A stretch of 64,000 bases of DNA from Gemmatimonadota bacterium (GTDB lineage Bacteria; Gemmatimonadota; Gemmatimonadetes; Gemmatimonadales; Gemmatimonadaceae): NCBI GenBank assembly GCA_003134685.1, contig PLCA01000003.1, forward strand, positions 559,123 through 623,122, read 5' to 3'. Made by a program: the position numbers and the translations under genes. The first letter of the stretch is position 1, and every line of letters starts with the position of its first letter. The notes beneath the pieces are model-generated. The model had not been told where the DNA came from. It saw only the letters and a program-made list of their open reading frames with translations, and searched no databases. This document shows positions 1-64,000 of this stretch, piece after piece.

Positions 1-429
1 TACAGGCCGAGTGCGTTGGTGCTGGGTGCTCTGCTGGTCATGACGCTCTCTTCGTTCAATCCGGTGCAGAAACCGGAGCAGTCACGCATCGCCGATGTCA
101 GAAGACCGAGGACCAGGGTTGGAGGCACGAGGGCATCATACCGGAGTCGCGTCGTGCCGCCTCCGCAAATTGAAGCGCCCGACATCGACGTCCATGTGGA
201 TCCGGTGCAGGTCTATCTACCTCCTGATTTTGCCGAGCGGCTGCCCGAATGGAGCAGAGACGCGATGCAATCCGCCGAGAGGATGATGCGCGACAATGAG
301 CACATGCGGGAAATGATGGCGCAGATCCGCTACCGTCTGCGTGAGCAGGCGCGACGTCAGCATTGGCGTCAGATGATTGCCGAGCGTAAGGCTCGGTCGA
401 GGGAATTCGATCCGATCGATTCGCCTTGA
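1..429 (+). CDS. 3' part of a protein with a hydrophobic segment, Pro-rich linker and helical Arg/Met-rich tail; function unknown
   Basis: Frame open from base 1 to TGA at 427-429; followed by a hairpin; the 5' end lies outside the window. Confidence 0.6.
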   Translation, partial: YRPSALVLGALLVMTLSSFNPVQKPEQSRIADVRRPRTRVGGTRASYRSRVVPPPQIEAPDIDVHVDPVQVYLPPDFAERLPEWSRDAMQSAERMMRDNEHMREMMAQIRYRLREQARRQHWRQMIAERKARSREFDPIDSP

Positions 430-435
430 CGCAGA

Positions 436-467
436 AGGCCGAGCGCCCGTTAGTCAACGCTCGGCCT
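436..467. terminator. Hairpin between convergent genes (probable terminator)
   Basis: AGGCCGAGCG (436-445) and CGCTCGGCCT (458-467) form a perfect 10-bp stem. Confidence 0.6.
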
Positions 468-495
468 CCCGGTCCCTGATCCGCGCGAACGATTT

Positions 496-1137
496 CTAAA
501 GGGCCGCCGGCGGCTCTTCGTCAGCAGATCTGCCGTAGCTCCACGGCACCGGCGTCTCCAGCATTCGAAGATAGACGCCGAGCTGCGCGCGATGGTGCGC
601 CGAGTGCGTGACGAACACCGTGCGGAGGACCTGCGTCCGCGGCGCACTCATGACGATTTTGTCGCCCAGCCGCAGCTTCCATGGCGCATTCGCCTGATCC
701 CACGTCATCTGCTGAAGAATCGCGCGCAATTGCTTGCTCGTCTCTTCGAACGCCCTGACCCGCTCGGCGCTGGTCAGGAGCATTGGTTGCGGTGGACGCG
801 GTGCCAGGCCGTCGAATTCGTTGCGCGTCGCCATCAAGAGCCCGAAACCGGGCAGCTGCGCGAGGTGCGTCGCGAGCTCGCCGAGTGTGCGCGACTTCGC
901 GTGCGGACGCCAGTCGTTGTTGCCGTTGGGAACGCGCTCGAGCATGCGGCGGGTCGTCGCGAGCTCCGATTCAAGATCAGGGAACAGGAGCGCGAGCGGG
1001 CTCGCCTGTTTGGTAGACTTGCTCGGCCTACTCGTTGACTTTCTTGCCGACTTCTTCGTTGACTTGCTCGACTTTTTCGACTTGCTCGACTCTGTCGACT
1101 TGCTCGAGGATTTGGAACGCGCGGATGCTTTAGCCAT
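496..1137 (-). CDS. DinB/YfiT family protein with Lys/Ser-rich N-terminal extension
   Basis: ATTRRMLERVP...WRPH.KS.TLGELATHLAQLP and C-terminal H..HHRAQLGVYLR metal-binding His pattern. Confidence 0.85.
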   Translation of the reverse strand: MAKASARSKSSSKSTESSKSKKSSKSTKKSARKSTSRPSKSTKQASPLALLFPDLESELATTRRMLERVPNGNNDWRPHAKSRTLGELATHLAQLPGFGLLMATRNEFDGLAPRPPQPMLLTSAERVRAFEETSKQLRAILQQMTWDQANAPWKLRLGDKIVMSAPRTQVLRTVFVTHSAHHRAQLGVYLRMLETPVPWSYGRSADEEPPAAL

Positions 1138-1306
1138 GAATGACGGTCGAGTGAAAGGGTCTCCGCAAATTTAGCGTGCGCGCGGACCGCAGTGAGTACA
1201 GGCTCTGCAGTTGTTGACACGCCACCGACCGCACGGGCAGTGGGATTGTCCGTTTTGTTGCCTTATTCTTACCTAGTCGCCGGTGGTCATCGACATCATC
1301 GACGAT

Positions 1307-2767
1307 TTACTGAACGCGCCAGATGTCGAGGACGCCAGTAGTGCGGTGCTGATTCGCGTTTCCTTCGGGAAGAGCGATCATTCCGTCAACGACAATCGGG
1401 CTGTTCCAGTGGCCGCTTCCACAGTCCAGTTTCGCAAGCAGCTGTCCAGATTCCGGCGTGTAGACCCGAAGCCCGCCGTCGGGATCGTACACGTAGAGGA
1501 GCCCGCCAGCGATAACAGGGCTGGTGCCCCCATTGCGATTTTTCCACTTCGCCTGAAGCCGGCCACCATCAAGAGTCCACGCCGCCGTCCCACCGTTGTC
1601 GGCCGCGAACATCCAGGTGGTTGGCCCGGCGTTCAACACTGCGGGCGCAGTGAACAGATCCGTACCGGAAGGTGTCGACACCACCTGCGTCTCGCCGCCG
1701 CGACGCGGCGCGGCGCCTCGCGTTCGTCCAAACTGCACAAGGCGGATGGTTCCATCCTTGCCGCCCTGCGCGACAAAACCGCCGCCGAGCAGCGCGGGAG
1801 AGGTCGATCCAAGATCCGCGTCCCTTGAGCTCAATTCATCGGTGTTCGTCGGCGTGTAGTTATCGACGATGTTCGTCGCATTCGAATCGAGCGCGATCGC
1901 GGCGTCGCCCCAATTCGTGCGCCCATCCCACCGGGCATTGCCGGTCGCGAAGTAGATATCTCCCGTGGTCGAGTCGATCACAGCACCCGCGCGACCCCAA
2001 ATGGCCGACCCGCTTTCGCCGCACGAGGAAGGATCGATCAGATCGCGCCGATCGCTACAAAGCGAATTCCATACATGCAGGAGCCGACCGCTCGCGGCGT
2101 CCAGAACAGCGACGTGCCCCTGATAGGGGGGCGCGTCCCCGATATAACCACCTGTCACCGCAACCACCCGGCCGTGAAAATAGTTGAGAGATGAGGCGAT
2201 CTTCTCGCGAGTGGGGAGGCGAGTGATGGCGGTGCTCCATACAGAGTGACCATCCGCGACTGCGAGCTTCTGGATGCGCCCGTCTGGTGACGCAGCGTAG
2301 ATGAACTCTCGGCTGGCGTCAGCGACCGGCGTCGCAGTCGTGATTTGACGGGACCCCGCCCACGAATCGTATCCACTGGGCGTGAAACGCCAGAGAATGG
2401 CGCCATTCGCGGCGTCGATGGCTAGCGTTTTCCCGTATGTGGTCGTGACGAAGAAAACGTCGTGTGTTCCGCCGTTTGCGCGGACGCCGTGCAAATAGAT
2501 GGCAGCGCCATCGACGGTTCCGTCGAGTGATACCTGTTGTCGACGCAGCGTGGCGACATTCCCCGCGGTGATTCCGGTCGGGTCGACGGCGGCACTGGAT
2601 CGGCCCGCATCCCAACCGAATCGCGTCCAGTCGTGGGCGCTGGCAATCCTATTCACGGGCAGCGCCGGCGCTGCATTGTGATCCGGTGGGGCTCGCTCAG
2701 CGGGCGCCGCGCCGCATCCTGGGAGCGCAAAACAGCAAACAAGACAGATGCTTCGAAAAGGATTCAT
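1307..2767 (-). CDS. PQQ-binding-like beta-propeller lipoprotein
   Basis: Lipobox-like LPGC; repeated AxDxxxGxxxW motifs (AIDAANGAILWRF, LAVADGHSVWS, LDAASGRLLHVW). Confidence 0.8.
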   Translation of the reverse strand: MNPFRSICLVCCFALPGCGAAPAERAPPDHNAAPALPVNRIASAHDWTRFGWDAGRSSAAVDPTGITAGNVATLRRQQVSLDGTVDGAAIYLHGVRANGGTHDVFFVTTTYGKTLAIDAANGAILWRFTPSGYDSWAGSRQITTATPVADASREFIYAASPDGRIQKLAVADGHSVWSTAITRLPTREKIASSLNYFHGRVVAVTGGYIGDAPPYQGHVAVLDAASGRLLHVWNSLCSDRRDLIDPSSCGESGSAIWGRAGAVIDSTTGDIYFATGNARWDGRTNWGDAAIALDSNATNIVDNYTPTNTDELSSRDADLGSTSPALLGGGFVAQGGKDGTIRLVQFGRTRGAAPRRGGETQVVSTPSGTDLFTAPAVLNAGPTTWMFAADNGGTAAWTLDGGRLQAKWKNRNGGTSPVIAGGLLYVYDPDGGLRVYTPESGQLLAKLDCGSGHWNSPIVVDGMIALPEGNANQHRTTGVLDIWRVQ

Positions 2768-2885
2768 ATGGCGAGAGGTCGCGTAAGGGGCGACAGGAGG
2801 CTGACCAATGAGGAGGACCCAATCAAGATAGGGGCATCGTTCGCGATCCGTTACAGTTGGGTGGTTGCCGCAGTCCTAAAGTACA

Positions 2886-3365
2886 ATGCCCCCATCCCCC
2901 GCCAGCGCCGACCATCAGATCCGAACGATCACGGTTGATGCGCAGAAATACTTCGTAGCTCTGCGAACGAGCCACGACGGCGTCGAGTACCTCGGCCGCC
3001 TGATGTTTACAGAGGCGTCGACCGAAATCGCGTACCAGGACCACGGCGGCGTTCCTGGCGTGAGCGTCGAGGATGCGGTGAGCAAAGCCAAGGAATTCTC
3101 GGACGGCGAGCTGGTGCAACGTTGTTACCGCGCATTGTCCGAAAAGCGGCGTTACGGCAAGCTGCGGCGCGCGACCGACAGAGTGATCGAGAAGATCAAG
3201 CACCTCAATCGAATTGCCATTGGCCTCGAGAAGGGGCTGATCGACACCCAGAAAGGCAAACTGGAGCTCGATCAGGCTCAGACCGATCTGCTGGAGATGG
3301 TGCAGTCCCTTCGACTGTATGCGGGAGTCGAGGACGAGCCCGACGACACCCAACTGCAACACTGA
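2886..3365 (+). CDS. Hypothetical protein, helical C-terminal half
   Basis: 159-aa ORF filling the gap between two minus-strand genes, with normal codon usage. Confidence 0.7.
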   Translation: MPPSPASADHQIRTITVDAQKYFVALRTSHDGVEYLGRLMFTEASTEIAYQDHGGVPGVSVEDAVSKAKEFSDGELVQRCYRALSEKRRYGKLRRATDRVIEKIKHLNRIAIGLEKGLIDTQKGKLELDQAQTDLLEMVQSLRLYAGVEDEPDDTQLQH

Positions 3366-3394
3366 ACTGCAACTGCCGGTGCGAGGATCTTGCT

Positions 3395-5803
3395 TTACGG
3401 CTTCCGCGCGTTCCCCATATAATCCGCGAGATTAGCGGAGCGGAGTATCGCAGTCCACCGCGGATCAGCACGCACGGGATCCCACGTTCTATCCAGCAGC
3501 GGCGAGTAAGCCGTGAAAACCGCAATCTCATGGTGACTGGTTGCTGTCTCCATTGCGTCGAGAGCGGCTGAGCGATTTCCCAGACCGAGCTGACAGATAG
3601 CCAGTGTGACCCACGATTCACGCTCCTTCTCTGCGCGCGCCTCGATTTCGGTCAGCAGTTTTTTCGCTTCGGCTGCACGGCCGGCAACGCCGTAGGCGTG
3701 ACACAGTTTGCCCTTGGTGAGAAGTGTCTCGCGATCGAGCCGAGTTGCCTGCTCGAACTCCTGCACCGCCTGCTGTACCTGACCGATCTGCAACTGAGCG
3801 TCGCCGATGAGCATAAGACTGAGCGTCAATCCCGGTGACAGTTCATCAGCCTGCCGGTATTGCTCGATCGCCTCATCGTAGCGTCCAGCCAGCGTCAGAG
3901 CGTAGCCAAGGGCTTCGAACGGAATGGGCGCCAGCGGGTCGAGCACTATGGCCTGGCGAGTCTCGACAAAACTCGAATCGAGCCTCCCGGTGTGATATAA
4001 CAGTTCCCCATACCACTGGTGCGCTGTCGGATACCCCGGATCGAGCGCGATCGCTTTCCGGTACTCGGTTTCACCAGCACGAAAATCCCAGGCGTGGACG
4101 GCTGCCAGTCCAAGCGCGGTGTGTGCCTCCGCGAGGGAGCTATCGAGGGCGAGCGCATGCGCCGCGGCGGAACGCGTCTTCGCCAGTCCATCGGCGGGAG
4201 GCGTGTCCGTGTACTCGGGTAGAATGGCGTGGGTGATCGCGAGTCCGGCATACGCGCGGGCGAAACCCGGATCTCTCCCGACGCTCTCCTCAAAATACGA
4301 AAGCGCCTTGCGCAGATTTGCCGCGCCCCGGCGATTCCAGAAGTAGCGTCCGCGCAGGTAGGCGTCGTACGCCTCGAGATTCTCCGTCCCCCGAGAGGAT
4401 GATGAGAGCTCAACGGCTTTCCCGCCGAGCCTGAGCTTGAGTGCGTCCGCGACGGAGCGGGCGATATCGTCCTGCACCGCGAAGATGTCGCTGGTGCGCC
4501 TCTCGTAAGTGTCCGACCAGATCGCGAGGCCGTCGCTCACGTTCGTGAGCTGGGCGTTGACTCGCAATCGATCCCCCGAGCGCCGGACGACTCCCTCCAG
4601 AATCGCCTGGACATGCAGCTTCCTGCCGATCTCCCCGACGTCGATGTCCTTCTTCCCCTTGAAGGCATACGCCGAAGTGCGAGAGGCAACACGTAGACCT
4701 GGAAGCTTGCTGAGCACGTTCGCGAGCTCGTCGGTCATGCCCTCGCTGAAATATTCGTCCTGAGCATCACCGCCGACGTTAGCCAGAGGTAACACTGCAA
4801 CCGAACGAATTTGGGCGACAGGTTGATCAGCCGCCGCCGAATTGCGCTTACTACCTCGGTAGACGAGGAGCGCCACGAGCAGCACGGCCGCGGCAGTGCC
4901 GGCGAAGATCAGCGTACGTCGGCCGCCAGCTTTTGGAGGCGGCGCCAGCGCGACCGGTACTGCCTCGAGCTCGTGAAGCAGATCTCCCGCGTTCTGCGGC
5001 CTGTCGGCGGGCCTCTTCTCGAGGCAGCGCATTATCAGCGCGCCAAGCGCGGGTGGAATGCCCGGTCGCCTCCGCTCGATCGGCTCCGGTTTCTCTATGG
5101 CGTGTGCGGCGAGCATCGCCTGGGTGGAGCGGCCGGCAAAAGGCAGAGTTCCCGTGAGCATCTCGTACGCCATCACGCCGACCGCGTAGAGGTCAGCGCG
5201 GTGATCGACCGACGGGTCCGCTGTCGCCTGCTCGGGCGCCATGTACGCCGGCGTGCCAAGCGATATTCCAATACCAGTGATTGTCGTCTGAGCTTCGGAG
5301 GATTTCGTAGATGCGCGCAATGCCTTCGCGACCCCGAAGTCAGTGACGAGCGCGAACTCGTCAGTGAGCATGACGTTGTCCGGCTTTATATCGCGGTGTA
5401 TGACGCCGTGCTTATGCGCGTAGCTGATGGCGCTTACGACCTCACGCAGAATCCTGACCGCTTCGGGGATCGGAAGCTCCCCGACCCGGGCAAGACGCGC
5501 TCGTAGAGACTCACCCTCGACGAACGGCATGGTGAAGTATGGAGTGCCGCCCACTTCGCCCGACGACAGCAGCGGAACGATGTGTGGATGCTGTAGCTTC
5601 GCGGCCAGCTGGATCTCCCTCCGGAATCGGTCCGCGCTCAGCTCGGCGGCCACCTCGGGAGGCAGAACCTTTATCACGACTTCCCGTCCCAGCTGGCGAT
5701 CCATCGCGATGAACACGCGACTCATCGCCCCACCCTGAAGTTCGCGCTCGAAGACGTAGATATCGCCGAGGGTGCGCTCAAGAGTCGCCCGCAGATCAGT
5801 CAT
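3395..5803 (-). CDS. Hanks-type Ser/Thr protein kinase with TM segment, TolB-N-like domain and TPR repeats
   Basis: VVIKVL, HRDIKPDN, TDFGVAK, YMAPEQ motifs; SVAVLPLAN..DEYFSEGMTDEL; TPR-like helical repeats. Confidence 0.93.
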   Translation of the reverse strand: MTDLRATLERTLGDIYVFERELQGGAMSRVFIAMDRQLGREVVIKVLPPEVAAELSADRFRREIQLAAKLQHPHIVPLLSSGEVGGTPYFTMPFVEGESLRARLARVGELPIPEAVRILREVVSAISYAHKHGVIHRDIKPDNVMLTDEFALVTDFGVAKALRASTKSSEAQTTITGIGISLGTPAYMAPEQATADPSVDHRADLYAVGVMAYEMLTGTLPFAGRSTQAMLAAHAIEKPEPIERRRPGIPPALGALIMRCLEKRPADRPQNAGDLLHELEAVPVALAPPPKAGGRRTLIFAGTAAAVLLVALLVYRGSKRNSAAADQPVAQIRSVAVLPLANVGGDAQDEYFSEGMTDELANVLSKLPGLRVASRTSAYAFKGKKDIDVGEIGRKLHVQAILEGVVRRSGDRLRVNAQLTNVSDGLAIWSDTYERRTSDIFAVQDDIARSVADALKLRLGGKAVELSSSSRGTENLEAYDAYLRGRYFWNRRGAANLRKALSYFEESVGRDPGFARAYAGLAITHAILPEYTDTPPADGLAKTRSAAAHALALDSSLAEAHTALGLAAVHAWDFRAGETEYRKAIALDPGYPTAHQWYGELLYHTGRLDSSFVETRQAIVLDPLAPIPFEALGYALTLAGRYDEAIEQYRQADELSPGLTLSLMLIGDAQLQIGQVQQAVQEFEQATRLDRETLLTKGKLCHAYGVAGRAAEAKKLLTEIEARAEKERESWVTLAICQLGLGNRSAALDAMETATSHHEIAVFTAYSPLLDRTWDPVRADPRWTAILRSANLADYMGNARKP

Positions 5804-5932
5804 CGAGCAACCCCCTATCAGTTGTAAGGATCGTCCTACCGGGTCGCAGCAGGAGTAGCAAAAGGTGCTAGCTGCTCATTCCCTGCGACAGAGGCAATAG
5901 AGGAAAGACTCGAGCGACCGGCGTGCTTCGGA

Positions 5933-6532
5933 CTACCTCGGAGCCGGGCCCTCATCCGCCGAAGGTCCGTAGCTGCCCGGGATCGGAACGTCGAGCAGCC
6001 GCAGGTACACCCCGAGCTGCGCGCGATGGTGCGCGAGATGGGTGAGCATCGCGCTCCTGAGCAGCTGCGCCCGCGGCGCGCTGAACACAACCTGGCCGCG
6101 GAACTTGAGCGTCCACTCCGACATCGCGTGATCCCAGGTCATCTCCTTCACCAGCCGCCGGAATTCCCCGCTCACCTCGTCGAAGGTCTCCACTCGCTCG
6201 GCGCAGCACGACGGCTTGGGCTCGGGCGGTTGGGTGCCTCCGTCGTATTCGTCCCGGGTCAGCATCAGGATTCCGAAGCCCGGTAACTGTGCGACGTGCG
6301 TGGCGAGCTCATCGAGCGTCCTCGACTTTTTGTGCGGGCGCCAGTCATCCTTGCCGTCGGGAACGCGCTCGAGCATGCGCCGGGTCGTTGCCAGCTCTAC
6401 GTCGAGGTCTGAGAACAGGAGCGTCGCTGGGTCCGCGCTGGTAGCAGGGTCCACACGATTCGCCGGGTCCACACGAGTCGCCACGTCGTCAAGGGTGGCC
6501 GAGTGTGTCGAAGGTGCCGAAGTTTGAGCCAT
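5933..6532 (-). CDS. DinB/YfiT family protein (paralog of 496..1137)
   Basis: ATTRRMLERVP...HLAHHRAQLGVYLR; ATG at 6532 chosen because the longer ORF overlaps the divergent EamA gene. Confidence 0.85.
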   Translation of the reverse strand: MAQTSAPSTHSATLDDVATRVDPANRVDPATSADPATLLFSDLDVELATTRRMLERVPDGKDDWRPHKKSRTLDELATHVAQLPGFGILMLTRDEYDGGTQPPEPKPSCCAERVETFDEVSGEFRRLVKEMTWDHAMSEWTLKFRGQVVFSAPRAQLLRSAMLTHLAHHRAQLGVYLRLLDVPIPGSYGPSADEGPAPR

Positions 6533-6556
6533 GACTGAGATCTGGGTGAGAATCAA

Positions 6557-7477
6557 TTGAATACTAAACCTCAGGTGATTCCCGCGGCTACTGGCAGCGG
6601 ACGCGCGTTCATCGCGCTGGCCGCGGCGGGAAGTATCTGGGGCACCGGCTTCCTTTTCGGCAAATGGGCGCTCACCGATCTGTCGGTGGGTCAGCTGGTG
6701 CTCTACCGATTTCTGTTCGCCTCGATCGGCTTCGCGCCGGCGACGTGGCGAGCCCTGCGAAACCCAGAGACGCGGATCGCCCGCCAGGATTACACTCTGA
6801 TCGCTGTTGCCGCGCTGGTGGGTGTGCCGGTGCAGTTTCTGATTCAGTTCGCCGGCCTGGCGCGGACTACCGTCTCGCACGCCTCGCTCATGATCGGCGC
6901 GCTGCCAGTCCTATTGGGCGCGGGGTCAGCGTGGTTCGCGCACGAACATGTGACGAGGGGACGATGGCTCGCGCTAATCGCATCTATGATCGGTGCGGGG
7001 CTCATCGCGTTCGGGGCTTCGAGCGGAGAGGCTGGTGCTCAGGCGAGCCTGAGCGGAGATCTGCTGGTCCTGCTGTCTCTGCTCGCTGGGGCTGCCTGGA
7101 TCCTCATCACCCAGGCACTCATGAAGACGGGGCGCTACTCCCCGGTGAATGCGAGCGCGTACGTGATGACGGCGGGCACGTTGATGGTTTTTGCCTGGGT
7201 GATCGCTACCGAAGGCCTTCCGCCGGTGCATCTCTCTGTGCGCACGTGGGCGTCCGTCGTCGCGTTGGGGATTCTCGCCACAACAGTCACGACCTATCTG
7301 TGGAATTGGGGGCTCGCGCACGTTCCGGCATCTCAGGCCGGTGTGTTTCTCAACTTTGAGCCGGTCGTCGGCACGCTGCTCGGCGTGATGCTGCTGCACG
7401 ACGTGCTGGGATCGTATTCGATTCTGGGAGGGCTGTTGGTCATCGGGGCGGCGGTGTTCGTGGCCGCATCCGGTTGA
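6557..7477 (+). CDS. DMT/EamA family transporter
   Basis: About 10 hydrophobic segments in two repeats; IWGTGFLFGK and FLNFEPVVG motifs. Confidence 0.9.
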   Translation: MNTKPQVIPAATGSGRAFIALAAAGSIWGTGFLFGKWALTDLSVGQLVLYRFLFASIGFAPATWRALRNPETRIARQDYTLIAVAALVGVPVQFLIQFAGLARTTVSHASLMIGALPVLLGAGSAWFAHEHVTRGRWLALIASMIGAGLIAFGASSGEAGAQASLSGDLLVLLSLLAGAAWILITQALMKTGRYSPVNASAYVMTAGTLMVFAWVIATEGLPPVHLSVRTWASVVALGILATTVTTYLWNWGLAHVPASQAGVFLNFEPVVGTLLGVMLLHDVLGSYSILGGLLVIGAAVFVAASG

Positions 7478-7538
7478 ATTATGTCTAGTAACTAGCTGAG
7501 CTCGAGGCGCTCCTGGCTCTAAGCAAGCGCTGACGCGC

Positions 7539-8282
7539 CTAGGAACCAGAGCAAGCGACCTCGGCCGGATCCGAAATCATATTCCTGTAGTTATCCGGCG
7601 AAACATGGGTGCCCGCAACCTCGAAGTACTTGTCCCAGAAATCCCGAATAGCCGCGCCCCTCTCAGTGGTGACATCCGCTCCCGCCACCACGACGCAGAC
7701 CCCTTCGAGCCGCGGAATCCGCTTCTCGGCCGCGAGCTCCCGGATCCAGCGATTTCCTGGAATGTCCGCCTTATGCGTCATCATCACGTCGGGAGTTTCG
7801 TTCATCATGTCCGACAAGAGGAGCAGCGTCGTTCCGCGATTTCTCGAAGCCTTTGCATAATCCGCGGCGCGGCTGAGCGTGCCGAAAATGTCGGTCGACA
7901 GAATTCCCCTGGCGCGCGCCGAGTCGAACAGAATGGACGTCTGCATCCGCGCGATTTCCTTGAAATCCTCGAGCCGCCGCTTCTCCGACGCCGTCGGCGC
8001 TCCGGATTTCCGAGGAGTGCGGGTGCTGTCTGACCATTGTCGCGCCGGCACGCGTCCGCCCTGGTACACCTCGATGAGCGTCAGGTGATCGCCCACCTGA
8101 AGGTGATCGATCACGCCGTCCAGGAGCTTCTTCGATTCGTCGAGCTCGGTCCTGTTCCGGCTTCCGGAAATATCGATTCCCACGATGTAGGAATGTCCCT
8201 GGTAGGGAGGTTCGCTCCCTACGGCGTTGTCGCATCCTATAGCGACGACGGCGAGCGTTGAGGCGACAAGTATTGACCTCAT
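7539..8282 (-). CDS. vWA-domain lipoprotein with MIDAS motif
   Basis: Lipobox VVAIGC; DISGS (DxSxS), STDI and LLLSDM complete a MIDAS pattern. Confidence 0.75.
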   Translation of the reverse strand: MRSILVASTLAVVAIGCDNAVGSEPPYQGHSYIVGIDISGSRNRTELDESKKLLDGVIDHLQVGDHLTLIEVYQGGRVPARQWSDSTRTPRKSGAPTASEKRRLEDFKEIARMQTSILFDSARARGILSTDIFGTLSRAADYAKASRNRGTTLLLLSDMMNETPDVMMTHKADIPGNRWIRELAAEKRIPRLEGVCVVVAGADVTTERGAAIRDFWDKYFEVAGTHVSPDNYRNMISDPAEVACSGS

Positions 8283-8292
8283 GATTCTCTCA

Positions 8293-10032
8293 TCACTTTG
8301 TTGGTTGCGTGCCGGACGGAATCGCGTAAGCAGCGACCCGGGCGAATTCGACTTCCACCTGACTCAGCTGCTGAAGCAGTTGATTGAACTCGGTGGGCCT
8401 GCGCAGCTCCTCATCCTCGTCCACCCCGGGAAACAGGATCGTGCTCGGCTGCGCAAAAGCGATGACGTTGGCGGGATCGAGACCACGAATCCGGGCGTTT
8501 TCCCCGCGGAATTGCAGGATCACGCTTTGAAGCCGATCCTGCTTTCCCTGCCACTCGCGGAGCGGATGGGACTCCAGCAGGTGATTGATCCTGCCCGCCT
8601 CGGCCGCGGCCCCACTCATGGAAATGCGCGCACCGCGTGCGTGGTTGAGTGCTTCGCGCTCGAGAATGTTTAGCCTGGCACGAAGAGGTCGCAGCGCGGG
8701 ATGCTCGCCCTGCCTGTCCGTCAGATCTTCCTTTTTGTAGACGAAGCCGAGTGTCATCGCAGCGAGGACGAGTCCGATATTCAGCAACACGATCGCGTTG
8801 TTGATCCGCTGGACGGTTATGGCGTAGGCAGCGTCGTCGAGATGTTGTCGAAGCGTGCGGTTCGCGTCCGTTACGCGTTGCGTGGTGGCCGCGGTTTTAG
8901 CGAGATCGGTGCCTGCAGCCTGCTGGTCCGACAACGCTTGCCCGAGCGACACGCTGTCCGAGTGCACGCGCGACTGCGCGGTCTCGGCGATCTGTGCGCG
9001 CGAGAAATACAGGAACGACAGCACCGACACGATTCCGAGGAGCCCGACGACGAAAACGAACAGGTGTTGGCGGCGGTGAGCGCGTATGGTCGTGGCCGCC
9101 ATCGGTGATTCCTTCGCGCTGAATGCGACGACCGATCGCGCCGAGGAGCCGGTGGTTTTGCCGAGGAGGACGAGGATGACGACGGCGATGAGGGCGACGA
9201 GGAAAGCCTCGAAGTGGAGAAGAATGTCCTGGAGCAGGACCAATGGACCCGCGAGCCAGGTGTGGCTTTCTGCCGCTTCGCCGAGCGTCGAGGCGAGCTG
9301 GACCAGCGTCGAATCCATCGGCAGCAACAACCGGAATACCGGAAAGTTCGCGGTGAACTCCGCGACCGTCAGGATGGCGGCAAAAATCCAGAAGCCGAAA
9401 GAGCTCTTGAAGATGCGATCGTACCCGACTCTCGAGGGATCAGACTCCTTGAATTGCTGGAAGGCCTCGATCTGTGATCGCGTGTTCTTTCGTTCGTTGG
9501 CTGTGGCTTCGAGAGCATTTGACTCTGCGCGCGATTCACCGATCAGCCTATTGAGGGCGGCGCTCCTGGACTGGATCTGGTCCTGCATCTTTGTTCGAAC
9601 GCGCTTCCGCCATTGCCGGAACAGCTCGAGAGCTTTCATCCCGAGTACTTGCTCGGGCTCGAGGACTCCGGCGCGTTCGACATCGTGGCGTGGCAATCCC
9701 TTTTCCGCCCATTCCGCGGCGAGCAGCTTCGCTTCCTGCTCCAGCTGGGCGAGCTCGCGGTTGAACCAGTAGTCGGTCCTTCTGGTTATCGCATAGACCC
9801 CGTTCTCGTCGCCGTCGTCGATCGCGTCGGGATGGGGCTTCGCCCAAAAGGGATTCGGGAGGGACATGTACTTGTCCCAGAAGCGCGCGACTCCTCCGGC
9901 CCACTGGAAGCGGGGAGTGCGTGGGTAATCGCCGTTCAGGGAGAACGCAGAAGAATGGTCGGTTCCATTGCGACCAAAGCGACCACCTTTGACGACATCT
10001 TTAGAAGTCGGGGGGCTGAAAATATTGGCCAT
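8293..10032 (-). CDS. Uncharacterised 4-TM membrane protein with N- and C-terminal coiled coils
   Basis: Four hydrophobic segments (FWIFAAILTVAEFTANF, FLVALIAVVILVLLG, LFVFVVGLLGIVSVLSFLYF, IVLLNIGLVLAAMTLGFVY); stop 10 nt from the vWA gene; start uncertain (10032 or 10122). Confidence 0.8.
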   Translation of the reverse strand: MANIFSPPTSKDVVKGGRFGRNGTDHSSAFSLNGDYPRTPRFQWAGGVARFWDKYMSLPNPFWAKPHPDAIDDGDENGVYAITRRTDYWFNRELAQLEQEAKLLAAEWAEKGLPRHDVERAGVLEPEQVLGMKALELFRQWRKRVRTKMQDQIQSRSAALNRLIGESRAESNALEATANERKNTRSQIEAFQQFKESDPSRVGYDRIFKSSFGFWIFAAILTVAEFTANFPVFRLLLPMDSTLVQLASTLGEAAESHTWLAGPLVLLQDILLHFEAFLVALIAVVILVLLGKTTGSSARSVVAFSAKESPMAATTIRAHRRQHLFVFVVGLLGIVSVLSFLYFSRAQIAETAQSRVHSDSVSLGQALSDQQAAGTDLAKTAATTQRVTDANRTLRQHLDDAAYAITVQRINNAIVLLNIGLVLAAMTLGFVYKKEDLTDRQGEHPALRPLRARLNILEREALNHARGARISMSGAAAEAGRINHLLESHPLREWQGKQDRLQSVILQFRGENARIRGLDPANVIAFAQPSTILFPGVDEDEELRRPTEFNQLLQQLSQVEVEFARVAAYAIPSGTQPTK

Positions 10033-10323
10033 GGATTCTGTGCGACTAAGGGCTGACGATTCGGGGACCACAGCAGAGCTCTGCATACACCCTGCCGCCG
10101 TGTATACCCTTGGGATTGGCAAGGTTACTCAAGGTCATGCCCTGGCAGGCTTTCACCCCTTAATTCGCGGTTTAACGCAGGTTTTTTGCCTGACAAGCGG
10201 TCAATTCGGTGGGGATCCCGGGGGTGCAGAAAACGATAATGCCGGTGCACTTTTCTCTACGTGTGCCCAGCGGTGCTAGTTTCTTACCACGCAGCTTTCA
10301 CTGCCCTATGGAGACCAGGCAAC

Positions 10324-10851
10324 ATGGCAACCCCTTCTATAGTAGATAGGCTTTCAACAGTCAGTCGAGCGGCCGGGATCGGTGGTCGCATTTCCTTTGT
10401 CGCGCTGGCGATGATTTTCGGCGCAGCATGTGGACCCAAGGCTGCACCGAAAGCATGCCTCCAGTTTTCCCCTGATCTGATGCCGGCTTTCACGGGCGGA
10501 TTGGTTAGAAAGGATTTCAGGATGGCGAATGCCTGGGCGGTCAAGTCGGATCAGATGATCGATTCGAGTGGCGTGAAGTTTCCTGCCTACTTCTTGTCGG
10601 CGGATATTATCGCGCCGAGCGGGGAGGCGGCCGTTGGTACGTGGGTTACGACCGAAGTCACCAAGCCCGGGCTGATTTACTCGGTCTCGCCTCAGGCCAA
10701 GAAGTACAGTAGCTGGGCGCAGGCGGGGGATCCGTCGACTGCCGGGATTACGATGGAGACGGCGGGGGCCAAAGAGTCCGTCGCCTGTGTGCTCAACAAC
10801 CGTCCGGCTATTTCTCAGACGGGCACCACCACGAAGACCACGACACCGTAA
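10324..10851 (+). CDS. Hypothetical lipoprotein
   Basis: FGAAC lipobox after a hydrophobic stretch; Thr-rich tail; start uncertain. Confidence 0.65.
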   Translation: MATPSIVDRLSTVSRAAGIGGRISFVALAMIFGAACGPKAAPKACLQFSPDLMPAFTGGLVRKDFRMANAWAVKSDQMIDSSGVKFPAYFLSADIIAPSGEAAVGTWVTTEVTKPGLIYSVSPQAKKYSSWAQAGDPSTAGITMETAGAKESVACVLNNRPAISQTGTTTKTTTP

Positions 10852-10865
10852 GGATAGATGCCGCT

Positions 10866-11162
10866 TCAATAATGAAAGCGCGCTTGCAAGAAGTTCACAC
10901 GGTCGTCGCTGACCAGATAAACCAGTCGATCTTCGCCTGTGATGCGCCGAGACCAGATATTCGGGCCCATCTGCTTGAGGTGCTCGGGCTTTCCAGTGCC
11001 GGAAAAGGGATCTCGCATCACAGCCTCGATCAGATCAAACACTCGTAGCCCTGTCTTCCGGTTCGTATCAACCCACCAGCGCAGATCCTCGAGGCACTCG
11101 GGTTCGATCACAAGAGAGCGCGGTTTGCGTGAGGAATCGCGCCGGTGACTTGACGGGGTCAT
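10866..11162 (-). CDS. yoeB: Txe/YoeB family mRNase toxin
   Basis: DPFSGTGKPEHLK, WSRRITGEDRLVY and C-terminal RFHY; downstream of a YefM-like gene. Confidence 0.93.
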   Translation of the reverse strand: MTPSSHRRDSSRKPRSLVIEPECLEDLRWWVDTNRKTGLRVFDLIEAVMRDPFSGTGKPEHLKQMGPNIWSRRITGEDRLVYLVSDDRVNFLQARFHY

Positions 11163-11177
11163 TCCGAAGCCAGAGTA

Positions 11178-11462
11178 CTATTTCTCTCCATCCAGCCCCA
11201 GCTCCGCGCGCAGATCTTCGAGCGCGATTGACTTGGTTTGTCCGCGAAGGGCGCGCTGGAGCGCCGTGAGAAGTCTTGCGGCGTTCCTCGGTGATCGCAG
11301 CAGGTGGGCGGTTTCACGAAGACCTTCCAGCTCCTCAGCGGGGAGAATTGCCATCGTTTGATGACCTCGGCGTTCCACTATCACAGGCTCCTGGGAGTCT
11401 TCAACCTTGTCCCAGATCTCCGCCAGATTCTCTCTAAGCTTGCTGTACGACGTGGTACCCAT
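11178..11462 (-). CDS. yefM: Phd/YefM family antitoxin
   Basis: SYSKLRENLA..EPVIVER..ETAHLLRSPRNAARL, typical of YefM. Confidence 0.93.
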   Translation of the reverse strand: MGTTSYSKLRENLAEIWDKVEDSQEPVIVERRGHQTMAILPAEELEGLRETAHLLRSPRNAARLLTALQRALRGQTKSIALEDLRAELGLDGEK

Positions 11463-11489
11463 TTAACGCCTCCCCAGGCGGACGGCCTC

Positions 11490-11514
11490 ACTTGTACAGA
11501 TCTATTGTACAAGT
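11490..11514. promoter_or_regulatory. Palindromic operator upstream of yefM
   Basis: ACTTGTACA-N7-TGTACAAGT perfect inverted repeat; TGTACA is the core of the E. coli yefM-yoeB operator. Confidence 0.75.
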
Positions 11515-11543
11515 AAGACGCTCGACTTTCAAGGAGGTAAAAC

Positions 11544-11672
11544 GTGAATGGATTGGGGTCGCGGAGCGAAGAAAGGATGGTCGCGCACGTCGAGGCGACC
11601 GGCATGCAGGTCCTCGACATGCACAACGGATGGACGGAGATTCATCCTATGTCCAAGATCGAAATGAGATGA
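11544..11672 (+). CDS. 42-aa small ORF (or gene remnant) coupled to the next gene
   Basis: AAGGAGGT Shine-Dalgarno 5 nt before GTG; TGA overlaps the next ATG (ATGA); absent from the ORF track. Confidence 0.45.
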   Translation: MNGLGSRSEERMVAHVEATGMQVLDMHNGWTEIHPMSKIEMR

Positions 11673-12391
11673 CATCCTCGCAATTCCGGAAGCTCGACGA
11701 ATCGAAGATCGTCGAATCTCTCACGGCGTTGAGGGATCGGATCGAGAATCAGTTTCCGGATTCTGGTTTGGGGAGAGTGGCGGACGAATTGATCGCGGTC
11801 GCTGGAGAGGTGGCCGAGTGCGCCGAGTATCTGAGCAGGACCAACTGGCCGATACGCATCTTCGCGGGGCTGCTGATCGCGGGTATGTTCCTGGTGTTAT
11901 ACCTGGCCGGTCCTCGCGTGGAGCTACCCGCGGGAGCGCACAAGTTCTCGGACATCCAGTCGATCGCGGCGGTGTTCAACATTGCGGCGGTGTCTGGTGT
12001 CGCGGTGTTGTTCCTGCTTCGTCTCGAGACCAACCTGAAGCGGAGGCGGGCGCACGGAGTTCTGCACGAGCTGCGAAGTCTCGCCCACGTCGTCGACATG
12101 CATCAGTTGGCAAAGGATCCGGCGGGGCGGCGATTGCCGGAGCCGGAGATTACCGAGAGTCCGAAGGGGGCGATGAGCCCGTCGTCGCTCGGGCGGTATC
12201 TCGACTACTGCACTGACCTACTTTCGCTGACGGGGAAGTTGTCGGCGTTGTTGGTGCAGCGGTACAAGGATCAAGAAGTGCTGAGCGAAGTGAACGAGAT
12301 CGAGGCGCTCACCAGTGCGCTTTCGGGGAGGATCTGGCAAAGGATTCAATTGTTGGAGAGCGCGCTCGATGCCCACACTGGCCCGCCTTGA
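11669..12391 (+). CDS. Uncharacterised 2-TM membrane protein (copy 1)
   Basis: Two hydrophobic segments, HELRSLAHVVDMHQL and RYLDYC motifs; near-identical paralog at 17632. Confidence 0.85.
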   Translation: MTSSQFRKLDESKIVESLTALRDRIENQFPDSGLGRVADELIAVAGEVAECAEYLSRTNWPIRIFAGLLIAGMFLVLYLAGPRVELPAGAHKFSDIQSIAAVFNIAAVSGVAVLFLLRLETNLKRRRAHGVLHELRSLAHVVDMHQLAKDPAGRRLPEPEITESPKGAMSPSSLGRYLDYCTDLLSLTGKLSALLVQRYKDQEVLSEVNEIEALTSALSGRIWQRIQLLESALDAHTGPP

Positions 12392-12398
12392 CCGTCTG

Positions 12399-13256
12399 AT
12401 GCGCATCCCGCCGTTGATTCCACTGATTGCGATCGCGATTGCGACTCTTGCGCACCCGGCATCAAGTCAGACCAGGGACGAACGGGCCGTACGCGCGGCT
12501 TCCGACGCCCGCCAGCGATACGTGGCCGCGCGAGACGTTGACAGCCTCGTTGCGCTCCATACACCGGACGCGGTGCTGATTCCGTCCAACGCACCGGCGA
12601 TGAAAGGCTCGGCCGCCATTCGCGCGGGATGGAGCGAAATGCTCAAGACGGACCGTCTTCGGCTGCACTTGATACCCACCAGGATCGAAGTCGCGAGTCC
12701 AACGTTGGCGACGGAATACGGGACTTACACCGAGTCGTACTACGGGCTTGGTGGAAAAATGAGCGAGGCCGGCAACTACGTCACGATCTGGCGCAAGGTG
12801 AACGGAAAGTGGCGCGTGGCACTCGATGCGCCGGTTAGCACTATGCCGATGCCGGCCCAGATGCCGGCGGAGGCATCGGATTTCGTGGCGGAAAATGAGG
12901 GCACTCTTTCGTGGATCGATTTCGCCCCGCCGGGTTTTCCACCGGGAGGGAAGATCAGCGTGCTACATGGCGATCCGTTCTCGCCGGGACTTTTCGTCTT
13001 GCGCCTGAGTCTACCCGATGGTTACAAGATTCCATTGCACTGGAATCCCACCGCGGAGTACGTGACGGTGTTGTCCGGCGGTATGCAGCTCGGGATGGGA
13101 AACAGCGTCGATACGAGCGCGGGGCAAAGTTATTCGCCGGAGGACTTCGTCTTTATCCCGGCGCGTCACCCCCATTGGGCGCAGGCGCGGGGCGCGACGG
13201 TTTTACAGGTGAGCGGGACCGGGCCGTTTCAGCCAAGCCTCGGCGTCCCAAAATAG
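12399..13256 (+). CDS. Secreted DUF4440/SnoaL-like (NTF2 fold) plus cupin fusion
   Basis: Signal peptide; ARDVDSLVALHTPDAVLIP...GNYVTIWRKVNGKWRV; cupin motif IPLHWNPTAEYVTVLSG...FIPARHPHW. Confidence 0.8.
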   Translation: MRIPPLIPLIAIAIATLAHPASSQTRDERAVRAASDARQRYVAARDVDSLVALHTPDAVLIPSNAPAMKGSAAIRAGWSEMLKTDRLRLHLIPTRIEVASPTLATEYGTYTESYYGLGGKMSEAGNYVTIWRKVNGKWRVALDAPVSTMPMPAQMPAEASDFVAENEGTLSWIDFAPPGFPPGGKISVLHGDPFSPGLFVLRLSLPDGYKIPLHWNPTAEYVTVLSGGMQLGMGNSVDTSAGQSYSPEDFVFIPARHPHWAQARGATVLQVSGTGPFQPSLGVPK

Positions 13257-13306
13257 CGACGCACGCTGCTGCGGTGACCGTACACCCAGGATGTCAGCCT
13301 CGCGCA

Positions 13307-13708
13307 TCACTCGATTCTCTGACGGAACCAAATCGCTACGTCGTTGTCTGCGATCTTGCGAGTCGCGACTCTGAGCGTGACCTCATACAGCTCCTCCGCG
13401 TCGGCCTCGAAGCTCACCGAGTTCAAGCCCAACAAAACAAGCGCACAGGCTAATCCTGTGCGCTTGTTCCCATCGTTGAATCCCTGGCTGCCGGCGAACG
13501 CAATCAGATAGGAGGCGGCGAGGTCGGCAAAGTCGGCCGATTTTTCGTACGCCCATCGGTTGATCGGCCGGTGTAGGGCTCCCAGAACTACGTTCTTGTC
13601 GAGCACTCCGTGAGAGCCGCCATAGCGTTCGACCTGCTGCGCGTGGATGACGAAAAGGATTTCCTCGGTTATCCAGCGAGGCTCCTCCCTTTTCGCCTTC
13701 GACTTCAT
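13307..13708 (-). CDS. doc: Death-on-curing (Doc/Fic) family toxin with catalytic His replaced by Gln
   Basis: IHAQQVERYGG.HG and QGFNDGNKRTG (Fic motif HxFxDGNKR); ATGA overlap with the upstream antitoxin. Confidence 0.88.
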   Translation of the reverse strand: MKSKAKREEPRWITEEILFVIHAQQVERYGGSHGVLDKNVVLGALHRPINRWAYEKSADFADLAASYLIAFAGSQGFNDGNKRTGLACALVLLGLNSVSFEADAEELYEVTLRVATRKIADNDVAIWFRQRIE

Positions 13709-13938
13709 TTAGCCAGCTTGCGGAACGCTGGGTCGTATTTGTTCATCACCGCTTCGTGAATCTCCACTGCTTTCGCGGTATCTGCGGAAAATGGACTGAC
13801 GCGAAATCCGCCGAACCCATCTTCAACCCAGGCGAGCGTGGTTCCGGCAGCGATCCCGAGCCGTCGCACAATTTCGGGTGGAACGGTGGTAACGGCGGAA
13901 GACCCTTGCTGGCGTACAGTGGTTATGAGAGCCGGCAT
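13705..13938 (-). CDS. AbrB/MazE/SpoVT-type antitoxin
   Basis: TTVRQQGSSAVTTVPPEIVRRLGI..GTTL pattern; directly upstream of doc. Confidence 0.85.
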   Translation of the reverse strand: MPALITTVRQQGSSAVTTVPPEIVRRLGIAAGTTLAWVEDGFGGFRVSPFSADTAKAVEIHEAVMNKYDPAFRKLAK

Positions 13939-13988
13939 CTGAACACCCCTCCTTATATTCGTACTAATAAGACTCTTGAGCGTGATTA

Positions 13989-14019
13989 TAGTTACACTAA
14001 AGTAACGCTTTAGTTACAC
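13989..14019. promoter_or_regulatory. Probable operator of the abrB-doc operon
   Basis: TAGTTACAC direct repeats at 13989 and 14011, with interleaved GTTAC/GTAAC and CTAAAG/CTTTAG inverted repeats. Confidence 0.45.
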
Positions 14020-14024
14020 CGGCC

Positions 14025-14153
14025 TCAAGCCCTGGTGTCTACGGCCGAGCCGCTAGGACCGCCGCGCTTGTTGCCGTCGTCGAATCCGCGGGTTCCGGAA
14101 AATGGTAAAACGTGAGCGGAATCGATCCCGATTAGGCGCGTGAAATCGGGCAT
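14025..14153 (-). pseudogene. Degenerate second doc/Fic fragment
   Basis: Translates to MPDFTRLIGIDSAHVLPFSGTRGFDDGNKRGG..., matching ADFADLAASYLIAFAGSQGFNDGNKRTG of the neighbouring Doc. Confidence 0.55.
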
Positions 14154-14234
14154 GGTCATTCATGCTCCGGCAAGCGCCCCCCACGCAGTCCTCATCGACG
14201 ATTGCGATAACCCAAGCGTTAGGTTAGTTTTAGC

Positions 14235-14382
14235 TTGCCGACCGTCATGAGGTCTGGTGGCTTTGCAGTCCGTATTCTCCTGCCTCCACGCGAGCACGGC
14301 CCTCCTCATGTTCACGTGGTGAAGGCCGGCGCAATGGAAGACGCAACTGTTGGCAACCTGGAAAACAATACATGGCGAATAA
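14235..14382 (+). pseudogene. DUF4160 (DhiT-like) toxin, internally deleted and frameshifted
   Basis: N-terminus MPTVMRSGGF..REHGPPHVHV; the C-terminus QWKTQLLATWKTIHGE* is in the +1 frame from 14332, and the middle appears to be missing. Confidence 0.7.
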
Positions 14383-14830
14383 GCTCCTCACGGACCAGCA
14401 AATTCTCTCACAGATCCCCGCGGCGAGAAGGCGTGAACGTCGAGCACGCGCGACGGAGGCCAGAGCTGTCAGTGCTCGCTACGACCCACGTGCGAAGTCA
14501 CTCGCTATCGAGCTCACCAACGGGTCGAGTCTCCGGCTTCCGATAAAGCTGATCCCGTGGCTGCGGAATGTTCCGGCGAATCAGTTGGGGGAGGTGGAAG
14601 TGGACCCTTCAGGAGAAGGTCTGCACTGGGAATCCCTCGATGTCGATTTGAGCGTGCCCGGTTTGCTACAGGAGATATTTGGGACCGTCAGTTGGATGAG
14701 GCAGCTCGCGAGTCATGGCGGGCGGTCGAGATCTCCTGCCAAAGTCCGTGCGGCAAAAAGCAACGGAGCGAAGGGCGGCCGTCCGCGCGGTTCCTCGAGA
14801 CGGCGTCGCAGGCATCGAGTCGCGGCTTGA
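14372..14830 (+). CDS. DUF2442 (DhiA-like) antitoxin
   Basis: LAIELTNG..LRLPIKLIPWL....QL.EVEV...GEGLHWESLDVDLSVPGLL; basic tail with GAKGGRPR. Confidence 0.85.
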   Translation: MANKLLTDQQILSQIPAARRRERRARATEARAVSARYDPRAKSLAIELTNGSSLRLPIKLIPWLRNVPANQLGEVEVDPSGEGLHWESLDVDLSVPGLLQEIFGTVSWMRQLASHGGRSRSPAKVRAAKSNGAKGGRPRGSSRRRRRHRVAA

Positions 14831-14862
14831 GAGGCGGGAACGAAGTACGCTGCTTCCCGCTT
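14830..14862. terminator. Hairpin between convergent genes
   Basis: GAGGCGGGAA...TTCCCGCTTC stem. Confidence 0.5.
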
Positions 14863-14869
14863 CCGGCTC

Positions 14870-15409
14870 CTAGAGCCCCGCGAACACCTCGTTCAAGTCG
14901 ATCACGACTTCAGTCCGTGCGATCCGCCACCGAATCCTATCCCGGACGACACGGCTCTTTCGTTTACCGGTGCAAACTTCTACAGACCGGTCGCGCCAAT
15001 CGACGAGCCACACCTGCTCGAGTCCGAGCGCGAAGTACGCGTCGCGCTTGAACTCACGGTCATACACCCGCGATGACCGGCTGAGTATTTCGACTGCCAG
15101 CCAGTGCTCTGTGATCTTGCGCCAATCGGTCATCGGGCTGAAGCGCGCAGGATACACAAGGATGTCCGGCTGTAGTTGCGTTCTCGGCATCCGCACGACC
15201 GCACCCGGGCCGACGACGTGCGCAAGTCCGGGCTTTTGCAGGAACGCGGTGAGCTCAAACTGAATGCGGTTCGCGACGACCTGGTGCACGGCAGCGGCTT
15301 GCGGCGTCACCAGCAGCACTCCGTCCAGCAGCTCGTAGCGGTTGCCGTCGTCCGGGAAGTGTTCGAGATCGTCGACCGTATACAGCGGGACGGAAATCGC
15401 CATAGCCAT
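14870..15409 (-). CDS. Uma2 family (DUF820) PD-(D/E)xK endonuclease
   Basis: RYELLDGVLLVTP...HQ...QPDILV...LAVEILS...DREFKRDAY. Confidence 0.9.
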   Translation of the reverse strand: MAMAISVPLYTVDDLEHFPDDGNRYELLDGVLLVTPQAAAVHQVVANRIQFELTAFLQKPGLAHVVGPGAVVRMPRTQLQPDILVYPARFSPMTDWRKITEHWLAVEILSRSSRVYDREFKRDAYFALGLEQVWLVDWRDRSVEVCTGKRKSRVVRDRIRWRIARTEVVIDLNEVFAGL

Positions 15410-15506
15410 ACGCTACCCTCTCGGCGGTCGGTTTGTCCACTCGGCACGGTGGAAGTTCACATAGAAATGCCCGAGATTAATTCAGCTCTGCGTCCGGGGG
15501 GACATC

Positions 15507-17612
15507 GTGAAACCCAACATCAAGCTTGGCCATATCGCAATCGTTTTGTGCGCTGCAATCGCACCGATAGTGCTTGCCGCACAGCAGAGTTCGGCGGATC
15601 CGTTCATCTGGCTCGAGGACGTCGACAGCAAGAGATCGATGGATTGGGTCAACGCCCACAACGCGTCGACTGTGGCCGAGCTGAGCGCTTTGCCGATCTA
15701 TCAGTCGATCTACGATCGCACGAAGGCGATCCTCGACTCGAAGGACAGGATCGCGTATCCGCGCATTGTCGGCGACATGCTTTACAACTTCTGGCAGGAC
15801 GCCGATCACGAGCGAGGGATCTGGCGGCGCACGAGCTGGAGCGATTACACTGGCGGCAATCCGAAGTGGGTGACTGTGCTCGACGTAGACGCCCTCGCCA
15901 AAGCGGAGGGCGTGACCTGGTCGTGGGGCGGCGCCGATTGCTTCGATCCCGAGGAGCGGTTCTGCATGGTGTCGCTCTCGCGCGGCGGGTCGGATGCGAG
16001 CGAATCCCGCGAGTTCGATCTTAAGACGGGTCAGTTCGTAAAAGATGGCTTCCGGTTGCCGGAGGCAAAGAAGTCACTGGCTTGGGTTGATGCTAACAAT
16101 CTCCTTGTTGGCACGGACTACGGGCCGGGGTCGATGACCACTTCCGGCTACGCGCGCGTGGTCAAGCTCTGGAAACGCGGGACACCTCTGTCCTCTGCTA
16201 CGACGGTGTACGAAGCGCCCGCCGACCATATGGGAGCGTTTGTCGGATCAAGCGAAGCGGGCGACCGCCGCTACATCGAGGTCGACGATCAGAAGACTTT
16301 CTACGAGGGTACGAAGTCCCTGTTCCGGGATGGCCGCCTGGTGAAGCTGGATATTCCGGCGGATGCGGATCTGTTCCTGGTGCGGGATCAGATGGTCGTG
16401 TACGTGCGCGACCCGTGGCAGGTTGGCGGGAAAACATGGGGCACGGGGTCGCTCGTTGCGACGCCGCTCGATGACTTTCTCGCCGGGAAGAGCGACCTGA
16501 AGCTGGTGATGCAGCCCGGGCCTCGCGAGAGCGTCAACGGAATCGGGGCGACGCACGACCACCTGCTGATCAACGTGCTCAACAACGTACGCGGCGAGCT
16601 GCGGCGGTATCGCTACCAGAACGGCGCCTGGTCGGCGGAGAAGGTACCGGCGCCCGACCTCGGCGCCATTGGCGTGGTCGCGACCTCGCCGCGGTCGAAT
16701 CGTTTCTTCTTCACTTACACGAACTTCATCCAACCGACGACGCTCTACCTCGCGAGCGAGGACGGAAAAGTTTCCGAGGTGAAGCGACTGCCGGCGCAAT
16801 TCGACGCGAAGGACCTGACCGTTGAGCAGATGGAAGCGATGTCGAAAGACGGAACGAAGATCCCCTATTTTATCGTTCATCGTGAAGGCATGAAGCACGA
16901 TGGGAATAATCCCACGCTGCTGTACGCATATGGCGGGTTCGAGTCGTCGCAGACGCCGTCGTACAGCGCGAACGTGGGCGCGAACTGGCTCGAGCGCGGC
17001 GGGACTTATGTGCTCGCGAACATTCGCGGTGGCGGAGAGTTCGGTCCGGCGTGGCATCGCGCGGGTCTCAAGGAGAATCGCCAGCGCATCTATGACGACT
17101 TTGCAGCCGTGAGCGAGGCGCTGATAAGCCAGCGGATAACATCACCGGAGCATCTGGGGATCGAGGGCGGGAGCAACGGCGGGTTGCTGGTGGGCGTTGC
17201 GTTTACGGAGAGGCCGGAGCTGTACAAGGCGGTGGTGATCCAGTCGCCGCTGCTCGACATGCAGCGGTATAGTCATCTGCTGGCGGGGGCGAGCTGGATG
17301 GCGGAGTACGGGGATCCGGACAAGCCGGATGAGTGGGCTTACATCTCGAAATATTCGCCGTATCAGAATCTTCGGGCCGGTACGAAGTATCCCAAGGTGA
17401 TGTTCACGACCACTACGCGCGACGATCGGGTGCATCCTGCGCATGCGCGGAAGATGGCCGCGAAAATGGAGTCGATGGGGCTACCGTTTTACTACTTCGA
17501 GAATACCGAGGGCGGGCATGGGGCGGGGGTAACGAACGAGCAGAGGGCGAAGAGCATCGCGCTTACTTACGCCTATCTGTGGCAACAGCTGGGTGCCGTT
17601 CGGGGAATGTGA
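15507..17612 (+). CDS. Secreted prolyl oligopeptidase (S9A)
   Basis: Signal peptide, DPFIWLED, GGSNGG (Ser), DDRVHP (Asp), EGGHG (His). Confidence 0.95.
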   Translation: MKPNIKLGHIAIVLCAAIAPIVLAAQQSSADPFIWLEDVDSKRSMDWVNAHNASTVAELSALPIYQSIYDRTKAILDSKDRIAYPRIVGDMLYNFWQDADHERGIWRRTSWSDYTGGNPKWVTVLDVDALAKAEGVTWSWGGADCFDPEERFCMVSLSRGGSDASESREFDLKTGQFVKDGFRLPEAKKSLAWVDANNLLVGTDYGPGSMTTSGYARVVKLWKRGTPLSSATTVYEAPADHMGAFVGSSEAGDRRYIEVDDQKTFYEGTKSLFRDGRLVKLDIPADADLFLVRDQMVVYVRDPWQVGGKTWGTGSLVATPLDDFLAGKSDLKLVMQPGPRESVNGIGATHDHLLINVLNNVRGELRRYRYQNGAWSAEKVPAPDLGAIGVVATSPRSNRFFFTYTNFIQPTTLYLASEDGKVSEVKRLPAQFDAKDLTVEQMEAMSKDGTKIPYFIVHREGMKHDGNNPTLLYAYGGFESSQTPSYSANVGANWLERGGTYVLANIRGGGEFGPAWHRAGLKENRQRIYDDFAAVSEALISQRITSPEHLGIEGGSNGGLLVGVAFTERPELYKAVVIQSPLLDMQRYSHLLAGASWMAEYGDPDKPDEWAYISKYSPYQNLRAGTKYPKVMFTTTTRDDRVHPAHARKMAAKMESMGLPFYYFENTEGGHGAGVTNEQRAKSIALTYAYLWQQLGAVRGM

Positions 17613-17631
17613 CGACGATGTCCACCAAGCA

Positions 17632-18312
17632 GTGACCACTTCGGAATTCCGGAAGCTCGACGAATCGAAGATCGTCGAGTCCCTCACGGCGTTGAGGGAT
17701 CGGATCGAGAATCAGTTTCCGGATTCTGGTTTGGGGAGGGTGGCGGACGAATTGATCGCGGTCGCTGGCGAAGTGGCCGAGTGCGCGGAGTATTTGAGCG
17801 AGACCAACTGGCCGATACGCGTCTTCGCGGGATTGCTGATCGCCGGAATGATCCTGGTGCTTTACCTGGCCGGTCCGCGCGTGGAGCTGCCCGAGGGAGC
17901 ACACAAGTTCTCGGACATTCAGTCGATTGCGGCGGTGTTCAACATCGCGGCGGTGTCAGGTGTCGCGGTGTTGTTCCTGCTGCGCCTCGAGACCAACCTG
18001 AAGCGGAGGCGGGCGCACGGAGTGCTGCACGAGCTGCGAAGTCTCGCCCACGTCGTGGACATGCATCAGTTGGCGAAGGATCCGGCGGGAAGGAGGTTGC
18101 CGGAGCCGGAGATAACTGAGAGTGCGAAGGGAGCGATGAGCCCGCCGTCGCTCGGGCGGTATCTCGATTATTGCACTGATTTACTTTCGCTGACGGGGAA
18201 GTTGTCGGCGTTGTTGGTGCAGGGATTCAAGGACGCGGTTGTGTTGAGCGAAGTGAACGAGATCGAGGCGCTTACGAGTGCCCTTTCGGGGAGGATTTGG
18301 CAAAAGATTTAG
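17632..18312 (+). CDS. Uncharacterised 2-TM membrane protein (copy 2), slightly truncated by a premature TAG
   Basis: Paralog of 11669..12391; TAG at 18310 stands where copy 1 has CAA, and homology continues to 18351. Confidence 0.75.
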   Translation: MTTSEFRKLDESKIVESLTALRDRIENQFPDSGLGRVADELIAVAGEVAECAEYLSETNWPIRVFAGLLIAGMILVLYLAGPRVELPEGAHKFSDIQSIAAVFNIAAVSGVAVLFLLRLETNLKRRRAHGVLHELRSLAHVVDMHQLAKDPAGRRLPEPEITESAKGAMSPPSLGRYLDYCTDLLSLTGKLSALLVQGFKDAVVLSEVNEIEALTSALSGRIWQKI

Positions 18313-18380
18313 CTGTTGGAGCGGGCGTTCGATGCCACTACTGCGCGATAGGTTGCACAGTTCGCCATGAGGCGAGATCA

Positions 18381-18641
18381 ATGAAACACAAAACGGCCAC
18401 CAAACACGGCTACCTAGCATTTCTCTCATGTTCCGCGATCCTCCCCGCGGCGCTGACCGCGCGGCAGGCCGCGACCGATCCGTTCATCTGGCTCGAGGAT
18501 GTCGATGGCACGAGATCGATGGACTGGGTCAACGCGCACAACGCGTCGAGGGTGGTGGTAACCAACGAGCAGAGCGCGAAGAGTCTGGCTCTCACGTATG
18601 CTTATTTGTGGCGGCGACTCGGCGGCAGTCCGGGCCTGTGA
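18381..18641 (+). pseudogene. Internally deleted prolyl oligopeptidase (signal peptide plus first and last helices only)
   Basis: DPFIWLEDVD..RSMDWVNAHNAS fused in frame to VTNEQ.AKS.ALTYAYLW, the two ends of 15507..17612. Confidence 0.8.
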
Positions 18642-18711
18642 ACCGTAATAGCGAACTTAGGGCGCATACGCTTCGATCCAATTCCCGTATCCCAATGACC
18701 CGGCAAAACCA

Positions 18712-19116
18712 GTGAAGTCGGTCGAGTTTGCCTTGCCACTCCGACCCGTGTCGCTACAGGCAAAGAATCGCGCGAACCTGCAGGCGTGGAAATCGCTCGT
18801 CGGAGTTGTTGCGCGCATGGCTGGCGCAGGTCCTCCCCTCACGAAGGGCAAAGTCCACCTAACGATAGTCTTTCGGTGCTATGAGCGGGCCCCCATAGAC
18901 GTAGATAACATCATCAAGCCGATACAGGATGCGCTGAGAAACATCGTTTACAAGAACGACGTGATTGTAACCGACGTTCAAAGTCACAGGCGCTACTTGA
19001 ACGAGGCCGTAGATCTTACTTATCTCCCAAAGAGTCTTATCGAGCTAGTCGTCAGCAACGACGAAGGGATCTATGTGCGCGCGAGCAATTCCAAACAATT
19101 GGGCTTCTTTCTGTGA
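18712..19116 (+). CDS. RusA family endonuclease
   Basis: DVDNIIKPIQDAL..IVYKND matches the RusA DxDNxxKxxxDxL catalytic motif. Confidence 0.8.
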   Translation: MKSVEFALPLRPVSLQAKNRANLQAWKSLVGVVARMAGAGPPLTKGKVHLTIVFRCYERAPIDVDNIIKPIQDALRNIVYKNDVIVTDVQSHRRYLNEAVDLTYLPKSLIELVVSNDEGIYVRASNSKQLGFFL

Positions 19117-19799
19117 GCGATCCGCGCGGCGGGGAGGAGCAAAATGCGACACAACGCGTGGCTGACCTCCTGGCTAATGAAGGATTCAAAGTGTTCATTA
19201 ATCCGACTGAGGGAGCTATTCCATTCGACTTAGCGGGTTACCGTCCCGATATCCTTGCGACCCGCGAAGATGAGAGGTTGATCGTCGAGGTGAAACGATC
19301 AGAAAAGGGCACGTCTGTTGACCAGTATGTTGAGGTAGCCCGACTGGTGCGCGAACACCCGGGTTGGAGGTTTCTTCTAATACCCTCGGATACTGTTGAA
19401 GAAGACGGCACGATTGAGGGAAAAGGTGTCCCCGATTGGTCTGCTCTTGTTGAACAGTCGCGGGTGGCCGGGGGGCTGATTTCTAACCAACTGTACGCGG
19501 CGAGTTTTCTGGCAGCATGGGCGGGAGTGGAGGGCACATTGAGACGAATCGCACAAGACCAGGCGATACCCATCGAAGTGTTTTCTGTGCGGCCGCTCAT
19601 CAAGCATTTGTACTCTTTTGGGATCCTGTCGATCATCCAATTTCAGGAATTAGAGGCGCTCGAGCCCGTTCGCAACGAAGTTGCGCATGGCTTTGTTGTT
19701 CCCGACATCGCTGGGCCAGCCCTCCGTTTGTACCAATTGTTCGTGCAGCTACTGGAACTTCGCAGTCGGTCTGGACCCGTGACTGAGGGTCCGCCTTAG
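19113..19799 (+). CDS. PD-(D/E)xK (REase_AHJR-like) nuclease fused to a HEPN-like domain
   Basis: GYRPDILA...LIVEVK; AWAGVEGTLR helix and RNEVAH (RxxxxH); GTGA overlap with the RusA gene. Confidence 0.7.
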   Translation: MSDPRGGEEQNATQRVADLLANEGFKVFINPTEGAIPFDLAGYRPDILATREDERLIVEVKRSEKGTSVDQYVEVARLVREHPGWRFLLIPSDTVEEDGTIEGKGVPDWSALVEQSRVAGGLISNQLYAASFLAAWAGVEGTLRRIAQDQAIPIEVFSVRPLIKHLYSFGILSIIQFQELEALEPVRNEVAHGFVVPDIAGPALRLYQLFVQLLELRSRSGPVTEGPP

Positions 19800-19950
19800 C
19801 TGCCGTTTGGGGTCGTTCGCGATAAATTCGGGGGCGCCGAAGTGAACTTGAGATGATAGAAAATCGACAGTCGGTGAAATAAAATCGACATTGTGGGCTG
19901 CATTTGACCGCCTAGCGTAGTGAACACGCAGGTTTAGCCAGGGAGGACAA

Positions 19951-20121
19951 ATGTCGAAAGTGGCGCCTTTCCATACGAATACTCCAGAGTATCCGCCAAC
20001 GCATCGCGAGGCTTATCACGACAAGGATACGTGCCCAGACGGCAGGCGCATAAAGCCTGAACATCGCCTGCAAGGGACGGGAAACAAGAAGCACTGCTTA
20101 GAGTGCGACAAGGTTAGTTAA
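19951..20121 (+). CDS. 56-aa small His/Cys-containing protein
   Basis: GGGAGG Shine-Dalgarno; MSKVAPFHT...YHDKDTCPDG..I...QGTGNKKHCLEC; below the ORF-track cutoff. Confidence 0.7.
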   Translation: MSKVAPFHTNTPEYPPTHREAYHDKDTCPDGRRIKPEHRLQGTGNKKHCLECDKVS

Positions 20122-20248
20122 CCCGTGCTCGCCGTTGAGGTCGCCCGATTATCGTCCTACCGGCGACCGATGGTGTTACGGTTCTTCAGGCCGCCGGTAA
20201 TGGGAACGCCGGGCGGGTAAAATGTGTCGTCGTATAAGCGGAGGCTAT

Positions 20249-20713
20249 ATGCGTCTACTTGCGCTCGTCCAGGCGACTTTCCTTTGCCTAGCTAGTCCCC
20301 CACTAGTAGCGCAGGAGCCGCGCGCAGATTCTGTTGCGGTCACACGCGTGACCGCTTCGTTGCGAGACGGACCCGCGTTGGATTCGCGGGTCCTTACAAC
20401 GATTCCGCCAAAGACAACGATCAAGGTTTCGTCCTGTGTCGACGGATGGTGTAGTGTCGAGTATCAGCAATTCACCGGGCACGTCATACAGGCGTTCCTA
20501 CGGTTCCCGTCTGCTGTATCCCAAACCGCACAACCCATCGGCGGCCGTGGTTACATAAATTCGCGAGGTGAGTGGGTTGCCTCCCCGATTCGTACGCTGG
20601 ACGGCCGCCCCCCGGAAGGTGCTAGCGCGCAATGTCGCGACAGCACGTACAGTTTCAGTCGTTCGCGAAGTGGCACCTGCTCACATCACGGCGGCGTTGC
20701 GCGGTGGCTGTAG
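20249..20713 (+). CDS. Secreted SH3 domain plus DUF3761 protein
   Basis: GGAGG RBS, signal peptide, SH3b pattern (LRDGP...VLTTIP...CVDGWCSV), ASAQCRDSTYSFSRSRSGTCSHHGGV. Confidence 0.85.
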   Translation: MRLLALVQATFLCLASPPLVAQEPRADSVAVTRVTASLRDGPALDSRVLTTIPPKTTIKVSSCVDGWCSVEYQQFTGHVIQAFLRFPSAVSQTAQPIGGRGYINSRGEWVASPIRTLDGRPPEGASAQCRDSTYSFSRSRSGTCSHHGGVARWL

Positions 20714-20794
20714 GTGATCAATTGGCCGAATGACCGCGAGACTGTTGCGGTCCGCGAATTGACTAAGATAGGCGACCGCACTGCGAATCTCCCC

Positions 20795-23281
20795 TTACCG
20801 AGAATATCGAGGCTTCTCTGAGTATTTCTCGATAAAAAGCGATGCCGTCAAGCTATAATGTGTGAGAAGGCTGCCAGCGACCTCATGGGTCGGTGGCCAC
20901 TGGTTGGCGAGGGCCTTCGCGAAGCTCACAACGTCACGTTTCAGATCAGTCAGGGAATTCGCCGTAATAACTCTCATCGAGCTGTGAGGGGAACTGGCGC
21001 GCTCAACCACGTTCGTCGGATGAATCATAACGGCAACCGGTTTACAGCTGGCATCATAGTGTCGGTCGAACCAATTCATCGACCCAGTTAGTTGGTTGAC
21101 ATCGCCCTTATTTATGGTGTCGCCGACCACACCGTTCTTGCATTCAACCACTAGATAACGAAGAGCACCCAGACTCCAGAGAACATCGGGGCCGCTTCCA
21201 TACTCCGATTCCGGCCTTTGACTTGAAAAGCCAATGTGCCTCGCGAGCTGACTAATCCCGAGTTCGAAAGCCGGAGCGGTTTCAGGCTTGAAAATCAGTT
21301 GATCCAAGAGGCCGTAGAGACCGACAAGAAGGTGATTCCCGCTGGGATATTCCCGCACGAGAAACTCGACAACCGATGCTCCTTGGTCTTTATCGACACT
21401 TCGTAAACGCAGATATTCGATTCCGGCAAGCGGCCGCGTGACAAACCTATTTTCTGCTGCCGCGGATTTCAAAATGAGCTGCGATTCAACCGGATCGAGA
21501 AAGTGAACGTAACGCGCGAGCTGTGCGCGTAACCACCCCTTCACGCGCACATCGGACGTCTCATTCACTGTCTTTTGCATTCGTGCTGTGGCGTCTTTAA
21601 AGTCTCGACGACGCGCGGCGTTGAAGGCACTCCGCTGGGCGAGAGCCGTAGCACTAACATTGCCGATCGAGGAGTATTTCACCTGAACGAGCGCTCCCCT
21701 GCTGGCGTCGACCCAACCTCGATCCCGTTTAAGCACCTGAGAAATTACCCCGCGCAGGTTCTTCAGAGACTTTCCGCGAAGTTCTGCGGCAACTTTCTGT
21801 GAGAGGTCAAATTGAGCTCTCGTAGCTGGAGTAAGCATGTCGAGCGCGCCTGTCGCGTAGAGCTGCCGGGTCAGCGATCTTCCGGTGAGCAGAATTACGC
21901 AGCGATCTATGTTAGACCGCACACCGCGCCCCATACCTTGCTCTATTCGCTGAATCATGAAAGCAGTTTGGTCGGCACTTCCGGCCAACGCTGCTTGATC
22001 TATTCTATCAAGTTTAGTTCTTACGTCAGGCAAGCCGTCCAAAACAAGAACCCGGCACGCATCGTCTGGAAGGTCAATCCCGTCGTATTTGTTCAAGATT
22101 ACAGTTAGGCCTACGAGGCCCGCCTTGAGTTTGGCGATCCCCTCCCCTAGCCCCTTAGCGTCGAGCACTTGCGCGGCGTGAGCAGACCATAGCTCGGCTC
22201 TTGCCCGCGATGGTACAATGACGACGACATTGTACTGCTCGGCCAACTTTGCCGCAAAGGATCGGAGTGCACCGTCGTCGATTTCGGGGTTGAGTTCCTG
22301 TGGGATGAGGATAAGGCGGTCGCCGACATCGTCTGCACGCGAAGGGGTAATGGGAGCTTGGGCAGCTTTTGGGTCTACATCGAAGTGCGTTACGAGAACG
22401 CTGTCATCAGCCAGTGTCGCCGTCATGAAAACCCTTCGCTCCGCATTTGCGAAACTCGGGATGGCTTCGATCGGCATGCATCTCGGAGAGATCTCGACAA
22501 CACCCCCACCGAAGACGCACTCGCATAAGGGCAGCACGTCTTCCAGTAGCGGCCACGAAAACTCCAACTGACTGCTCTTTCGTTCGCCGTGCAGAATGGC
22601 AGCGACCTGGTCGTTCTTGTCAATCCATGCCCAATATGGGACTAGAAGCTCCTTAGCCGGGTCCTCGGCTTCAACATCTAACAGGAGTGTCGGAGATTGT
22701 CCTCTAAGATCTTCCCGGAAAAGAGAAAGTAGGCCTTTGTAAGCTTTCGAGGTCGAGTCCGCTCGCAAAGTGAACTGCCCTTCGGTGGTGGAAAGGCATG
22801 CGTGAGCATCGTCGACAACGATCGCGCCGAGAGGAATCTTCGACCCCTCAGTACCTACCCCAAAGACAGATTTCCCATTTACCAGTTTGTAGATGTTAGC
22901 AATGAGTACTGCCTCGCCGCGCATGAACCGCGGATCCTCCGCGTTATTCGCGACCGCGATGCCGAGCGCTTCGGCCTCGGCAACGACTTGTCGCGTAAGG
23001 TACGGATCGGGAGTGATATAAACGGCGGGTTTGATACCTTCGTTCAAAAGGCTTTTCAGAATTACAAGGCCGACGACAGTCTTGCCGCCTCCCGTGTTCA
23101 TCTTAATTACTACATCTCGCTCGCCTCGTCTCGCGTCCCATCGATCCCAAACTTCAGCCTGCACATCCCGCGGATACTGATATCGCGATCCTTCCTTTGG
23201 CAATACTGTGAACAGCTCTCTCGGATGAAGAACAGTTTTTGATGCGCCTGACTTACCAATCTTGGTAAAATCGAGTGCCAC
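20795..23281 (-). CDS. SF2 (DinG-like) helicase with C-terminal PD-(D/E)xK nuclease; Hna-like anti-phage protein
   Basis: KMNTGGGKT, DDAH, MTATL, DGIDLPDDACR, EQGMGRGVRS; C-terminal GPDVLW...VVECK; AAGGAGG RBS. Confidence 0.8.
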   Translation of the reverse strand: MALDFTKIGKSGASKTVLHPRELFTVLPKEGSRYQYPRDVQAEVWDRWDARRGERDVVIKMNTGGGKTVVGLVILKSLLNEGIKPAVYITPDPYLTRQVVAEAEALGIAVANNAEDPRFMRGEAVLIANIYKLVNGKSVFGVGTEGSKIPLGAIVVDDAHACLSTTEGQFTLRADSTSKAYKGLLSLFREDLRGQSPTLLLDVEAEDPAKELLVPYWAWIDKNDQVAAILHGERKSSQLEFSWPLLEDVLPLCECVFGGGVVEISPRCMPIEAIPSFANAERRVFMTATLADDSVLVTHFDVDPKAAQAPITPSRADDVGDRLILIPQELNPEIDDGALRSFAAKLAEQYNVVVIVPSRARAELWSAHAAQVLDAKGLGEGIAKLKAGLVGLTVILNKYDGIDLPDDACRVLVLDGLPDVRTKLDRIDQAALAGSADQTAFMIQRIEQGMGRGVRSNIDRCVILLTGRSLTRQLYATGALDMLTPATRAQFDLSQKVAAELRGKSLKNLRGVISQVLKRDRGWVDASRGALVQVKYSSIGNVSATALAQRSAFNAARRRDFKDATARMQKTVNETSDVRVKGWLRAQLARYVHFLDPVESQLILKSAAAENRFVTRPLAGIEYLRLRSVDKDQGASVVEFLVREYPSGNHLLVGLYGLLDQLIFKPETAPAFELGISQLARHIGFSSQRPESEYGSGPDVLWSLGALRYLVVECKNGVVGDTINKGDVNQLTGSMNWFDRHYDASCKPVAVMIHPTNVVERASSPHSSMRVITANSLTDLKRDVVSFAKALANQWPPTHEVAGSLLTHYSLTASLFIEKYSEKPRYSR

Positions 23282-23558
23282 TAGCCCTCCTTAGGACAGA
23301 ACTTCTCACTCAATGCTCGTATGCCGAGCTGATCGTGACAGGCTCCCTCGGAAATCATGAAGTTGCGCTTGATTGTAAAAGCGACATCGGCCTTGGTAAA
23401 TGACGATTCTCTATCTTTGTATGTCGGTTTCGTATCATGAGATGGAATGCCGAGGATCAGAACATCCCTGATCGTCTACCGTGGGCATGGTGGCGAACGG
23501 AGGTTCTGGAAGATCTTGGAGCGAGTTAGACCTCGGCGGGCCACCTCCCGGTGTCCGA

Positions 23559-24489
23559 CTATCCGCCAATACGCTCATACGCTTTCTGTATGAATGGCTT
23601 GGCTACTTCCAAATCTTCCAGCGTCTTCAGCGTGATTTCGAGATCGCCAGTCCCGAAGTGACCAATCTTTGTTACATCGCGAGACATACCCGGCGGGCCC
23701 GGTACAACTTTGGGATCAAGCTTGAGAAACAGAAGCACTTTTTTCTGTTGCGTCTCAACTGAAGCGATGTTCTGCGTCGTCCGATATGCGACATAGTATT
23801 TCTTCGGAGCCTCCTCCACGCTGGGGTCAAGGCCCAACATGAACTCCTGCAATGCCAGAACGAGTGATCGGATATGCGCAGACTTGCCCTCAATATGCTT
23901 TTTGAAAGTCCAATTCGCGGTGGCCCTAGTTGCGGCTGCTTTCTTCCCAGCTTCAACCATGATGGGGTTTTTGCCCGCGTCCGGCGGAGACTGCGGAACC
24001 CCTTTTTGAAGGACCTCTTCCAGATACAGCGAACCGTTAGCAAATAAGCGGTAGGTCCAAAGCTCGATGTTGGCGCCCATCATTTGGACAGCGAGTAAAT
24101 CGTATCGCTTGTAGTTCGGGGCAAGGCATATAACCCTCGTATCTGACCAGTCAATCGAGACCGCCGGACCAAGCGCTTTTTGCACAGCAATTTCGAAGTC
24201 GCCGTGATGATCATGAAGCCACGAAAGATAGAACAGACTCTGGTTAACGAGCTCTGAGGACGCGACCCGTTTGTACTCTATGATGACGGGATTGCCGTCC
24301 TCAGACAGTGCAAGGGTATCGATACGCCCCTGCGTGCTGCGAACCCGTGGAGAACTCCGTTGCAATAAACCTGAAATTGAAAACGGTCCCCAGATTCCGC
24401 TCAATGAGACTCTGGAGTGTGCGTTCGTCAGGGAAGTCTGACTGTGCGACCGAAGAGAACTCGTTCTTTGTGACGTGAAAGAGCGGCAT
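23559..24489 (-). pseudogene. NucS/RecB-like endonuclease plus DUF5655 protein (COG3586-like), frameshifted
   Basis: MPLFHV...ATEFSTGSQHAG continues as RIDTLALSEDGNPVIIEYK only if one G is removed from the run at 24327-24330. Confidence 0.75.
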
Positions 24490-24645
24490 ACGTTGGCTTC
24501 CGGAATTGGGTTCTGGGGTGTTTAATCTTACGTATCCTCGAACTGGCTCGTGCCTACCCGTCGGCAGTGTAATCTGGGGATACGGTGTAGGACGCTAGTT
24601 TCTCTCACTGGAATAACAACTTCAAACGGCAATTGGCACGCTTGC

Positions 24646-25287
24646 ATGATCATTCTCGGGTTCGATCCAGGAGGAATTGGCGGCTTTGGCTGGTGCGCGG
24701 TCGAATCCATCGCCAATGGACGATTGCTATTGCGGGGGTCGGGCTTAGCGGATCATGCTTCCGGTGCCGTCACTGCCGCGGTTAACAGCGCCGAGGGGTT
24801 CGGCGAAATTAAGGCGGCCGCCATTGATAGTCCTCTTTTTTGGGCGGCGGACGGTGACCGCGATGTCGATAAGGTTATTCGCGGGGCCATAAGAATGATG
24901 GGAGCGGGCAACGCCGGAGGGACGGTCCAACAAGTGAATTCACTGCGAGGAGCCTGCCTTACCCAAGGCATCCTCGCGGCACACCTGCTTCGTGTGAAGC
25001 TGCCAGCCGTTAGGATCACTGAGTCTCACCCCAAGGCCTTATTGTGGCTGCTCCAGATCGCAAACTCTCAAAGGCCCGTCGTAGAGATCGACTGCAGCCA
25101 CCTCAGCGGCCTTGTTGACTTCGAAACAAGCGTACGATCAGATCACGAACGAGACGCGGTCCTAGGTGCGTTCGCGGCGTGGGCCATGATGAGCGCCCGA
25201 CAGGGATGGCGCAATCTCTACAGACACAGCGAAAGTACATTCGTTCCCGTTTTCCCGGTCGAATACTGGATGCCCATTCCCGACTGA
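24646..25287 (+). CDS. DUF429 family predicted RNase H-fold nuclease
   Basis: ILGFDPGG, AIDSPL, ESHPKA, DHERDA motifs. Confidence 0.75.
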   Translation: MIILGFDPGGIGGFGWCAVESIANGRLLLRGSGLADHASGAVTAAVNSAEGFGEIKAAAIDSPLFWAADGDRDVDKVIRGAIRMMGAGNAGGTVQQVNSLRGACLTQGILAAHLLRVKLPAVRITESHPKALLWLLQIANSQRPVVEIDCSHLSGLVDFETSVRSDHERDAVLGAFAAWAMMSARQGWRNLYRHSESTFVPVFPVEYWMPIPD

Positions 25288-25443
25288 CCATCTCAGATGG
25301 CTTTACCGGGGTCTAGAAGATTCTAACAGTTGTCAGCGCGACGCGAACAAGTCATGACTCACTCACAGCGTGTGGACTACTTGCGGTAAGCTGTCACAGA
25401 ACAACTTGTTCAAAGGGAACGCACTTCTCCCGATTCGACGGCG

Positions 25444-28122
25444 TTACGCCACAGCAGCGGTGATCGCCCCGAAGTTTTCATTTGTTGGCATCACAAAGAG
25501 ACATGCTCCATTGCTCCTAGATTGCCATACTTTCCCTACCGCCAATTTTTCCTCAGCGCCAGCTAACAGGTGACCGCCCTTATATTCGACGACGAGAACT
25601 CGCCCATCTTCGAGCTGGACTACGAAGTCAGGATAGAACCACGCTTTTGAAGTTTGCATTCGAAACGAAGTATCCCGCTGAGGAAGATTTCTCACCCAGA
25701 ATCGCACCTCAGGCATTTCATCGATGAACCGCGCGCATTTGAATTCCTCGCGAAGGCTGCCGTCCGCGGTGTGTTCGGCAAGATCACCTGGCCTGTTCCC
25801 AAAATAGTGCTTCCTGAACACGAAATCGCCACCATACCACTCGCTCGGTTCGTACCCCATCTTGCGAAAATTCACAGCGCACTCGACAGTAACGGTGAGT
25901 GGTGAATCCGGCAACAGAAACAGCTGAAACGCCGTTCGCTGTTCCGACTCACGGTAAAATCGAATACGTCTTTCCACCTCATCTCGTAAACGGAACCGGT
26001 CTAGAGCGATTGTTCCCACGTCCTGGATTCCGAAACGAGCCATGAGTCCTCGAATAACTTGACGCAAGAACTCGGCGGACTCTGCAATCGGGATGTCTTG
26101 GTGGTCGAGGCGTTGATCCAGCCAAGCGACGAGAGTCTCTATCGTCCAGTCATGCTCGTGGCCGAGGGCGAAGGCGTGTTGATGGAGCATTCCAACGAAG
26201 TCTGTCTCCTGTCTCTCTGGGAGCACTTCCATTTGCATCCCTCCGCCCCTTCCTCCCACATCGATCGTCCCGATTTGCCCAACAGGTCTCCGGACCGGGT
26301 CGTAGCTATCGGGCAGCCCAGCGTCCTTGCTACTCAATCGCCACGGGTGTTCAAGCAGTAAAGTGCTTTCGAACTCGAAAACCTCGTTGGCCTCGCGGAC
26401 GGCGAGACGCGGAACCACAAAGTCCACTCCGCGCTCATAGGGTGAAGGAGCTCTCGGAGCCCCAGTTCCCCCGAAAGCCCTCTCGGTCTCCCGAACCAAC
26501 TGAGCTAGCGCTGAGACCTGGCGTCTCGACTCGTATGAAATGAAAGCGCCTAGTAGCCGTGTTTCGTCGCTGTCCGTTAGGGGGACGAGAACCGTTACTT
26601 CACCCGTAGAGACGTCTATTCTGGCCTTACCTTCCAGAGCGGAGGACTGCGCAATTGCCACACTCGAATCAATTTCCGCCGGGTCGACACGCATCGTTTG
26701 AGGCTGCGAGCCAAGCGGGAGTGTTGTTTGTGCGACAGGAAAAATAATTCGCTCTGCTTCGGCCGAGGTAAATCCATTACCAATGAGGGCAGCGCGCAAA
26801 TCGGCCAGGATTTCTGTAATTGACGGTGATACTGCTAGCGCATACGCGCAATTGAGATCCGGGTGCTGCTTAGCTGTCGCTCCCGGCAGTCGAAGGATGC
26901 GACCAATAATTTGCTCTAGAGCTGTCGCCGAGCGTGTCTCGCGGAGATTGCAAAGCACGTAAGCAAAAGGACAGTCCCATCCTTCGCGTAGCTTCACGAC
27001 GGTAATGATGATTCGCACTCCGCACGCAGCTCCCGAAATGTCTCCCAAGTCTTTCAACTCATCTAATGAACCGACTGAAATCTTGATTTGGTCGAACGGT
27101 ATACCGAACTCCCTGACGAGTTGCTCGCGCAGAGGCTCACACGCGTCTACCCGCTCGGCTTGGATCAAGAGAATCGGCCGCAAATATTCGCCTGTTCGCT
27201 GGCCTTCTGATATCGCTAGTCGCTCGAGATCGGACCGGAGGGCAATACTTTCTGCGAGGAGTTGAGGCCGCTGGCTCGGATGACGCGTCACAACTCGAAG
27301 CGGAAGCTTAATCATATCTGCGACCTTCAATTCCGCCGCTGAAACCCGATGAAGTACGTTGGAAGGCGTTTCGCCTTGCAGAACCGGGGTCGCAGTGAAC
27401 TCGATGACGCACGCGGGAAGGATGTTCCCGAGTGTTGCGAATGACAGTTCCGTTCGCGCATTATGCGCCTCGTCGACGATTACGATTGGTCGCCGAATGC
27501 GGAGCATGTTTACGAGTGAGGGGACGGGTCGTGCATCGGGCCCGAGGAGAAGATCGTGGATACGGACGGCTGGGACATGAAGCAAGTGTTCCAAGAACGC
27601 GCTGTTTTGTTCATACACTTTCCGTCCGGCCGTGTCTTCGACTCTGAAAGATTGGATTGTCGCCACGATTACAACCGTCTGCGCCTCTACAGCTGCGAGC
27701 GACAGCTGCAGTGCTTCCTCGACGGTAATTACATCCACCGCCCCACACGACATTTCGAGAGCGCGTCGATATGGATGGCTTGGGTCCCGGAGCGCGTTGA
27801 CGGTTTGATCTAAAATCGTATTACTTGGAACTAGCCAGAGAATCACTGCGCGCTCGGCGTGTATTAGATGAGTCATCGCCAATCCAGAGGCGTAACAGGC
27901 CAAGAGAGTTTTGCCACCGCCGGTAGGAACACGCAGGCAGACGTATGGCATGTGGTCCGCAAGTCCTTCTACTTGCACTGGGTGATAAGAGCTGAGTGAG
28001 CCGCCGTTGCTTTCCTGTATTCTCTGATACGCAAGGTTTGGTTGTCCCTCCTGCGAACAGAGAATGAAGAATTCGCGGAGCGTATCTAGAACTCGGACTT
28101 GGTAGTCTTTTAGCGTGATCAC
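25444..28122 (-). CDS. res: Type III restriction enzyme, Res subunit
   Basis: VPTGGGKT, DEAH, LREGWDCP, EQIIGRILR, C-terminal YPDF...VVEYKG; GTGA overlap with mod. Confidence 0.9.
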   Translation of the reverse strand: MITLKDYQVRVLDTLREFFILCSQEGQPNLAYQRIQESNGGSLSSYHPVQVEGLADHMPYVCLRVPTGGGKTLLACYASGLAMTHLIHAERAVILWLVPSNTILDQTVNALRDPSHPYRRALEMSCGAVDVITVEEALQLSLAAVEAQTVVIVATIQSFRVEDTAGRKVYEQNSAFLEHLLHVPAVRIHDLLLGPDARPVPSLVNMLRIRRPIVIVDEAHNARTELSFATLGNILPACVIEFTATPVLQGETPSNVLHRVSAAELKVADMIKLPLRVVTRHPSQRPQLLAESIALRSDLERLAISEGQRTGEYLRPILLIQAERVDACEPLREQLVREFGIPFDQIKISVGSLDELKDLGDISGAACGVRIIITVVKLREGWDCPFAYVLCNLRETRSATALEQIIGRILRLPGATAKQHPDLNCAYALAVSPSITEILADLRAALIGNGFTSAEAERIIFPVAQTTLPLGSQPQTMRVDPAEIDSSVAIAQSSALEGKARIDVSTGEVTVLVPLTDSDETRLLGAFISYESRRQVSALAQLVRETERAFGGTGAPRAPSPYERGVDFVVPRLAVREANEVFEFESTLLLEHPWRLSSKDAGLPDSYDPVRRPVGQIGTIDVGGRGGGMQMEVLPERQETDFVGMLHQHAFALGHEHDWTIETLVAWLDQRLDHQDIPIAESAEFLRQVIRGLMARFGIQDVGTIALDRFRLRDEVERRIRFYRESEQRTAFQLFLLPDSPLTVTVECAVNFRKMGYEPSEWYGGDFVFRKHYFGNRPGDLAEHTADGSLREEFKCARFIDEMPEVRFWVRNLPQRDTSFRMQTSKAWFYPDFVVQLEDGRVLVVEYKGGHLLAGAEEKLAVGKVWQSRSNGACLFVMPTNENFGAITAAVA

Positions 28123-29834
28123 CGGCTGCGAACGGCCCAAGGAGTTTGTCGAACCGTAACGCGCTCCGATCGCAAACGATCAGGTCCAAGTCGATGGCCG
28201 GAGCAGTAAATCACTTTAGGACCGTCAAAGGGGGGAAGCTCGGCCAGAACCCCGCGCGTCAGGACATTGCCTCCGCCGACACTCCTGTCACCAAGGATAC
28301 CGTTGTAGAGGAGATAGAGGCCGATTCCACGGTAGTCGCCCAAGAATGGAGAGGAGAGAACACGAGCGGGAGGAAGCGGCTCCCCCGTCTCGGTGAAGTA
28401 AACGTGGCGAGCGAGGTCAGAAAAACTTACTGTCGCTCTTAACTGGCCAGACTCGTCTGTGAGCCGCTCCCCCAGCTCACAGAATCGAAACCCTCCGCCG
28501 AGACCTTCCACGAAATTGCCGCTAGCATTCGTGTACCCGTCCGAAACACGTCGGACCCGTTCGGCCGTAATCGTCCTGGCAATCGAGGGCTTCATTTCGA
28601 CAAGAATGAATCGTCTTCGCTGACCGTCGGCATGATTCAGCTTGAGGACCGCGTGACCGGTGGTCCCGGACCCTGCAAATGAATCAAGAACTAAATCGTT
28701 GCCAGTCGTGGTGAAGCTAAGAAGCTCTTCAATGAGCGCGGTTGGTTTGGGAAAGTCAAACGGGCGGTTGTCGCCCGGGAAAATCTGCTTGATTTCGTTC
28801 GTTCCGATTCTCCCGTCGAGCTCAAAGAGGCTAGACAGCTTCGCGCGATAATCTGTCACGTACACCTTCAATTCCACGAGCTTGGACTCATCCTCTCCAA
28901 ATAGAATTTGGCCTTCGTCTAGAAGGCGCCTCATAGTTTCCTCCGGGAATCGATAGCCCATCAATGGCTGAGTACAAGGCCGCCTGGTCACGGGATGGAT
29001 CACATCGTAGCGGTAGCCCTCCTTCCCCGGGTTATGGACGCTCTGACTTCCCGTATAGATGCCGCCCTTATCGATGTATTTGTATCTATCAAAAGGCCAG
29101 AGTTGAGTCTTGTTTTTCCTAAACCACACGCTGTAGGCGGCCTGCAACTCAAGCGCATCATCGTACTTTTCTACAAACTCGGCGCCGACTTGAAGCAGCT
29201 TGTCCTTCACTGCTAAGTTCGTCGCCTTCCACTCGGGCGCTAAATCAGTCTTGTTGTTTGCATAGCAGAGCACGTATTCGTGCTCCGCCGCAATTTGGGT
29301 GGGATTGTTATCGGTTACGTTTTTCCAAATAATTGTTCCGACACGATTCCTCACACCGAAGATTTCATCAAACAGAAGGCGCAAGCTGGCGATTTCTATC
29401 TCGTCTATGCTGGCGAAGACTACGCCGTCCTCACGCAAAAACTGCCGGAGCAATGACAGGCGGGGGTACATCATGCAAAGCCACTTGTCGTGCCTAGAGA
29501 GATCCTCGACCTCTGGGCCCACAACGCGGCCGAGCCATTCGCGAATCTCCGGACTGTCGACATTGTCGCTGAAAGTCCAACCCGCGCGTTTCCCAGTCTC
29601 ATCACGCTCGTCCGTACCCGTATTGTATGGCGGATCGATGTAAATGCACTTCACTTGTCCGGCGTAGTATGGGAGCAGCGCCTTCAGGGCAAGTAGGTTG
29701 TCCCCTTGAATGATTAGGTTTCCATCTCCCGAATCAGTCGATCCAAGAGCTGGAATGTCCTTTAGCAAATGAAACGGAACTTTCTGGTGGTGAGTGGCTA
29801 CCGCCTCCTTGCCAATCCAATCGAGTGTCGGCAA
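28119..29834 (-). CDS. mod: Type III R-M N6-adenine methyltransferase, Mod subunit
   Basis: MPTLDWIGK start (TTG), IIQGDNL.AL, IYIDPPYNTG, FPKP, DSFAGSGTT. Confidence 0.92.
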   Translation of the reverse strand: MPTLDWIGKEAVATHHQKVPFHLLKDIPALGSTDSGDGNLIIQGDNLLALKALLPYYAGQVKCIYIDPPYNTGTDERDETGKRAGWTFSDNVDSPEIREWLGRVVGPEVEDLSRHDKWLCMMYPRLSLLRQFLREDGVVFASIDEIEIASLRLLFDEIFGVRNRVGTIIWKNVTDNNPTQIAAEHEYVLCYANNKTDLAPEWKATNLAVKDKLLQVGAEFVEKYDDALELQAAYSVWFRKNKTQLWPFDRYKYIDKGGIYTGSQSVHNPGKEGYRYDVIHPVTRRPCTQPLMGYRFPEETMRRLLDEGQILFGEDESKLVELKVYVTDYRAKLSSLFELDGRIGTNEIKQIFPGDNRPFDFPKPTALIEELLSFTTTGNDLVLDSFAGSGTTGHAVLKLNHADGQRRRFILVEMKPSIARTITAERVRRVSDGYTNASGNFVEGLGGGFRFCELGERLTDESGQLRATVSFSDLARHVYFTETGEPLPPARVLSSPFLGDYRGIGLYLLYNGILGDRSVGGGNVLTRGVLAELPPFDGPKVIYCSGHRLGPDRLRSERVTVRQTPWAVRSR

Positions 29835-30091
29835 TAACGCCTCAAGAATTTGGTGTAGTGAGCAAAAGAGTTGCTCATTGGCTAGGTGCGCGAGAGCCAG
29901 ACCGGCAATTAGGCCGAACGCAACGGGACCCGTCAAGTGCAGAACAATTCATCCTAAAAAGAAGTCTAAACGGTCGATCCTTCTCGGGTGCCTCACCGAT
30001 GGGAGAGATCGGACATTCCGAGCCGGCCCTCGAGATGCGGCCAGCCCCATCCAGAAAATTGGCAAACCTTCCTGACAGCGACCGGAAAGCA

Positions 30092-30124
30092 AATCCTCGA
30101 TAACAACTTGTGTTATCGAGGATT
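30092..30124. terminator. Perfect 14-bp inverted repeat just downstream of the tRNA
   Basis: AATCCTCGATAACA-ACTTG-TGTTATCGAGGATT. Confidence 0.6.
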
Positions 30125-30135
30125 GGTTACATCAG

Positions 30136-30208
30136 TTGCCCCTCCTAGGCTCGAACTAGGACTCTTCTGATCCAGAATCAGACGTGTTGCCAGTTACACC
30201 AAGGGGCA
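30136..30208 (-). tRNA. tRNA-Gln(CUG), CCA not encoded
   Basis: Cloverleaf: acceptor TGCCCCT/AGGGGCA, D stem GTGT/ACAC, anticodon stem TCTGA/TCAGA with loop TTCTGGA, T arm CCTAG-TTCGAGC-CTAGG. Confidence 0.97.
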
Positions 30209-30246
30209 GAACTTAGATTTTTCCGCCGAAGTGGGCGGGGACCTTC

Positions 30247-30275
30247 AATCTAAAACCCTGAAGGCCCCGCTTCAA
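30247..30275 (-). promoter_or_regulatory. Sigma70-type promoter of tRNA-Gln
   Basis: TTGAAG-N17-TAGATT followed by a GC-rich discriminator. Confidence 0.6.
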
Positions 30276-30318
30276 TGCGCGCCTTGACAGCCCCCGCGAA
30301 TCAGGGATAAGACCAAGA

Positions 30319-32178
30319 ATGGCCCCCCACACCCTCTCCAAGTCCGATTTCAAGCTTGCCCGCACCTGCGACGCAAAGCTTTTCTTCCGCGAAAACGGCT
30401 ATCCCGACAACCGGGACATGAACCCCTACCTCGCCCTGCTGGCCGAGGGTGGCTACATGGTCGAGGCCCTCGCCAAGGCGAAATACGTCGATGGCGTGCA
30501 GCTCGAGTACGGCCGGGGCGTGGTCGACGACTACCAACGCACGATCGACCAGCTCGGTCGTGACCAGGTCACGCTGTTCGAAGCGACGTTGCTCGTCGGC
30601 CGCCAACAGGCTCGCGTCGACATTCTCGAGAAGAAAGGAAATACCGTCCGCCTCCTCGAGGTAAAGGCCAAGTCCTTCGACGGCGCCGAACACGCGGCGT
30701 CCCTGTCCGAAGGGAGAGCCGGCGCGCTCCGCGGCAAGAAGAAACCCTACAAGATTTTCTCCGAATGGGTGGAGAAGCTCGAAGACATCACGTTCCAGGT
30801 TCTCCTGCTGGAGAAGGTGCTGCCTGGCGTCACCATCAAGCCCTTTCTCGTCCTCGTCGATACGAGCAAGAATGCCCTCATCGACAATATCCCGAGCCTT
30901 TTCGAGCTCGTGCGCCGCACTTCGGCCGACGGATCCACCCGACTTCTCACCGCTCGCTACACCGGGTCGCCTGAACAGCTCGCGCATCTCGACCTCGTGA
31001 CCGAAGTAGACGTCTCCGCCGAAGTCGCGATGCTTCGCGACGATGTCGCCGAGGCCGCGGCGATCTACGAATCACGCCTCGATTCGCCACTGTCCGTTCA
31101 TTCCGTCGGCATCGAGCGCAGGTCCAAGTGCGGGGCCTGCGAGTTCCGCGTCGACGAAAGCGCCGAGAAGAGCGGCTTCGATGAATGTTGGGGCGCGCTC
31201 GCCACGCCGAGGCCGCATATGCTCGAGCTCTTCTCGATCGGCACGTGCAAGGCACCCGACCGTTCCTCGCTTGTGGACTGGATGGTCGGCCAGCAGAAGG
31301 CGTCGCTGTTCGACATCCCCGAAGACTGCCTCGTCAAGGCGGACGGAAGGATTGGCTCCAACGCCGAGCGGCAGCGCCGGCAAATCGAATTCACTCGGCG
31401 CGGTGACGTTTTTCTCTCGACGGACTTGCGCGGCAAGGTCGAGGCGCTTCACGGACCTATGTATTTCATCGACTTTGAGACCTCGCGACTCGCGCTGCCC
31501 TACCACGCAGGAATGCGCTCCTATGGCCTCGTCACATTCCAGTGGAGCTGCCACACCGTCGCATCACTCGGCGACAAGCCGACGCACGCCGAGTGGTTGA
31601 ACAAGACCGACGTGTGGCCCAACAGGGCGTTCGCCGAGTCGCTGCGCGAGGCGATTGGGGACAGTGGGCAGGTGCTCACCTGGTCGCACTTCGAGGGGAC
31701 GACGCTCAAACAGATCATCGCCGATCTCGATAAGTTCGGTCACGTCGTCCCGGAGCTCGTCGACTGGATGACCGATGTCTTCGAGAATCGTATCGTCGAC
31801 CTGCACAACTGGGCGAAGTACGACTTCTACCATCCCGGAATGCGTGGTCGCACGTCGATCAAAGTTGTTCTCGATGCGCTGTGGAAGTCAGATGCTCCAA
31901 TGCGCAAGCAGTTCGAGGCGTGGACGGGGATGGTCGCGGATGAGTCACGCGATCCTTACGCTTCCCTTCCCCCTGTAGAGATCAGTGGCGTTTTCCAGGA
32001 CGTCCACGAGGGAACCGGCGCGATGCGCGCTTATCAGGAAATGATGTACGGCGTCGACAAGAACGATCCGGCGAAAAAAGACATGTGGGCCGGATTGCTC
32101 CAGCGATACTGCGAGCTAGATACGCTCAGTATGGTGCTGATCCTCGAGCACTGGCGGCGGTGCGTCGGGCTCGCATGA
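30319..32178 (+). CDS. DUF2779 domain protein (RecB/Cas4-like N-terminus plus RNase H-like domain)
   Basis: LSKSDFK..RTC, ARVDILEK..LLEVKAK, YFIDFET, FQWSCH, YCELDT. Confidence 0.85.
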   Translation: MAPHTLSKSDFKLARTCDAKLFFRENGYPDNRDMNPYLALLAEGGYMVEALAKAKYVDGVQLEYGRGVVDDYQRTIDQLGRDQVTLFEATLLVGRQQARVDILEKKGNTVRLLEVKAKSFDGAEHAASLSEGRAGALRGKKKPYKIFSEWVEKLEDITFQVLLLEKVLPGVTIKPFLVLVDTSKNALIDNIPSLFELVRRTSADGSTRLLTARYTGSPEQLAHLDLVTEVDVSAEVAMLRDDVAEAAAIYESRLDSPLSVHSVGIERRSKCGACEFRVDESAEKSGFDECWGALATPRPHMLELFSIGTCKAPDRSSLVDWMVGQQKASLFDIPEDCLVKADGRIGSNAERQRRQIEFTRRGDVFLSTDLRGKVEALHGPMYFIDFETSRLALPYHAGMRSYGLVTFQWSCHTVASLGDKPTHAEWLNKTDVWPNRAFAESLREAIGDSGQVLTWSHFEGTTLKQIIADLDKFGHVVPELVDWMTDVFENRIVDLHNWAKYDFYHPGMRGRTSIKVVLDALWKSDAPMRKQFEAWTGMVADESRDPYASLPPVEISGVFQDVHEGTGAMRAYQEMMYGVDKNDPAKKDMWAGLLQRYCELDTLSMVLILEHWRRCVGLA

Positions 32179-32232
32179 CGTTGCGGGGTTTCGCAGAGCT
32201 TGAGCGGGTTCAGTGATCCACGGCCTAGCTGC

Positions 32233-32853
32233 TCACTTAATCCCGCAGTACACCTTACCCTTGGCCTCGATTGAATTGTTAAGATCTTGCGCCAATCGCT
32301 GACCTGCCTTTAGTTCGACCGGTGCCCACCACTGATACTCGGTATTCCCAATTGTCCACTCCCCGAATACGATGTACCTCCCCGCGTCGATATTCGAGAA
32401 TGAGTAATGCGCGTTCATCCCGGTTTCTGAGTGGCCGACTGCAGATTGCGCTAAGGCAAAAACTACTGCACTAAGTGTTGCAACGGTCTCGTTCGCAAGA
32501 CTATCGTGCACGGCCTTCGCCTCCGTGCGCAATCGCTCCTTCCGAACATCGAGAACGGCATCCATATACGCCTTGTATAGCGAGTCCTCCCGCGCTTTGA
32601 GCTCCTTCGAGAGACTATCGTGAGAGAAGCAAACCCGATCTAGTTTCTTCCGCAGTTGCTCTCCATCTCGCAATAGACTAATGGTAAGTCCCGCCCCTTT
32701 TTTTGTGTCCCCGCTCTGCATCATCAGATACACATCGCCTTCTATGAACGCCTTTCGCGCTGCAGCTCGCCTCGGTTTGCCCGACTGGCCGGCGAGGCTT
32801 GACGCGGAGGTAATTGCAATAAAGCCGAGCAGGAAGATGGCACGATTAGTCAT
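32233..32853 (-). CDS. Secreted hypothetical protein
   Basis: Signal peptide (AIFLLGFIAITSASSLAG); beta-rich ends around a helical insert. Confidence 0.65.
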   Translation of the reverse strand: MTNRAIFLLGFIAITSASSLAGQSGKPRRAAARKAFIEGDVYLMMQSGDTKKGAGLTISLLRDGEQLRKKLDRVCFSHDSLSKELKAREDSLYKAYMDAVLDVRKERLRTEAKAVHDSLANETVATLSAVVFALAQSAVGHSETGMNAHYSFSNIDAGRYIVFGEWTIGNTEYQWWAPVELKAGQRLAQDLNNSIEAKGKVYCGIK

Positions 32854-32967
32854 AGATTAGGGCCCTTTTGCGGAAGTCAAAGCTTACCCACAAACCGCCA
32901 ACCACGTGGTTTGGCGATCTATCACGAGGATGCATCTTCAGCCCGACTCTCTCCGCATCATGTCGGT

Positions 32968-33067
32968 TTAGTTCCATCTAAAGGAGCTACGGGCGCGCCA
33001 GTATTCCGCAGGGTTGATCGAAACCGAACGAAGCTTCTCCTCCAGTTCGGGATCGTAGGCAAGTTCC
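32968..33067 (-). pseudogene. Displaced 3' end of an aldo/keto reductase allele
   Basis: 89 of 100 nt identical to 35627..35726; reads ELAYDPELEEKLRSVSINPAEYWRARSSFRWN*. Confidence 0.8.
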
Positions 33068-33086
33068 CGCGGCTGGTTCCATAGCC

Positions 33087-33599
33087 TTAGCGAATCTGTA
33101 AGCGGAGCATCAACCTTTTCTTTGAACTTCTCCCAAATGTAAGACTATACTTGGGGGACTTTTTTTTGTTGTTGAACTCCGGCAAGACACCGAATTTCTC
33201 CACATATTGAGCAAGACATGAGTATTCAAACTTGACGACCTCGCCCATCTGTCGGAGGTCTTCAGGGAGATTCGACACCGGGTCACATCTGAAAGGCGCA
33301 ACGGCTACGTAAAGCCTGTTCACGAGGCCCTTGTAGTTTGGAAATTTGTATCGAACTCTATCGGCCCCCCCGTGCCCGCTCTTTCCAATAATCGTGTTGT
33401 CAAATTGCCTCAGCCGACTTTTCAGCCCGGAGGCGGCATTTGTCATCCCGACGTAGATGACTTCTTTCCGCCATGAAAACGGGCGGCCAGACAAAGTGAG
33501 CGCCGTGCGAGCAAGGACATACACTCCGGGAAACTCAAGCGCATCAAGCTCGTGGCGACGTCGCCACGACTGCCACTGGGAGAACTTATTCTCATACAT
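33087..33599 (-). CDS. Stand-alone GIY-YIG family nuclease
   Basis: PGVY...IYVGMT..LKSRLRQF...FEY...LPEFN. Confidence 0.7.
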   Translation of the reverse strand: MYENKFSQWQSWRRRHELDALEFPGVYVLARTALTLSGRPFSWRKEVIYVGMTNAASGLKSRLRQFDNTIIGKSGHGGADRVRYKFPNYKGLVNRLYVAVAPFRCDPVSNLPEDLRQMGEVVKFEYSCLAQYVEKFGVLPEFNNKKKSPKYSLTFGRSSKKRLMLRLQIR

Positions 33600-33780
33600 T
33601 TCAGACGGTACCTCTTGAGGGAGACGTAGTTCGTCTCGCGTGAAACTGGCAATGCCAGCTCTCTGGAGCAAAATGCCGGAGTTGAGGCGACGCAAACGGC
33701 GTGCTGAAAATGACAATTGCTTCCCGTCGCGGAAGGCGAGACCGTCAGTTCCCCAGCTCACCAATCTGAGCATGCACGGC

Positions 33781-34419
33781 ATGTCTTCTGGAAACGCAAC
33801 CATTCTGGCTCTGGCGATCGTCGGTTCATTGGCCGCGTGTCACCATCACTACAGATATCCGCCTGCTCCTCCGCCGCGACCACCGATTGTCTGCCCAGGC
33901 ATTGTCACTTCCGGGCCAAGTGCTCTGTCTGCCGCTCCCGCGGTCATCGCAAAGGCGCTGACCGGAGTTTACGATCGCGGTGAGCAGGATATCATGCTTC
34001 GCATTGAGTCGAAGCTGCCCGGGTTCGGGGGTTGGTTTCTCGCCGCCGATACCTTCAACGTCTACATGAAACTGCCCTCGCCCGCATCACCCGAGGAGAT
34101 TCATCGGATTTTTTACGATACCTATTCCGGACGCTCGGAAGAATTCGTCCGGCGTCTTATCGCTATGGGTCCGCGAATCAAAATCATTCCGGGACGTTAC
34201 AGCCTCTCAGAGCTGATTGCCATCGAGCACTTGGTGACCCAGCCCAGCAAGCGCATCCCTGGCTTGAGTGGTACCGGCACATCGCTCCTGCACAATCGCG
34301 TGGTCGTTGGATTCACCGATAGTGCGAGCGTGTGTCCGGGAGCAGCTGCGATCGCCTCTATGGGCATACCACTGGATGCGATCGAGCTCGAGGTGTGGGG
34401 AATCATACGGGCGCTCTGA
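33781..34419 (+). CDS. Hypothetical lipoprotein
   Basis: GSLAAC lipobox, Pro-rich linker; start uncertain (33772 or 33781). Confidence 0.6.
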   Translation: MSSGNATILALAIVGSLAACHHHYRYPPAPPPRPPIVCPGIVTSGPSALSAAPAVIAKALTGVYDRGEQDIMLRIESKLPGFGGWFLAADTFNVYMKLPSPASPEEIHRIFYDTYSGRSEEFVRRLIAMGPRIKIIPGRYSLSELIAIEHLVTQPSKRIPGLSGTGTSLLHNRVVVGFTDSASVCPGAAAIASMGIPLDAIELEVWGIIRAL

Positions 34420-34517
34420 GATTCACCGCGCGAGGAACCTCTACGACATGGAAAGGAATATCAAAGAGAACCTTGAGTACCTCGACTGACAGAAGCATTG
34501 ATCATCCGGTTCAGGCT

Positions 34518-35537
34518 TCACTGCTTGCTCTGGGTCAACACCTCGCGAATGGCTTCGGTCACGACATCCGGCTGATCGAACTGAATGTATTCCGAGCTAT
34601 GGTCGGCGATTACCAGTTTCGCGTTTGAGGATAATTGGAGCCACTTGTCCTGAGCCAGCGCGACCTCGTGCTCGTACTTGATCTCCTCTGGCGATAGCGT
34701 GTGAAGCGAGCCAACGCCATGGTTGCCGCTGGTGAGCACGCGTATGGGGCGGGAGCCCAACGACTGGCGATGCTGCTGAAGGTAGACCTCATCCCCCGGG
34801 AACTCCTCCATTTCGGAGATGTAGGCGTCGTACATCGCGACCTTGGTTTGCGCGAGTTGCAATAGCTTCGCGTTCAATGCCGGTGACCACGCTGCCTCCG
34901 GCAAACCGCGGAAGAACTGCTGGGCGCAGGTGCGAGGCGGCCGGTCAGGACGCGCTGGCAAGAGCGGTAGCGGCTTGCCCTCGGCGATGGAATCGCGGCA
35001 CTCGCGCAATTTGACAAGGAAGTTTTTCTGCGTTAGATGCTCCCCTTCGCGCATCTCGCTCGGCTCCAAATCACTGGGGTCAGCCTCGACCAGCACGAGC
35101 CCCGCAACCTCCGGCATGTACCGGTCTGCAAATGCGCGGACGTTGTCTCCTCCAAAAGCGTGGCCGACCAGAATAAAAGGGCCACTGACACCGGCGGAGT
35201 GGAGCGCCGTGTGCAACTCGTCGGCGATTTGCACGCTCGTCCGCGGCATCGGACCCGCTTCGCTGAACCCTGCGCCGGCACGATCGTAAGCGCATGCGCG
35301 TGTAAAGGCCGCCACGCGCGGCTGCACGATCGCCCACGCCGGCGACCAGTCTTCCCAACCGGAGTCGAACACGACGGTCGGCGAGCCGCTTCCCATGCAA
35401 TAGAGATTCAGGCGGTGCGCACCCGCCGAGGCGAGCCGTCCGGGCCGGGCGTAGACCGTGTCGGTTTGGGCGCCGCTCACGGCACTCTGCGCCACGAGAA
35501 GCAGGCACGCGGTAAGTGCAAGCGAAAACGGTTTCAT
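34518..35537 (-). CDS. Secreted alpha/beta hydrolase-fold protein lacking the canonical Ser and His
   Basis: GSPTVVFDSG, YDRAGAGFSE; GHAFGG at the nucleophile elbow; SSEYIQFDQP where GHxI is usual. Confidence 0.85.
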   Translation of the reverse strand: MKPFSLALTACLLLVAQSAVSGAQTDTVYARPGRLASAGAHRLNLYCMGSGSPTVVFDSGWEDWSPAWAIVQPRVAAFTRACAYDRAGAGFSEAGPMPRTSVQIADELHTALHSAGVSGPFILVGHAFGGDNVRAFADRYMPEVAGLVLVEADPSDLEPSEMREGEHLTQKNFLVKLRECRDSIAEGKPLPLLPARPDRPPRTCAQQFFRGLPEAAWSPALNAKLLQLAQTKVAMYDAYISEMEEFPGDEVYLQQHRQSLGSRPIRVLTSGNHGVGSLHTLSPEEIKYEHEVALAQDKWLQLSSNAKLVIADHSSEYIQFDQPDVVTEAIREVLTQSKQ

Positions 35538-35626
35538 CAAGAGTCTCTCAAGAAGCAACAATACTCTTCCAATCCTCTCCATAATGGTCCTCCTCCATAA
35601 TGGTCCTGCGGTTATTGATTAAGACG

Positions 35627-36595
35627 TCAGTTCCATCTAAACGAGCTACGAGCCCGCCAGTATTCGGTAGAGTCGATAGAAACCGAACGAAGCTTCTCAT
35701 CCAGTTCGGGATCGTAGGCGAGTTCCAGCGCGCCGACATTCGACTGGACCTGCCCGACCGTCGCTGCCCCGGTCAATACAATATCGGCCCATGGACGCGC
35801 GAGCGCGGCAGCTAGCGCAAGCGTTTCCACGGTCAAGCCCCGACTCTTGGCCAGCTCGCGAATTCGCGTGACGATCGGCGAGAAGAACGCGTCGTCGTCT
35901 CGATTTGCCTGAGTCAATCGCCCGTTGGCCAGAGACTCCTTCACGACGACCTTCATCCCCGCGGCGTGCGCTTCCTCGAGCGCTGACTCCGCCCCCCGCT
36001 CGAGAAGATTCCAGGTCGCCTGTACTGAATCGAATACCCGTTCGCCATCGCGACGCACTTCGAGAGACCGCCGAATGGCGACGTCCTGCCCCGCCCCGCT
36101 GACAGTCAGCCCCGCACTGATGCCTCGCTCACGCAATCGTGCAATCGCATCGATAAGCGCGTCGTCTTCCAGTGTCTTGCTCTCGGCGGTCACCGAGTGG
36201 ATCTGATAGAGCGAGAGATAAGGACCGAGTCGCTCGATGCTCTCATGGAGCTGGCGAAGGTAGGCCGCAAGCGAATGCTCCTTGACCTCGTGCTGCGTGG
36301 CGCTCGTCGACCAGCCGGCCGTGTAGGTATATCCCCACTTCGACGCTACCGAAATCTCACCGGGCTCGATCGCGCGCTTGCGCAGCCACGACGCCAGGAA
36401 ATCTTCCGCCCGGCCGTATGAGCGCGCCGCATCGATGTAGCGGGTTCCCGCCTCGAACGCCGCATCGAGAACATCGTGCGCGTGCAACTCCATGGTCGGC
36501 AGGTCGTAATGTCCGCCCAGATCGCTCGCATGATTCAACGTCACGTATCCGGGCCGGCCAAGTGCGGCAAGCCCGAGCCCAAGTCGCGCAGTCAT
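35627..36595 (-). CDS. Aldo/keto reductase
   Basis: LGLG, YIDAARSYG, SKWG, LYQIHS, QATWNLL motifs. Confidence 0.9.
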   Translation of the reverse strand: MTARLGLGLAALGRPGYVTLNHASDLGGHYDLPTMELHAHDVLDAAFEAGTRYIDAARSYGRAEDFLASWLRKRAIEPGEISVASKWGYTYTAGWSTSATQHEVKEHSLAAYLRQLHESIERLGPYLSLYQIHSVTAESKTLEDDALIDAIARLRERGISAGLTVSGAGQDVAIRRSLEVRRDGERVFDSVQATWNLLERGAESALEEAHAAGMKVVVKESLANGRLTQANRDDDAFFSPIVTRIRELAKSRGLTVETLALAAALARPWADIVLTGAATVGQVQSNVGALELAYDPELDEKLRSVSIDSTEYWRARSSFRWN

Positions 36596-36728
36596 TTGGT
36601 TGAAAGCTAGCCCCCGCTGGGCCGGCGAGGTTATCGAGCGGCGAGCGTGGATGCTGAGCCCAGGCGGCGTTACTTAGACCGCGCCGCCCGATCGAGCTTT
36701 TGATGATGAGCGCCTTGGATCGAGAGCA

Positions 36729-36824
36729 AACGGCTCGCTCTTGCCAGTGACGACGGTTTGGATCATACGTTCAAGAGAAGCAGCGCCCCGCTTCATCACC
36801 GCCTATCCTGCGAGTGCGTCATGA
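36729..36824 (+). pseudogene. C-terminal remnant of a DUF6883-like toxin
   Basis: VTTVWII.....PRFITAYP ending in an ATGA overlap with the DUF4926 gene; no start codon, with an upstream in-frame TAG at 36675. Confidence 0.5.
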
Positions 36825-37072
36825 TCTTCCGTGAGCTCGATACAGTAGTGCTTGAACGCGACGTCCCCGAGAATGGTCTTCGCAAGGGCGACATCGGTGC
36901 CGTCGTTCATATTCATGGGGACTCAACGCTCGATGTGGAGTTCGTCCGAGCGTCAGGTCAGACGCAGGCTCTGGTAAAATTGTCCCTGACGGATGTTCGG
37001 GCAGTGCAGGATGAAGACGTTCCCGCGGTGCGCCGCGACAGTGGCATCGCTCCGAAGCGAGGTGCGGCTTAG
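36821..37072 (+). CDS. DUF4926 domain protein
   Basis: FRELDTVVL.RDVPENGLRKGDIGAVVH...DVEF. Confidence 0.85.
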   Translation: MIFRELDTVVLERDVPENGLRKGDIGAVVHIHGDSTLDVEFVRASGQTQALVKLSLTDVRAVQDEDVPAVRRDSGIAPKRGAA

Positions 37073-37147
37073 CGAGTGGATCGTTTACTACGCTATTGCA
37101 CGAGCCAGCTCTCTCAGTAACAGCCCCGCTTCACGGATCTAACCACG

Positions 37148-37728
37148 AACTTATGACTACCGGCCGGGGGCTTTGGGCGGGCCGGCCAGGGGCTACGTGC
37201 GGGCTGTTTCTGCGCGCCGAGTTATGCCGGAGGGGGCAGGATTCTGATGTCGGTGTTCCGCGACGACTTGCTCAATCTGCATGTGTGTCCGATTTCAGGA
37301 AGCTTCACGTCTGGCAGAAGGCGCTTGCGCTCTCACTCAGTGTCGATCGAGTCTGTAAAAAGATTCGCGGCGCACAATACGCTTCGCTGCGGAGTCAGTT
37401 ATTTCGCGCAGCGACGTCCATCCCGGCGAACATCGCCGAGGGAAGACGGCAGGAGAGCGAGAAGGAATTCGCGCGGTTTCTGCGCTATGCGCTGAATTCC
37501 AGTTCGGAGCTGGAGTCCCACCTGATTCTGGCTCGAGGGTGCGAGGCGATTTCAGAGGCTGATTTTCGCTCGCTGGTCTCCCAGACGATCCGAGTGCGAA
37601 AAATGTTGTACGCCCTTCTGAAGTCTCTCTCCGTTAACGATCCCCCTGCGCCAGTTCGCGCGCACAAAACAGCCCGCCCGAAGCCCCCGGCCGGCCCGCC
37701 CACAGCCCCCGGCCGGTAGTCGTAAGTT
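37148..37728. mobile_element. Inverted-repeat-bounded four-helix-bundle cassette, copy 1
   Basis: Arms of about 70 bp starting AACTTA(T/C)GACTACCGGCCGGGGGCT, with 5 mismatches over the first 62 bp, enclose one gene; mobility is inferred. Confidence 0.6.
37285..37719 (+). CDS. Four helix bundle protein (TIGR02436 / 23S rRNA IVP-like)
   Basis: SDFRKLHVWQKA, QLFRAATSIPANIAEG, FLRYALNSSSELESHL; Pro-rich tail encoded by the right inverted repeat. Confidence 0.92.
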   Translation: MSDFRKLHVWQKALALSLSVDRVCKKIRGAQYASLRSQLFRAATSIPANIAEGRRQESEKEFARFLRYALNSSSELESHLILARGCEAISEADFRSLVSQTIRVRKMLYALLKSLSVNDPPAPVRAHKTARPKPPAGPPTAPGR

Positions 37729-37733
37729 GTAGT

Positions 37734-40376
37734 TCAACGGCTGCCCTGCGTTGCCGTCGCCTGCCCTCGAGCGAGCGCCCTCATGCGCGGATCTTTCATA
37801 CGCCACGCGAACTCGGGATCCTTCAGGTACGCAACTGGATAACCGTTCGCGCTGGTGAAACAGCGCCGGGCAAAAGGCACCATCGTTTCAGCGTCGCCCA
37901 GAAACCCGTACACGGCTGCCCTCGTGCACGACAACTGCACCGCCTCGACGCCTTTGGGATACATCGTGATAGTAGGACTCTCTCCGGCGTGTCGGAGCAA
38001 GTCCAGCGCGCCCTGACGATCGCCGAGCAATGCGGCGAGCCACGCCAGAACCTCATACTGTGTGCGCCTCACGAAGGCAGACTGATTCGGATCGTCCGCC
38101 ATCTGCTTCTCGAGGCGCCAGGCGGAATCCGCAAGCGTGCGGGCGCGGGCGTAGTCTCCGCGGCCCGCGAATAGCTCGGCCTTCTCGGCGTAGAAATTCA
38201 CGCTATCGAGCGCGGAGCCTGGTGCGAACGACGCCAGAGAGCCGGTGGCGAGCTCATTCTGAAGCGCTGCGTCACCGTTTCGCATGAACTCCCCATCCAC
38301 GGCACCCAGTCTGCCTCCGCGAGCTCTCAGCTCTCGCACTGCTCGCGCGACACCAGCCCTGTCGCCGAGCTTTTCGGCGAGGGTTGCGGCGTCGAAGATC
38401 GGGCCAAGAGCGGCGGGGTCGAGCGCGCGCTCACGCGCCACGAGATCCGCCGCGTCGCGGTACCGCCGGAGTGCCAGCGCGGTATTGAAGCCGGTCGCGA
38501 GAACCGGTTTAGAGCCTGGCGCCAGCAGAACGAGGCGCTTGGCAGCTTCCCACGCGCCGGCGGAATCACCGACGAATTGGAGTGCGCGCTGCTCGTAAGC
38601 CAGGAGCTCGATGCTCGAGGGGTTCTCTCGCACCGCCCGCCTGAGGATGGAGAGAGCCTCTGAGGGGCGGTCCAACCCACGAAACGCCACCGTTGCAACG
38701 GCATTGGCCTGGGTCGGATCCATTTCCAGAGCGCGCTGCGCGAGAAAGGAGGCCGAGTCGAGCATCTTGGTGCCTCGGGCATAAGACATCGTCGCCATGG
38801 TTTGCGCGGCAAGCCCGAGAGCATCCGCGTAACCCGCATCTCGCTGATACGCGTGCTCGAACTGACGCAACGCCTTCTCGTATTCCGCATATGACGCAGT
38901 CGTATTTTCCTCATTGATGCGCTTGCCACGGACGACGGCGGCGAAAGCACCGGTATCGCCCGTCGCGCGCATTTCCATCGTCGTTCGCTCGCGATCGATC
39001 ATCGCCACATCCAACGCCTCGGCAACCCGCGTCGCGACCCTTGCCTGGATGGTGAAAGGCTCAGCGGGCGACACGATCTCCGGCTCACCCGCCCAGCTCG
39101 TGGTGCCGTCGGACACGCGTATGAGTGAGGGGCTCACCCGCACCAGCGGCTGACCGTCAGCTCCCTTCGCCCAGCGCACCGATGCCCGCAACACGAAATC
39201 TGCGCCGAGGGATTTCCCCGCCTCTAGCGGACTCGTTCCCGGAGACGCGGCGAGCGACGAAACGCTTTTCCGGTCGATGACACTTAGTCCCCCCAGGCGC
39301 GCGAGCTTTCCCGTAACAGCGTCGCGCAGTCCGTCGGCGAAGCTCGAATCGGCGCCCGGCCCTTCTGTCTCGAACGGAAGCACTGCTATCAAGGGTGGTC
39401 TGGCCGACGCGGCTCGCGCGCGCCAGACCACTCCACCAACCAGCACCAGGGCAACGACGAGCGTTGCGATGAGAACGCCCCGGCGGCGCGAGGGCACATT
39501 GAGTTGAGGGAACCGCGTGGTCGATGGATCATTGAGTGCCGCGAGAAGCTCCGTTCCCGTGACGGGCCGCATCGCAGCGGTCTTCGACAGGCAGCGCATC
39601 ACCAGATCCGCGATATAACGTGGAACCCTCGAGTTGGTGCCCGTTATCGGAGGTGGTGTATCCGACATCTGCGCTGTCAGCAGGGCTTGCGGCGATGTCA
39701 TTTCGGCGAAGGGGTGTTTTCCCGAGATCAGCTCGTAGGCGACGACACCCCACGCATAGATGTCCGCTCGCTGGTCTGTTGCCGGGTCGGAGGCCGCCTG
39801 CTCGGGGGCCATGTACATGGGTGTTCCCACGTAGTCGCCCGGCTGCGTAATCTCAGCCCCTCCCTTCGCCCCTTCCTTCCGCGCCGCCTGAACTGCCTTC
39901 GCGATTCCAAAATCCGTGACGACCGCCGTGCCCTCGCTGAGCAGAACGTTCTCGGGCTTGATGTCACGATGCACGATGCCCTGTCGGTGCGCGTAGGCGA
40001 GAGCGCTGGCGACATCGCGCAGTACGCTCAGGCTCTCCTCGAGCGGAACCGGGCCCTTCAGGATGCGCATGCGCAGCGACTCCCCGCGCACGAACGGCAT
40101 CGTAAAGTATGGGAGCCCGCCCACCGTCTGACCGGCACTGAGTACCGGTACGATGTGCGGCTCCTGGAGCGCGGCCGCGAGCTTGATCTCCCGGGCGAAT
40201 CGTGCCGCCGAGAATTCGTAGGTGAGCTCCGGTGGCAGCACCTTCACGACGATTTCCCGGCCGAGCGATTCGTCGCGAGCCACGAACACGCGGGCCATTC
40301 CACCCGCGCGCAGCTCCCTCTTTATCGTATAGTTGCTCCCGAACGTCTGTTGGAGCTGATCGAAGAGGTCGTCCAA
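37734..40376 (-). CDS. Hanks-type Ser/Thr kinase with TM segment, TolB-N-like and TPR domains
   Basis: IVVKVL, HRDIKPEN, TDFGIAK, YMAPEQ, IAVLPFE. Confidence 0.93.
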   Translation of the reverse strand: MDDLFDQLQQTFGSNYTIKRELRAGGMARVFVARDESLGREIVVKVLPPELTYEFSAARFAREIKLAAALQEPHIVPVLSAGQTVGGLPYFTMPFVRGESLRMRILKGPVPLEESLSVLRDVASALAYAHRQGIVHRDIKPENVLLSEGTAVVTDFGIAKAVQAARKEGAKGGAEITQPGDYVGTPMYMAPEQAASDPATDQRADIYAWGVVAYELISGKHPFAEMTSPQALLTAQMSDTPPPITGTNSRVPRYIADLVMRCLSKTAAMRPVTGTELLAALNDPSTTRFPQLNVPSRRRGVLIATLVVALVLVGGVVWRARAASARPPLIAVLPFETEGPGADSSFADGLRDAVTGKLARLGGLSVIDRKSVSSLAASPGTSPLEAGKSLGADFVLRASVRWAKGADGQPLVRVSPSLIRVSDGTTSWAGEPEIVSPAEPFTIQARVATRVAEALDVAMIDRERTTMEMRATGDTGAFAAVVRGKRINEENTTASYAEYEKALRQFEHAYQRDAGYADALGLAAQTMATMSYARGTKMLDSASFLAQRALEMDPTQANAVATVAFRGLDRPSEALSILRRAVRENPSSIELLAYEQRALQFVGDSAGAWEAAKRLVLLAPGSKPVLATGFNTALALRRYRDAADLVARERALDPAALGPIFDAATLAEKLGDRAGVARAVRELRARGGRLGAVDGEFMRNGDAALQNELATGSLASFAPGSALDSVNFYAEKAELFAGRGDYARARTLADSAWRLEKQMADDPNQSAFVRRTQYEVLAWLAALLGDRQGALDLLRHAGESPTITMYPKGVEAVQLSCTRAAVYGFLGDAETMVPFARRCFTSANGYPVAYLKDPEFAWRMKDPRMRALARGQATATQGSR

Positions 40377-40620
40377 GGGTTCCTAAGCGCGGGCATCTAA
40401 TGTACGCCGCGAGAGCCCGGTCCAGCTACGCTAGCCGCCTGTAACCCAGTCACTAGCTGACTCCGTGCGGTTCGTGGTGCATGCTTCCGCCGGATACATC
40501 GCGCGGGGTCGGCACGGGGTATCCCCTTCGCGGCTACGCTCGCTTGGTCGGAGCCCCTAACTGCGCTCCCTCGCTCTGCTCGGTCGCGGGTCTCCTCCTC
40601 GCGCTCGCTTTGGAAAGCCG

Positions 40621-40886
40621 CTACGAGGACACCCCGCGCCTCCTGGGCGAGCACTCTTAACAGCACACGCCTCGAACTGCGAAGTCAACGCGGCCTCCGT
40701 GCGCGCAATCCGCGGCAGCGCGTGCTCGGCATTCTCCGCGCACGCACTTCGCGCGGGAGCGAAACTCGATGCAGGCTTTCGGGCGTGCGTGCGCGACCTG
40801 GTCGTAGTCACCGCGCCACCGACGCGGCGCAAGCGCCGCGCGCAGTTACGAACCCAGGGGGAAGGAGGGTGAGGGTGTCCTCGTAG
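40621..40886. repeat. Intergenic 14-bp inverted repeat enclosing about 240 bp
   Basis: CTACGAGGACACCC (40621-40634) and GGGTGTCCTCGTAG (40873-40886). Confidence 0.5.
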
Positions 40887-41043
40887 GCGACGACCCACGA
40901 GCGACAATCGGTGCGCCGACGCCGTCTAAGAGCGACTAATGCCTGGTTTCACGAAGATCGTATGGACAACCAACGAGCGAGAGCCCGGAGCCGAAGAGGA
41001 TACCCTCGCCCGACTGACCGGCGCAGACGTCGAGACTGCGCGA

Positions 41044-41799
41044 TTAGCCGCGCGCCTCGGCCGTCTGAAGAGCGTCGTCGAAGAGCCGCATCAACTTTTC
41101 GAATCCTCGTTCCGCGTTTTGCCGGTCATAGACGCGGCCGCCACGAATCATCCAGCCGTGCTTGGCATCGTACATCTCGCTCTCGTACTCGCCGCCCCTC
41201 GAGCGTAGCGCCCACTCGAATTTCTCGATCGCCTCGGCATTCATACTCTGGTCGTTGGTGGCGTGGCCGAAGTAAAGCCGCGCTTTCACGCGTGGCAGGA
41301 CGAGATGGGGGCTGTCGATGGTGTCGGTAAACAATCCGGCGCCGTGGAATGAAGCGGCAGCGGCGACGCGATCGGGACGCGCCGCCGCGACGAGCAGCGC
41401 GAACCTGCCGGAGAAGCAGAAGCCGATGACACCCATTGGTCCGCTGCCGACGAACGGCTGCGATGCCAGGAAATCGACGTACGCCGAGCCGTCGCGCTCC
41501 ATGGCGACCGGCTTGAGCGGACCCGTGAGCTCGCGGAATCGCTCGCGCGTGCGGTCATTACCGAAATCGGGCTCGAACGGAAAGACCGGCGACCTTGAAA
41601 TCCGGTAAAAGATATTGGGCGTGAGCACGACGTAGCCGCGCTCAGCGATGCGCTTCGACTGCTCGGCGAACGCGGGACGGAAGCCGAGTCCATCGGTGAG
41701 GTTGATAATGGCGGGAAGCGGGTCGGTGGATTCCGGACGTACGAGGAGTGCTTCGGTGACTCCGTCGGCGGCGGGAATCTCGAGGTTTTCCTGGATCAT
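41044..41799 (-). CDS. Dienelactone hydrolase family protein
   Basis: GFCFSG nucleophile (Cys), AAASFHG, HGW catalytic His. Confidence 0.9.
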   Translation of the reverse strand: MIQENLEIPAADGVTEALLVRPESTDPLPAIINLTDGLGFRPAFAEQSKRIAERGYVVLTPNIFYRISRSPVFPFEPDFGNDRTRERFRELTGPLKPVAMERDGSAYVDFLASQPFVGSGPMGVIGFCFSGRFALLVAAARPDRVAAAASFHGAGLFTDTIDSPHLVLPRVKARLYFGHATNDQSMNAEAIEKFEWALRSRGGEYESEMYDAKHGWMIRGGRVYDRQNAERGFEKLMRLFDDALQTAEARG

Positions 41800-41845
41800 G
41801 GGTTGGGGCGAGTTGGGTTGCTGCTAAAGTATGGCTAACGGATTT

Positions 41846-42473
41846 AACTGCAACGTATGACTACCGGCCGGGGGCTTTCGGCGGGACGGCTCTCGGCTGC
41901 GGGCTGGCTGCTTCTGCGCGCTGATTATGGATAGGGGGCGGGAGAAAGTGATGGCGGCTCTCCGCGATGCTTTTCTCATTTTCCTGTGTGTCCGATTTCA
42001 AGAAGCTGCACGTCTGGCAGAAGGCACACGCGCTCTCGCTCTGTGTCGATCGAGTCTGTAAGCAGATTCGCGGCAGTCGCTACGCTTCGCTGCGAAGTCA
42101 GCTCTTTCGCGCGGCGACGTCGATTCCCGCGAACATCGCCGAGGGAAGAAGGCATTGGATCCTCGAGCACGACGAGGAGCTGCGGAGAGCGAGAAGGAAT
42201 TCGCGCGGTTTCTGCGGTACGCGCTCAACTCGAGCTCAGAGTTGGAGTATCACCTGATTCTGGGTCACGACACCAAGGCGATTTCAGAGGACGACTTCCG
42301 CTCGCTAGTCACCCAGACAATACGAGTGCGAAAGATGTTGTATGCACTACTGAAGTGTCTCTCCAGTACCGATCGCACACCCCCTCCGCCAGCTTGCGCA
42401 CACAAAACAGCCCGCCCGGAGCCCAAGGCCGATCCGCCATCAGCCCCCGGCCGGTAGTCGTAAGTTCGCAGTT
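41846..42473. mobile_element. Inverted-repeat-bounded four-helix-bundle cassette, copy 2
   Basis: Perfect 18-bp core GACTACCGGCCGGGGGCT on both arms, with degenerate pairing beyond it; same architecture as copy 1. Confidence 0.6.
41988..42457 (+). pseudogene. Four helix bundle gene disrupted by a 29-nt insertion
   Basis: Relative to copy 1, 42155-42183 is extra and shifts the frame after NIAEGRR. Confidence 0.8.
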
Positions 42474-42683
42474 TCCCGGCCGGTAGGAACACCGATAAAC
42501 ATCTGGTGTATTGTATACCGAATCGGAGACAAGGACGTCTCCTTCGCACGCTCTACAACAATTTCCGACTCAGGCTCTCCGTCGCATTGCAACGGGATCT
42601 GGTCCAGCTACTGAAATCGTTGGTACCACGCTTGGTAGCAAGGATTTCCCGGATCAAAATCACTCTTGCTGGAGAACCGTTGC

Positions 42684-43829
42684 ATGGGCATTTCCGTCCA
42701 GCAGGCGATGCGGCGCTCCCCGCTGCCATTCGCCATTACACGTGGGGCTGAGCGCAAGCTCGTCTACGCCAACTCCGCCTTCTCCCGCCTGGCCGGCATC
42801 GCCAAGGGTGAGACGCCCGCAGTACCAATCGCCACCGTGTTCACCGGGACCGAGGGAGGAGCGCTGAGCGCGCTTCTCGATCGGGCGGCTCGCGATGGCG
42901 TCGAGCTATTGGATGAGCGCATCGACGCGTCGAGCGAGAGAGCGAGCGGCTGGCAATGCAGCGTGTGGCCCGTGATCACGGACGACGGGCGGGCCGATGC
43001 TCTCGGCATCGAGATTCGCGAGTCAAGCTCGCCCGACGGTGCCCTCGACCTACAGCGGCAGGTCGCCGAGCAGATGCTCCTCGGTGCGCTGCGCGAACGC
43101 AGTCTCGCCGACGATGCCGAGGCCGCGAACCGTGCGAAGACGGCGTTCCTCGGCGCGATGAGCCACGAGCTGCGCGCGCCACTCAATGCGATCGGCGGCT
43201 ATATCGAGCTCCTCGATCTGGGACTGCGGGGGCCCGTGACCGAGGATCAGCGCGCCGACTTCGCGCGCGTGAAAACCAATCAGCAGCACCTCGCCCTCCT
43301 CATCACTGAAGTCCTCAACTTCGCGCGAGCCGGAAGCGGCGGTGTGTCCTACGCCGTTAGCGACATCAATGGTTGTGACGCGCTCAGGCACGCCATCCAG
43401 CTGATCGAGCCACTCATCGCACAGAGAGGGCTCGTCTTCGACGGGATCTCGGGCGACTCCAGCATCGTCGCACGCGCGGATCCGGAAAAAGTGGCTCAGA
43501 TTCTGGTGAACCTTCTCTCCAACGCAATCAAATTCACACCGGCAGGCGGGCACATCAGTGCCGAGTGCGCGGCAGTGGATGACACCGTGACGCTGAGCAT
43601 CAGTGACACGGGGCCAGGAGTTCCAAGAGATAACTTCGGTGCCATCTTCGGGCGATTCGTTCAGTTGAAGGAGGGTCTCTCCGATCGAGAGGGCGGCGTC
43701 GGGTTGGGATTGGCGATAAGCCGCGACCTTGCCCGGGCGATGAACGGCGATCTCACCGTCGAGAGCACCGAAGGGAAAGGAGCGCGCTTTACCCTTTCTC
43801 TTCCGCGTGCGAGCGAACACACTCCATGA
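42684..43829 (+). CDS. Cytoplasmic PAS-like sensor histidine kinase
   Basis: SHELRAPL (H box), NLLSNAIKF (N box), DTGPG, GVGLGLAIS; start uncertain. Confidence 0.9.
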   Translation: MGISVQQAMRRSPLPFAITRGAERKLVYANSAFSRLAGIAKGETPAVPIATVFTGTEGGALSALLDRAARDGVELLDERIDASSERASGWQCSVWPVITDDGRADALGIEIRESSSPDGALDLQRQVAEQMLLGALRERSLADDAEAANRAKTAFLGAMSHELRAPLNAIGGYIELLDLGLRGPVTEDQRADFARVKTNQQHLALLITEVLNFARAGSGGVSYAVSDINGCDALRHAIQLIEPLIAQRGLVFDGISGDSSIVARADPEKVAQILVNLLSNAIKFTPAGGHISAECAAVDDTVTLSISDTGPGVPRDNFGAIFGRFVQLKEGLSDREGGVGLGLAISRDLARAMNGDLTVESTEGKGARFTLSLPRASEHTP

Positions 43830-43874
43830 TCGACGCCCGAATCGCGCACTCATCGGGTTGAAAACTGAGCCACT

Positions 43875-45524
43875 TTAGTGGCTGAGTCGCGCGTCGAGCG
43901 CCGACTGCGCGTCATCGAGCAAATCATACTGACGCTGTCGCAGCTTGCTGCCGACGCGGATGGTGTCGCCTAACTCGAGATATCGATCGGATGCGGGCTC
44001 ATACTTCGGCCATTCGGGAAGACCGCGCCGATTCGGATTCCCTGTCGCCGCGAACTGAACCCAATAGCTACTGATCGCGTTTCTCAGCGACAAATCATCG
44101 GGACCCTTCGGCCAACCCATATCACTGCCAAAGACGAACGGGATTTCTCCAGTATGGAAAGCGCCGAGCGCTTGACCGCCGGGTGTGGGAACGACGTGAG
44201 TGAAGTAGTAAAAGTACACGTTGGGTTGCCGCGCCTTCGCCATCACTCGCGCAACGTAGCGGGCGCCCGAGCCGAACCCATCGTTGTTCAGCTCGAACAA
44301 CCTTCGCTGAGCCTCCGCGGTGTCGGACGCGGGGTACGTCGCGAGCAGCCGCGGAACGAACGCTCGAAGAAGGGCGCTGTTACCCAGCGCGCCAAGTAGC
44401 TGCTCGGAGTATCCGGCCATCGAGGCAACAGGAAATGAGCCAGCGAGTGTGCGGAATTCGTCCGCGTTGCTGCCCACTATCAAAGGCACACTGAGTTGCC
44501 GCCCTTCGTTCAGTACCTTGTCCGGCTGTTCGGGAATCACCCATCCGTCGACGTTCACCTCGTGCGCTATGCCGTAGTTCTGTGACATGACATTGACTAT
44601 CTCATCCGCGCTCTTGGAGCGCATTGCGGCAACCACGTTGGTCGATCCGGAAATCCCAAGCGCTTTGGCCAGTTGCCTGCCACTATCTTCTGCCGCGAAG
44701 TGATCAGTCACCGGCTCCTTCAGCGCGGCGAACGGTCCGGTACAAGCCCCGCTTTCGGAAATCGCTCGCTGGAATAATCCGCGCGCGAGCGGCGACACCA
44801 TCAGGCAGGTGACATCGAGCGCGCCCGACGACTGACCGAACGCTGTGACGCGCGTTGGATCTCCCCCGAACGCGGCGATGTTCCGCTGCACCCAGCGAAG
44901 AGCCGCGATCTGATCGAGCAGCCCATAGTTGCCCGACGAGTGGTGGGGCGATTCCGCGGTGAGCGCCGAATCGGCGATGAAGCCGAGCGCGCCCACTCGA
45001 TACTCGATCATCACCAGGACCACGCCTTGGCGAGCCAGAGACTCGCCGTTGTCGGTGCCTTGGGTTCCCCAACCGCCGTTGTTCCCTCCGCCATGGATCC
45101 AGACCATTACCGGGCGGCGATCGGCGCTGCCGAAATTGGATGTCCAGATGCTGAGGTAGAGACAGTCCTCGCTGGTCGTGAGCGGTCTCTGCGGCAGAAT
45201 GCGACCCCCGACTCGCGCCGAGATGCCGGCGTAGTACTCGGGAGAGTAGAGCCGTTGCGGGCAGATGGGCGGGAATTCTTTTGCGGCCCGAATTCCTCGC
45301 CACGCGGGGACAGATGCTGGCGGCTTCCAGCGGAGATCCCCGACCGGAGGCGCGGCGAAGGGAATACCCTTGAACACCGCGTCGGCCGATCGAGCGTCAT
45401 AATAACTGCCTTCGACCACACCGCCATCGACCTGCGCTCTGGGCGGCTGCTGCGCGATGCCGGCATCGACGCCCAGCAAAATCAGAGACAGCAGGACAGG
45501 AAGAACTTCGTCAAGTCGCAACAC
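43875..45524 (-). CDS. Secreted type B carboxylesterase
   Basis: FKGIPFAAPPVG.LRW, SEDCLYL, WIHGG, GQSSG, FHTGEI. Confidence 0.92.
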   Translation of the reverse strand: MLRLDEVLPVLLSLILLGVDAGIAQQPPRAQVDGGVVEGSYYDARSADAVFKGIPFAAPPVGDLRWKPPASVPAWRGIRAAKEFPPICPQRLYSPEYYAGISARVGGRILPQRPLTTSEDCLYLSIWTSNFGSADRRPVMVWIHGGGNNGGWGTQGTDNGESLARQGVVLVMIEYRVGALGFIADSALTAESPHHSSGNYGLLDQIAALRWVQRNIAAFGGDPTRVTAFGQSSGALDVTCLMVSPLARGLFQRAISESGACTGPFAALKEPVTDHFAAEDSGRQLAKALGISGSTNVVAAMRSKSADEIVNVMSQNYGIAHEVNVDGWVIPEQPDKVLNEGRQLSVPLIVGSNADEFRTLAGSFPVASMAGYSEQLLGALGNSALLRAFVPRLLATYPASDTAEAQRRLFELNNDGFGSGARYVARVMAKARQPNVYFYYFTHVVPTPGGQALGAFHTGEIPFVFGSDMGWPKGPDDLSLRNAISSYWVQFAATGNPNRRGLPEWPKYEPASDRYLELGDTIRVGSKLRQRQYDLLDDAQSALDARLSH

Positions 45525-45548
45525 GCTCTAACCTGTAACCGGTCGCCT

Positions 45549-46535
45549 TCAAATGCGAGTCATGTCCATGCGATTCCGGGTCTCCCGCGTGATTACAACA
45601 TTCACGCACGCCAGGGAGAAGAGGTTGAACGCCAAAACCAGTAGCGCGGCAGCCTGGTTGCGGTAGAACATGAAAACCTCGGTGAAGCAGATCGAGAGCA
45701 GCACGGCCCGGTGAAACGAATGCAGTGCCGTCATTCTCGACCGGCGAAGCGCAATCACGGCGATGACGACGAAAATCGACGGGATGAGCGTCGAGAGCAT
45801 CAGTAGCCAATCCGAAATTGGAAGGAGGCCCAACGCCCCACTTCGTTGGCCGGAGGCTTCCGCCACGATTCCCGCCGACAAATTTCCCGCTACGATCAGC
45901 GCAACTGTCCCGGCGTTGACCACCAGCTGCAGAACGAAAAGCGTAATGAGTCCGCCGAATCGATTCGATCTGGCGAGCACGGCCTCGTAGCCCGCGACGA
46001 CGTATTCGCGAATCCGGCGTAACCATCCGTGGGGCTGCGGCTGAATGCTCGCGCGCTCAATGAGGGCCACCAATCCCGATGTCAGCTCGTCTTTCTCGGT
46101 GATGGCCGCAAGATACCGGAGCGCCCTGTCACGCTCCACCGGTTGGAGGTCGTTGATGATGGCCTCTTCCAGGTCATTGATCGCGTTAACGAGATATTCC
46201 TCCCTGCTGATTCCGCGGCGCATTTGAAGGTCGCGAAACGCAACATAGATGAGGACGAACGTGATGTAGATGAGCGCGATCGACGGCTGAAAGAAATAAT
46301 CGTTGTCGCGCGTGATGAACTTTCCGATTTCGTCGATGAACGTTCCGAATCCGATTCCGCCGATGAGTGCGGCAGAAAGCCTGGTCCGGTTGCCGAGGAA
46401 GGAGAGACAGAGGAGCAGCGCCACGGCCATCAGGAGGCCACCCCAAAGCATGTGGGCGATATGAAATCTGGCGCCGCCCAGACTTGGGTAGCCGGTAATT
46501 CGGAGGATGAACCTGATCGCCAGAACGGCCGACAC
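45549..46535 (-). CDS. Multi-pass membrane protein; 5' end may extend to a CTG at 46604
   Basis: HIAHMLWGG, GIGFGTFIDEIGKFIT..NDYF motif; the frame stays open and hydrophobic upstream of 46535. Confidence 0.8.
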   Translation of the reverse strand: MSAVLAIRFILRITGYPSLGGARFHIAHMLWGGLLMAVALLLCLSFLGNRTRLSAALIGGIGFGTFIDEIGKFITRDNDYFFQPSIALIYITFVLIYVAFRDLQMRRGISREEYLVNAINDLEEAIINDLQPVERDRALRYLAAITEKDELTSGLVALIERASIQPQPHGWLRRIREYVVAGYEAVLARSNRFGGLITLFVLQLVVNAGTVALIVAGNLSAGIVAEASGQRSGALGLLPISDWLLMLSTLIPSIFVVIAVIALRRSRMTALHSFHRAVLLSICFTEVFMFYRNQAAALLVLAFNLFSLACVNVVITRETRNRMDMTRI

Positions 46536-46624
46536 TCCGCCAACGACGAAAAGATCCAGATACCGCGCGGCCGCGAGGTCGCGGGGGAAGGAGGAGTGTT
46601 TCAGCGGTGAGATTTACTCGATCA

Positions 46625-46879
46625 TCAAAGGAGCCGCTTCGGCTCGGTGCGCAGCTCCTCGTCAACGCGAGTGCCCGACTCACGGCTCTGCGGCGAGGCG
46701 CCCGGCTCGACACGGGGTGGGCTGGCGGATTCGTTCACGCCCTCATGGATGTTTTTCCTGAATTCTCGGATGCCCTTGCCCATGGAGCCCGCGATCTCGG
46801 GGATCCGTTTCGCTCCGAAGAGAAGCAGGACGACCACCAAAACCATCAGGAGGTGCGGAAGGCTCAGATTTTCAAACAT
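46625..46879 (-). CDS. tatA: Twin-arginine translocase TatA/E subunit
   Basis: One TM segment, LLFGAKRIPEIAGSMGKGIREFRK. Confidence 0.93.
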   Translation of the reverse strand: MFENLSLPHLLMVLVVVLLLFGAKRIPEIAGSMGKGIREFRKNIHEGVNESASPPRVEPGASPQSRESGTRVDEELRTEPKRLL

Positions 46880-46915
46880 GACGGCGGACCTTCGAAGTAA
46901 GTGGCAGGGACCTTC

Positions 46916-46944
46916 AATCTAGGGCACCAAGGCTTACGCCTCAA
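46916..46944 (-). promoter_or_regulatory. Sigma70-type promoter of tatA
   Basis: TTGAGG-N17-TAGATT; the -10 region and downstream bases match the tRNA-Gln promoter. Confidence 0.55.
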
Positions 46945-47061
46945 TACACTTTACGTGAGCGGATCTGTCGATACCGCGGGTATCTCAAATGCGAAAGATT
47001 TCGTTAAGATTGCGGTGCCGGTGCTTGAGGCCACACGTCGAACCGACCTTTTTTCGGGCTC

Positions 47062-48366
47062 ATGATCCCACGCTCGGTTTTACGCGCGCTCGGTTATTTG
47101 TCGTTCGCGGTCACCGGCGCTACCCGCGTTGTTGCTGGCCAGGCCCTGGACCGGACGCTGTCATCGATGGTTGGCGGCGTCATCGGTGGATTCGGCGGCA
47201 TTGTGCTATCGCTTCCGCAAGGCTGCGGCGGCGTGTTCTCGGATCGCGTCTGCAACCTCCACACGGTCGCGAACGGGTTCGGGGTGGGAAATGTCCTGGG
47301 CGCCGCGCTCGGCGCCGCGCGGTCGGGTGGTGCGTCGTCGTGTAGTCCGGCAGAGCGCTTCGGACGTTCGTTGATGGGAACATTGGCTGGCGGGGGCGTC
47401 AGTGTGGCGGCAGTCTCGCAGACGCGCGGCAATCTCAGGATCGGGTTGACGCCCTTCGTGCAGCTGGCGGAGGGAGTGGGTGCGGCGGCGATGCTCTCAC
47501 CGTGCAGGTGGACTCCGAGTGCCTCTGACTCGGCCGCGATCCAGTTCGCTCGCGAGTGCCGGAATCCTTCGCGCGGACTCGCCCGCGCAGCGGCCGGTTT
47601 GGGTCTCACCGGAGGTTACGCTGGCCTCTATCTGTACTTTCACCACGCCTGGTGGTCGGGAACCCCCGCGCCGAAATGGTTCGTCGAGAACGATTGGGAC
47701 CGCGAGGAGCGGGATGCCGACAAGTTCGGACATCTTTTCGGTGGATACCAGCTTACGCGTGTCACATCGGAGCTGCTGCAGGCCGGGTGCGTGCCGCCTT
47801 CACGTGCCGTCGCTTTGGCAGCGCTGTACGCGTATGCATTTCAATTTCAGATCGAGGAGTGGGATGGGACGCAACAGCTGTACGGGTTCAACCCATCCGA
47901 TCTGATCGCCGACGCAGCGGGTGCTCTGTTCGCGGTAGCGCAGCAGCATACGACGTCGCTGCAGTACATAAAGCCGGTGTGGTCATATCGACCGACGGAG
48001 GCGTATCGCAGGCGCAACTTGCCAGGACACGGGGGTCAACCGCGGGCGACGACAGATTACTCCGGCCAGACTTACTGGTTCTCCACCGACGTGCATGGAT
48101 TGCTGCCGGATGGAGCCAAGCCGTTCTGGCCGTCGTTCATCCGACTCTCGCCGGGCTATTCGATCACCGACTACGTGGACCCAGCGACCGGTGGCGCACT
48201 GAGAGCCAAGCGAAAACTCCTCGTATCGCTCGACCTTGATCCCGAACACTTGCCCGGCGATAACAAAGTCTGGCGAACGATCAAGCACGAGCTGGCGTTT
48301 TTCCGGATTCCTGGTCCGACATTGCAGCTCACGCCTAGAAACAAATTCTTTCTTGCGTACTATTAG
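47062..48366 (+). CDS. DUF2279/YfiM-like protein with Gly-rich N-terminal region
   Basis: DKFGHLFGGY, E.WDG..YGFNPSDLIAD, DYSGQTYW. Confidence 0.75.
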   Translation: MIPRSVLRALGYLSFAVTGATRVVAGQALDRTLSSMVGGVIGGFGGIVLSLPQGCGGVFSDRVCNLHTVANGFGVGNVLGAALGAARSGGASSCSPAERFGRSLMGTLAGGGVSVAAVSQTRGNLRIGLTPFVQLAEGVGAAAMLSPCRWTPSASDSAAIQFARECRNPSRGLARAAAGLGLTGGYAGLYLYFHHAWWSGTPAPKWFVENDWDREERDADKFGHLFGGYQLTRVTSELLQAGCVPPSRAVALAALYAYAFQFQIEEWDGTQQLYGFNPSDLIADAAGALFAVAQQHTTSLQYIKPVWSYRPTEAYRRRNLPGHGGQPRATTDYSGQTYWFSTDVHGLLPDGAKPFWPSFIRLSPGYSITDYVDPATGGALRAKRKLLVSLDLDPEHLPGDNKVWRTIKHELAFFRIPGPTLQLTPRNKFFLAYY

Positions 48367-48371
48367 CAGTC

Positions 48372-49076
48372 ATGGTGCGTCGTGTCCTCTTAATCGCGAC
48401 CGTGACGACACTCGGCGCTTGCAGTCGCGGAGCGTATGCGCCTCCGGTTCCGAGTCCGGCAACTTTCGGCGCGGACAGTGCCACCTGGGCGCTCGCGAAG
48501 TCCGTGGCCCCGGTGCTCTACCTCCAGCGTGACGAGCCCTTTCCGCTCGATCGCGTCGTTGCTGTCGTTCATCCAACCGAGCCGGTCATCGCCTATCATC
48601 TTCTCTGGCGACACGACGTGAACGGCCAGTGGCTGCCGTGGGCGAAGCCTTCGGACGAAGAAGTGGTGTATGTGGGCTATGATCCCAACACCCACGCGGC
48701 GACCGAAATATGGACTTATTGGCACGGCACGTTGCTGCACACACTCTGGCTGAATCGCGGCCCGCCCGAGATCGACGTTCAGTGGGGCAAGCACGGGTCT
48801 CTTCCGAGGGGAATCGACACGAAGGACCTGCCCTCGGATAAGAGCTTGAGATCGTTTTACGTCTACGAGTTCCTCCTCATTCCCGACATTCTCCTCGGCA
48901 AGGTCGCACACGGCGGACCGGCTGGTTTCTTTCACAGCTTCCGCCGGTATAGGGATTTTTCCAAGGTAGTGCCGGTCGCCGATAGGCTCGATCTCGTGGT
49001 CAAAACCGATGATCCGCGGCCCGCGCTCCACGCGGTGTTTGGCCGGTCGTACTCGGACAAGCGGTGGTGGCCCTAA
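48372..49076 (+). CDS. Hypothetical lipoprotein
   Basis: LGAC lipobox; 5 nt after the previous stop, suggesting an operon. Confidence 0.7.
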   Translation: MVRRVLLIATVTTLGACSRGAYAPPVPSPATFGADSATWALAKSVAPVLYLQRDEPFPLDRVVAVVHPTEPVIAYHLLWRHDVNGQWLPWAKPSDEEVVYVGYDPNTHAATEIWTYWHGTLLHTLWLNRGPPEIDVQWGKHGSLPRGIDTKDLPSDKSLRSFYVYEFLLIPDILLGKVAHGGPAGFFHSFRRYRDFSKVVPVADRLDLVVKTDDPRPALHAVFGRSYSDKRWWP

Positions 49077-50308
49077 TGACCGCGCCCCTCACCGGCGATG
49101 CGTAGCAGAACGCCAACGGACAGCCAGCTCGCGAGCATCATCGATCCACCGTAACTGAAAAAGGGAAGCGGAATTCCCACGATCGGCATGAGGTTGAGCG
49201 TCATCCCAATGTTGACCGCAACATGGACGAGCCACGACGACATGAGGCCGTATGCGACAAGACTGGAGAATGAATCGTTCGCGCGGGAAGCAATCCCCGT
49301 TGCTCGCAGCAGGAGCGCAAGGAACAGCGTCAGGGCAACGGTGACTCCGATGAAGCCGAGCTCCTCGCCGACGACCGCAAAAATGAAGTCGGTATGTTGC
49401 TCGGGAAGGAAGCCGCTCCGTTTTTGCGTTCCCAGCGTGAACCCGTTACCGAATAATCCACCGGACCCGATTGCAATCTTTGATTGCAGCACGTGGTAGC
49501 CGGATTGTCGCGGGTCCGCGGACGGATCGATGAAAACCTTCAATCGATTCTGCTGATAGGGCGCCATCTTCTCCCACATCATTGGTGCGATCACGCCCGT
49601 TGCGACGTTGAGCACCATTAGAACGATTCCCTCGATGAGGTACGGACGATACCAGAGAACGAGCGCGAGCAGAATGAAGAACCACGCGCCCCAGAGTCCA
49701 ACGCTGAAGGAGAGCAATAGACTGATTGCCGGGCTCGCGATGAGAAGGAGCATCGGCCATGCGATTCCCGACCAGTAGAGCATCCCAAAGAAAATTCCGA
49801 TGAAGACGATGCTCGAGCCAAGGTCAGGCTGAAGCATTATGAGCAACCAGGGGAGCCCGACGACCAGGGCTGGCTTCCACAATTCCAGGAGGGATTTCGG
49901 AGACTGCGGCGATTCAGAAAGCACTTTGGCCAGCATCAACACGACGGTGAGCTTGGCGAATTCGGCGGGCTGGCCAAGCCGGTGGCCGCCAATGGCGAGC
50001 CAGCTTCTCGTATGACCGTTAGCACCTGAGCCGACGCCGAGAACGAGGAGGGAGAGCAGAAGCGCCAGCGTGAACAGGTAGGCTGGCCATGTTGCCCATC
50101 GGATGAATCGAACGGGCATCTTCAAGAGCCCGTAAGTCGATACCACACCGATCAACAACCACAGTGCCTGTGACTTGTAAGCGGACGCCACTGCGGTTTT
50201 GATGTCCGTTTGTCCGGCGGAATAGACCATCGCCAATCCAAACAACGACAGCAGGGCCGTTATCGTTACCAGCTGGGAATCAATTACTACGCTTCGCGAA
50301 GTCTTCAC
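49073..50308 (-). CDS. rodA: Rod shape-determining protein RodA (SEDS family)
   Basis: QPAEFAK, QPDLG, GYHVLQSKIAIGSGG, PEQHTDFIF, PLPFFSYGGS. Confidence 0.92.
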   Translation of the reverse strand: MKTSRSVVIDSQLVTITALLSLFGLAMVYSAGQTDIKTAVASAYKSQALWLLIGVVSTYGLLKMPVRFIRWATWPAYLFTLALLLSLLVLGVGSGANGHTRSWLAIGGHRLGQPAEFAKLTVVLMLAKVLSESPQSPKSLLELWKPALVVGLPWLLIMLQPDLGSSIVFIGIFFGMLYWSGIAWPMLLLIASPAISLLLSFSVGLWGAWFFILLALVLWYRPYLIEGIVLMVLNVATGVIAPMMWEKMAPYQQNRLKVFIDPSADPRQSGYHVLQSKIAIGSGGLFGNGFTLGTQKRSGFLPEQHTDFIFAVVGEELGFIGVTVALTLFLALLLRATGIASRANDSFSSLVAYGLMSSWLVHVAVNIGMTLNLMPIVGIPLPFFSYGGSMMLASWLSVGVLLRIAGEGRGH

Positions 50309-50582
50309 GTCGCCATTCCTCCCCGGGATTCGATGATCGTCTTACACGGGGCCCGGAGGGAGAGTAAGCCTGGTCCGGCGGCTTCGAGAGCCGAACTCAC
50401 AATCTTAGTGGGATCTTAGCGCCACTCAGGGATAAAATACGACGACCGGCTTCGCATCCCATCGACCGCGACCGCGATAAACGACGTTGGACAGATCGCG
50501 GCAAAACGGCTTGACACCATCCGAGCCTCGGGGATAAAACAGACGATGGCTTCCCTCCCCTGACCTCCGGTAACAGGCCTCC

Positions 50583-52037
50583 ATGCGTCGTCTCTGCCTC
50601 CTCTCAATAGTTGTCAGCGCGATTTTCGCGGGACTCCTCGGCGCCCATCGCGCTCCTTCACAACGCGTCACGATTGACACAGGTACTCTGGAAGGAATCG
50701 TTGATTCCGCCACCGGAGTGACGGTATTTCGCGGCATTCCATACGCTGCGGCACCCATAGGGGAGCTGCGGTGGAAGCCGCCGCAACCGCCGACGCACTG
50801 GACGGGCGTGCGCCCCGCAAGTCAGCTCGGCCACAACTGCGTGCAGCATCAGCCGTACGGCGACATTGATCCGTTCGCCGCTGGCGTCTCCGAGGACTGC
50901 CTCTTTCTCAACGTCTGGACGAATTCGCTGGACACACGCGCGTCGCGACGCCCGGTGATGGTGTGGATTCACGGCGGCGGCTTCTGGGCCGGATTCGGCG
51001 GCGAAGAACGCCACAACGGGGCGCCCCTCGCGCGAAAGGGCGCGGTCGTCGTCACGCTCAACTATCGGCTCGGAGCCTTTGGCTTTCTCGCGCATCCGGC
51101 GCTCGCGCGCGAATCACCGCACCACGCCGCCGGCAACTACGGGCTCCTCGACCAGATCGCTGCGCTGCAGTGGGTGCAACGCAACATCGCGCGTTTTGGC
51201 GGCGATCCGTCGCGCGTGACGATCTTCGGCGAATCGGCCGGCGGAATGAGCGTAGGCTCGCTGCTGGCTTCGCCCTTGGCGAAAGGACTTTTTCAACGCG
51301 CGATTCTGGAGAGCGGCACCGGGGTCGGCACCGGCGTCGCTTCGCGAGATGACTCGCGAGCCGTCGCGCTCCACTTCGCTGACTCGCTGCACGTGTACGG
51401 AGTTGGTCCGGACGCGGCCGCGCACCTTCGCGCTCTCAATCCGGATACCGTGCTCGCGGCCTCGCTGCACCAGGGCCCGCCGGGTGAGCCGCGGTTCTGG
51501 CCGGTCGTCGACGGATGGGTGCTTCCGCATGCCGTGGATTCGACGCTGTTGCGCAGCGCGGCGAACCTCGTCCCCGTCATCGTCGGCAGCAATCGCGACG
51601 AAGGCGACGAATGGATGGGCGCGCCAACGCGCACCTTCGCTCGTCTCATGTCCGCGCGTGGAGCGCCGACGTACGTGTACATGTTCTCGCGCGTCGGCGA
51701 CGACAGCGCGAATCGCGCGCGCGGCGCCTATCATAGCGCCGAAATTACCTTTGTCTTCGGACGGCCGCATCCGCTGCAGCCGAGTGCGGGCTCGACGCCT
51801 TATGATTCGACGCTGGCCGCGGCGATGAGCGACTACTGGGTGGCGTTCGCCACGAGTGGGAATCCCAACGGACCGCCAACCGCTGGAAAGTTGCCACGGT
51901 GGCCGCGCTACGAATCCGGGACGGATGCGCTGCTCGAGCTGGGGCCCGAGATCAAAGCGCGCACGCTGGTCAAGCGTGCGGTCTACGATTCACTCGATGC
52001 CGTCGCTCGGTCGCACGGACGCATTCGTCCGCGTTAA
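50583..52037 (+). CDS. Secreted type B carboxylesterase
   Basis: FRGIPYAA, SEDCLFLN, WIHGGG, GESAGG, AYHSAEI. Confidence 0.92.
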   Translation: MRRLCLLSIVVSAIFAGLLGAHRAPSQRVTIDTGTLEGIVDSATGVTVFRGIPYAAAPIGELRWKPPQPPTHWTGVRPASQLGHNCVQHQPYGDIDPFAAGVSEDCLFLNVWTNSLDTRASRRPVMVWIHGGGFWAGFGGEERHNGAPLARKGAVVVTLNYRLGAFGFLAHPALARESPHHAAGNYGLLDQIAALQWVQRNIARFGGDPSRVTIFGESAGGMSVGSLLASPLAKGLFQRAILESGTGVGTGVASRDDSRAVALHFADSLHVYGVGPDAAAHLRALNPDTVLAASLHQGPPGEPRFWPVVDGWVLPHAVDSTLLRSAANLVPVIVGSNRDEGDEWMGAPTRTFARLMSARGAPTYVYMFSRVGDDSANRARGAYHSAEITFVFGRPHPLQPSAGSTPYDSTLAAAMSDYWVAFATSGNPNGPPTAGKLPRWPRYESGTDALLELGPEIKARTLVKRAVYDSLDAVARSHGRIRPR

Positions 52038-52419
52038 GCAGCCGCCGCTGCCGGTGCGGGACCCGCGTCCACCAATTGCTTGGTGACGGGCTCTACCCGA
52101 ACGTTGAGGCCCTCCAGCGTGCGTGCGCCCAACAATACGAGGTCGCCGGGCTCTCCGAACACGACATCGTCGTTGGTCCGATTGCCGGCGACATGGATAT
52201 ACGCACCGCCGACCCAACGCTCGAGGATTGTCCCGTTGGCTTGCCGGAAACGCAATTTCTTGTATCGCTCGACTCCCAGAGACTCGAGCACTTCGGCTGG
52301 AACCCATGATAATTCCGCACCGGTGTCCACCAGCACGGACGTGAGCGTTCGTCTCTCGCCCGGGCGCGCGGGGTTCTCGATCTCGACCTCTACGCGAAAG
52401 CTTCCCATTTCGTCGGGCA
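52034..52419 (-). CDS. Clan AA (retropepsin-like) aspartic protease
   Basis: LVDTGAELS and LLGARTLEGL motifs; start uncertain (52410-52453). Confidence 0.8.
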
Positions 52420-52495
52420 TAATAGCTCCTGAGGGTGTGCCGAGTAGTACCATCTCGTTGCCGAGCGTGTCAACGCCTCGCGTGACGGCCGGATG

Positions 52496-52529
52496 TGAGA
52501 ACGGCGCGGGAATCCCCGCGCCGTTCTCA
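52496..52529 (-). terminator. Rho-independent terminator-like hairpin
   Basis: Perfect 15-bp stem TGAGAACGGCGCGGG/CCCGCGCCGTTCTCA downstream of the beta-barrel gene. Confidence 0.75.
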
Positions 52530-52555
52530 ATTTCTCTATACCTGCCAATCGCGGA

Positions 52556-53221
52556 CTAGTGGCCGAGTGCCCACGTGATGCCGAGTGAGAACACGGTGTC
52601 GTCGACGAGGTCGGCGCCGGCCGCCAGATTGAGCGCGGGACGGACGACCAACGACGGCGAGAACTGGAAGCCGGCGCCCATACCGAGCAATAAATAGTTA
52701 TCGCTCGCCGTATTGGACGTCCCGTTCACCTTTGCCGAAGCTCTCGTGTGTCCAAGAGAAGCCGAGCCGAACGGAAGCAGGTTGACCGTCTTGCTGAGCG
52801 CCAACGCGGTGCCGAGCGAAACTCCAAGCACCGCTGTCTGCGTGGAGAGGTTTGTGGTCGTGCCCGCGACGTTGAGATTCGGACCAAATCCAAGCGATAG
52901 CGAGGCGACGGGGCACATCGCCCACTTGCTGTTCTTCGCCATCGGCATCGAGTACCCGATCCCGCCGCCGAGCCCGAGAGTGTGGCCGTCGATGTTGTTG
53001 TAGCTCGACATTCCGAGCGACCCCCCACCGTACCAGCCCTTCGGGTGTCCGACCGTGAGGGCGCCATCGAATGAGGTCGTATTGTTGCTCATCCCGAGAG
53101 CAGCCCCGACGTGTTTCGAGCTCCCGCGGAATGAGAGATCTCCCTGACATAACTGCGCAGACGCTCCTGTCGTGCAGATCGCTACGCCTGCCACAGCACT
53201 TACGAGTGTATGGAACTTCAT
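52556..53221 (-). CDS. Outer-membrane beta-barrel-like protein
   Basis: GGAGG RBS, signal peptide, alternating Gly/hydrophobic strands, aromatic residue near the C-terminus. Confidence 0.7.
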   Translation of the reverse strand: MKFHTLVSAVAGVAICTTGASAQLCQGDLSFRGSSKHVGAALGMSNNTTSFDGALTVGHPKGWYGGGSLGMSSYNNIDGHTLGLGGGIGYSMPMAKNSKWAMCPVASLSLGFGPNLNVAGTTTNLSTQTAVLGVSLGTALALSKTVNLLPFGSASLGHTRASAKVNGTSNTASDNYLLLGMGAGFQFSPSLVVRPALNLAAGADLVDDTVFSLGITWALGH

Positions 53222-53386
53222 TTGGCCTCCAGGGCCAAGGTGTTTTTTTTTGCGTTTGCGAGATAGGCCAACGAGCGGCCAGGTGGAACTCGCATGACAT
53301 CTTGACGACATTGGCGCGATAAAGTCACCCGCGGACCTCACAAATGTGTGAAGGGCCCGAGCGATCGCCTGGACGGGGTCCAAGAT

Positions 53387-53589
53387 CTGAAAACTGAACT
53401 GAAAACTGAACTGAACGGGATCCGAGATCTGAGAGGAATAGATCTCAGTAGGTAGTCACCGCGCTCTGACCATATCTCGCGCGTATCCTGTTACAACCGA
53501 CAGCCTGTGCCATAACGCCACCCAGATATGTCGCAGCGTAGTTACCAAACTCTGATATCTACGCTGCTGAGATCTCGGATCACGTTCAG
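53387..53589. repeat. Gene-less inverted-repeat element with a CTGAAAACTGAA tandem
   Basis: Arms 53411-53433 and 53567-53589 match at 21 of 23 bp; inner 9-bp hairpin 53533-53567; CTGAAAACTGAA twice at 53387-53410. Confidence 0.55.
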
Positions 53590-53838
53590 TCTGTAGTTGT
53601 GAGATATCGAACCACATTCTTCTGGCTCGCGAGAGGCCAGCGTGGCCTCGGGCGTGCACAGTGTTGCCTAGTCCCCGAGTGGTCGTGTAGCTAGTAACTG
53701 AGCGCGACCGCACCAGATGCTCGGCGGCAGCCCTCTGCCCCCCTCTCTCCGGCGCTTCTGGCGACGCCTGACAACACGGCATCACCACTGACAAAACGAC
53801 CCGAAGTAAAGGCCCAAAGAACCGCGCCTTTCTCCAAC

Positions 53839-56790
53839 GTGCGGCTGCGGACCTGGTTTTTCCTGCTGGCGTTGCCTTTACTCGGCAGTCTGATCGTGCT
53901 GCTCGGTGGGGCGGTGTGGGCCACGCGCGAGCGGGTTCAGGAGTTGGGGCACTTACAGCGCGATGGGAACTCAATCGCCGGGCTCGAGCGCCTCATTGTC
54001 GCGCTTGCCGGCGAAAGCCGCGAAACTGCCGCATCGCTCCTCCCCATTTCCGCCACCGGAGAGGCGGAAGCGCGGGAGACGCAAACGCAGCTCGCCGCCG
54101 CGCGCAGCTTTACGGACAGCGCTTTCGTCAGCAGCATGGCGAGCCTCGCGCAGGATCGCTCGGAATTCGTCACTGACACCAGCGCTAACGACCCCAGGGC
54201 GCTTCAGGAGCTGATCAATAACCTGCGTTTCGCCGAGAAAACCGCGCAGCAATGGTCGCAAGCAAAGAGATATCGTGAGGCCAATTTTGTTCGGATCGAG
54301 ATCGAGCGCATCAACGAAGAGTTGATCGCCGTCCAGCTCGTGGCCCGGTTCAACGCCGAACAGGCTGACCTCGAGCAAATCGCCAACTCGCTGGGGGCGG
54401 ATGAGATCATCAACCGCGTCACTCTGGGGTCAGCGCGCGTCCTGGTCGACAGCCTGAAGAGTGCGCTGGCACAGCTCGGAAGCGAGATGAGACTCACGCG
54501 CGCCTTTCAGCTGCTGCTCACCCGTCTCGACAATCGTGTGGCGGGGATTGCTGAAGGCGATGGCGGTCGTCACGCGGATTTGACGGCGTCGGTACGGGCC
54601 GCGCTGGACAGCCTGATCGTCGGATCTCGTGCCGATTCGAGCAGGCTCGATCTGCTCGCCTTCCGGCCCAGGATGGAGCGTGCATTGCTGCTCTCCGATT
54701 CCGTCGAGTCATTGCTTCTCTCCAATCATCGCGCTGCCGCTGCCGCCGTTCTCAGCGACCCTCTGGACATGTTCATCGATGGAACGGTCTTTCCGCAGCT
54801 GGAGGCACTGGCGCTGCGGCAGAATGCCGTCTTCAACACCGGTCTCGACCGGATCAGGTCGCGCGCGATGATGCTCAACGTCGGGCTCGTGATCTTCACC
54901 CTGTTTGTGCTGGTGTTCGTTTTCGCCGCCCCCCTCATGCTCTCGCGTTTTCTGATTCGTCCGGTCGCGTTTCTCACGCGTGTCGCGCGTGAAATCGGCT
55001 CGGGCAATTTCAAGACAGAGATTCGTCGCATCGGCGGGGGTGAGGTCGGCGAGCTGCAGGCGAGCTTCATCGACATGCGCAAGAAGCTGATGCGCCTCCA
55101 GGCAGAGCAGGCGGCGACAGAGCACGCCCTTCGCGAGGCCGCCGAGGCGCGGCAGGGGCGCGACGCAGCGGAGGCGGCGAGTCAGGCAAAGAGTGAGTTC
55201 CTCGCGAACATGAGCCACGAGATCCGCACTCCGATGAACGGCATCATCGGCATGACCGAGCTCGTTCTGGGAACAGACGTGACGGCGGAGCAGCGCGAGT
55301 ACCTCGAGACGGTTCGCTCGTCCAGCGATGCGCTGCTCGGAATCATCAATGACATCCTCGACTTCTCCAAGATCGAAGCGCGCAAGCTCGAGATCGACAC
55401 CATCGATTTCGATCTGCGCTACGCCATTGCCGATACTCTGCGCGCGCTTGCGCCGCGAGCCCATGCCAAGGGGTTGGAGTTGGCCTGCCAGATTTCTCCC
55501 GACATTCCTCCCGCGCTCGGCGGCGATCCGTCGCGCCTCCGGCAAATCATGAACAATCTGATCGGCAACGCGGTGAAGTTCACCGAGACGGGCGAAGTGG
55601 TCGTTCGGGTGGACTGCGAACGCATCGAGGGTAAGCGGGTGTCGGTGACTATCAGCGTGAGCGATACGGGCATCGGCATACCGAGAGAGCAACACGCGAC
55701 GATCTTCGACGCCTTTGTGCAAGCAGACGGATCGACAACACGTCGATTTGGAGGAACGGGCCTCGGCCTCACCATCTCCGCGCGCCTCGCCGAGTTGATG
55801 GGCGGAGCAATCCGGATAGAGAGCGAGCCCGGGCGCGGTACCCAGGTCTACGTCACTCTGCCCTTCGAGATCCGAGGCGCGCTGGCAATCCCGACGCCGT
55901 CCGGCGAGCTGAAGGACCTATATGGACTTGACGTCTTGGTGGTGGACGACAACGCGACGAATCGGCGGATTCTGGAGGAGATCCTCACCGTCTGGGGAAT
56001 GCGACCGACCCTGGTTGATGGAGGCCTGGCGGCGATCGCCGCGCTCGAGCGCGCACTCGCCGCCGGCAAGCCATTTCCATTGGCGATCATAGATTTTCAG
56101 ATGCCCGATCTGGACGGATTCGGTTTGGCGGGGCGCATCAAGGCGCGGCCGGAGCTGGCGACAACCATGATCATGATGCTCTCGTCCGTCGGCAATAAGG
56201 GTGACGGCGTTCGGTGCAGAGAGGTCGGGGTCGCTTCCTACCTCACCAAGCCTGTCCGTCAGTCGTTGCTGCTCGAGGCAATGCTGGCTGTACTCGCGAC
56301 CAACGAGCGCCCGCTCGGTCACCCGGTTGTCGTGACGCGGCATAGCCTCAACGAAGCGCATCGATCGTTGCGCATCCTCGTTGCGGAAGACAATGCCGTG
56401 AACCGGCTACTCGTGACGGCTCTGCTCAGAAAGCGCGGTCACACGATAGTCACCGCCGTTAACGGTCGCGAAGCGGTGGCCGCGGTGACGGAGGATTGCT
56501 TCGACATCGTGTTGATGGATGTGCAGATGCCGGAGATGGATGGTTTGCAGGCGACGGCAGCCATCCGGAAACTCGAGGCGGTAACAGGCGCACACGTGCC
56601 GATCATCGCGCTGACGGCGCACGCAATGAAAGGCGATCGAGAGATCTGCCTGGCGGCCGGTATGGACGAGTATCTATCGAAACCAATAAACCCCAAGCAG
56701 CTCTTCGCTCTCATCGAGTCACTCACCGGCGTGCCGGCGAGTACAACGCCGGACGCGGTGGTGATCCCTCCACCGGCAGAGGCAGCTTAA
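53839..56790 (+). CDS. Hybrid sensor histidine kinase (TM, HAMP, HisKA, HATPase, two REC domains)
   Basis: [52 protein letters not shown]. Confidence 0.95.
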
Positions 56791-56796
56791 GAAAAC

Positions 56797-57594
56797 CTAC
56801 CGCGCGGCCAACAGCTGCCGGATCTGAGTCACTGCGTCGTCGATTTTGTATTTGAGGAAAATATCGCCGAGCGCGGGCGAGGATCTGGTTGGATCACCGT
56901 CGACTCCAGTGATCGCGGTTCGCGCCCCTGTGCTCGCGGCCAACTTCTCTGATCGGATCAAGCGATGCTGGCCGTCGAGCGCCATCAGCTCCGACGTGTC
57001 ATCGAATCCCGCATGTACATCCGTGGTGGGCAGCCCGTGGGACGCGGCGTATGTCCGAGCCTGCTCTTTCTCCTTGAAATACACGTCACCCACATAGAAC
57101 ACGCGGACGCCGCGCGTCTTCCACTGCCCGTCGAGCTCCTTCGCGACTGCCGCCAGCTCGGTTTGGCCGTCCCCATGGTCTCCCATCAGGAAGACGTTCC
57201 TGAACCCCGCGTCCGCCGCACTCGTCGCAATGTCGTGCACCACACTTCGGAACGTCTGGGAGCTCAACGACACGGAGCCAGGGAATCTCATATGTCCCGT
57301 CTTCTGAGTGAGATCGCCCGTGATGGCAAACGGCAGCGTTGGATAAACCAGCGCATTGCCCAGCTTGATCGCTATCGCACCCGCGACCCAGCGCGCGATG
57401 AAGTTGTGTTTGCCGATCGCCATGTGCGGACCGTTCTGCTCGGTGCTGCCGACGTAGATGATTGCGCTCGTCTTACCCGCCGCGATCGCATACTGCACTT
57501 CCGGCCAGGTGAGATCTTCGATGTAGACAGACTGCTGGGCCCCGAGCGATGCTACGCAGATCGAGAGCGCAAGAAGAACCTTGAGCGCCATCAT
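56797..57594 (-). CDS. Creatininase family amidohydrolase
   Basis: GSTEQNGPHM, HMRFPGSVSL, GDHGDG, HAGFDDTS. Confidence 0.85.
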   Translation of the reverse strand: MMALKVLLALSICVASLGAQQSVYIEDLTWPEVQYAIAAGKTSAIIYVGSTEQNGPHMAIGKHNFIARWVAGAIAIKLGNALVYPTLPFAITGDLTQKTGHMRFPGSVSLSSQTFRSVVHDIATSAADAGFRNVFLMGDHGDGQTELAAVAKELDGQWKTRGVRVFYVGDVYFKEKEQARTYAASHGLPTTDVHAGFDDTSELMALDGQHRLIRSEKLAASTGARTAITGVDGDPTRSSPALGDIFLKYKIDDAVTQIRQLLAAR

Positions 57595-58817
57595 CGCATA
57601 TTACCCGTGTGGCCCAATGAGTAGCGGCCGGGCTGCGGCCAGACAGCGAGGCCGTGTGGCTCGCGCCCGACAGGAATGCGATGAGTCAGCTTCCCCGTTT
57701 GGGTGTCGAAGACGTAAACCTCGTCGTCGTAGCGGCCCGAGACCCAGAGCTCTTTGCCGTCGGCGCTGACGTTGCCCATGTCGGGACTGCCGCCGCCCGG
57801 AATCGGCCAATTGGCGACAACACTGTCGGTCGCCGGATCGAGAACCGAGATAGACCCAGGACCGTGACGACCGGCCGCGAGCGTGGTCCAGCCGCGGTTA
57901 GTTACGTAGAGATACTTGCCGTCGCGACTCGGGAAGATTCCGTGTGTCCCGACGCCGGTGTGAATGAAATCGACTCGCTCGAATTTCTCCGGATCCACGA
58001 CGAAGACTCCGTTCTTCTTCATGTCCGCGACGTAGAACTTCGAGCCGTCGGCCGAGGAGCGTATGTCCTGCGGCATCGAGGGCACTCGCATGAGCGCGGC
58101 CATGCCAGTCGTTCGATATTTCTTGCGTCCAAAGAGGCGGGCGATTGGTGGTGGGATGTAATCCTTCCACGAGGCGGGGTCGAGCGTCAGGTATCCCGCT
58201 ACGGAGCGTGTCGCGAGGTCGATCTTCACCACCTGGCCCGAGAACTCACACGTCGCAATCGCGTAGGCGTTGTCCGCCGTGAACTCCACGTGGTCGAGTC
58301 CCTTGCACGCTACACGCAGAGACTGCACGAGAGTCATCGTGTGCGGGTCGCGAAAATCAATTCGTCGGCGCGCTTCTGCAATTACCATCGCGTACTTGCC
58401 GTCCGGGGTGAAGTAGAGGTTGTACGGATCGTCCACGCGGACCGGCTTTCCAGCAATGCCCGTAGTTGGATCGATCGGCGTGAGAGTACCGCTCGAGTTG
58501 TTGGCGACCCACAGAGTCTTCAGGTCGTACGAAGGCACGACGTGCTGCGGTACTTTCCCGGTCGCGAAGGTGCGAACCACCTGATAGGTGTGGGGATCGA
58601 TGACGCTCACGGTGCCGGAGCGCGAGTTCGGCACGTAGACCATCGGGAGGGCGCGAGCTGCTTCCGGTGCGAGCGCGTTCGCGCCCGTGTTCGCGTAGAT
58701 GTTCACGCTGCTTCGAGCGTGGGACCCTCCGGCCGCCACATGGCGCGCACCGGCCTGGGTCTGGTCGCCGCAAGCGGTCGAGGCACTGATGCATATCAGC
58801 GCAAGCAACTTGTTCAT
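57591..58817 (-). CDS. YncE/YVTN beta-propeller lipoprotein
   Basis: TACG lipobox, VYVPN..SGTVSVID, IPVGREPHG repeats; ATGA overlap with the creatininase gene. Confidence 0.85.
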   Translation of the reverse strand: MNKLLALICISASTACGDQTQAGARHVAAGGSHARSSVNIYANTGANALAPEAARALPMVYVPNSRSGTVSVIDPHTYQVVRTFATGKVPQHVVPSYDLKTLWVANNSSGTLTPIDPTTGIAGKPVRVDDPYNLYFTPDGKYAMVIAEARRRIDFRDPHTMTLVQSLRVACKGLDHVEFTADNAYAIATCEFSGQVVKIDLATRSVAGYLTLDPASWKDYIPPPIARLFGRKKYRTTGMAALMRVPSMPQDIRSSADGSKFYVADMKKNGVFVVDPEKFERVDFIHTGVGTHGIFPSRDGKYLYVTNRGWTTLAAGRHGPGSISVLDPATDSVVANWPIPGGGSPDMGNVSADGKELWVSGRYDDEVYVFDTQTGKLTHRIPVGREPHGLAVWPQPGRYSLGHTGNMR

Positions 58818-59021
58818 GGTTTCAACACTCGGACTCGGCCGCGTTCGACAACTGCAGGGCCAAGATTACAGAGAGATTACGAAAGGTGGAATGTCGTCAT
58901 CGAACAGTGCAGAAACCGTGCGATGCCGCGGCGGATTGTCCCGGCTTGGCCGGATTGTCCCCTCCACCTCGCGAGTCCAGGCGTCCGGGTCACGGTTGCT
59001 GGCTGCTGGTTCCGAGCTTCA

Positions 59022-60044
59022 CTACGATTCAGATCCTTTCGATCCGAATCGCGCCCGATACGCACGCGGCGTAACGTTTAGCACTCGTCGCATTGTCCGT
59101 CGCAGCACCTCCGGCGATCCGTATCCGCATTCTGCGGCGATGCGCGCGAGACCGTGGGTCGATTGCGACAATCTTACGGAGGCGAGCTCCAACCGAAGCC
59201 TGTCTACGTACTCGCCCGGTGTCATACCCACATCGCGCGTAAAGACGCGCGCGAAATTGCGAGGGCTCATCCCGGCGCGATTCGCGAGCTGCGGTATCGT
59301 CAGGCGTTCCTTGAGGTGGCCCGGAAGCCACTGTTGCAGCTCACGAATTGGCTCGCGATCACTTAGCTGATCAGCCAGGGGCGCGCTGAATTGCGATTGC
59401 GAGCCGGGCCGTCTCAAGAAGAGAACGAGCTCTCGCGCGACGCGCAGCGATAGCTCGGGCCCATAGTCTTCTTCCACCATCGCCAGCGCCAGGTCCATTC
59501 CCGCGGTGACACCACCAGACGTGTAGATGCCGTGATCGCGCGTGTGTATCGGATCGGGATCGACGATGACATTGGGAAACATTTCCGCGAGTCTCCGGGC
59601 CCACGCCCAATGCGTGGTTGCCCGCTTGCCATCGAGCAAGCCCGCTTGTGCGAGCGCGAACGCTCCTGTGCACACCGCGCCGATGCGCCGAACGCCCTTG
59701 GACTGACGGCGAAGCCAGGGCACGAATTCCCGGTCGAACGCCAGATCCTCCATCCTTGCCCCGCCGACCACGAGGAGCGTGTCGGGCGTCTCGCGCAATT
59801 CCGAGTACGCGCCCTCCACCTGAATCGTGAGGCCCGCGGTCGTCGTTATGACTCCGCGCTTTCGGAGGCTCAGGACTTTTACGCGATAGGGCGGCGCCGA
59901 CGAAGACTCCTCAGCAGCGTGTATGCGAGTGCATCGCGCGAATACTTCGACCGGTCCAGCCAGGTCGAGAACCTGCGTATCGTCGCCAGCTATGAAAACA
60001 ACGAGCCGATTGCGGCGGTCAGTGACAGGTCGCCGGGATCGCAT
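59022..60044 (-). CDS. GlxA family transcriptional regulator (DJ-1/PfpI plus AraC)
   Basis: LDLAGPVEVF, VCTGAF, ATTHW, TSGGVTAGMDLAL, RRPGSQSQFS, AraC HTH; start uncertain. Confidence 0.92.
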   Translation of the reverse strand: MRSRRPVTDRRNRLVVFIAGDDTQVLDLAGPVEVFARCTRIHAAEESSSAPPYRVKVLSLRKRGVITTTAGLTIQVEGAYSELRETPDTLLVVGGARMEDLAFDREFVPWLRRQSKGVRRIGAVCTGAFALAQAGLLDGKRATTHWAWARRLAEMFPNVIVDPDPIHTRDHGIYTSGGVTAGMDLALAMVEEDYGPELSLRVARELVLFLRRPGSQSQFSAPLADQLSDREPIRELQQWLPGHLKERLTIPQLANRAGMSPRNFARVFTRDVGMTPGEYVDRLRLELASVRLSQSTHGLARIAAECGYGSPEVLRRTMRRVLNVTPRAYRARFGSKGSES

Positions 60045-60804
60045 ATGGATCTCCAGTGACGGGAACATTCGCCTCTCCCCAAAGCAGCAGTCCGACGGTG
60101 AGCGGCTCGCCCGTCTCCACATCCCGCTCGATCGAGCGAAATGCAAAGAGGACTCCGCTCAACGGCCGGTAGTCGTCGAGCACCAGCTCGACCAACCGCG
60201 ATGGCTCGCCGGGGTGCATCGGGCGGTGATTACGGACGCGATTCAGAAGGAATGAGTGTGAATCCAGGAAATAAGAGCCCTGGTTCCCGTCCGTCTGTGT
60301 AACGTCGATCTGATACAGATCCTGACCCCCGAGCCGGACCCGCCCTTTCAACTGCGCGGTGGCGGCGTGTGACAGCGCCGCGAGCAGTGGATCGTCGAAC
60401 TCTTCAGCCGCCCGCCGCGTCGCGTTTCTCGCCCCGGAATCGGGCGCGCAGTTCTCCTTGCCCGGCGCACCCTCCCAGCTTCCGGACCCGGTGTAGACCT
60501 CGGTGAATACGAGGTCTCCTCCATGCATCATTCTGACGCGAAGAAGATTGGGCCGACGGCGATCGATGAACAGTGGATGAAGGGTGCCACGCTCATTGAC
60601 GATTGCCGACATCTGGAAAGACTGAATCGAGTCAAGCCTTTTCTGACCGCCTATCGCGGTCACGTGCCGGGCGACGATCCTCGCGAGCTCAGGGGTCTGG
60701 GCCGCGGTCGCCTCGGCGCCAACGAAAGCGGCGAGCAGAATCAGCGCGGGTTCCCAGGAGAGGGAGAAGATTTTTTCCTGAATTGAAGACAGACTCATGG
60801 TCAA
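60019..60804 (-). CDS. Secreted hypothetical protein (LolA-like fold possible)
   Basis: Signal-like segment followed by IVARHVTAIGG..RLDSIQS. Confidence 0.6.
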   Translation of the reverse strand: MTMSLSSIQEKIFSLSWEPALILLAAFVGAEATAAQTPELARIVARHVTAIGGQKRLDSIQSFQMSAIVNERGTLHPLFIDRRRPNLLRVRMMHGGDLVFTEVYTGSGSWEGAPGKENCAPDSGARNATRRAAEEFDDPLLAALSHAATAQLKGRVRLGGQDLYQIDVTQTDGNQGSYFLDSHSFLLNRVRNHRPMHPGEPSRLVELVLDDYRPLSGVLFAFRSIERDVETGEPLTVGLLLWGEANVPVTGDPYAIPATCH

Positions 60805-61008
60805 CTCTGGCTACTGTAGGTGTGGATGCTGCTACTATCAGCGCCTCAGCTGTTGGCCGCAATGCCATTGATGGGACGATTTCGGCCATGCCATCCAGCC
60901 TCCTCCTCCAGCTGCCTTACCGTCCTTCCTATAGTAGTAACAGATGTATCGCGCCTCGCGACGTAGCGCACCATACATTCCAACAACCCCGCAACTTCCG
61001 GAGCCCCT

Positions 61009-62883
61009 GTGAAACGCATCATCCTTGGCTTCGCCGTGCTCGCGCTGCCGCTCACCGTGCGCGCTCAGGACGCCGATTTCATCCGCGCCAATTTCACCAA
61101 GAGCGAAGTCCTCATCCCAATGCGCGACGGCGTGCGGTTGTTCACATCCATCTTCACGCCCCGCGACACATCCACGCGCCATCCCATCATCCTGATGCGC
61201 ACGCCGTACAGCGTGGCGCCGTACGGGCGCGACAGCGTCCCTCAGGGGGTCGACAATCAGGTCCGCGCCTACATGCACCAGGGGTACATCATCGTCCGGC
61301 AGGACGTGCGCGGACGCTACATGTCCGAAGGGGAATTCGCCGACGTGCGTCCCGTCATCGTCGCGCCCAAGTCGAAGCGCGACATCGATGAGTCCACCGA
61401 CACATACGACACCGCCGAGTGGCTGATCCACAATGTGCCCTTCAACAACGGCAATATCGGCGTGCGCGGCACGTCGTACCCCGGGTTCTACTCCTCGATG
61501 GCCGCGATCTCGGCGCACCCAGCGATCAAGGCGGTTTCTCCGCAGGCGCCGGTGACCGAGTGGATGAGCGGCGACGACTTCTTTCACCACGGCGCCCTGC
61601 TCCTCCCGCACGCGTTCGACTTCTACAGCTCATTCGGCTGGCCCCGCCCCAGTCCCAAAAGCACGCCCGACCCGCGCTTCGACCACGGCACGCCCGACGG
61701 TTACGCGTTCTTCATGAAACTCGGCGCGCTCTCGAACGTCAATCCGCGCTACTTCCACAATCACGTCGCCTTCTGGGATTCACTGTCGAGTCATCCGCAG
61801 TGGGATTCGTTCTGGGCCGCGCGAAGCGCCAGGCCGCATCTGAAAAACCTGAAGGCCGCGATGCTCTGGGTCGGCGGCTGGTTCGACACCGAGAACCAGT
61901 GGGGCGCGCTCAACGCGTACGCCGCGGCTGAAAAGCAGAATCCCGGACTCGTCAACAGGCTGGTGATGGGACCGTGGTCGCACGGCCAGTGGAACCGTGG
62001 CAGTGGCGACACGCTCGGCGTACTGGCCTGGGGATCGAAGACGGATGACTTCTTCACCGACAGCATCGAAGTGCCGTTCTTCAATCACTATCTCAAGAAC
62101 GGACCCGCTCCCCGTACGTATGAAGCCGCGATGTTCGAAACGGGCACCAATCAGTGGCGCTTCCTCGACAAGTGGCCGCCAGCCAACACGACCAACACGA
62201 ATCTCTATCTGCAGGCTGGCGGCCTGCTCGGATTCACTGCGCCGCCTGCCGGCGCAAGCTTCGATGAGTACGTCAGCGATCCCGCCAAACCGGTTCCGTA
62301 CACAGCCGAGACGAGGCACTGGTACAACCCCGCGTTCATGGACGAAGACCAGCGCTTCGCGTCCGAGCGCCCCGACGTGCTGGTGTACGAGACTGCACCC
62401 CTCACCCGCGATATCACCATCGCGGGGCCGATCGTCGCGGACTTCGTGGTATCCACGTCGGGCACGGACTGCGACTGGATCGTCAAGCTGATCGATGTCT
62501 TCCCGGACACACTCATGTCATCGGGCACGCGCACGCAGTCGGGCCCGGGGAGCTGGGCGCGGCCGTTGGGGGGCTACGAAATGCTGGTGCGCGGCGACGT
62601 GCTGCGCGGGAAGTTCCGTGATAGCATGTCCGCGCCCAAGCCGTTCGTTCCACGCGCAGCGACGCCGGTCAGGTTCACGCTCAACGATGCGTTCCATACT
62701 TTCCGAACGGGCCACCGCATCATGGTCCAGGTGCAGAGTACCTGGTTCCCGATGATCGACCGGAACCCAGGCACGTTCATGGACATCTTCCAGGCGAAGG
62801 ACGCGGATTTTCATCGCACGACGCAGCGCGTATTCCACTCGGCTGATCGCGCGTCACACGTGGTCCTCCCCGTAATGCCGTAG
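61009..62883 (+). CDS. CocE/NonD family hydrolase
   Basis: IPMRDGVRL, RTPY, QDVRGRYMSEG, GTSYPG, GGWFD, GPWSHG. Confidence 0.95.
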   Translation: MKRIILGFAVLALPLTVRAQDADFIRANFTKSEVLIPMRDGVRLFTSIFTPRDTSTRHPIILMRTPYSVAPYGRDSVPQGVDNQVRAYMHQGYIIVRQDVRGRYMSEGEFADVRPVIVAPKSKRDIDESTDTYDTAEWLIHNVPFNNGNIGVRGTSYPGFYSSMAAISAHPAIKAVSPQAPVTEWMSGDDFFHHGALLLPHAFDFYSSFGWPRPSPKSTPDPRFDHGTPDGYAFFMKLGALSNVNPRYFHNHVAFWDSLSSHPQWDSFWAARSARPHLKNLKAAMLWVGGWFDTENQWGALNAYAAAEKQNPGLVNRLVMGPWSHGQWNRGSGDTLGVLAWGSKTDDFFTDSIEVPFFNHYLKNGPAPRTYEAAMFETGTNQWRFLDKWPPANTTNTNLYLQAGGLLGFTAPPAGASFDEYVSDPAKPVPYTAETRHWYNPAFMDEDQRFASERPDVLVYETAPLTRDITIAGPIVADFVVSTSGTDCDWIVKLIDVFPDTLMSSGTRTQSGPGSWARPLGGYEMLVRGDVLRGKFRDSMSAPKPFVPRAATPVRFTLNDAFHTFRTGHRIMVQVQSTWFPMIDRNPGTFMDIFQAKDADFHRTTQRVFHSADRASHVVLPVMP

Positions 62884-63067
62884 GAACAGACCAGTTTTCG
62901 CCCCTCTATTTCTACAATACTAAAGCAGGGAGCCGTAAGCTTTGCAGCTCTCTAGCTGGGAGCTTCTCTATTGGCGGTCCGGAAGAACCTTAGGCTGGTC
63001 GGAACTCGATGAAAGAGCGATCACCAACGGCCTGACAATATCAGATTCCATCAAGGCGCACGGGGTT

Positions 63068-64000
63068 TCATTCGTCAAACCTCCGAATGAACCAGGTCTT
63101 CACCACCTGTGTCAGAATCGCATAGCCCAGCAGCATGAAGGCCAGATACAACCAGTACCGCGGCGGGAGCGGGACAAACCCGAGCGTGTTCGCCAGGGGC
63201 GAAACCGTCAGCCAGGCGCCAACGGCGACGATGATCACGGATGTGGTGATGAGCGGCCAACTCGCCCGACTTTCGATGAAAGGGATCTTGTTGGTGCGAA
63301 TGACGTGGATGATCAACGTCTGCGTGAAGAGCGACTCCACGAACCAGCCGGTACGGAACAGGGCCGGGTTGTGCCAGCAGTCGAAGATGTACAGCATCAT
63401 GAAGAACGTCAGGTAATCGAAGATCGAGCTGATCGGCCCGATGAACAAAATGAAGCGCAGGATTTTTCCAATCGTCCACTGGCGCGGCTTGATCAGCCAG
63501 TCATCGTCCACCTGATCGGTCGGGATGGTGGTCTGCGAGAAATCGTACAGCAGATTGTTGGTCAGCACCTGGATCGGCAACATCGGAAGGAACGGCAGGA
63601 ACGCGCTCGCCCCTACGACGCTGAACATGTTCCCGAAGTTCGAGCTCGCCGCCATCTTGATGTACTTGACGATGTTGCCGAACACCCGCCGGCCTTCCAG
63701 CACGCCCTGCTCCAGCACCAGCAGGCTGTTTTCCAGCAGGATGATGTCGGATGACTCCTTGGCAATGTCGACCGCGCTGTCCACCGAGATGCCGACATCG
63801 GCGGCCTTCAAAGCCGGCGCGTCGTTGATGCCATCGCCCATGAACCCCAACACGTGGCCTTTGCTCTGGAGCGCGCGGATGATGCGCTCCTTATGAGCCG
63901 GGACCAGCCTGGCAAAAACGCTGGTGACGCTCGCGGCCGCGGCCAGCTCCGTCTCGCTCATCGCCTCGATCTGTGAGCCGAGTAGGAGATGCTCTACCGG
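63068..64000 (-). CDS. mgtA: Magnesium-translocating P-type ATPase, C-terminal part
   Basis: FARLVPAHK, GDGINDAPAL, EGRRVFGNIVKYIKMAASSNFGN, FRTGWFVES. Confidence 0.93.
   Translation of the reverse strand, partial: PVEHLLLGSQIEAMSETELAAAASVTSVFARLVPAHKERIIRALQSKGHVLGFMGDGINDAPALKAADVGISVDSAVDIAKESSDIILLENSLLVLEQGVLEGRRVFGNIVKYIKMAASSNFGNMFSVVGASAFLPFLPMLPIQVLTNNLLYDFSQTTIPTDQVDDDWLIKPRQWTIGKILRFILFIGPISSIFDYLTFFMMLYIFDCWHNPALFRTGWFVESLFTQTLIIHVIRTNKIPFIESRASWPLITTSVIIVAVGAWLTVSPLANTLGFVPLPPRYWLYLAFMLLGYAILTQVVKTWFIRRFDE

Follow-up and report, generated by a model that had tools for sequence, protein, structure and literature searches.

The window analyzed in this work, a 64,000-nucleotide stretch of a Gemmatimonadota metagenome-assembled genome (MAG) from peat, carries two small overlapping genes on its forward strand. 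Gene 1 (18712..19116, +) opens with a GTG start and encodes a 134-aa protein assigned to the RusA-family junction endonucleases, and gene 2 (19113..19799, +), which also starts with GTG, encodes a 228-aa protein in which an Hjc-like restriction-endonuclease (REase) domain is fused to a HepT-like HEPN domain. The start codon of gene 2 lies over the TGA stop of gene 1, forming a GTGA overlap (19113..19116, +) that implies translational coupling; an ATG at 19144 preceded by GGAGGAG was considered as the start of gene 2 and discarded, as it is out of frame and the homologs favor the overlapping GTG. The GC content drops from about 61% to 52–58% between about 18.5 and 35 kb, and the pair occupies the left edge of this low-GC island, beside PDC-S28, PDC-S18 and a type III R-M system. 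A preliminary description, made from the DNA letters, had placed a GTGA-overlapping pair at the edge of an A/T-richer island, and both the coordinates and the position agree with it. No phage genes flank the window pair, and this copy resides in a non-prophage defense island. The same description expected no PADLOC match; indeed, PADLOC-DB v2.0.0 gave no meaningful match to the window proteins, and a PADLOC search of 150 diverse fusion-family members returned only sporadic weak Cas4 or Csm6 domain-level matches. A direct repeat of the tRNA-Gln 3′ end that could delimit the island as an att site was searched for and not found, the promoter and terminator scan gave counts not above the shuffled expectation and nothing usable upstream of gene 1, and three peat metatranscriptome runs contained no contigs matching the pair and hence no information on its expression.

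The product of gene 1 matches the Pfam RusA model PF05866 (37.3 bits, E=5e-9; cut-off 22.8), and the best seven Foldseek matches of its AlphaFold model (pLDDT 85.5) in the PDB are all E. coli RusA structures (1q8r/2h8c; TM 0.70–0.81, probability 1.00). The catalytic aspartate triad and lysine of E. coli RusA are D70, D72, D91 and K76. The corresponding core of gene 1 (18898..18960, +) reads D63-V-D65-N-I-I-K69-P-I-Q-D73 ... D82-D83, and alignment by hhalign with the 1q8r sequence, at a probability of only 3.5% and consistent with the motif, places D63/D65/K69/D73/D83 opposite RusA D70/D72/K76/D80/D91. A PDB sequence search with the profile of the RusA subfamily did not reach 1q8r; therefore, these catalytic equivalences rest on hhalign together with the fold match. 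Across the subfamily alignment D63, D65, N66, K69, D73, D83, D88, H92 and R94 are invariant, the catalytic D63, D65, D83 and K69 show no variation in 62 sequences, and 78 of 84 homologs keep the catalytic residue pattern intact. Judged by sequence and structural model, gene 1 encodes an endonuclease of the RusA family in which no catalytic residue is missing and which is predicted to cleave DNA junctions.

Gene 2 (AlphaFold model, pLDDT 81.8) begins with an AHJR-like PD-(D/E)xK domain (19137..19403, +; residues 9–97) containing IPFD39, P45-D46 and E59-V-K61, which matches the Pfam AHJR-like REase model PF18743 over exactly these residues (58.4 bits, cut-off 26.1; E=7e-16). The score against Pfam Hjc (PF01870) is slightly under the cut-off (20.8 vs 21.1 bits), and the same model is matched by 62 of the 150 fusion-family members. 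In a PDB profile search the Hjc protein ST1444 matches the N-domain at E=1.3e-3 with PD...ExK aligned; the modeled domain has the alpha-beta-beta-beta-alpha-beta order of the restriction-endonuclease-like fold, and Foldseek relates it to the archaeal Hjc structures 4tkd/1ob8/2wiw (probability 1.00, TM 0.41–0.46). The all-helical HepT-like HEPN domain follows (19425..19772, +; about residues 105–220), with conserved W136 and R144, modeled helices at 109–124, 128–149, 159–168, 174–191 and 200–220, and the active-site motif R187-N-E-V-A-H192 (19671..19688, +) followed by G-F, for which the family consensus is RNRLxHGY. The HEPN fold, which had been put up for checking by structure prediction, was recovered in 2hsb (TM 0.71, rmsd 2.7 over 117 columns), 1o3u (0.67) and HepT 6m6w_H (0.66); the Foldseek E-values of these matches are weak (0.06–0.2) because the query has two domains.

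At the level of Pfam, the HEPN assignment is carried by the relatives of the window protein. The window gene 2 itself matches no HEPN-clan model at E≤1, while plasmid homologs, one of which is named "HepT-like ribonuclease domain-containing protein" by NCBI, exceed the cut-off of HepT-like PF01934 (24.0–25.8 vs 23.5 bits), and about 50 of the 150 representatives match the clan as HepT-like (22), RiboL-PSP (14), DUF4145 (10) or HEPN (4). The fusion-gene family comprises about 1,500–2,332 clusters at 50% identity, nearly all of 215–235 aa, and D46, E59, R187 and H192 are each at least 90% conserved among the 150 diverse representatives; for the C-terminal extensions of the Nostoc proteins, no convincing Pfam match was found. 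Therefore, the RusA catalytic motif, the PD..EVK nuclease motif and the C-terminal RNEVAH that had been read from the letters all hold. On the same kinds of evidence, gene 2 combines an Hjc-like PD-(D/E)xK domain and a HepT-like HEPN domain whose RNEVAH is intact, and it is predicted to be catalytic.

The two genes are strictly coupled. The fusion gene lies directly downstream of RusA in 80/80 genome loci retrieved via RusA, and RusA is adjacent in 54 of the 62 metagenome loci retrieved via the fusion gene that have sufficient upstream sequence, with RusA remnants in most of the other eight. The two genes share an in-frame ATGA or GTGA overlap in 122 of 132 homologous pairs, the pairwise identities of the two proteins correlate (r=0.95), both genes are under purifying selection (dN/dS 0.17–0.36), and the layout is retained in distant relatives (23–25% identity) carried on Agrobacterium pTi, Rhizobium and Azospirillum plasmids. 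Conservation of the pair, on which the preliminary description had made its proposal depend, is thus borne out by more than 130 loci with the same overlapping arrangement, in at least 71 independent contexts, a recurrence far beyond chance. Across 171 loci in 96 synteny groups no third recurring gene was found, so that recurrence is limited to these two; a GHKL ATPase, considered as a third component, adjoins the Agrobacterium and Rhizobium copies and does not recur elsewhere.

RusA proteins are classically phage- or prophage-borne and the DNA around the window copy was acquired horizontally, and both points would suit a merely incidental adjacency, in which a cryptic prophage-derived RusA has come to lie beside an unrelated REase-HEPN gene. 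However, besides the recurrence just described and the lack of phage flanks, tblastn of both proteins against 50,697 phage genomes gave no match, and IMG/VR, scanned with a gene 2 pattern, likewise gave none. Because of this massive co-occurrence and the absence of either protein from the phage genomes, the incidental reading was rejected, and we accord it practically no probability.

The pair is rare, patchy and mobile. It has 231 matches among 185,579 species genomes (~0.1%) in at least eight phyla, occurring in cyanobacteria, proteobacteria, planctomycetes, Chloroflexi, Desulfobacterota and Bacteroidota in addition to the window MAG, and one Beggiatoa MAG holds two copies (L054, L075). In the Vibrio parahaemolyticus superintegron the pair forms a single 1.2-kb cassette between attC repeats, next to the integron integrase. 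The Endozoicomonas copy lies among RnlAB, BrnT, HigB and HicAB, the Electronema copy adjoins a HigB/HTH pair and an IS110 element, the Rhizobium copy adjoins AbiEii/DUF6088, an IS5 element and a restriction endonuclease, and another copy (L008) adjoins an HEC-01-like AAA_21+DUF4276 pair; Ti and symbiosis plasmids also carry the pair. Nevertheless, in 32 dereplicated loci the 119 flanking proteins are nearly all housekeeping, and an association with defense genes was seen in the window and a few other loci. The non-prophage defense neighborhood originally proposed stands for the window and seems not to extend to the pair in general. Nostoc, Microcoleus and Pseudanabaena have the pair in synteny, with housekeeping flanks and apparent vertical inheritance. 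Substitutions at REase or HEPN catalytic positions of gene 2 (D46N, K61N, R187W/S) are frequent there, which makes gene 2 catalysis dispensable in these lineages.

This stable inheritance among housekeeping genes in three cyanobacterial genera, together with the purifying selection, the dispensable gene 2 residues and the resolvase-type folds in both proteins, would fit an accessory DNA recombination or repair module, wherein Holliday junctions or stalled forks would be processed by the RusA resolvase with a junction-binding partner, leaving a structural or regulatory role to the HEPN domain. The copy on the Agrobacterium plasmid pTi_CFBP2177 lies beside ligD, imuA and a Y-family polymerase, neighbors that likewise hint at DNA repair. 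However, a repair function accords poorly with a pair found in so few species genomes and spread in an HGT-like manner, with its existence as an integron cassette and its TA or defense neighborhoods, with the frequent pseudogenization or replacement of either gene, and with an Aeromonas genome that carries the pair and still retains ruvC 7 kb away. The Rx4H RNase motif, conserved at 90% or more across the fusion family, also argues against it, since we know of no junction-resolution pathway that uses such a motif. We therefore consider a repair module unlikely.

Each partner also survives without the other. In several loci RusA is deleted or replaced next to an orphan gene 2 that keeps all catalytic residues: a DUF6888/6887 insertion is present in L005/L006/L098/L099 and HicAB in L135, and L101 and L112 likewise are without RusA. 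Conversely, a catalytically intact RusA stands beside a broken gene 2 in L080, L046 and L085, where the breaks in L046 and L085 are possibly nanopore assembly errors. These orphans bear on a classic addictive toxin-antitoxin (TA) system, in which one protein, the HepT-like HEPN fusion or RusA, would be a constitutive toxin and the other would neutralize it by direct binding, stabilizing plasmids, integron arrays and islands. Much in the data resembles such a system: the small size and translational coupling of the two genes, their occurrence on plasmids, as a two-gene integron cassette and in TA-dense regions, and the likeness of the gene 2 HEPN domain to HepT, a type VII toxin (PMC7641770). 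The losses are uneven as well, that of RusA being commoner than that of gene 2 (8/62 vs 3–4/80), and gene 2, while remaining under selection, changes faster and loses active-site residues, which is antitoxin-like behavior. However, neither protein contains a recognizable antitoxin domain (MNT, HTH or RHH), and the survival of orphan copies of either partner weakens a simple TA reading. The mobility and the TA-rich or defense contexts favor the general idea of the TA or defense module suggested at the outset; addiction by simple neutralization seems improbable.

The domain identities, active-site conservation, strict coupling, co-inheritance, mobility and range of contexts of the pair are all shown, and the pair is a self-contained, horizontally mobile two-protein nuclease module. 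As to its function, we propose, at a confidence somewhat short of an even chance, that it is a TA-like or abortive-infection conflict module in which both proteins act jointly rather than one simply neutralizing the other. The mobility, the TA-rich and defense neighborhoods and the patchy distribution favor such a conflict module, whereas the housekeeping flanks in most cyanobacteria and the orphan copies speak against both a simple defense-island gene and a classic addictive TA. We infer complex formation, substrates, trigger, toxicity and a phage phenotype for the pair along the following lines. First, RusA and/or the Hjc-like domain could bind branched DNA or cut it, for instance at junctions, at forks or at the recombination-dependent replication intermediates of invading DNA. 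Upon this event, a dimeric HEPN site would cleave RNA, which could lead to growth arrest.

Several observations were counted against the conflict-module reading, namely that PADLOC has no model for either protein, that the flanks outside the window are mostly housekeeping, that the pair is vertically inherited with gene 2 catalytic losses in the three cyanobacterial genera, and that the neighbors of the pTi copy hint at repair. A more specific proposal, which we regard as doubtful, is an immune or abortive module that reads DNA shape and not sequence, wherein RusA and the Hjc-like domain would detect or cut branched replication and recombination intermediates of phages or plasmids and thereby switch on the fused HEPN RNase. 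The sensing of branched phage replication intermediates, as put forward in the preliminary description, is likewise conjectural.

TA and anti-phage systems rely heavily on HEPN RNases and PD-(D/E)xK nucleases as effectors, and to our knowledge, no described system has a Holliday-junction resolvase as an obligate partner. The RusA and fusion pair is a compact 1.1-kb unit with three active sites in two small genes. As a defense or addiction module, it would link the recognition of DNA branches to the cutting of RNA; as a repair module, it would represent a new bacterial resolvase complex. Should the proposal of DNA-shape sensing be true, it would be the first defense system with a Holliday-junction resolvase at its core and branched DNA as its trigger.

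Among known proteins and systems, the architecture of gene 2 is the same as that of the AHJR-like REase-HEPN fusion (PF18743 + HEPN-M/DUF86 = HepT-like PF01934) already entered in a table of a 2013 census (Anantharaman et al., 2013), so the fusion itself cannot be called undescribed, as the pair had initially been. That entry gives neither a function nor a gene neighborhood, and RusA is mentioned zero times. The new element would therefore be the obligate upstream RusA partner as recognized from the sequences; no report of such coupling was found in the literature.

Gene 1 has the fold (TM up to 0.81) and the acidic triad plus lysine in common with the RusA of E. coli DLP12 and the lambdoid phages (1q8r, 2h8c), but it belongs to a divergent subfamily whose profile misses 1q8r and which has no tblastn match in phages. 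The subfamily members are 132–136 aa long, end in an additional, conserved strand and helix (ECVYVRV...L.YL) at the C-terminus, always precede the fusion gene and occur outside prophages. Similarly, the PD...ExK core of archaeal Hjc/Hje aligns with the N-domain of gene 2, whereas the gene 2 family does not conserve the Hjc helix-1 glutamate and has a family-specific IPFD motif instead; the gene 2 domain is bacterial, fused to HEPN and putatively junction-cleaving.

The HepT/MntA systems, in which HepT is the type VII toxin (PMC7641770), resemble the pair in several respects: they consist of two overlapping genes with the HEPN protein second, the HEPN domain of gene 2 resembles the HepT structures 6m6w/5yep/7ae6, and the Rx4H motif of HepT-like HEPN proteins is present in gene 2 (consensus RNRLxHGY, i.e. 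Rx4HxY). However, the upstream partner here is a RusA nuclease and not a minimal nucleotidyltransferase (MNT), so that neutralization by AMPylation is impossible in the pair; the HEPN domain shares its polypeptide with an Hjc-like nuclease domain; and the tyrosine that is AMPylated in HepT is a phenylalanine in the window protein (RNEVAHGF), against HGY in the family consensus. No MNT/NTase gene recurs beside the pair in the 96 contexts, and a HepT/MntA variant is ruled out by this lack of an MNT gene.

The commonest effector folds of known Abi and defense systems are HEPN and PD-(D/E)xK (PMC3710099; PMC13092281), and the two folds of gene 2 are those of the growth-arrest effectors Csm6/Csx1 and AbiD1 (HEPN) and Can2/Card1 (PD-(D/E)xK). 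In contrast to Csm6/Csx1 and Can2/Card1, the pair is without a CARF or other recognizable sensor domain. Lactococcal AbiD1, itself a HEPN protein, has a functional link to a RuvC-like resolvase of the phage (PMC3710099), whereas in the pair reported here the resolvase is encoded by the module and not by the phage.

Where the preliminary description had placed them, at the left boundary of an island of reduced GC content in the window, the RusA-family gene (gene 1; 18712-19116, plus strand, GTG start, 134 aa) and the REase-HEPN fusion gene (gene 2; 19113-19799, plus strand, GTG start, 228 aa) overlap by GTGA, and the GC content is 52-58% at about 18.5-35 kb, down from about 61%. The island also carries, all on the minus strand, a PDC-S28 helicase of 828 aa (20795-23281; PADLOC E=0), a PDC-S18/DUF5655 gene (23559-24404) and a type III restriction-modification res/mod pair (25444-29936; res 25444-28140, mod 28119-29936), and it ends at a tRNA-Gln(CTG) (30135-30208); neither an integrase nor a direct repeat of the tRNA-Gln 3′ end was found in the island next to the pair. 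The same arrangement occurs on 24 public contigs, including that of the peat-metagenome MAG GCA_003134915.1 (PLCW01000014).

The island's left edge is marked, just 5′ of gene 1, by what is left of another prolyl-oligopeptidase (S9) gene (18398-18641); an internal deletion has brought together some 158 nt from its 5′ end and 92 nt from its 3′ end, which are 72-73% identical to the intact S9 gene at 15507-17612 (parts 15518-15675 and 17521-17612), and the remnant is still a 114-aa ORF (18297-18641). Between the peptidase gene and its remnant lies a 239-aa ORF (17593-18312) without Pfam or PADLOC match. Directly 3′ of the pair, a Cys-containing 56-aa ORF (19951-20121) without Pfam match follows the region's sole sigma-70-like promoter match (19857-19885); it has been annotated as a gene on two related contigs (L088 and L090, L numbers denoting homologous loci retrieved from other genomes or metagenomes) and is not conserved beside the pair elsewhere. 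Additionally, a 102-nt direct repeat, 89% identical, occurs at 32970-33071, intergenic, and at 35629-35730, overlapping the 3′ end of a minus-strand ORF (35627-36595), and the two copies may have been left by an insertion of about 2.6 kb between them that includes an alpha/beta hydrolase gene.

By its sequence and its modelled fold, gene 1 is a member of the RusA endonuclease family, in a divergent subfamily. It scores 37.3 bits against Pfam RusA (cut-off 22.8), and the seven best PDB matches of its AlphaFold model, built from 62 homologues (pLDDT 85.5, pTM 0.81), are all E. coli RusA (1q8r, 2h8c, 2h8e; TM 0.70-0.81). The catalytic residues of E. coli RusA are D70, D72, D91 and K76. The hhalign alignment with the 1q8r sequence, which was checked to be identical to the PDB chain, places gene 1 D63/D65/K69/D73/D83 on RusA D70/D72/K76/D80/D91, so the RusA catalytic motif of the preliminary description stands; these residues do not vary within the subfamily, and 78 of 84 loci retain them. 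In a PDB sequence search, the subfamily profile did not reach 1q8r, and the subfamily has an additional conserved C-terminal strand and helix.

The gene 2 protein is predicted to join two nuclease-like domains. Its residues 9-97 match the Pfam AHJR-like REase (E=7e-16), with a weak Hjc match, and a PDB search with the family profile retrieved Hjc structures, whose P-D...E-x-K motif aligns. The AlphaFold model (pLDDT 81.8) shows an alpha-beta-beta-beta-alpha-beta domain and, C-terminal to it, five helices; in Foldseek searches, the former resembles archaeal Hjc and the latter HEPN proteins (2hsb, TM 0.71; 1o3u, 0.67), HepT toxins (6m6w, TM 0.66; also 5yep and 7ae6) and Csm6′. No HEPN-clan Pfam match was obtained for the window protein, while plasmid-borne homologues exceed the HepT-like cut-off, and 150 diverse representatives matched AHJR-like (149), Hjc (62), HepT-like (22), RiboL-PSP-HEPN (14), DUF4145 (10) and HEPN (4). 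Among these representatives D46, E59, W85, W136, R144, R187 and H192 are each at least 90% conserved, which bears out both the PD..EVK nuclease motif and the RNEVAH HEPN site of the preliminary description. The HepT signature is Rx4HxY, and the family consensus RNRLxHGY fits it, with HGF in place of HGY in the window protein. The family comprises 2,332 clusters at 50% identity (E<=1e-3) or 1,504 (E<=1e-10), almost all of 215-235 aa.

The two genes are one unit and travel together. A RusA-subfamily scan of one genome per species gave 231 confirmed matches, and a gene 2 homologue lies directly downstream in all 80 retrieved loci; when metagenomes were scanned in turn with gene 2 (69 loci), RusA is adjacent in 54 of the 62 loci with enough upstream sequence to judge, most of the other eight having RusA remnants. 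The in-frame ATGA/GTGA overlap is kept in 122 of 132 pairs. Identity between any two RusA copies tracks that between their gene 2 partners (r=0.95 for all comparisons, 0.70 for distant pairs), RusA being the slower-evolving partner (mean identity 0.64 versus 0.47), and dN/dS indicates purifying selection on both (RusA 0.18-0.23, gene 2 0.17-0.36). Clustering of the ORFs around 171 loci, which fall into 96 synteny groups, showed recurrence of gene 2 (93 groups) and RusA (71 groups) only, and no third partner gene occurred in more than four groups. The same order is also found on Agrobacterium pTi_CFBP2177, Rhizobium pT136b and Azospirillum p4, where gene 2 identity is only 23-25%.

The contextual signals for function are mixed. 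Besides the window's own defence island, mobile or conflict-type settings include a Vibrio parahaemolyticus genome (GCA_047252065.1, L164), in which the pair is a single cassette, two cassettes from the integron integrase, bounded by attC repeats (9842-9975 and 11053-11186); a TA-dense region with RnlAB, BrnT, HigB and HicAB in Endozoicomonas; a HigB/HTH pair and an IS110 element in Electronema; AbiEii/DUF6088, IS5 and a restriction endonuclease on a Rhizobium plasmid; and a HEC-01-like AAA_21+DUF4276 pair at L008. The defence neighbourhood of the preliminary description thus holds in the window, but a general link to defence islands is countered by the 119 flanking proteins of 32 dereplicated loci, which are mostly metabolic or housekeeping and only two of which matched defence-type ATPases, by the fixed syntenic position in Nostoc, Microcoleus/Tychonema and Pseudanabaena, and by absence from phage collections: tblastn against 50,697 phage genomes matched neither protein, and IMG/VR yielded no gene 2 copy in a pattern scan.

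The V. parahaemolyticus cassette belongs to a chromosomal superintegron (L164:7727-20399), in which at least 13 cassettes, set apart from one another by attC repeats of about 128 nt, come after an IntI-like integrase; acetyltransferases and DUF488 proteins are encoded by other cassettes. One Beggiatoa MAG (SZUA-411), which also counts among the mobile or conflict-type settings, has the complete pair twice, in divergent versions on separate scaffolds (L054, L075). On Agrobacterium pTi (L092:4643-6577) and Rhizobium pT136b (L093:6238-8217), the pair is followed by a convergent gene for a GHKL-type ATPase (HATPase_c_3; about 650 aa), which other lineages do not share and which is therefore probably a separate element. 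In Nostoc loci (L011:6390-7649, L014, L021, L023, L086), a DUF29 gene is usually just upstream of RusA.

Either partner can decay. RusA was lost beside an intact gene 2 through an internal deletion accompanied by the insertion of a DUF6888/DUF6887 pair (L005/6, L098/9) or through nonsense or insertion mutations (L063, L038), is reduced to a C-terminal remnant (L112) or has left no trace (L101), and at L100/102 an in-frame deletion fused its first 17 codons to gene 2. HicAB replaces it at L135 (gene 2 intact) and L104 (gene 2 N-terminally truncated, 186 aa). In Pseudanabaena-type loci, where such DUF6888/DUF6887 or HicA/HicB insertions lie directly upstream of gene 2 (L098:5517-5908, L135:156-598, L104:1070-1467), the RusA site acts as a hot spot at which TA modules insert. 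Conversely, intact RusA stands beside a broken gene 2 at L080, L046 and L085, the assemblies of the last two possibly containing indel errors. In the vertically inherited cyanobacterial lineages, RusA remains intact and catalytic residues of gene 2 are often replaced (D46N or K61N in Microcoleus; D39Y/N and R187W/S in Nostoc); across the 150 representatives, however, both active sites are conserved. Nostoc gene 2 copies reach 290-440 aa, with highly variable, partly repetitive C-terminal extensions (e.g. repeated LSPEDLAAFRAWFAEFDAA) that gave no Pfam match. Therefore, we read neither protein as a constitutive lethal toxin strictly needing its partner, RusA as the constant catalytic element, and gene 2 as retaining a selected role where its own catalysis lapsed. 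That the pair is a classic addictive TA system is accordingly unlikely, with orphan copies existing for both genes and no antitoxin-type domain present.

Based on these findings, we tentatively propose, at somewhat less than an even chance and as the best-supported reading, that the two nucleases cooperate in a conflict module resembling a TA or an abortive-infection system. A structure-specific DNA nuclease would be coupled in fixed proportion to the gene 2 protein, which would contribute both a further junction-type domain for binding or cutting DNA and a dimeric HEPN RNase. An accessory recombination or repair complex, to which the cyanobacterial synteny and the ligD/imuA neighbourhood on pTi would point, seems improbable given the rarity, mobility and frequent decay of the pair and the conservation of the RNase motif. 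While what had been observed in the DNA is confirmed, its interpretation as a defence or TA module is partly supported.

The pair is real, widespread and compact, and apparently unnamed, and it offers three testable predicted active sites. PADLOC v2, as anticipated, had no model for the window proteins or 150 family members, and the HepT/MntA system is ruled out, because no MNT gene is present. The module is only partly undescribed: the REase-HEPN fusion was already listed in Table 1 of the 2013 HEPN census (PMC3710099), in which RusA does not occur; its REase part is modelled by Pfam PF18743, and one homologue is named 'HepT-like ribonuclease domain-containing protein' at NCBI. Neither full-text literature searches nor checks of recent papers on integron cassettes and DefensePredictor turned up an account of the RusA-fusion pair. 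Therefore, the HEPN/REase part would represent a known kind of conflict module, whereas its coupling to a resolvase partner is unprecedented.

Follow-up and report, generated by a model that had tools for sequence, protein, structure and literature searches.

Two PF05635 gene-in-hairpin cassettes in a Gemmatimonadaceae genome, probable members of a selfish element family

Two loci in the window, the whole stretch of 64,000 nucleotides analysed here, each carry one PF05635 gene between inverted arms. Both are probably members of a family of selfish hairpin cassettes that is, or at least once was, mobile, and of the same kind as the intervening sequences (IVSs) of 23S rRNA. The unit of this family would be one gene for an Avd-like four-helix bundle (PF05635), enclosed by short tandem repeats in inverted arrays. 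An array has two 22-nt units and a terminus in this lineage, and four to eight copies of a 7-8-nt unit elsewhere.

ORF-bearing 23S rRNA IVSs have been known for more than 30 years. A gene-in-hairpin module that sits in spacers and operons, leaves gene-less hairpins and solo arms behind and has filled and empty sites would turn this rRNA curiosity into a general and testable class of elements.

Anatomy of the two cassettes

Copy 1 occupies 37140-37737. Its 5' arm (37140..37236, plus strand) is made of the outer terminus TAACCACGAACTTAT, the invariant core GACTACCGGCCGGGGGCT at 37155-37172, two tandem 22-nt units (37160-37204) and a bulged inner extension; the nhmmer match spans 37138-37211. The gene is intact (37285..37719, plus strand, 144 aa). 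Its start is the GTG at 37285, a correction to an earlier, sequence-only reading of this DNA. The TAG stop (37717-37719) lies inside the right arm. This 3' arm (37642..37737, plus strand) is C-rich on the coding strand, carries the 22-nt unit twice (37672-37716) and ends in the outer terminus GTTGTAGTT, which overlaps the stop codon (37734-37736) of a convergent Ser/Thr kinase gene. The segments 37148-37209 and 37667-37728 pair over 62 nt with 92% complementarity. When bulges are allowed, pairing covers about 100 nt, with its inward limit at about 37236 and 37642. In the predicted RNA fold the arms close a long stem (z = -13.6 versus shuffles). Copy 1 is a live family member at a site shared with a relative: it is syntenic with locus L005, whose protein is 84% identical.

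Copy 2 (41845-42473) has the same layout around a pseudogene. Its 5' arm (41845..41935, plus strand) carries the terminus TAACTGCAACGTAT and the core at 41859-41876. The pseudogene (41988..42457, plus strand) consists of two halves in different reading frames, which match Pfam profile positions 1-52 and 52-105 with 50 and 46 bits. The frame is shifted by a 29-bp insertion, TTGGATCCTCGAGCACGACGAGGAGCTGC (42155..42183, plus strand), found once in the window and missing from the orthologous intact cassettes at L116, L167 and L170. The TAG stop (42455-42457) again lies inside the right arm (42380..42473, plus strand), which has its core at 42442-42459 on the minus strand and ends in the terminus GTTCGCAGTT. 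Directly outside follows the remnant TCCCGGCCGGTAGG (42474..42487, plus strand), a partial tandem duplicate of the terminal ~29 nt; this duplicate is complete in L167, and many family members have it next to one of their ends. The segments 41852-41913 and 42405-42466 pair over 62 nt with 79% complementarity, and the arms again close a long stem (z = -5.9 versus shuffles). Copy 2 is a recently killed family member.

The exact 18-mer GACTACCGGCCGGGGGCT occurs four times in the window, at 37155 (+), 37704 (-), 41859 (+) and 42442 (-), and both pairs are inverted. Allowing three mismatches adds one weak match at 16116, with 0.07 matches expected by chance. Each arm of both copies holds 2.0 copies of the 22-nt unit. 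Homology between the copies, and pairing within them, reach outward to a terminal TAAC(T/C)(G/A)C..AAC motif at 37140 and 41845; inward, the homology too goes on to about 37236 and 37642.

Much of this layout had been anticipated by the sequence-only reading. Its shared 18-bp core, its Pro-rich tail and stop encoded by the right arm and, as a predicted fold, its stem-closed RNA all hold. Its cassettes (37148-37728 and 41846-42473) mark real elements, whose ends lie further out, as given above. It was right to place one four-helix-bundle gene in each cassette; however, it overlooked the insertion that breaks the gene of copy 2. It also missed the 22-nt tandem units and the fact that most family members are gene-less.

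It had further noted changes at matching positions of the two arms. The arms do share hypervariable columns, but the differences between the window copies are mostly non-compensatory, and no compensatory change between the two was seen. Over 29 elements covariation is no more than modest (83.6% of cells paired versus 78.8% in shuffles) and could stem from subfamily descent. Arm identity is 0.80 within an element, only slightly above the 0.74 between elements, and at several columns most elements have a mismatch. On the coding strand, mismatched arm positions are not biased towards G-U (25 vs 23; 44 vs 37 in distant cassettes), and more than half of them are transversions. Hence, the data do not reveal any selection that acts on pairing in the sense RNA in particular. 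The only matches in RNA data are short contigs of related arms.

The encoded protein

The copy 1 protein matches the Pfam profile of PF05635 above the gathering score, with 104 bits (cut-off 33.8, E = 5e-30) over profile positions 1-105 of 106. Its AlphaFold model has four helices (residues 4-117) in an up-down bundle with pLDDT above 95, and the arm-encoded tail (about residues 118-145) is predicted to be disordered (pLDDT about 50). Foldseek aligns the model to 2GSC (TM 0.88-0.90, rmsd 1.1 A) and to 2RLD (TM 0.85-0.91), each deposited with five chains; a phmmer comparison with 2gsc has E = 8e-10. The Avd of DGR ribonucleoprotein structures is similar in fold (TM about 0.8-0.85) at a sequence identity of 8-9%. 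The fold thus bears out the relation to 23S IVS proteins and to DGR Avd that had been proposed earlier. The 115-residue helical bundle has no obvious catalytic site. Outside DGRs, PF05635 proteins are still annotated as 'four helix bundle protein' of unknown function.

PF05635-type proteins have the consensus GxxRxxxSxxxNxxE (PMC3936711). The core of this consensus, the motif R-x3-S-x3-N-x2-E, reads RAATSIPANIAE in copy 1 and is found in 120/120 of the best protein homologs; its S, N and E are invariant even when distant plasmid proteins are added. These best 120 homologs are 67-100% identical, and most of them lie on short contigs, as expected of repeats. About 112 of the 120 end in the arm-encoded ...APGR tail.

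The last ~30 codons of each gene, together with the TAG stop, are encoded within the right arm, and the resulting tail is Pro-rich. Core and tail evolve differently. For the core, dN/dS is 0.05-0.15, with one pair at 0.26; for the tail it is 0.15-1.6, mostly 0.5-1.6, and tail dS is lower than core dS. Judged by these substitution ratios, the four-helix core is under strong purifying selection, and the tail is neutral at the protein level, with constraint acting on the nucleotides. For annotation, this suggests a simple rule: a Pro-rich tail is arm read-through.

Relatives, filled sites and empty sites

An arm pattern matched 82 stretches, 75 of them from 24 MAGs (23 labelled Gemmatimonadota and one 'Holophagaceae' bin). 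The largest number for one MAG is 17 recovered arms in 8 loci. The family is multi-copy and, as shown below, polymorphic for presence at orthologous sites. Its arrays in Gemmatimonadaceae consist of two 22-nt units and an outer AACTGCA-type terminus. Gene-less members are the majority, and only 5 of the loci contain the gene. The gene-less forms comprise cassettes with internal deletions (180-270 bp), minimal hairpins (115-150 bp), solo arms and nested composites; nested insertions lie at L026, L029, L031 and L049. Deleted cassettes retain the 5' UTR and the 3' end of the gene; hence the gene-bearing form is ancestral. All full-length members found encode only PF05635. Between the arms of the one 1.2-kb pair lies an unrelated 145-aa ORF and no transposase. 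The family may also explain the GC-rich repeats that fragment Gemmatimonadota assemblies.

Orthologous sites hold versions of one insertion of 179 bp and 117 bp. The site of copy 2, upstream of a dienelactone-hydrolase (DLH) gene, is variable among relatives. It holds an intact cassette at L116, L167 and L170, the cassette with the 29-bp insertion in the window, a 97-bp deletion at L021, only a hairpin at 7 loci and remnants at L121 and L137. It is empty at L122, L169, L150 and others, and at L136 it holds a different PF05635 cassette with GCGGGAT heptamers. On Nostoc plasmids, two operons have reciprocal, clean filled and empty sites. Many insertions are orthologous across species-level MAGs, as with copy 1 and L005. 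Thus, movement is rare or ancient.

The same packaging occurs in other phyla. Distant PF05635 genes on plasmids lie between inverted arrays of tandem short repeats in 14/14 cases, with inverted-repeat scores of 14.5-31.5; for 21 genes next to them, the median score is about 8. The arrays have a period of 7 or 8 and 2.4-15.6 copies. Their sequences are unrelated across phyla, and the enclosed gene is always PF05635. One example, L100 on the Azospirillum lipoferum plasmid AZO_p2, is a true 23S rRNA IVS (Rfam, 2540 bits), with a homologous gene between inverted repeats as in the window copies. The other 13 of the 14 lie outside rRNA, in intergenic spacers and protein operons, for instance between nrdB/nrdA, cas6/cas4, cmr2/cmr3 and parA/parB. 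Since a 23S IVS and 13 non-rRNA sites share this packaging, a selfish hairpin cassette seems to be widespread, with the "rRNA intervening sequence" as one of its habitats. In the literature, PF05635 genes are scattered over rRNA insertion sites and are also found inside cas operons.

The window copies themselves are not IVSs in the strict sense, and this candidate was rejected: neither is inserted in a 23S rRNA helix. An Rfam search of the window gives only a tRNA, and the related Gemmatimonadaceae loci tested gave no rRNA either. The IVS-like unit outside rRNA that had been postulated is thus what we see.

Mechanism, competing explanations and known systems

How the element moves is inferred, and so are excision by RNase III and the RNA-chaperone role that the sequence-only reading suggested for the protein. 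Transcription of the element alone, or read-through on either strand, would let the arms pair into a long stem. RNase III may then cut this stem, as is established for rRNA IVSs, and so excise the insertion from host transcripts. Such excision would explain why the element is tolerated inside operons and rRNA. Cutting might also free or gate the loop RNA that bears the ORF. By analogy with pentameric Avd, the PF05635 protein could bind the repeat arrays; by recruiting an enzyme of the host, it would serve the element as its own propagation or maintenance factor.

A broader claim is tentative, and we hold it to be possible rather than likely. PF05635 hairpin cassettes would be widespread, unrecognised, autonomous selfish elements. 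Their sole protein, a non-catalytic Avd-like pentamer, would bind the tandem-repeat arms of its own element, and spreading would depend on an enzyme borrowed from the host, be it a reverse transcriptase, RNase III or a hairpin nuclease. If this is true, one element type has its habitats or relics in 23S rRNA IVSs, in many of the STRR heptamer arrays of cyanobacteria and in the paired heptanucleotide 'regulator sites' known from Geobacter. Cultured carriers, namely Gemmatirosa kalamazoonensis, Nostoc punctiforme and Azospirillum lipoferum, have been identified in which RNase III processing, binding of the protein to the repeats and mobility can be tested directly.

Alternatively, the arms could be a generic MITE- or REP-like repeat moved in trans by an unlinked transposase, with the four-helix-bundle gene a mere passenger in a minority of copies. 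We consider this unlikely, yet worth keeping in mind. The family does have the terminal inverted repeats, the many copies and the insertion polymorphism of a MITE, and most of its arms lack the gene. Candidate enzymes would be of the IS630 type, which duplicates TA, or of the hairpin-recognising IS200/IS605 or IS110 types. The termini often read T-TA-ACTGC...GCAGT-TA-A, and the two Nostoc pairs of filled and empty sites fit TA or CTAG as the target. Both are compatible with a TA duplication, as a DNA transposase acting in trans would leave. Furthermore, paired hepta- and octanucleotide arrays in Geobacter metallireducens are frequent IS110 targets. However, the cargo is always PF05635 despite unrelated array sequences across phyla, many loci show strong purifying selection on its core, and gene remnants in deleted copies make the gene-bearing form the parent. 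A transposase-encoding full-length relative was not found: both window cassettes lack a transposase, and none with matching ends occurs in about 170 related loci. As to a target duplication, none could be defined in this lineage: the flanks of 35 paired elements have no consistent direct repeat, and the inverted repeat sometimes continues into them. As the earlier reading noted, the window cassettes show neither a transposase nor a consistent target duplication.

It is less probable still that the arms serve the host and were never mobile, as REP-like bidirectional terminators, mRNA stabilisers or insulators, with an ordinary host gene gated by pairing of its 5' and 3' ends. Elements do sit in intergenic spacers, often right after the stops of convergent genes, and in copy 1 the right terminus overlaps the kinase stop. 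There are solo arms conserved beside the same gene in 3-4 MAGs, and in cyanobacterial cassettes the 5' array has GGAG-like motifs adjoining the start codon that the 3' array could mask. Against this reading stand independent pseudogenisation at one locus, graded decay with remnants and empty orthologous sites, nested insertions, different cassettes at one site, homologous operons with insertions in different spacers, and up to 17 arms per MAG. Finally, that the genes are orphan DGR Avd accessory genes, with arms related to DGR targets or templates, is hardly credible: the fold resembles Avd and PF05635 is the Pfam family most often beside DGR reverse transcriptases, but identity to Avd is low, neither copy nor the related cassettes have a reverse transcriptase or a template/variable repeat pair beside them, the neighbours are a kinase, a hydrolase, a histidine kinase, an aldo-keto reductase and DUF4926, and a repeat search of the window shows only the arms.

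The selfish hairpin cassette that we favour is closest to the ORF-bearing 23S rRNA IVSs (Leptospira, Coxiella 'S23p', L100). These also hold a PF05635 gene between the complementary arms of a long stem, their arms also contain tandem short repeats (GACAGAT in Coxiella, GGACAGA/GGACGGA in L100), and their ORF is prone to decay, like the cassettes here; mobility has been suspected for them since 1993. Unlike IVSs, the window copies lie in non-rRNA spacers, their arms are longer (70-100 nt, 22-nt units) and gene-less derivatives outnumber gene-bearing copies; RNase III processing, known for IVSs, is presumed here. In Coxiella, RNase III excises the IVS, and GACAGAT heptamers lie 5' of its ORF (PMC4990558). 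The same paper credits Ralph and McClelland 1993 with the idea that the IVS ORF serves mobility.

Other small elements share parts of this design. Correia/NEMIS (Neisseria) and ERIC are short, multi-copy, intergenic inverted-repeat MITEs that derive from a larger parent by internal deletion, and RNase III is known to act on their hairpins in read-through RNA. The cassettes are likewise short, intergenic, multi-copy and derivable from a parent by internal deletion. In contrast, their parent encodes a four-helix bundle and no transposase, there is no clear target duplication, and their arms are tandem-repeat arrays instead of unique terminal inverted repeats.

In REP/REPIN-RAYT systems, a small gene lies between inverted repeats, and the repeat is also spread over the genome in the form of hairpin doublets and decayed singlets; these systems are passed on mainly vertically and persist for long. 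The cassettes resemble them in these features, with a single small gene flanked by an inverted repeat that also populates the genome without it. We rejected a REPIN-RAYT system, as the flanked gene matches PF05635 only and is not a Y1 (HUH) transposase. The arms are also 3-4 times longer than REPs, and there are several gene copies per genome.

As a pentamer, Avd binds both structured RNA and a reverse transcriptase, and it provides a model for a cassette protein acting on the arms. DGR Avd (PDB 4DWL, 8UB7) and the cassette protein have the four-helix-bundle fold in common; unlike Avd, cassette genes have no reverse transcriptase or template/variable repeats nearby.

Cyanobacterial STRR heptamers and the 'paired global-regulator sites' of Geobacter metallireducens are inverted pairs of tandem 7-8-nt repeats in intergenic spacers, e.g. 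nifD/nifK and proB/proA (PMC2700814). The text and supplements searched mention no link to PF05635. These paired arrays resemble those that flank PF05635 genes, and also the relics that have lost the gene.

Anatomy of the two cassettes

The 18-mer GACTACCGGCCGGGGGCT occurs exactly four times in the 64-kb window, twice on each strand. The chance expectation, with up to three mismatches allowed, is 0.07 matches in the window. The four occurrences mark two inverted-repeat pairs: in copy 1 (37140-37737) positions 37148-37209 pair with 37667-37728 (62 nt, 92% complementary), and in copy 2 (41845-42473) positions 41852-41913 pair with 42405-42466 (62 nt, 79% complementary). This is the arrangement that a sequence-only reading had described, two cassettes with inverted arms around a shared 18-bp core. 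When the 64 kb are scanned with an arm profile derived from relatives, the four arms of copies 1 and 2 are the only matches. Position 16116 has a further near-match of the 18-mer, which the profile shows not to be an arm.

When both copies are aligned, homology and pairing reach outward to a terminal motif (TAACCACGAAC at 37140 in copy 1, TAACTGCAAC at 41845 in copy 2), whose complement lies at the opposite end. Inward, with bulges allowed, pairing and homology come to ~100 nt in total. Hence the pairing proposed for copy 1 exists, but it extends beyond the 70 bp or so first suggested. Each arm is a 22-nt unit repeated 2.0 times in tandem. In RNA folding the arms close a single long stem around a loop of ~400 nt, with z-scores against shuffles of -13.6 for copy 1 and -5.9 for copy 2.

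The gene enclosed by copy 1 belongs to PF05635, the Avd-like four-helix-bundle family (E = 5e-30). It starts with GTG at 37285 and stops with TAG at 37717-37719. This TAG is part of the conserved right-arm CCGGTAGTC, so the right arm does encode the tail and stop of the protein, as had been proposed. Copy 2 also carries a PF05635 gene, but only the gene of copy 1 is intact: a 29-bp insertion in copy 2 (42155-42183), unique in the window, divides the PF05635 match between two reading frames. The earlier claim of one four-helix-bundle gene per cassette thus holds for family membership and not for integrity. Beside copy 2 lies a remnant of a tandem duplicate of the terminal ~29 nt (42474-42487). 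At its right terminus, copy 1 meets a convergent Ser/Thr kinase gene, whose stop codon it overlaps.

The sole Rfam match in the window is a tRNA gene at 30136-30208 on the minus strand, so there is no rRNA match. In the related Gemmatimonadaceae loci no rRNA was found either; five loci do match a 15-nt 23S motif, but by chance. Scans for sigma-70 promoters and intrinsic terminators gave nothing exceeding chance. The spacer between the kinase start and the stop of the dienelactone-hydrolase (DLH) gene that adjoins copy 2 (40377-41043, ~660 bp) holds no convincing gene. Within it is a 24-nt inverted repeat (40621-40644 and 40863-40886, 83% complementary) that has no relation to the cassette arms.

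A conserved protein core between loosely paired arms

Loci identical to those in the window are present in two peat Gemmatimonadetes MAGs (GCA_003134915.1 and GCA_003170215.1). Homologs of the copy 1 protein number 1167 at E <= 1e-5. Among them, the best 120 are 67-100% identical and ~146 aa long, and most sit on contigs of 1-3 kb, as expected of a repeat that breaks assemblies. All of the best 120 carry the motif R-x3-S-x3-N-x2-E, and ~112 of them terminate in the arm-encoded tail ...APGR. In the AlphaFold model residues 4-117 form four helices (pLDDT above 95), and the tail is unstructured (pLDDT about 50). The top Foldseek matches of the model are 2GSC and 2RLD (TM about 0.9). Avd comes next (TM about 0.8-0.85), on its own as well as in complex with DGR reverse transcriptases. 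HEPN membership of PF05635 was dropped; a survey of HEPN proteins (PMC3710099) makes no mention of the family. A phage collection, meant as a negative control for DGR-Avd, gave one weak match, too little to serve as such a control.

Selection differs between the two parts of the protein. Across six cassettes from different loci and genomes, dN/dS of the helical core is 0.05-0.15 except for one pair (0.26). For the tail it is 0.15-1.6, mostly 0.5-1.6, and dS is below that of the core. The helical core is therefore functional, and the tail is the read-through of sequence constrained at the nucleotide level.

We compared 29 mini-hairpins of the family with 500 shuffles. In these 83.6% of cells are paired compared to 78.8% in the shuffles, and none of the 500 shuffles is as high. 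Changes on both sides occur in 27 of 62 pairs, a value matched by 19 of 500 shuffles. The covariation score is 0.174 compared to 0.102. The clearest double changes fall between subfamilies, and kinship alone can yield such values. Across these elements covariation, a check proposed earlier, is thus only modest. A 17-bp helix (GACTACCGGCCGGGGGC) is nearly invariant, and the next columns are mismatched in most elements. Arm identity is 0.80 within and 0.74 between elements, and the best-paired elements are the gene-bearing copies (0.81-0.91). A sense-strand wobble test found no G-U preference among arm mismatches (25 vs 23, with 52 transversions), nor any bias in distant cassettes (44 vs 37). 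Arm pairing is therefore maintained only loosely, and either RNA or single-stranded DNA may be the form that matters. RNA data contain related arms in one soil metatranscriptome only, as three short contigs, and the search of the Stordalen metatranscriptomes was negative.

Gene-less derivatives and distant relatives

We counted the family with a degenerate arm pattern run on one-genome-per-species contigs. The pattern matches 82 stretches, 75 of which come from 24 MAGs (23 labelled Gemmatimonadota and one 'Holophagaceae' bin). The remaining matches, in other phyla, are chance and are rejected by the arm profile. Hence the two copies in the window are not the only ones. The maximum recovered from a single MAG is 17 arms across 8 loci.

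The gene is present in only 5 of the arm-pattern loci. Deleted cassettes of 180-270 bp have lost the gene interior and kept the 5' UTR and the 3' end. There are also minimal hairpins of 115-150 bp, about 40 true solo arms and, at several different sites, composites in which a hairpin of a second subfamily (ACTACCAGC...) lies inside the loop of another. A tandem duplicate of the terminal ~29 nt often flanks one end of family members. The sequence-only reading had noted no clear target duplication in the window, and around the elements of the family none is consistently visible; at times the inverted repeat runs on into the flanks.

The main rival explanation is a generic MITE that is moved by an unlinked transposase and carries the PF05635 gene as cargo. 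Such an element would account for the gene-less majority and for possible TA targets, but not for the gene pieces kept in deleted copies. A 1.2-kb arm pair at locus L056, checked for a transposase, contains none and encloses an unrelated 145-aa ORF. An integron attC site was rejected: the termini do have AAC...GTT, but the gene lies inside the palindrome and not beside it.

A tblastn search of the helical core against plasmids returned 17 records from cyanobacteria, Gemmatirosa and Azospirillum (29-42% identity), 14 of which we examined. Each of the 14 has its gene between inverted arrays of short tandem repeats. The inverted-repeat scores are 14.5-31.5, compared to a median of about 8 for 21 neighbouring genes; of three outliers among these controls, one clearly overlaps a four-helix-bundle array and two appear to. 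The repeat period is 7 in 12 loci and 8 in 2, with 2.4-15.6 copies. The array that precedes the gene is, in 12 of 14 loci, rich in purines on the coding strand and separated from the start codon by 3-50 nt. The array on the other side overlaps the stop or comes after it. That the cargo is always PF05635, around unrelated repeats, is again left unexplained by a MITE.

One of these cassettes, L100 from Azospirillum lipoferum, interrupts a 23S rRNA gene (Rfam, 2540 bits) and is thus a classical intervening sequence (IVS). The other 13 lie outside rRNA: in the nrdB/nrdA spacer (on the opposite strand), between a HlyD-like gene and its ABC transporter, between cas6 and cas4 (twice), cmr2 and cmr3, parA and parB, and in conjugation-type operons. 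Three homologous Nostoc operons carry the cassette in different spacers, which gives reciprocal filled and empty sites; at the filled sites about 420-500 bp lie precisely between the stop codon of one gene and the start of the following one. At two Nostoc loci the gene directly upstream of the cassette also scores as array-flanked in the control test (L106:801-1571 and L109:780-1550, score 26). There may be a further heptamer array upstream, possibly the relic of another insertion.

Of the readings considered, a selfish hairpin cassette has the best support; the known IVSs would be its rRNA-resident members. The sequences themselves show the anatomy, the structure of the family, the series of decay stages, the polymorphism, the pattern of selection and the architecture in common. 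An IVS-like unit outside rRNA had been proposed for the window, and the true IVS of L100 indeed has the same gene-between-arrays layout. By analogy to rRNA IVSs, RNase III would excise the stem from host transcripts. By analogy to Avd, a pentameric protein may bind the cassette repeats. The earlier observation is confirmed, and its interpretation is supported in part.

In Coxiella, GACAGAT heptamers lie 5' of the IVS ORF and RNase III cuts the IVS (PMC4990558); the same paper credits the proposal that the ORF serves mobility to Ralph and McClelland (1993). PF05635 genes have been reported at scattered rRNA insertion sites of CPR bacteria, inside cas operons and adjoining DGR reverse transcriptases. 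Geobacter metallireducens has dozens of paired inverted hepta- or octanucleotide arrays in spacers, interpreted as regulator sites (PMC2700814). Its table S4 holds 24, 21 and 8 inverted array pairs, including the nifD/nifK, proB/proA and trp spacers, and many pairs carry the IS110-family ISGme8 at a fixed distance (PMC2700814). To us these arrays look like gene-less relics of the PF05635 cassette type. In the literature covered, which is incomplete, no paper was found that describes PF05635 genes outside rRNA as cassettes bracketed by repeats and accompanied by gene-less derivatives; this is absence of evidence only.

Decay and polymorphism at orthologous sites

Many insertions are orthologous between MAGs and differ solely in the extent of decay. 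One orthologous site has versions of 179 bp and 117 bp, and solo arms adjoin the same gene in 3-4 MAGs. A relative has a cassette syntenic with copy 1 (84% protein identity). Hence movement is rare or old.

The site of copy 2, upstream of DLH, is clearly polymorphic among 63 metagenomic loci that encode this hydrolase. The cassette is intact in L116, L167 and L170, carries the 29-bp insertion in the window and has a 97-bp deletion in L021. Only a hairpin is left in seven loci and remnants in L121 and L137, and the site is empty in L122, L169, L150, L111 and others. Filled and empty sites in relatives, a comparison that the sequence-only reading had proposed, are thus found here as well as in Nostoc. 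L136 carries a different PF05635 cassette (39% identical) with GCGGGAT/GCGGGAG heptamer arrays. This alternative cassette occupies the copy 2 spot (L136:1-540, metagenome contig Ga0066651_10013258; arrays x6.7 and x7.4), and L139 retains a remnant of such an array. Together with copy 2, these loci suggest a shared insertion hot spot directly upstream of a conserved AGCAGGATATTTGCGA motif.

Relatives differ in the gene that lies beyond the copy 2 site: the window, L116 and L167 have a histidine kinase there, others a retropepsin-like gene (window 41800-42666 compared to L111, L115, L122, L150 and L165). Hence the copy 2 cassette lies at a synteny break. A second site, directly after the DLH stop codon, holds an arm hairpin or an arm in many relatives and nothing in the window. 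Paired hairpins occur there in L112-L115, L117, L120, L123 and L127, and a single arm with a short terminal fragment in L124, L132 and L135. Several relatives keep a fragment of the 3' end of the four-helix-bundle gene at this second site.

Downstream of orthologs of the kinase that adjoins copy 1, L095 has nothing and L096 an unrelated palindromic tandem array. The latter (L096:4330-4599) consists of TTAATCAGCAATCAGCA tandem repeats and their complement, and the contig ends within it. L094 has a gene-less hairpin of a divergent arm subfamily, with both arms matching each other. On this long-read contig, three members of the divergent subfamily (ACTACCTGGTGAGAGCTGTCAGCCGAGCC...) lie within 8 kb (2249-2312, 5010-5163 and 7558-7699). 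The arms of the post-kinase hairpin agree at nearly every position, though they are far from the consensus.
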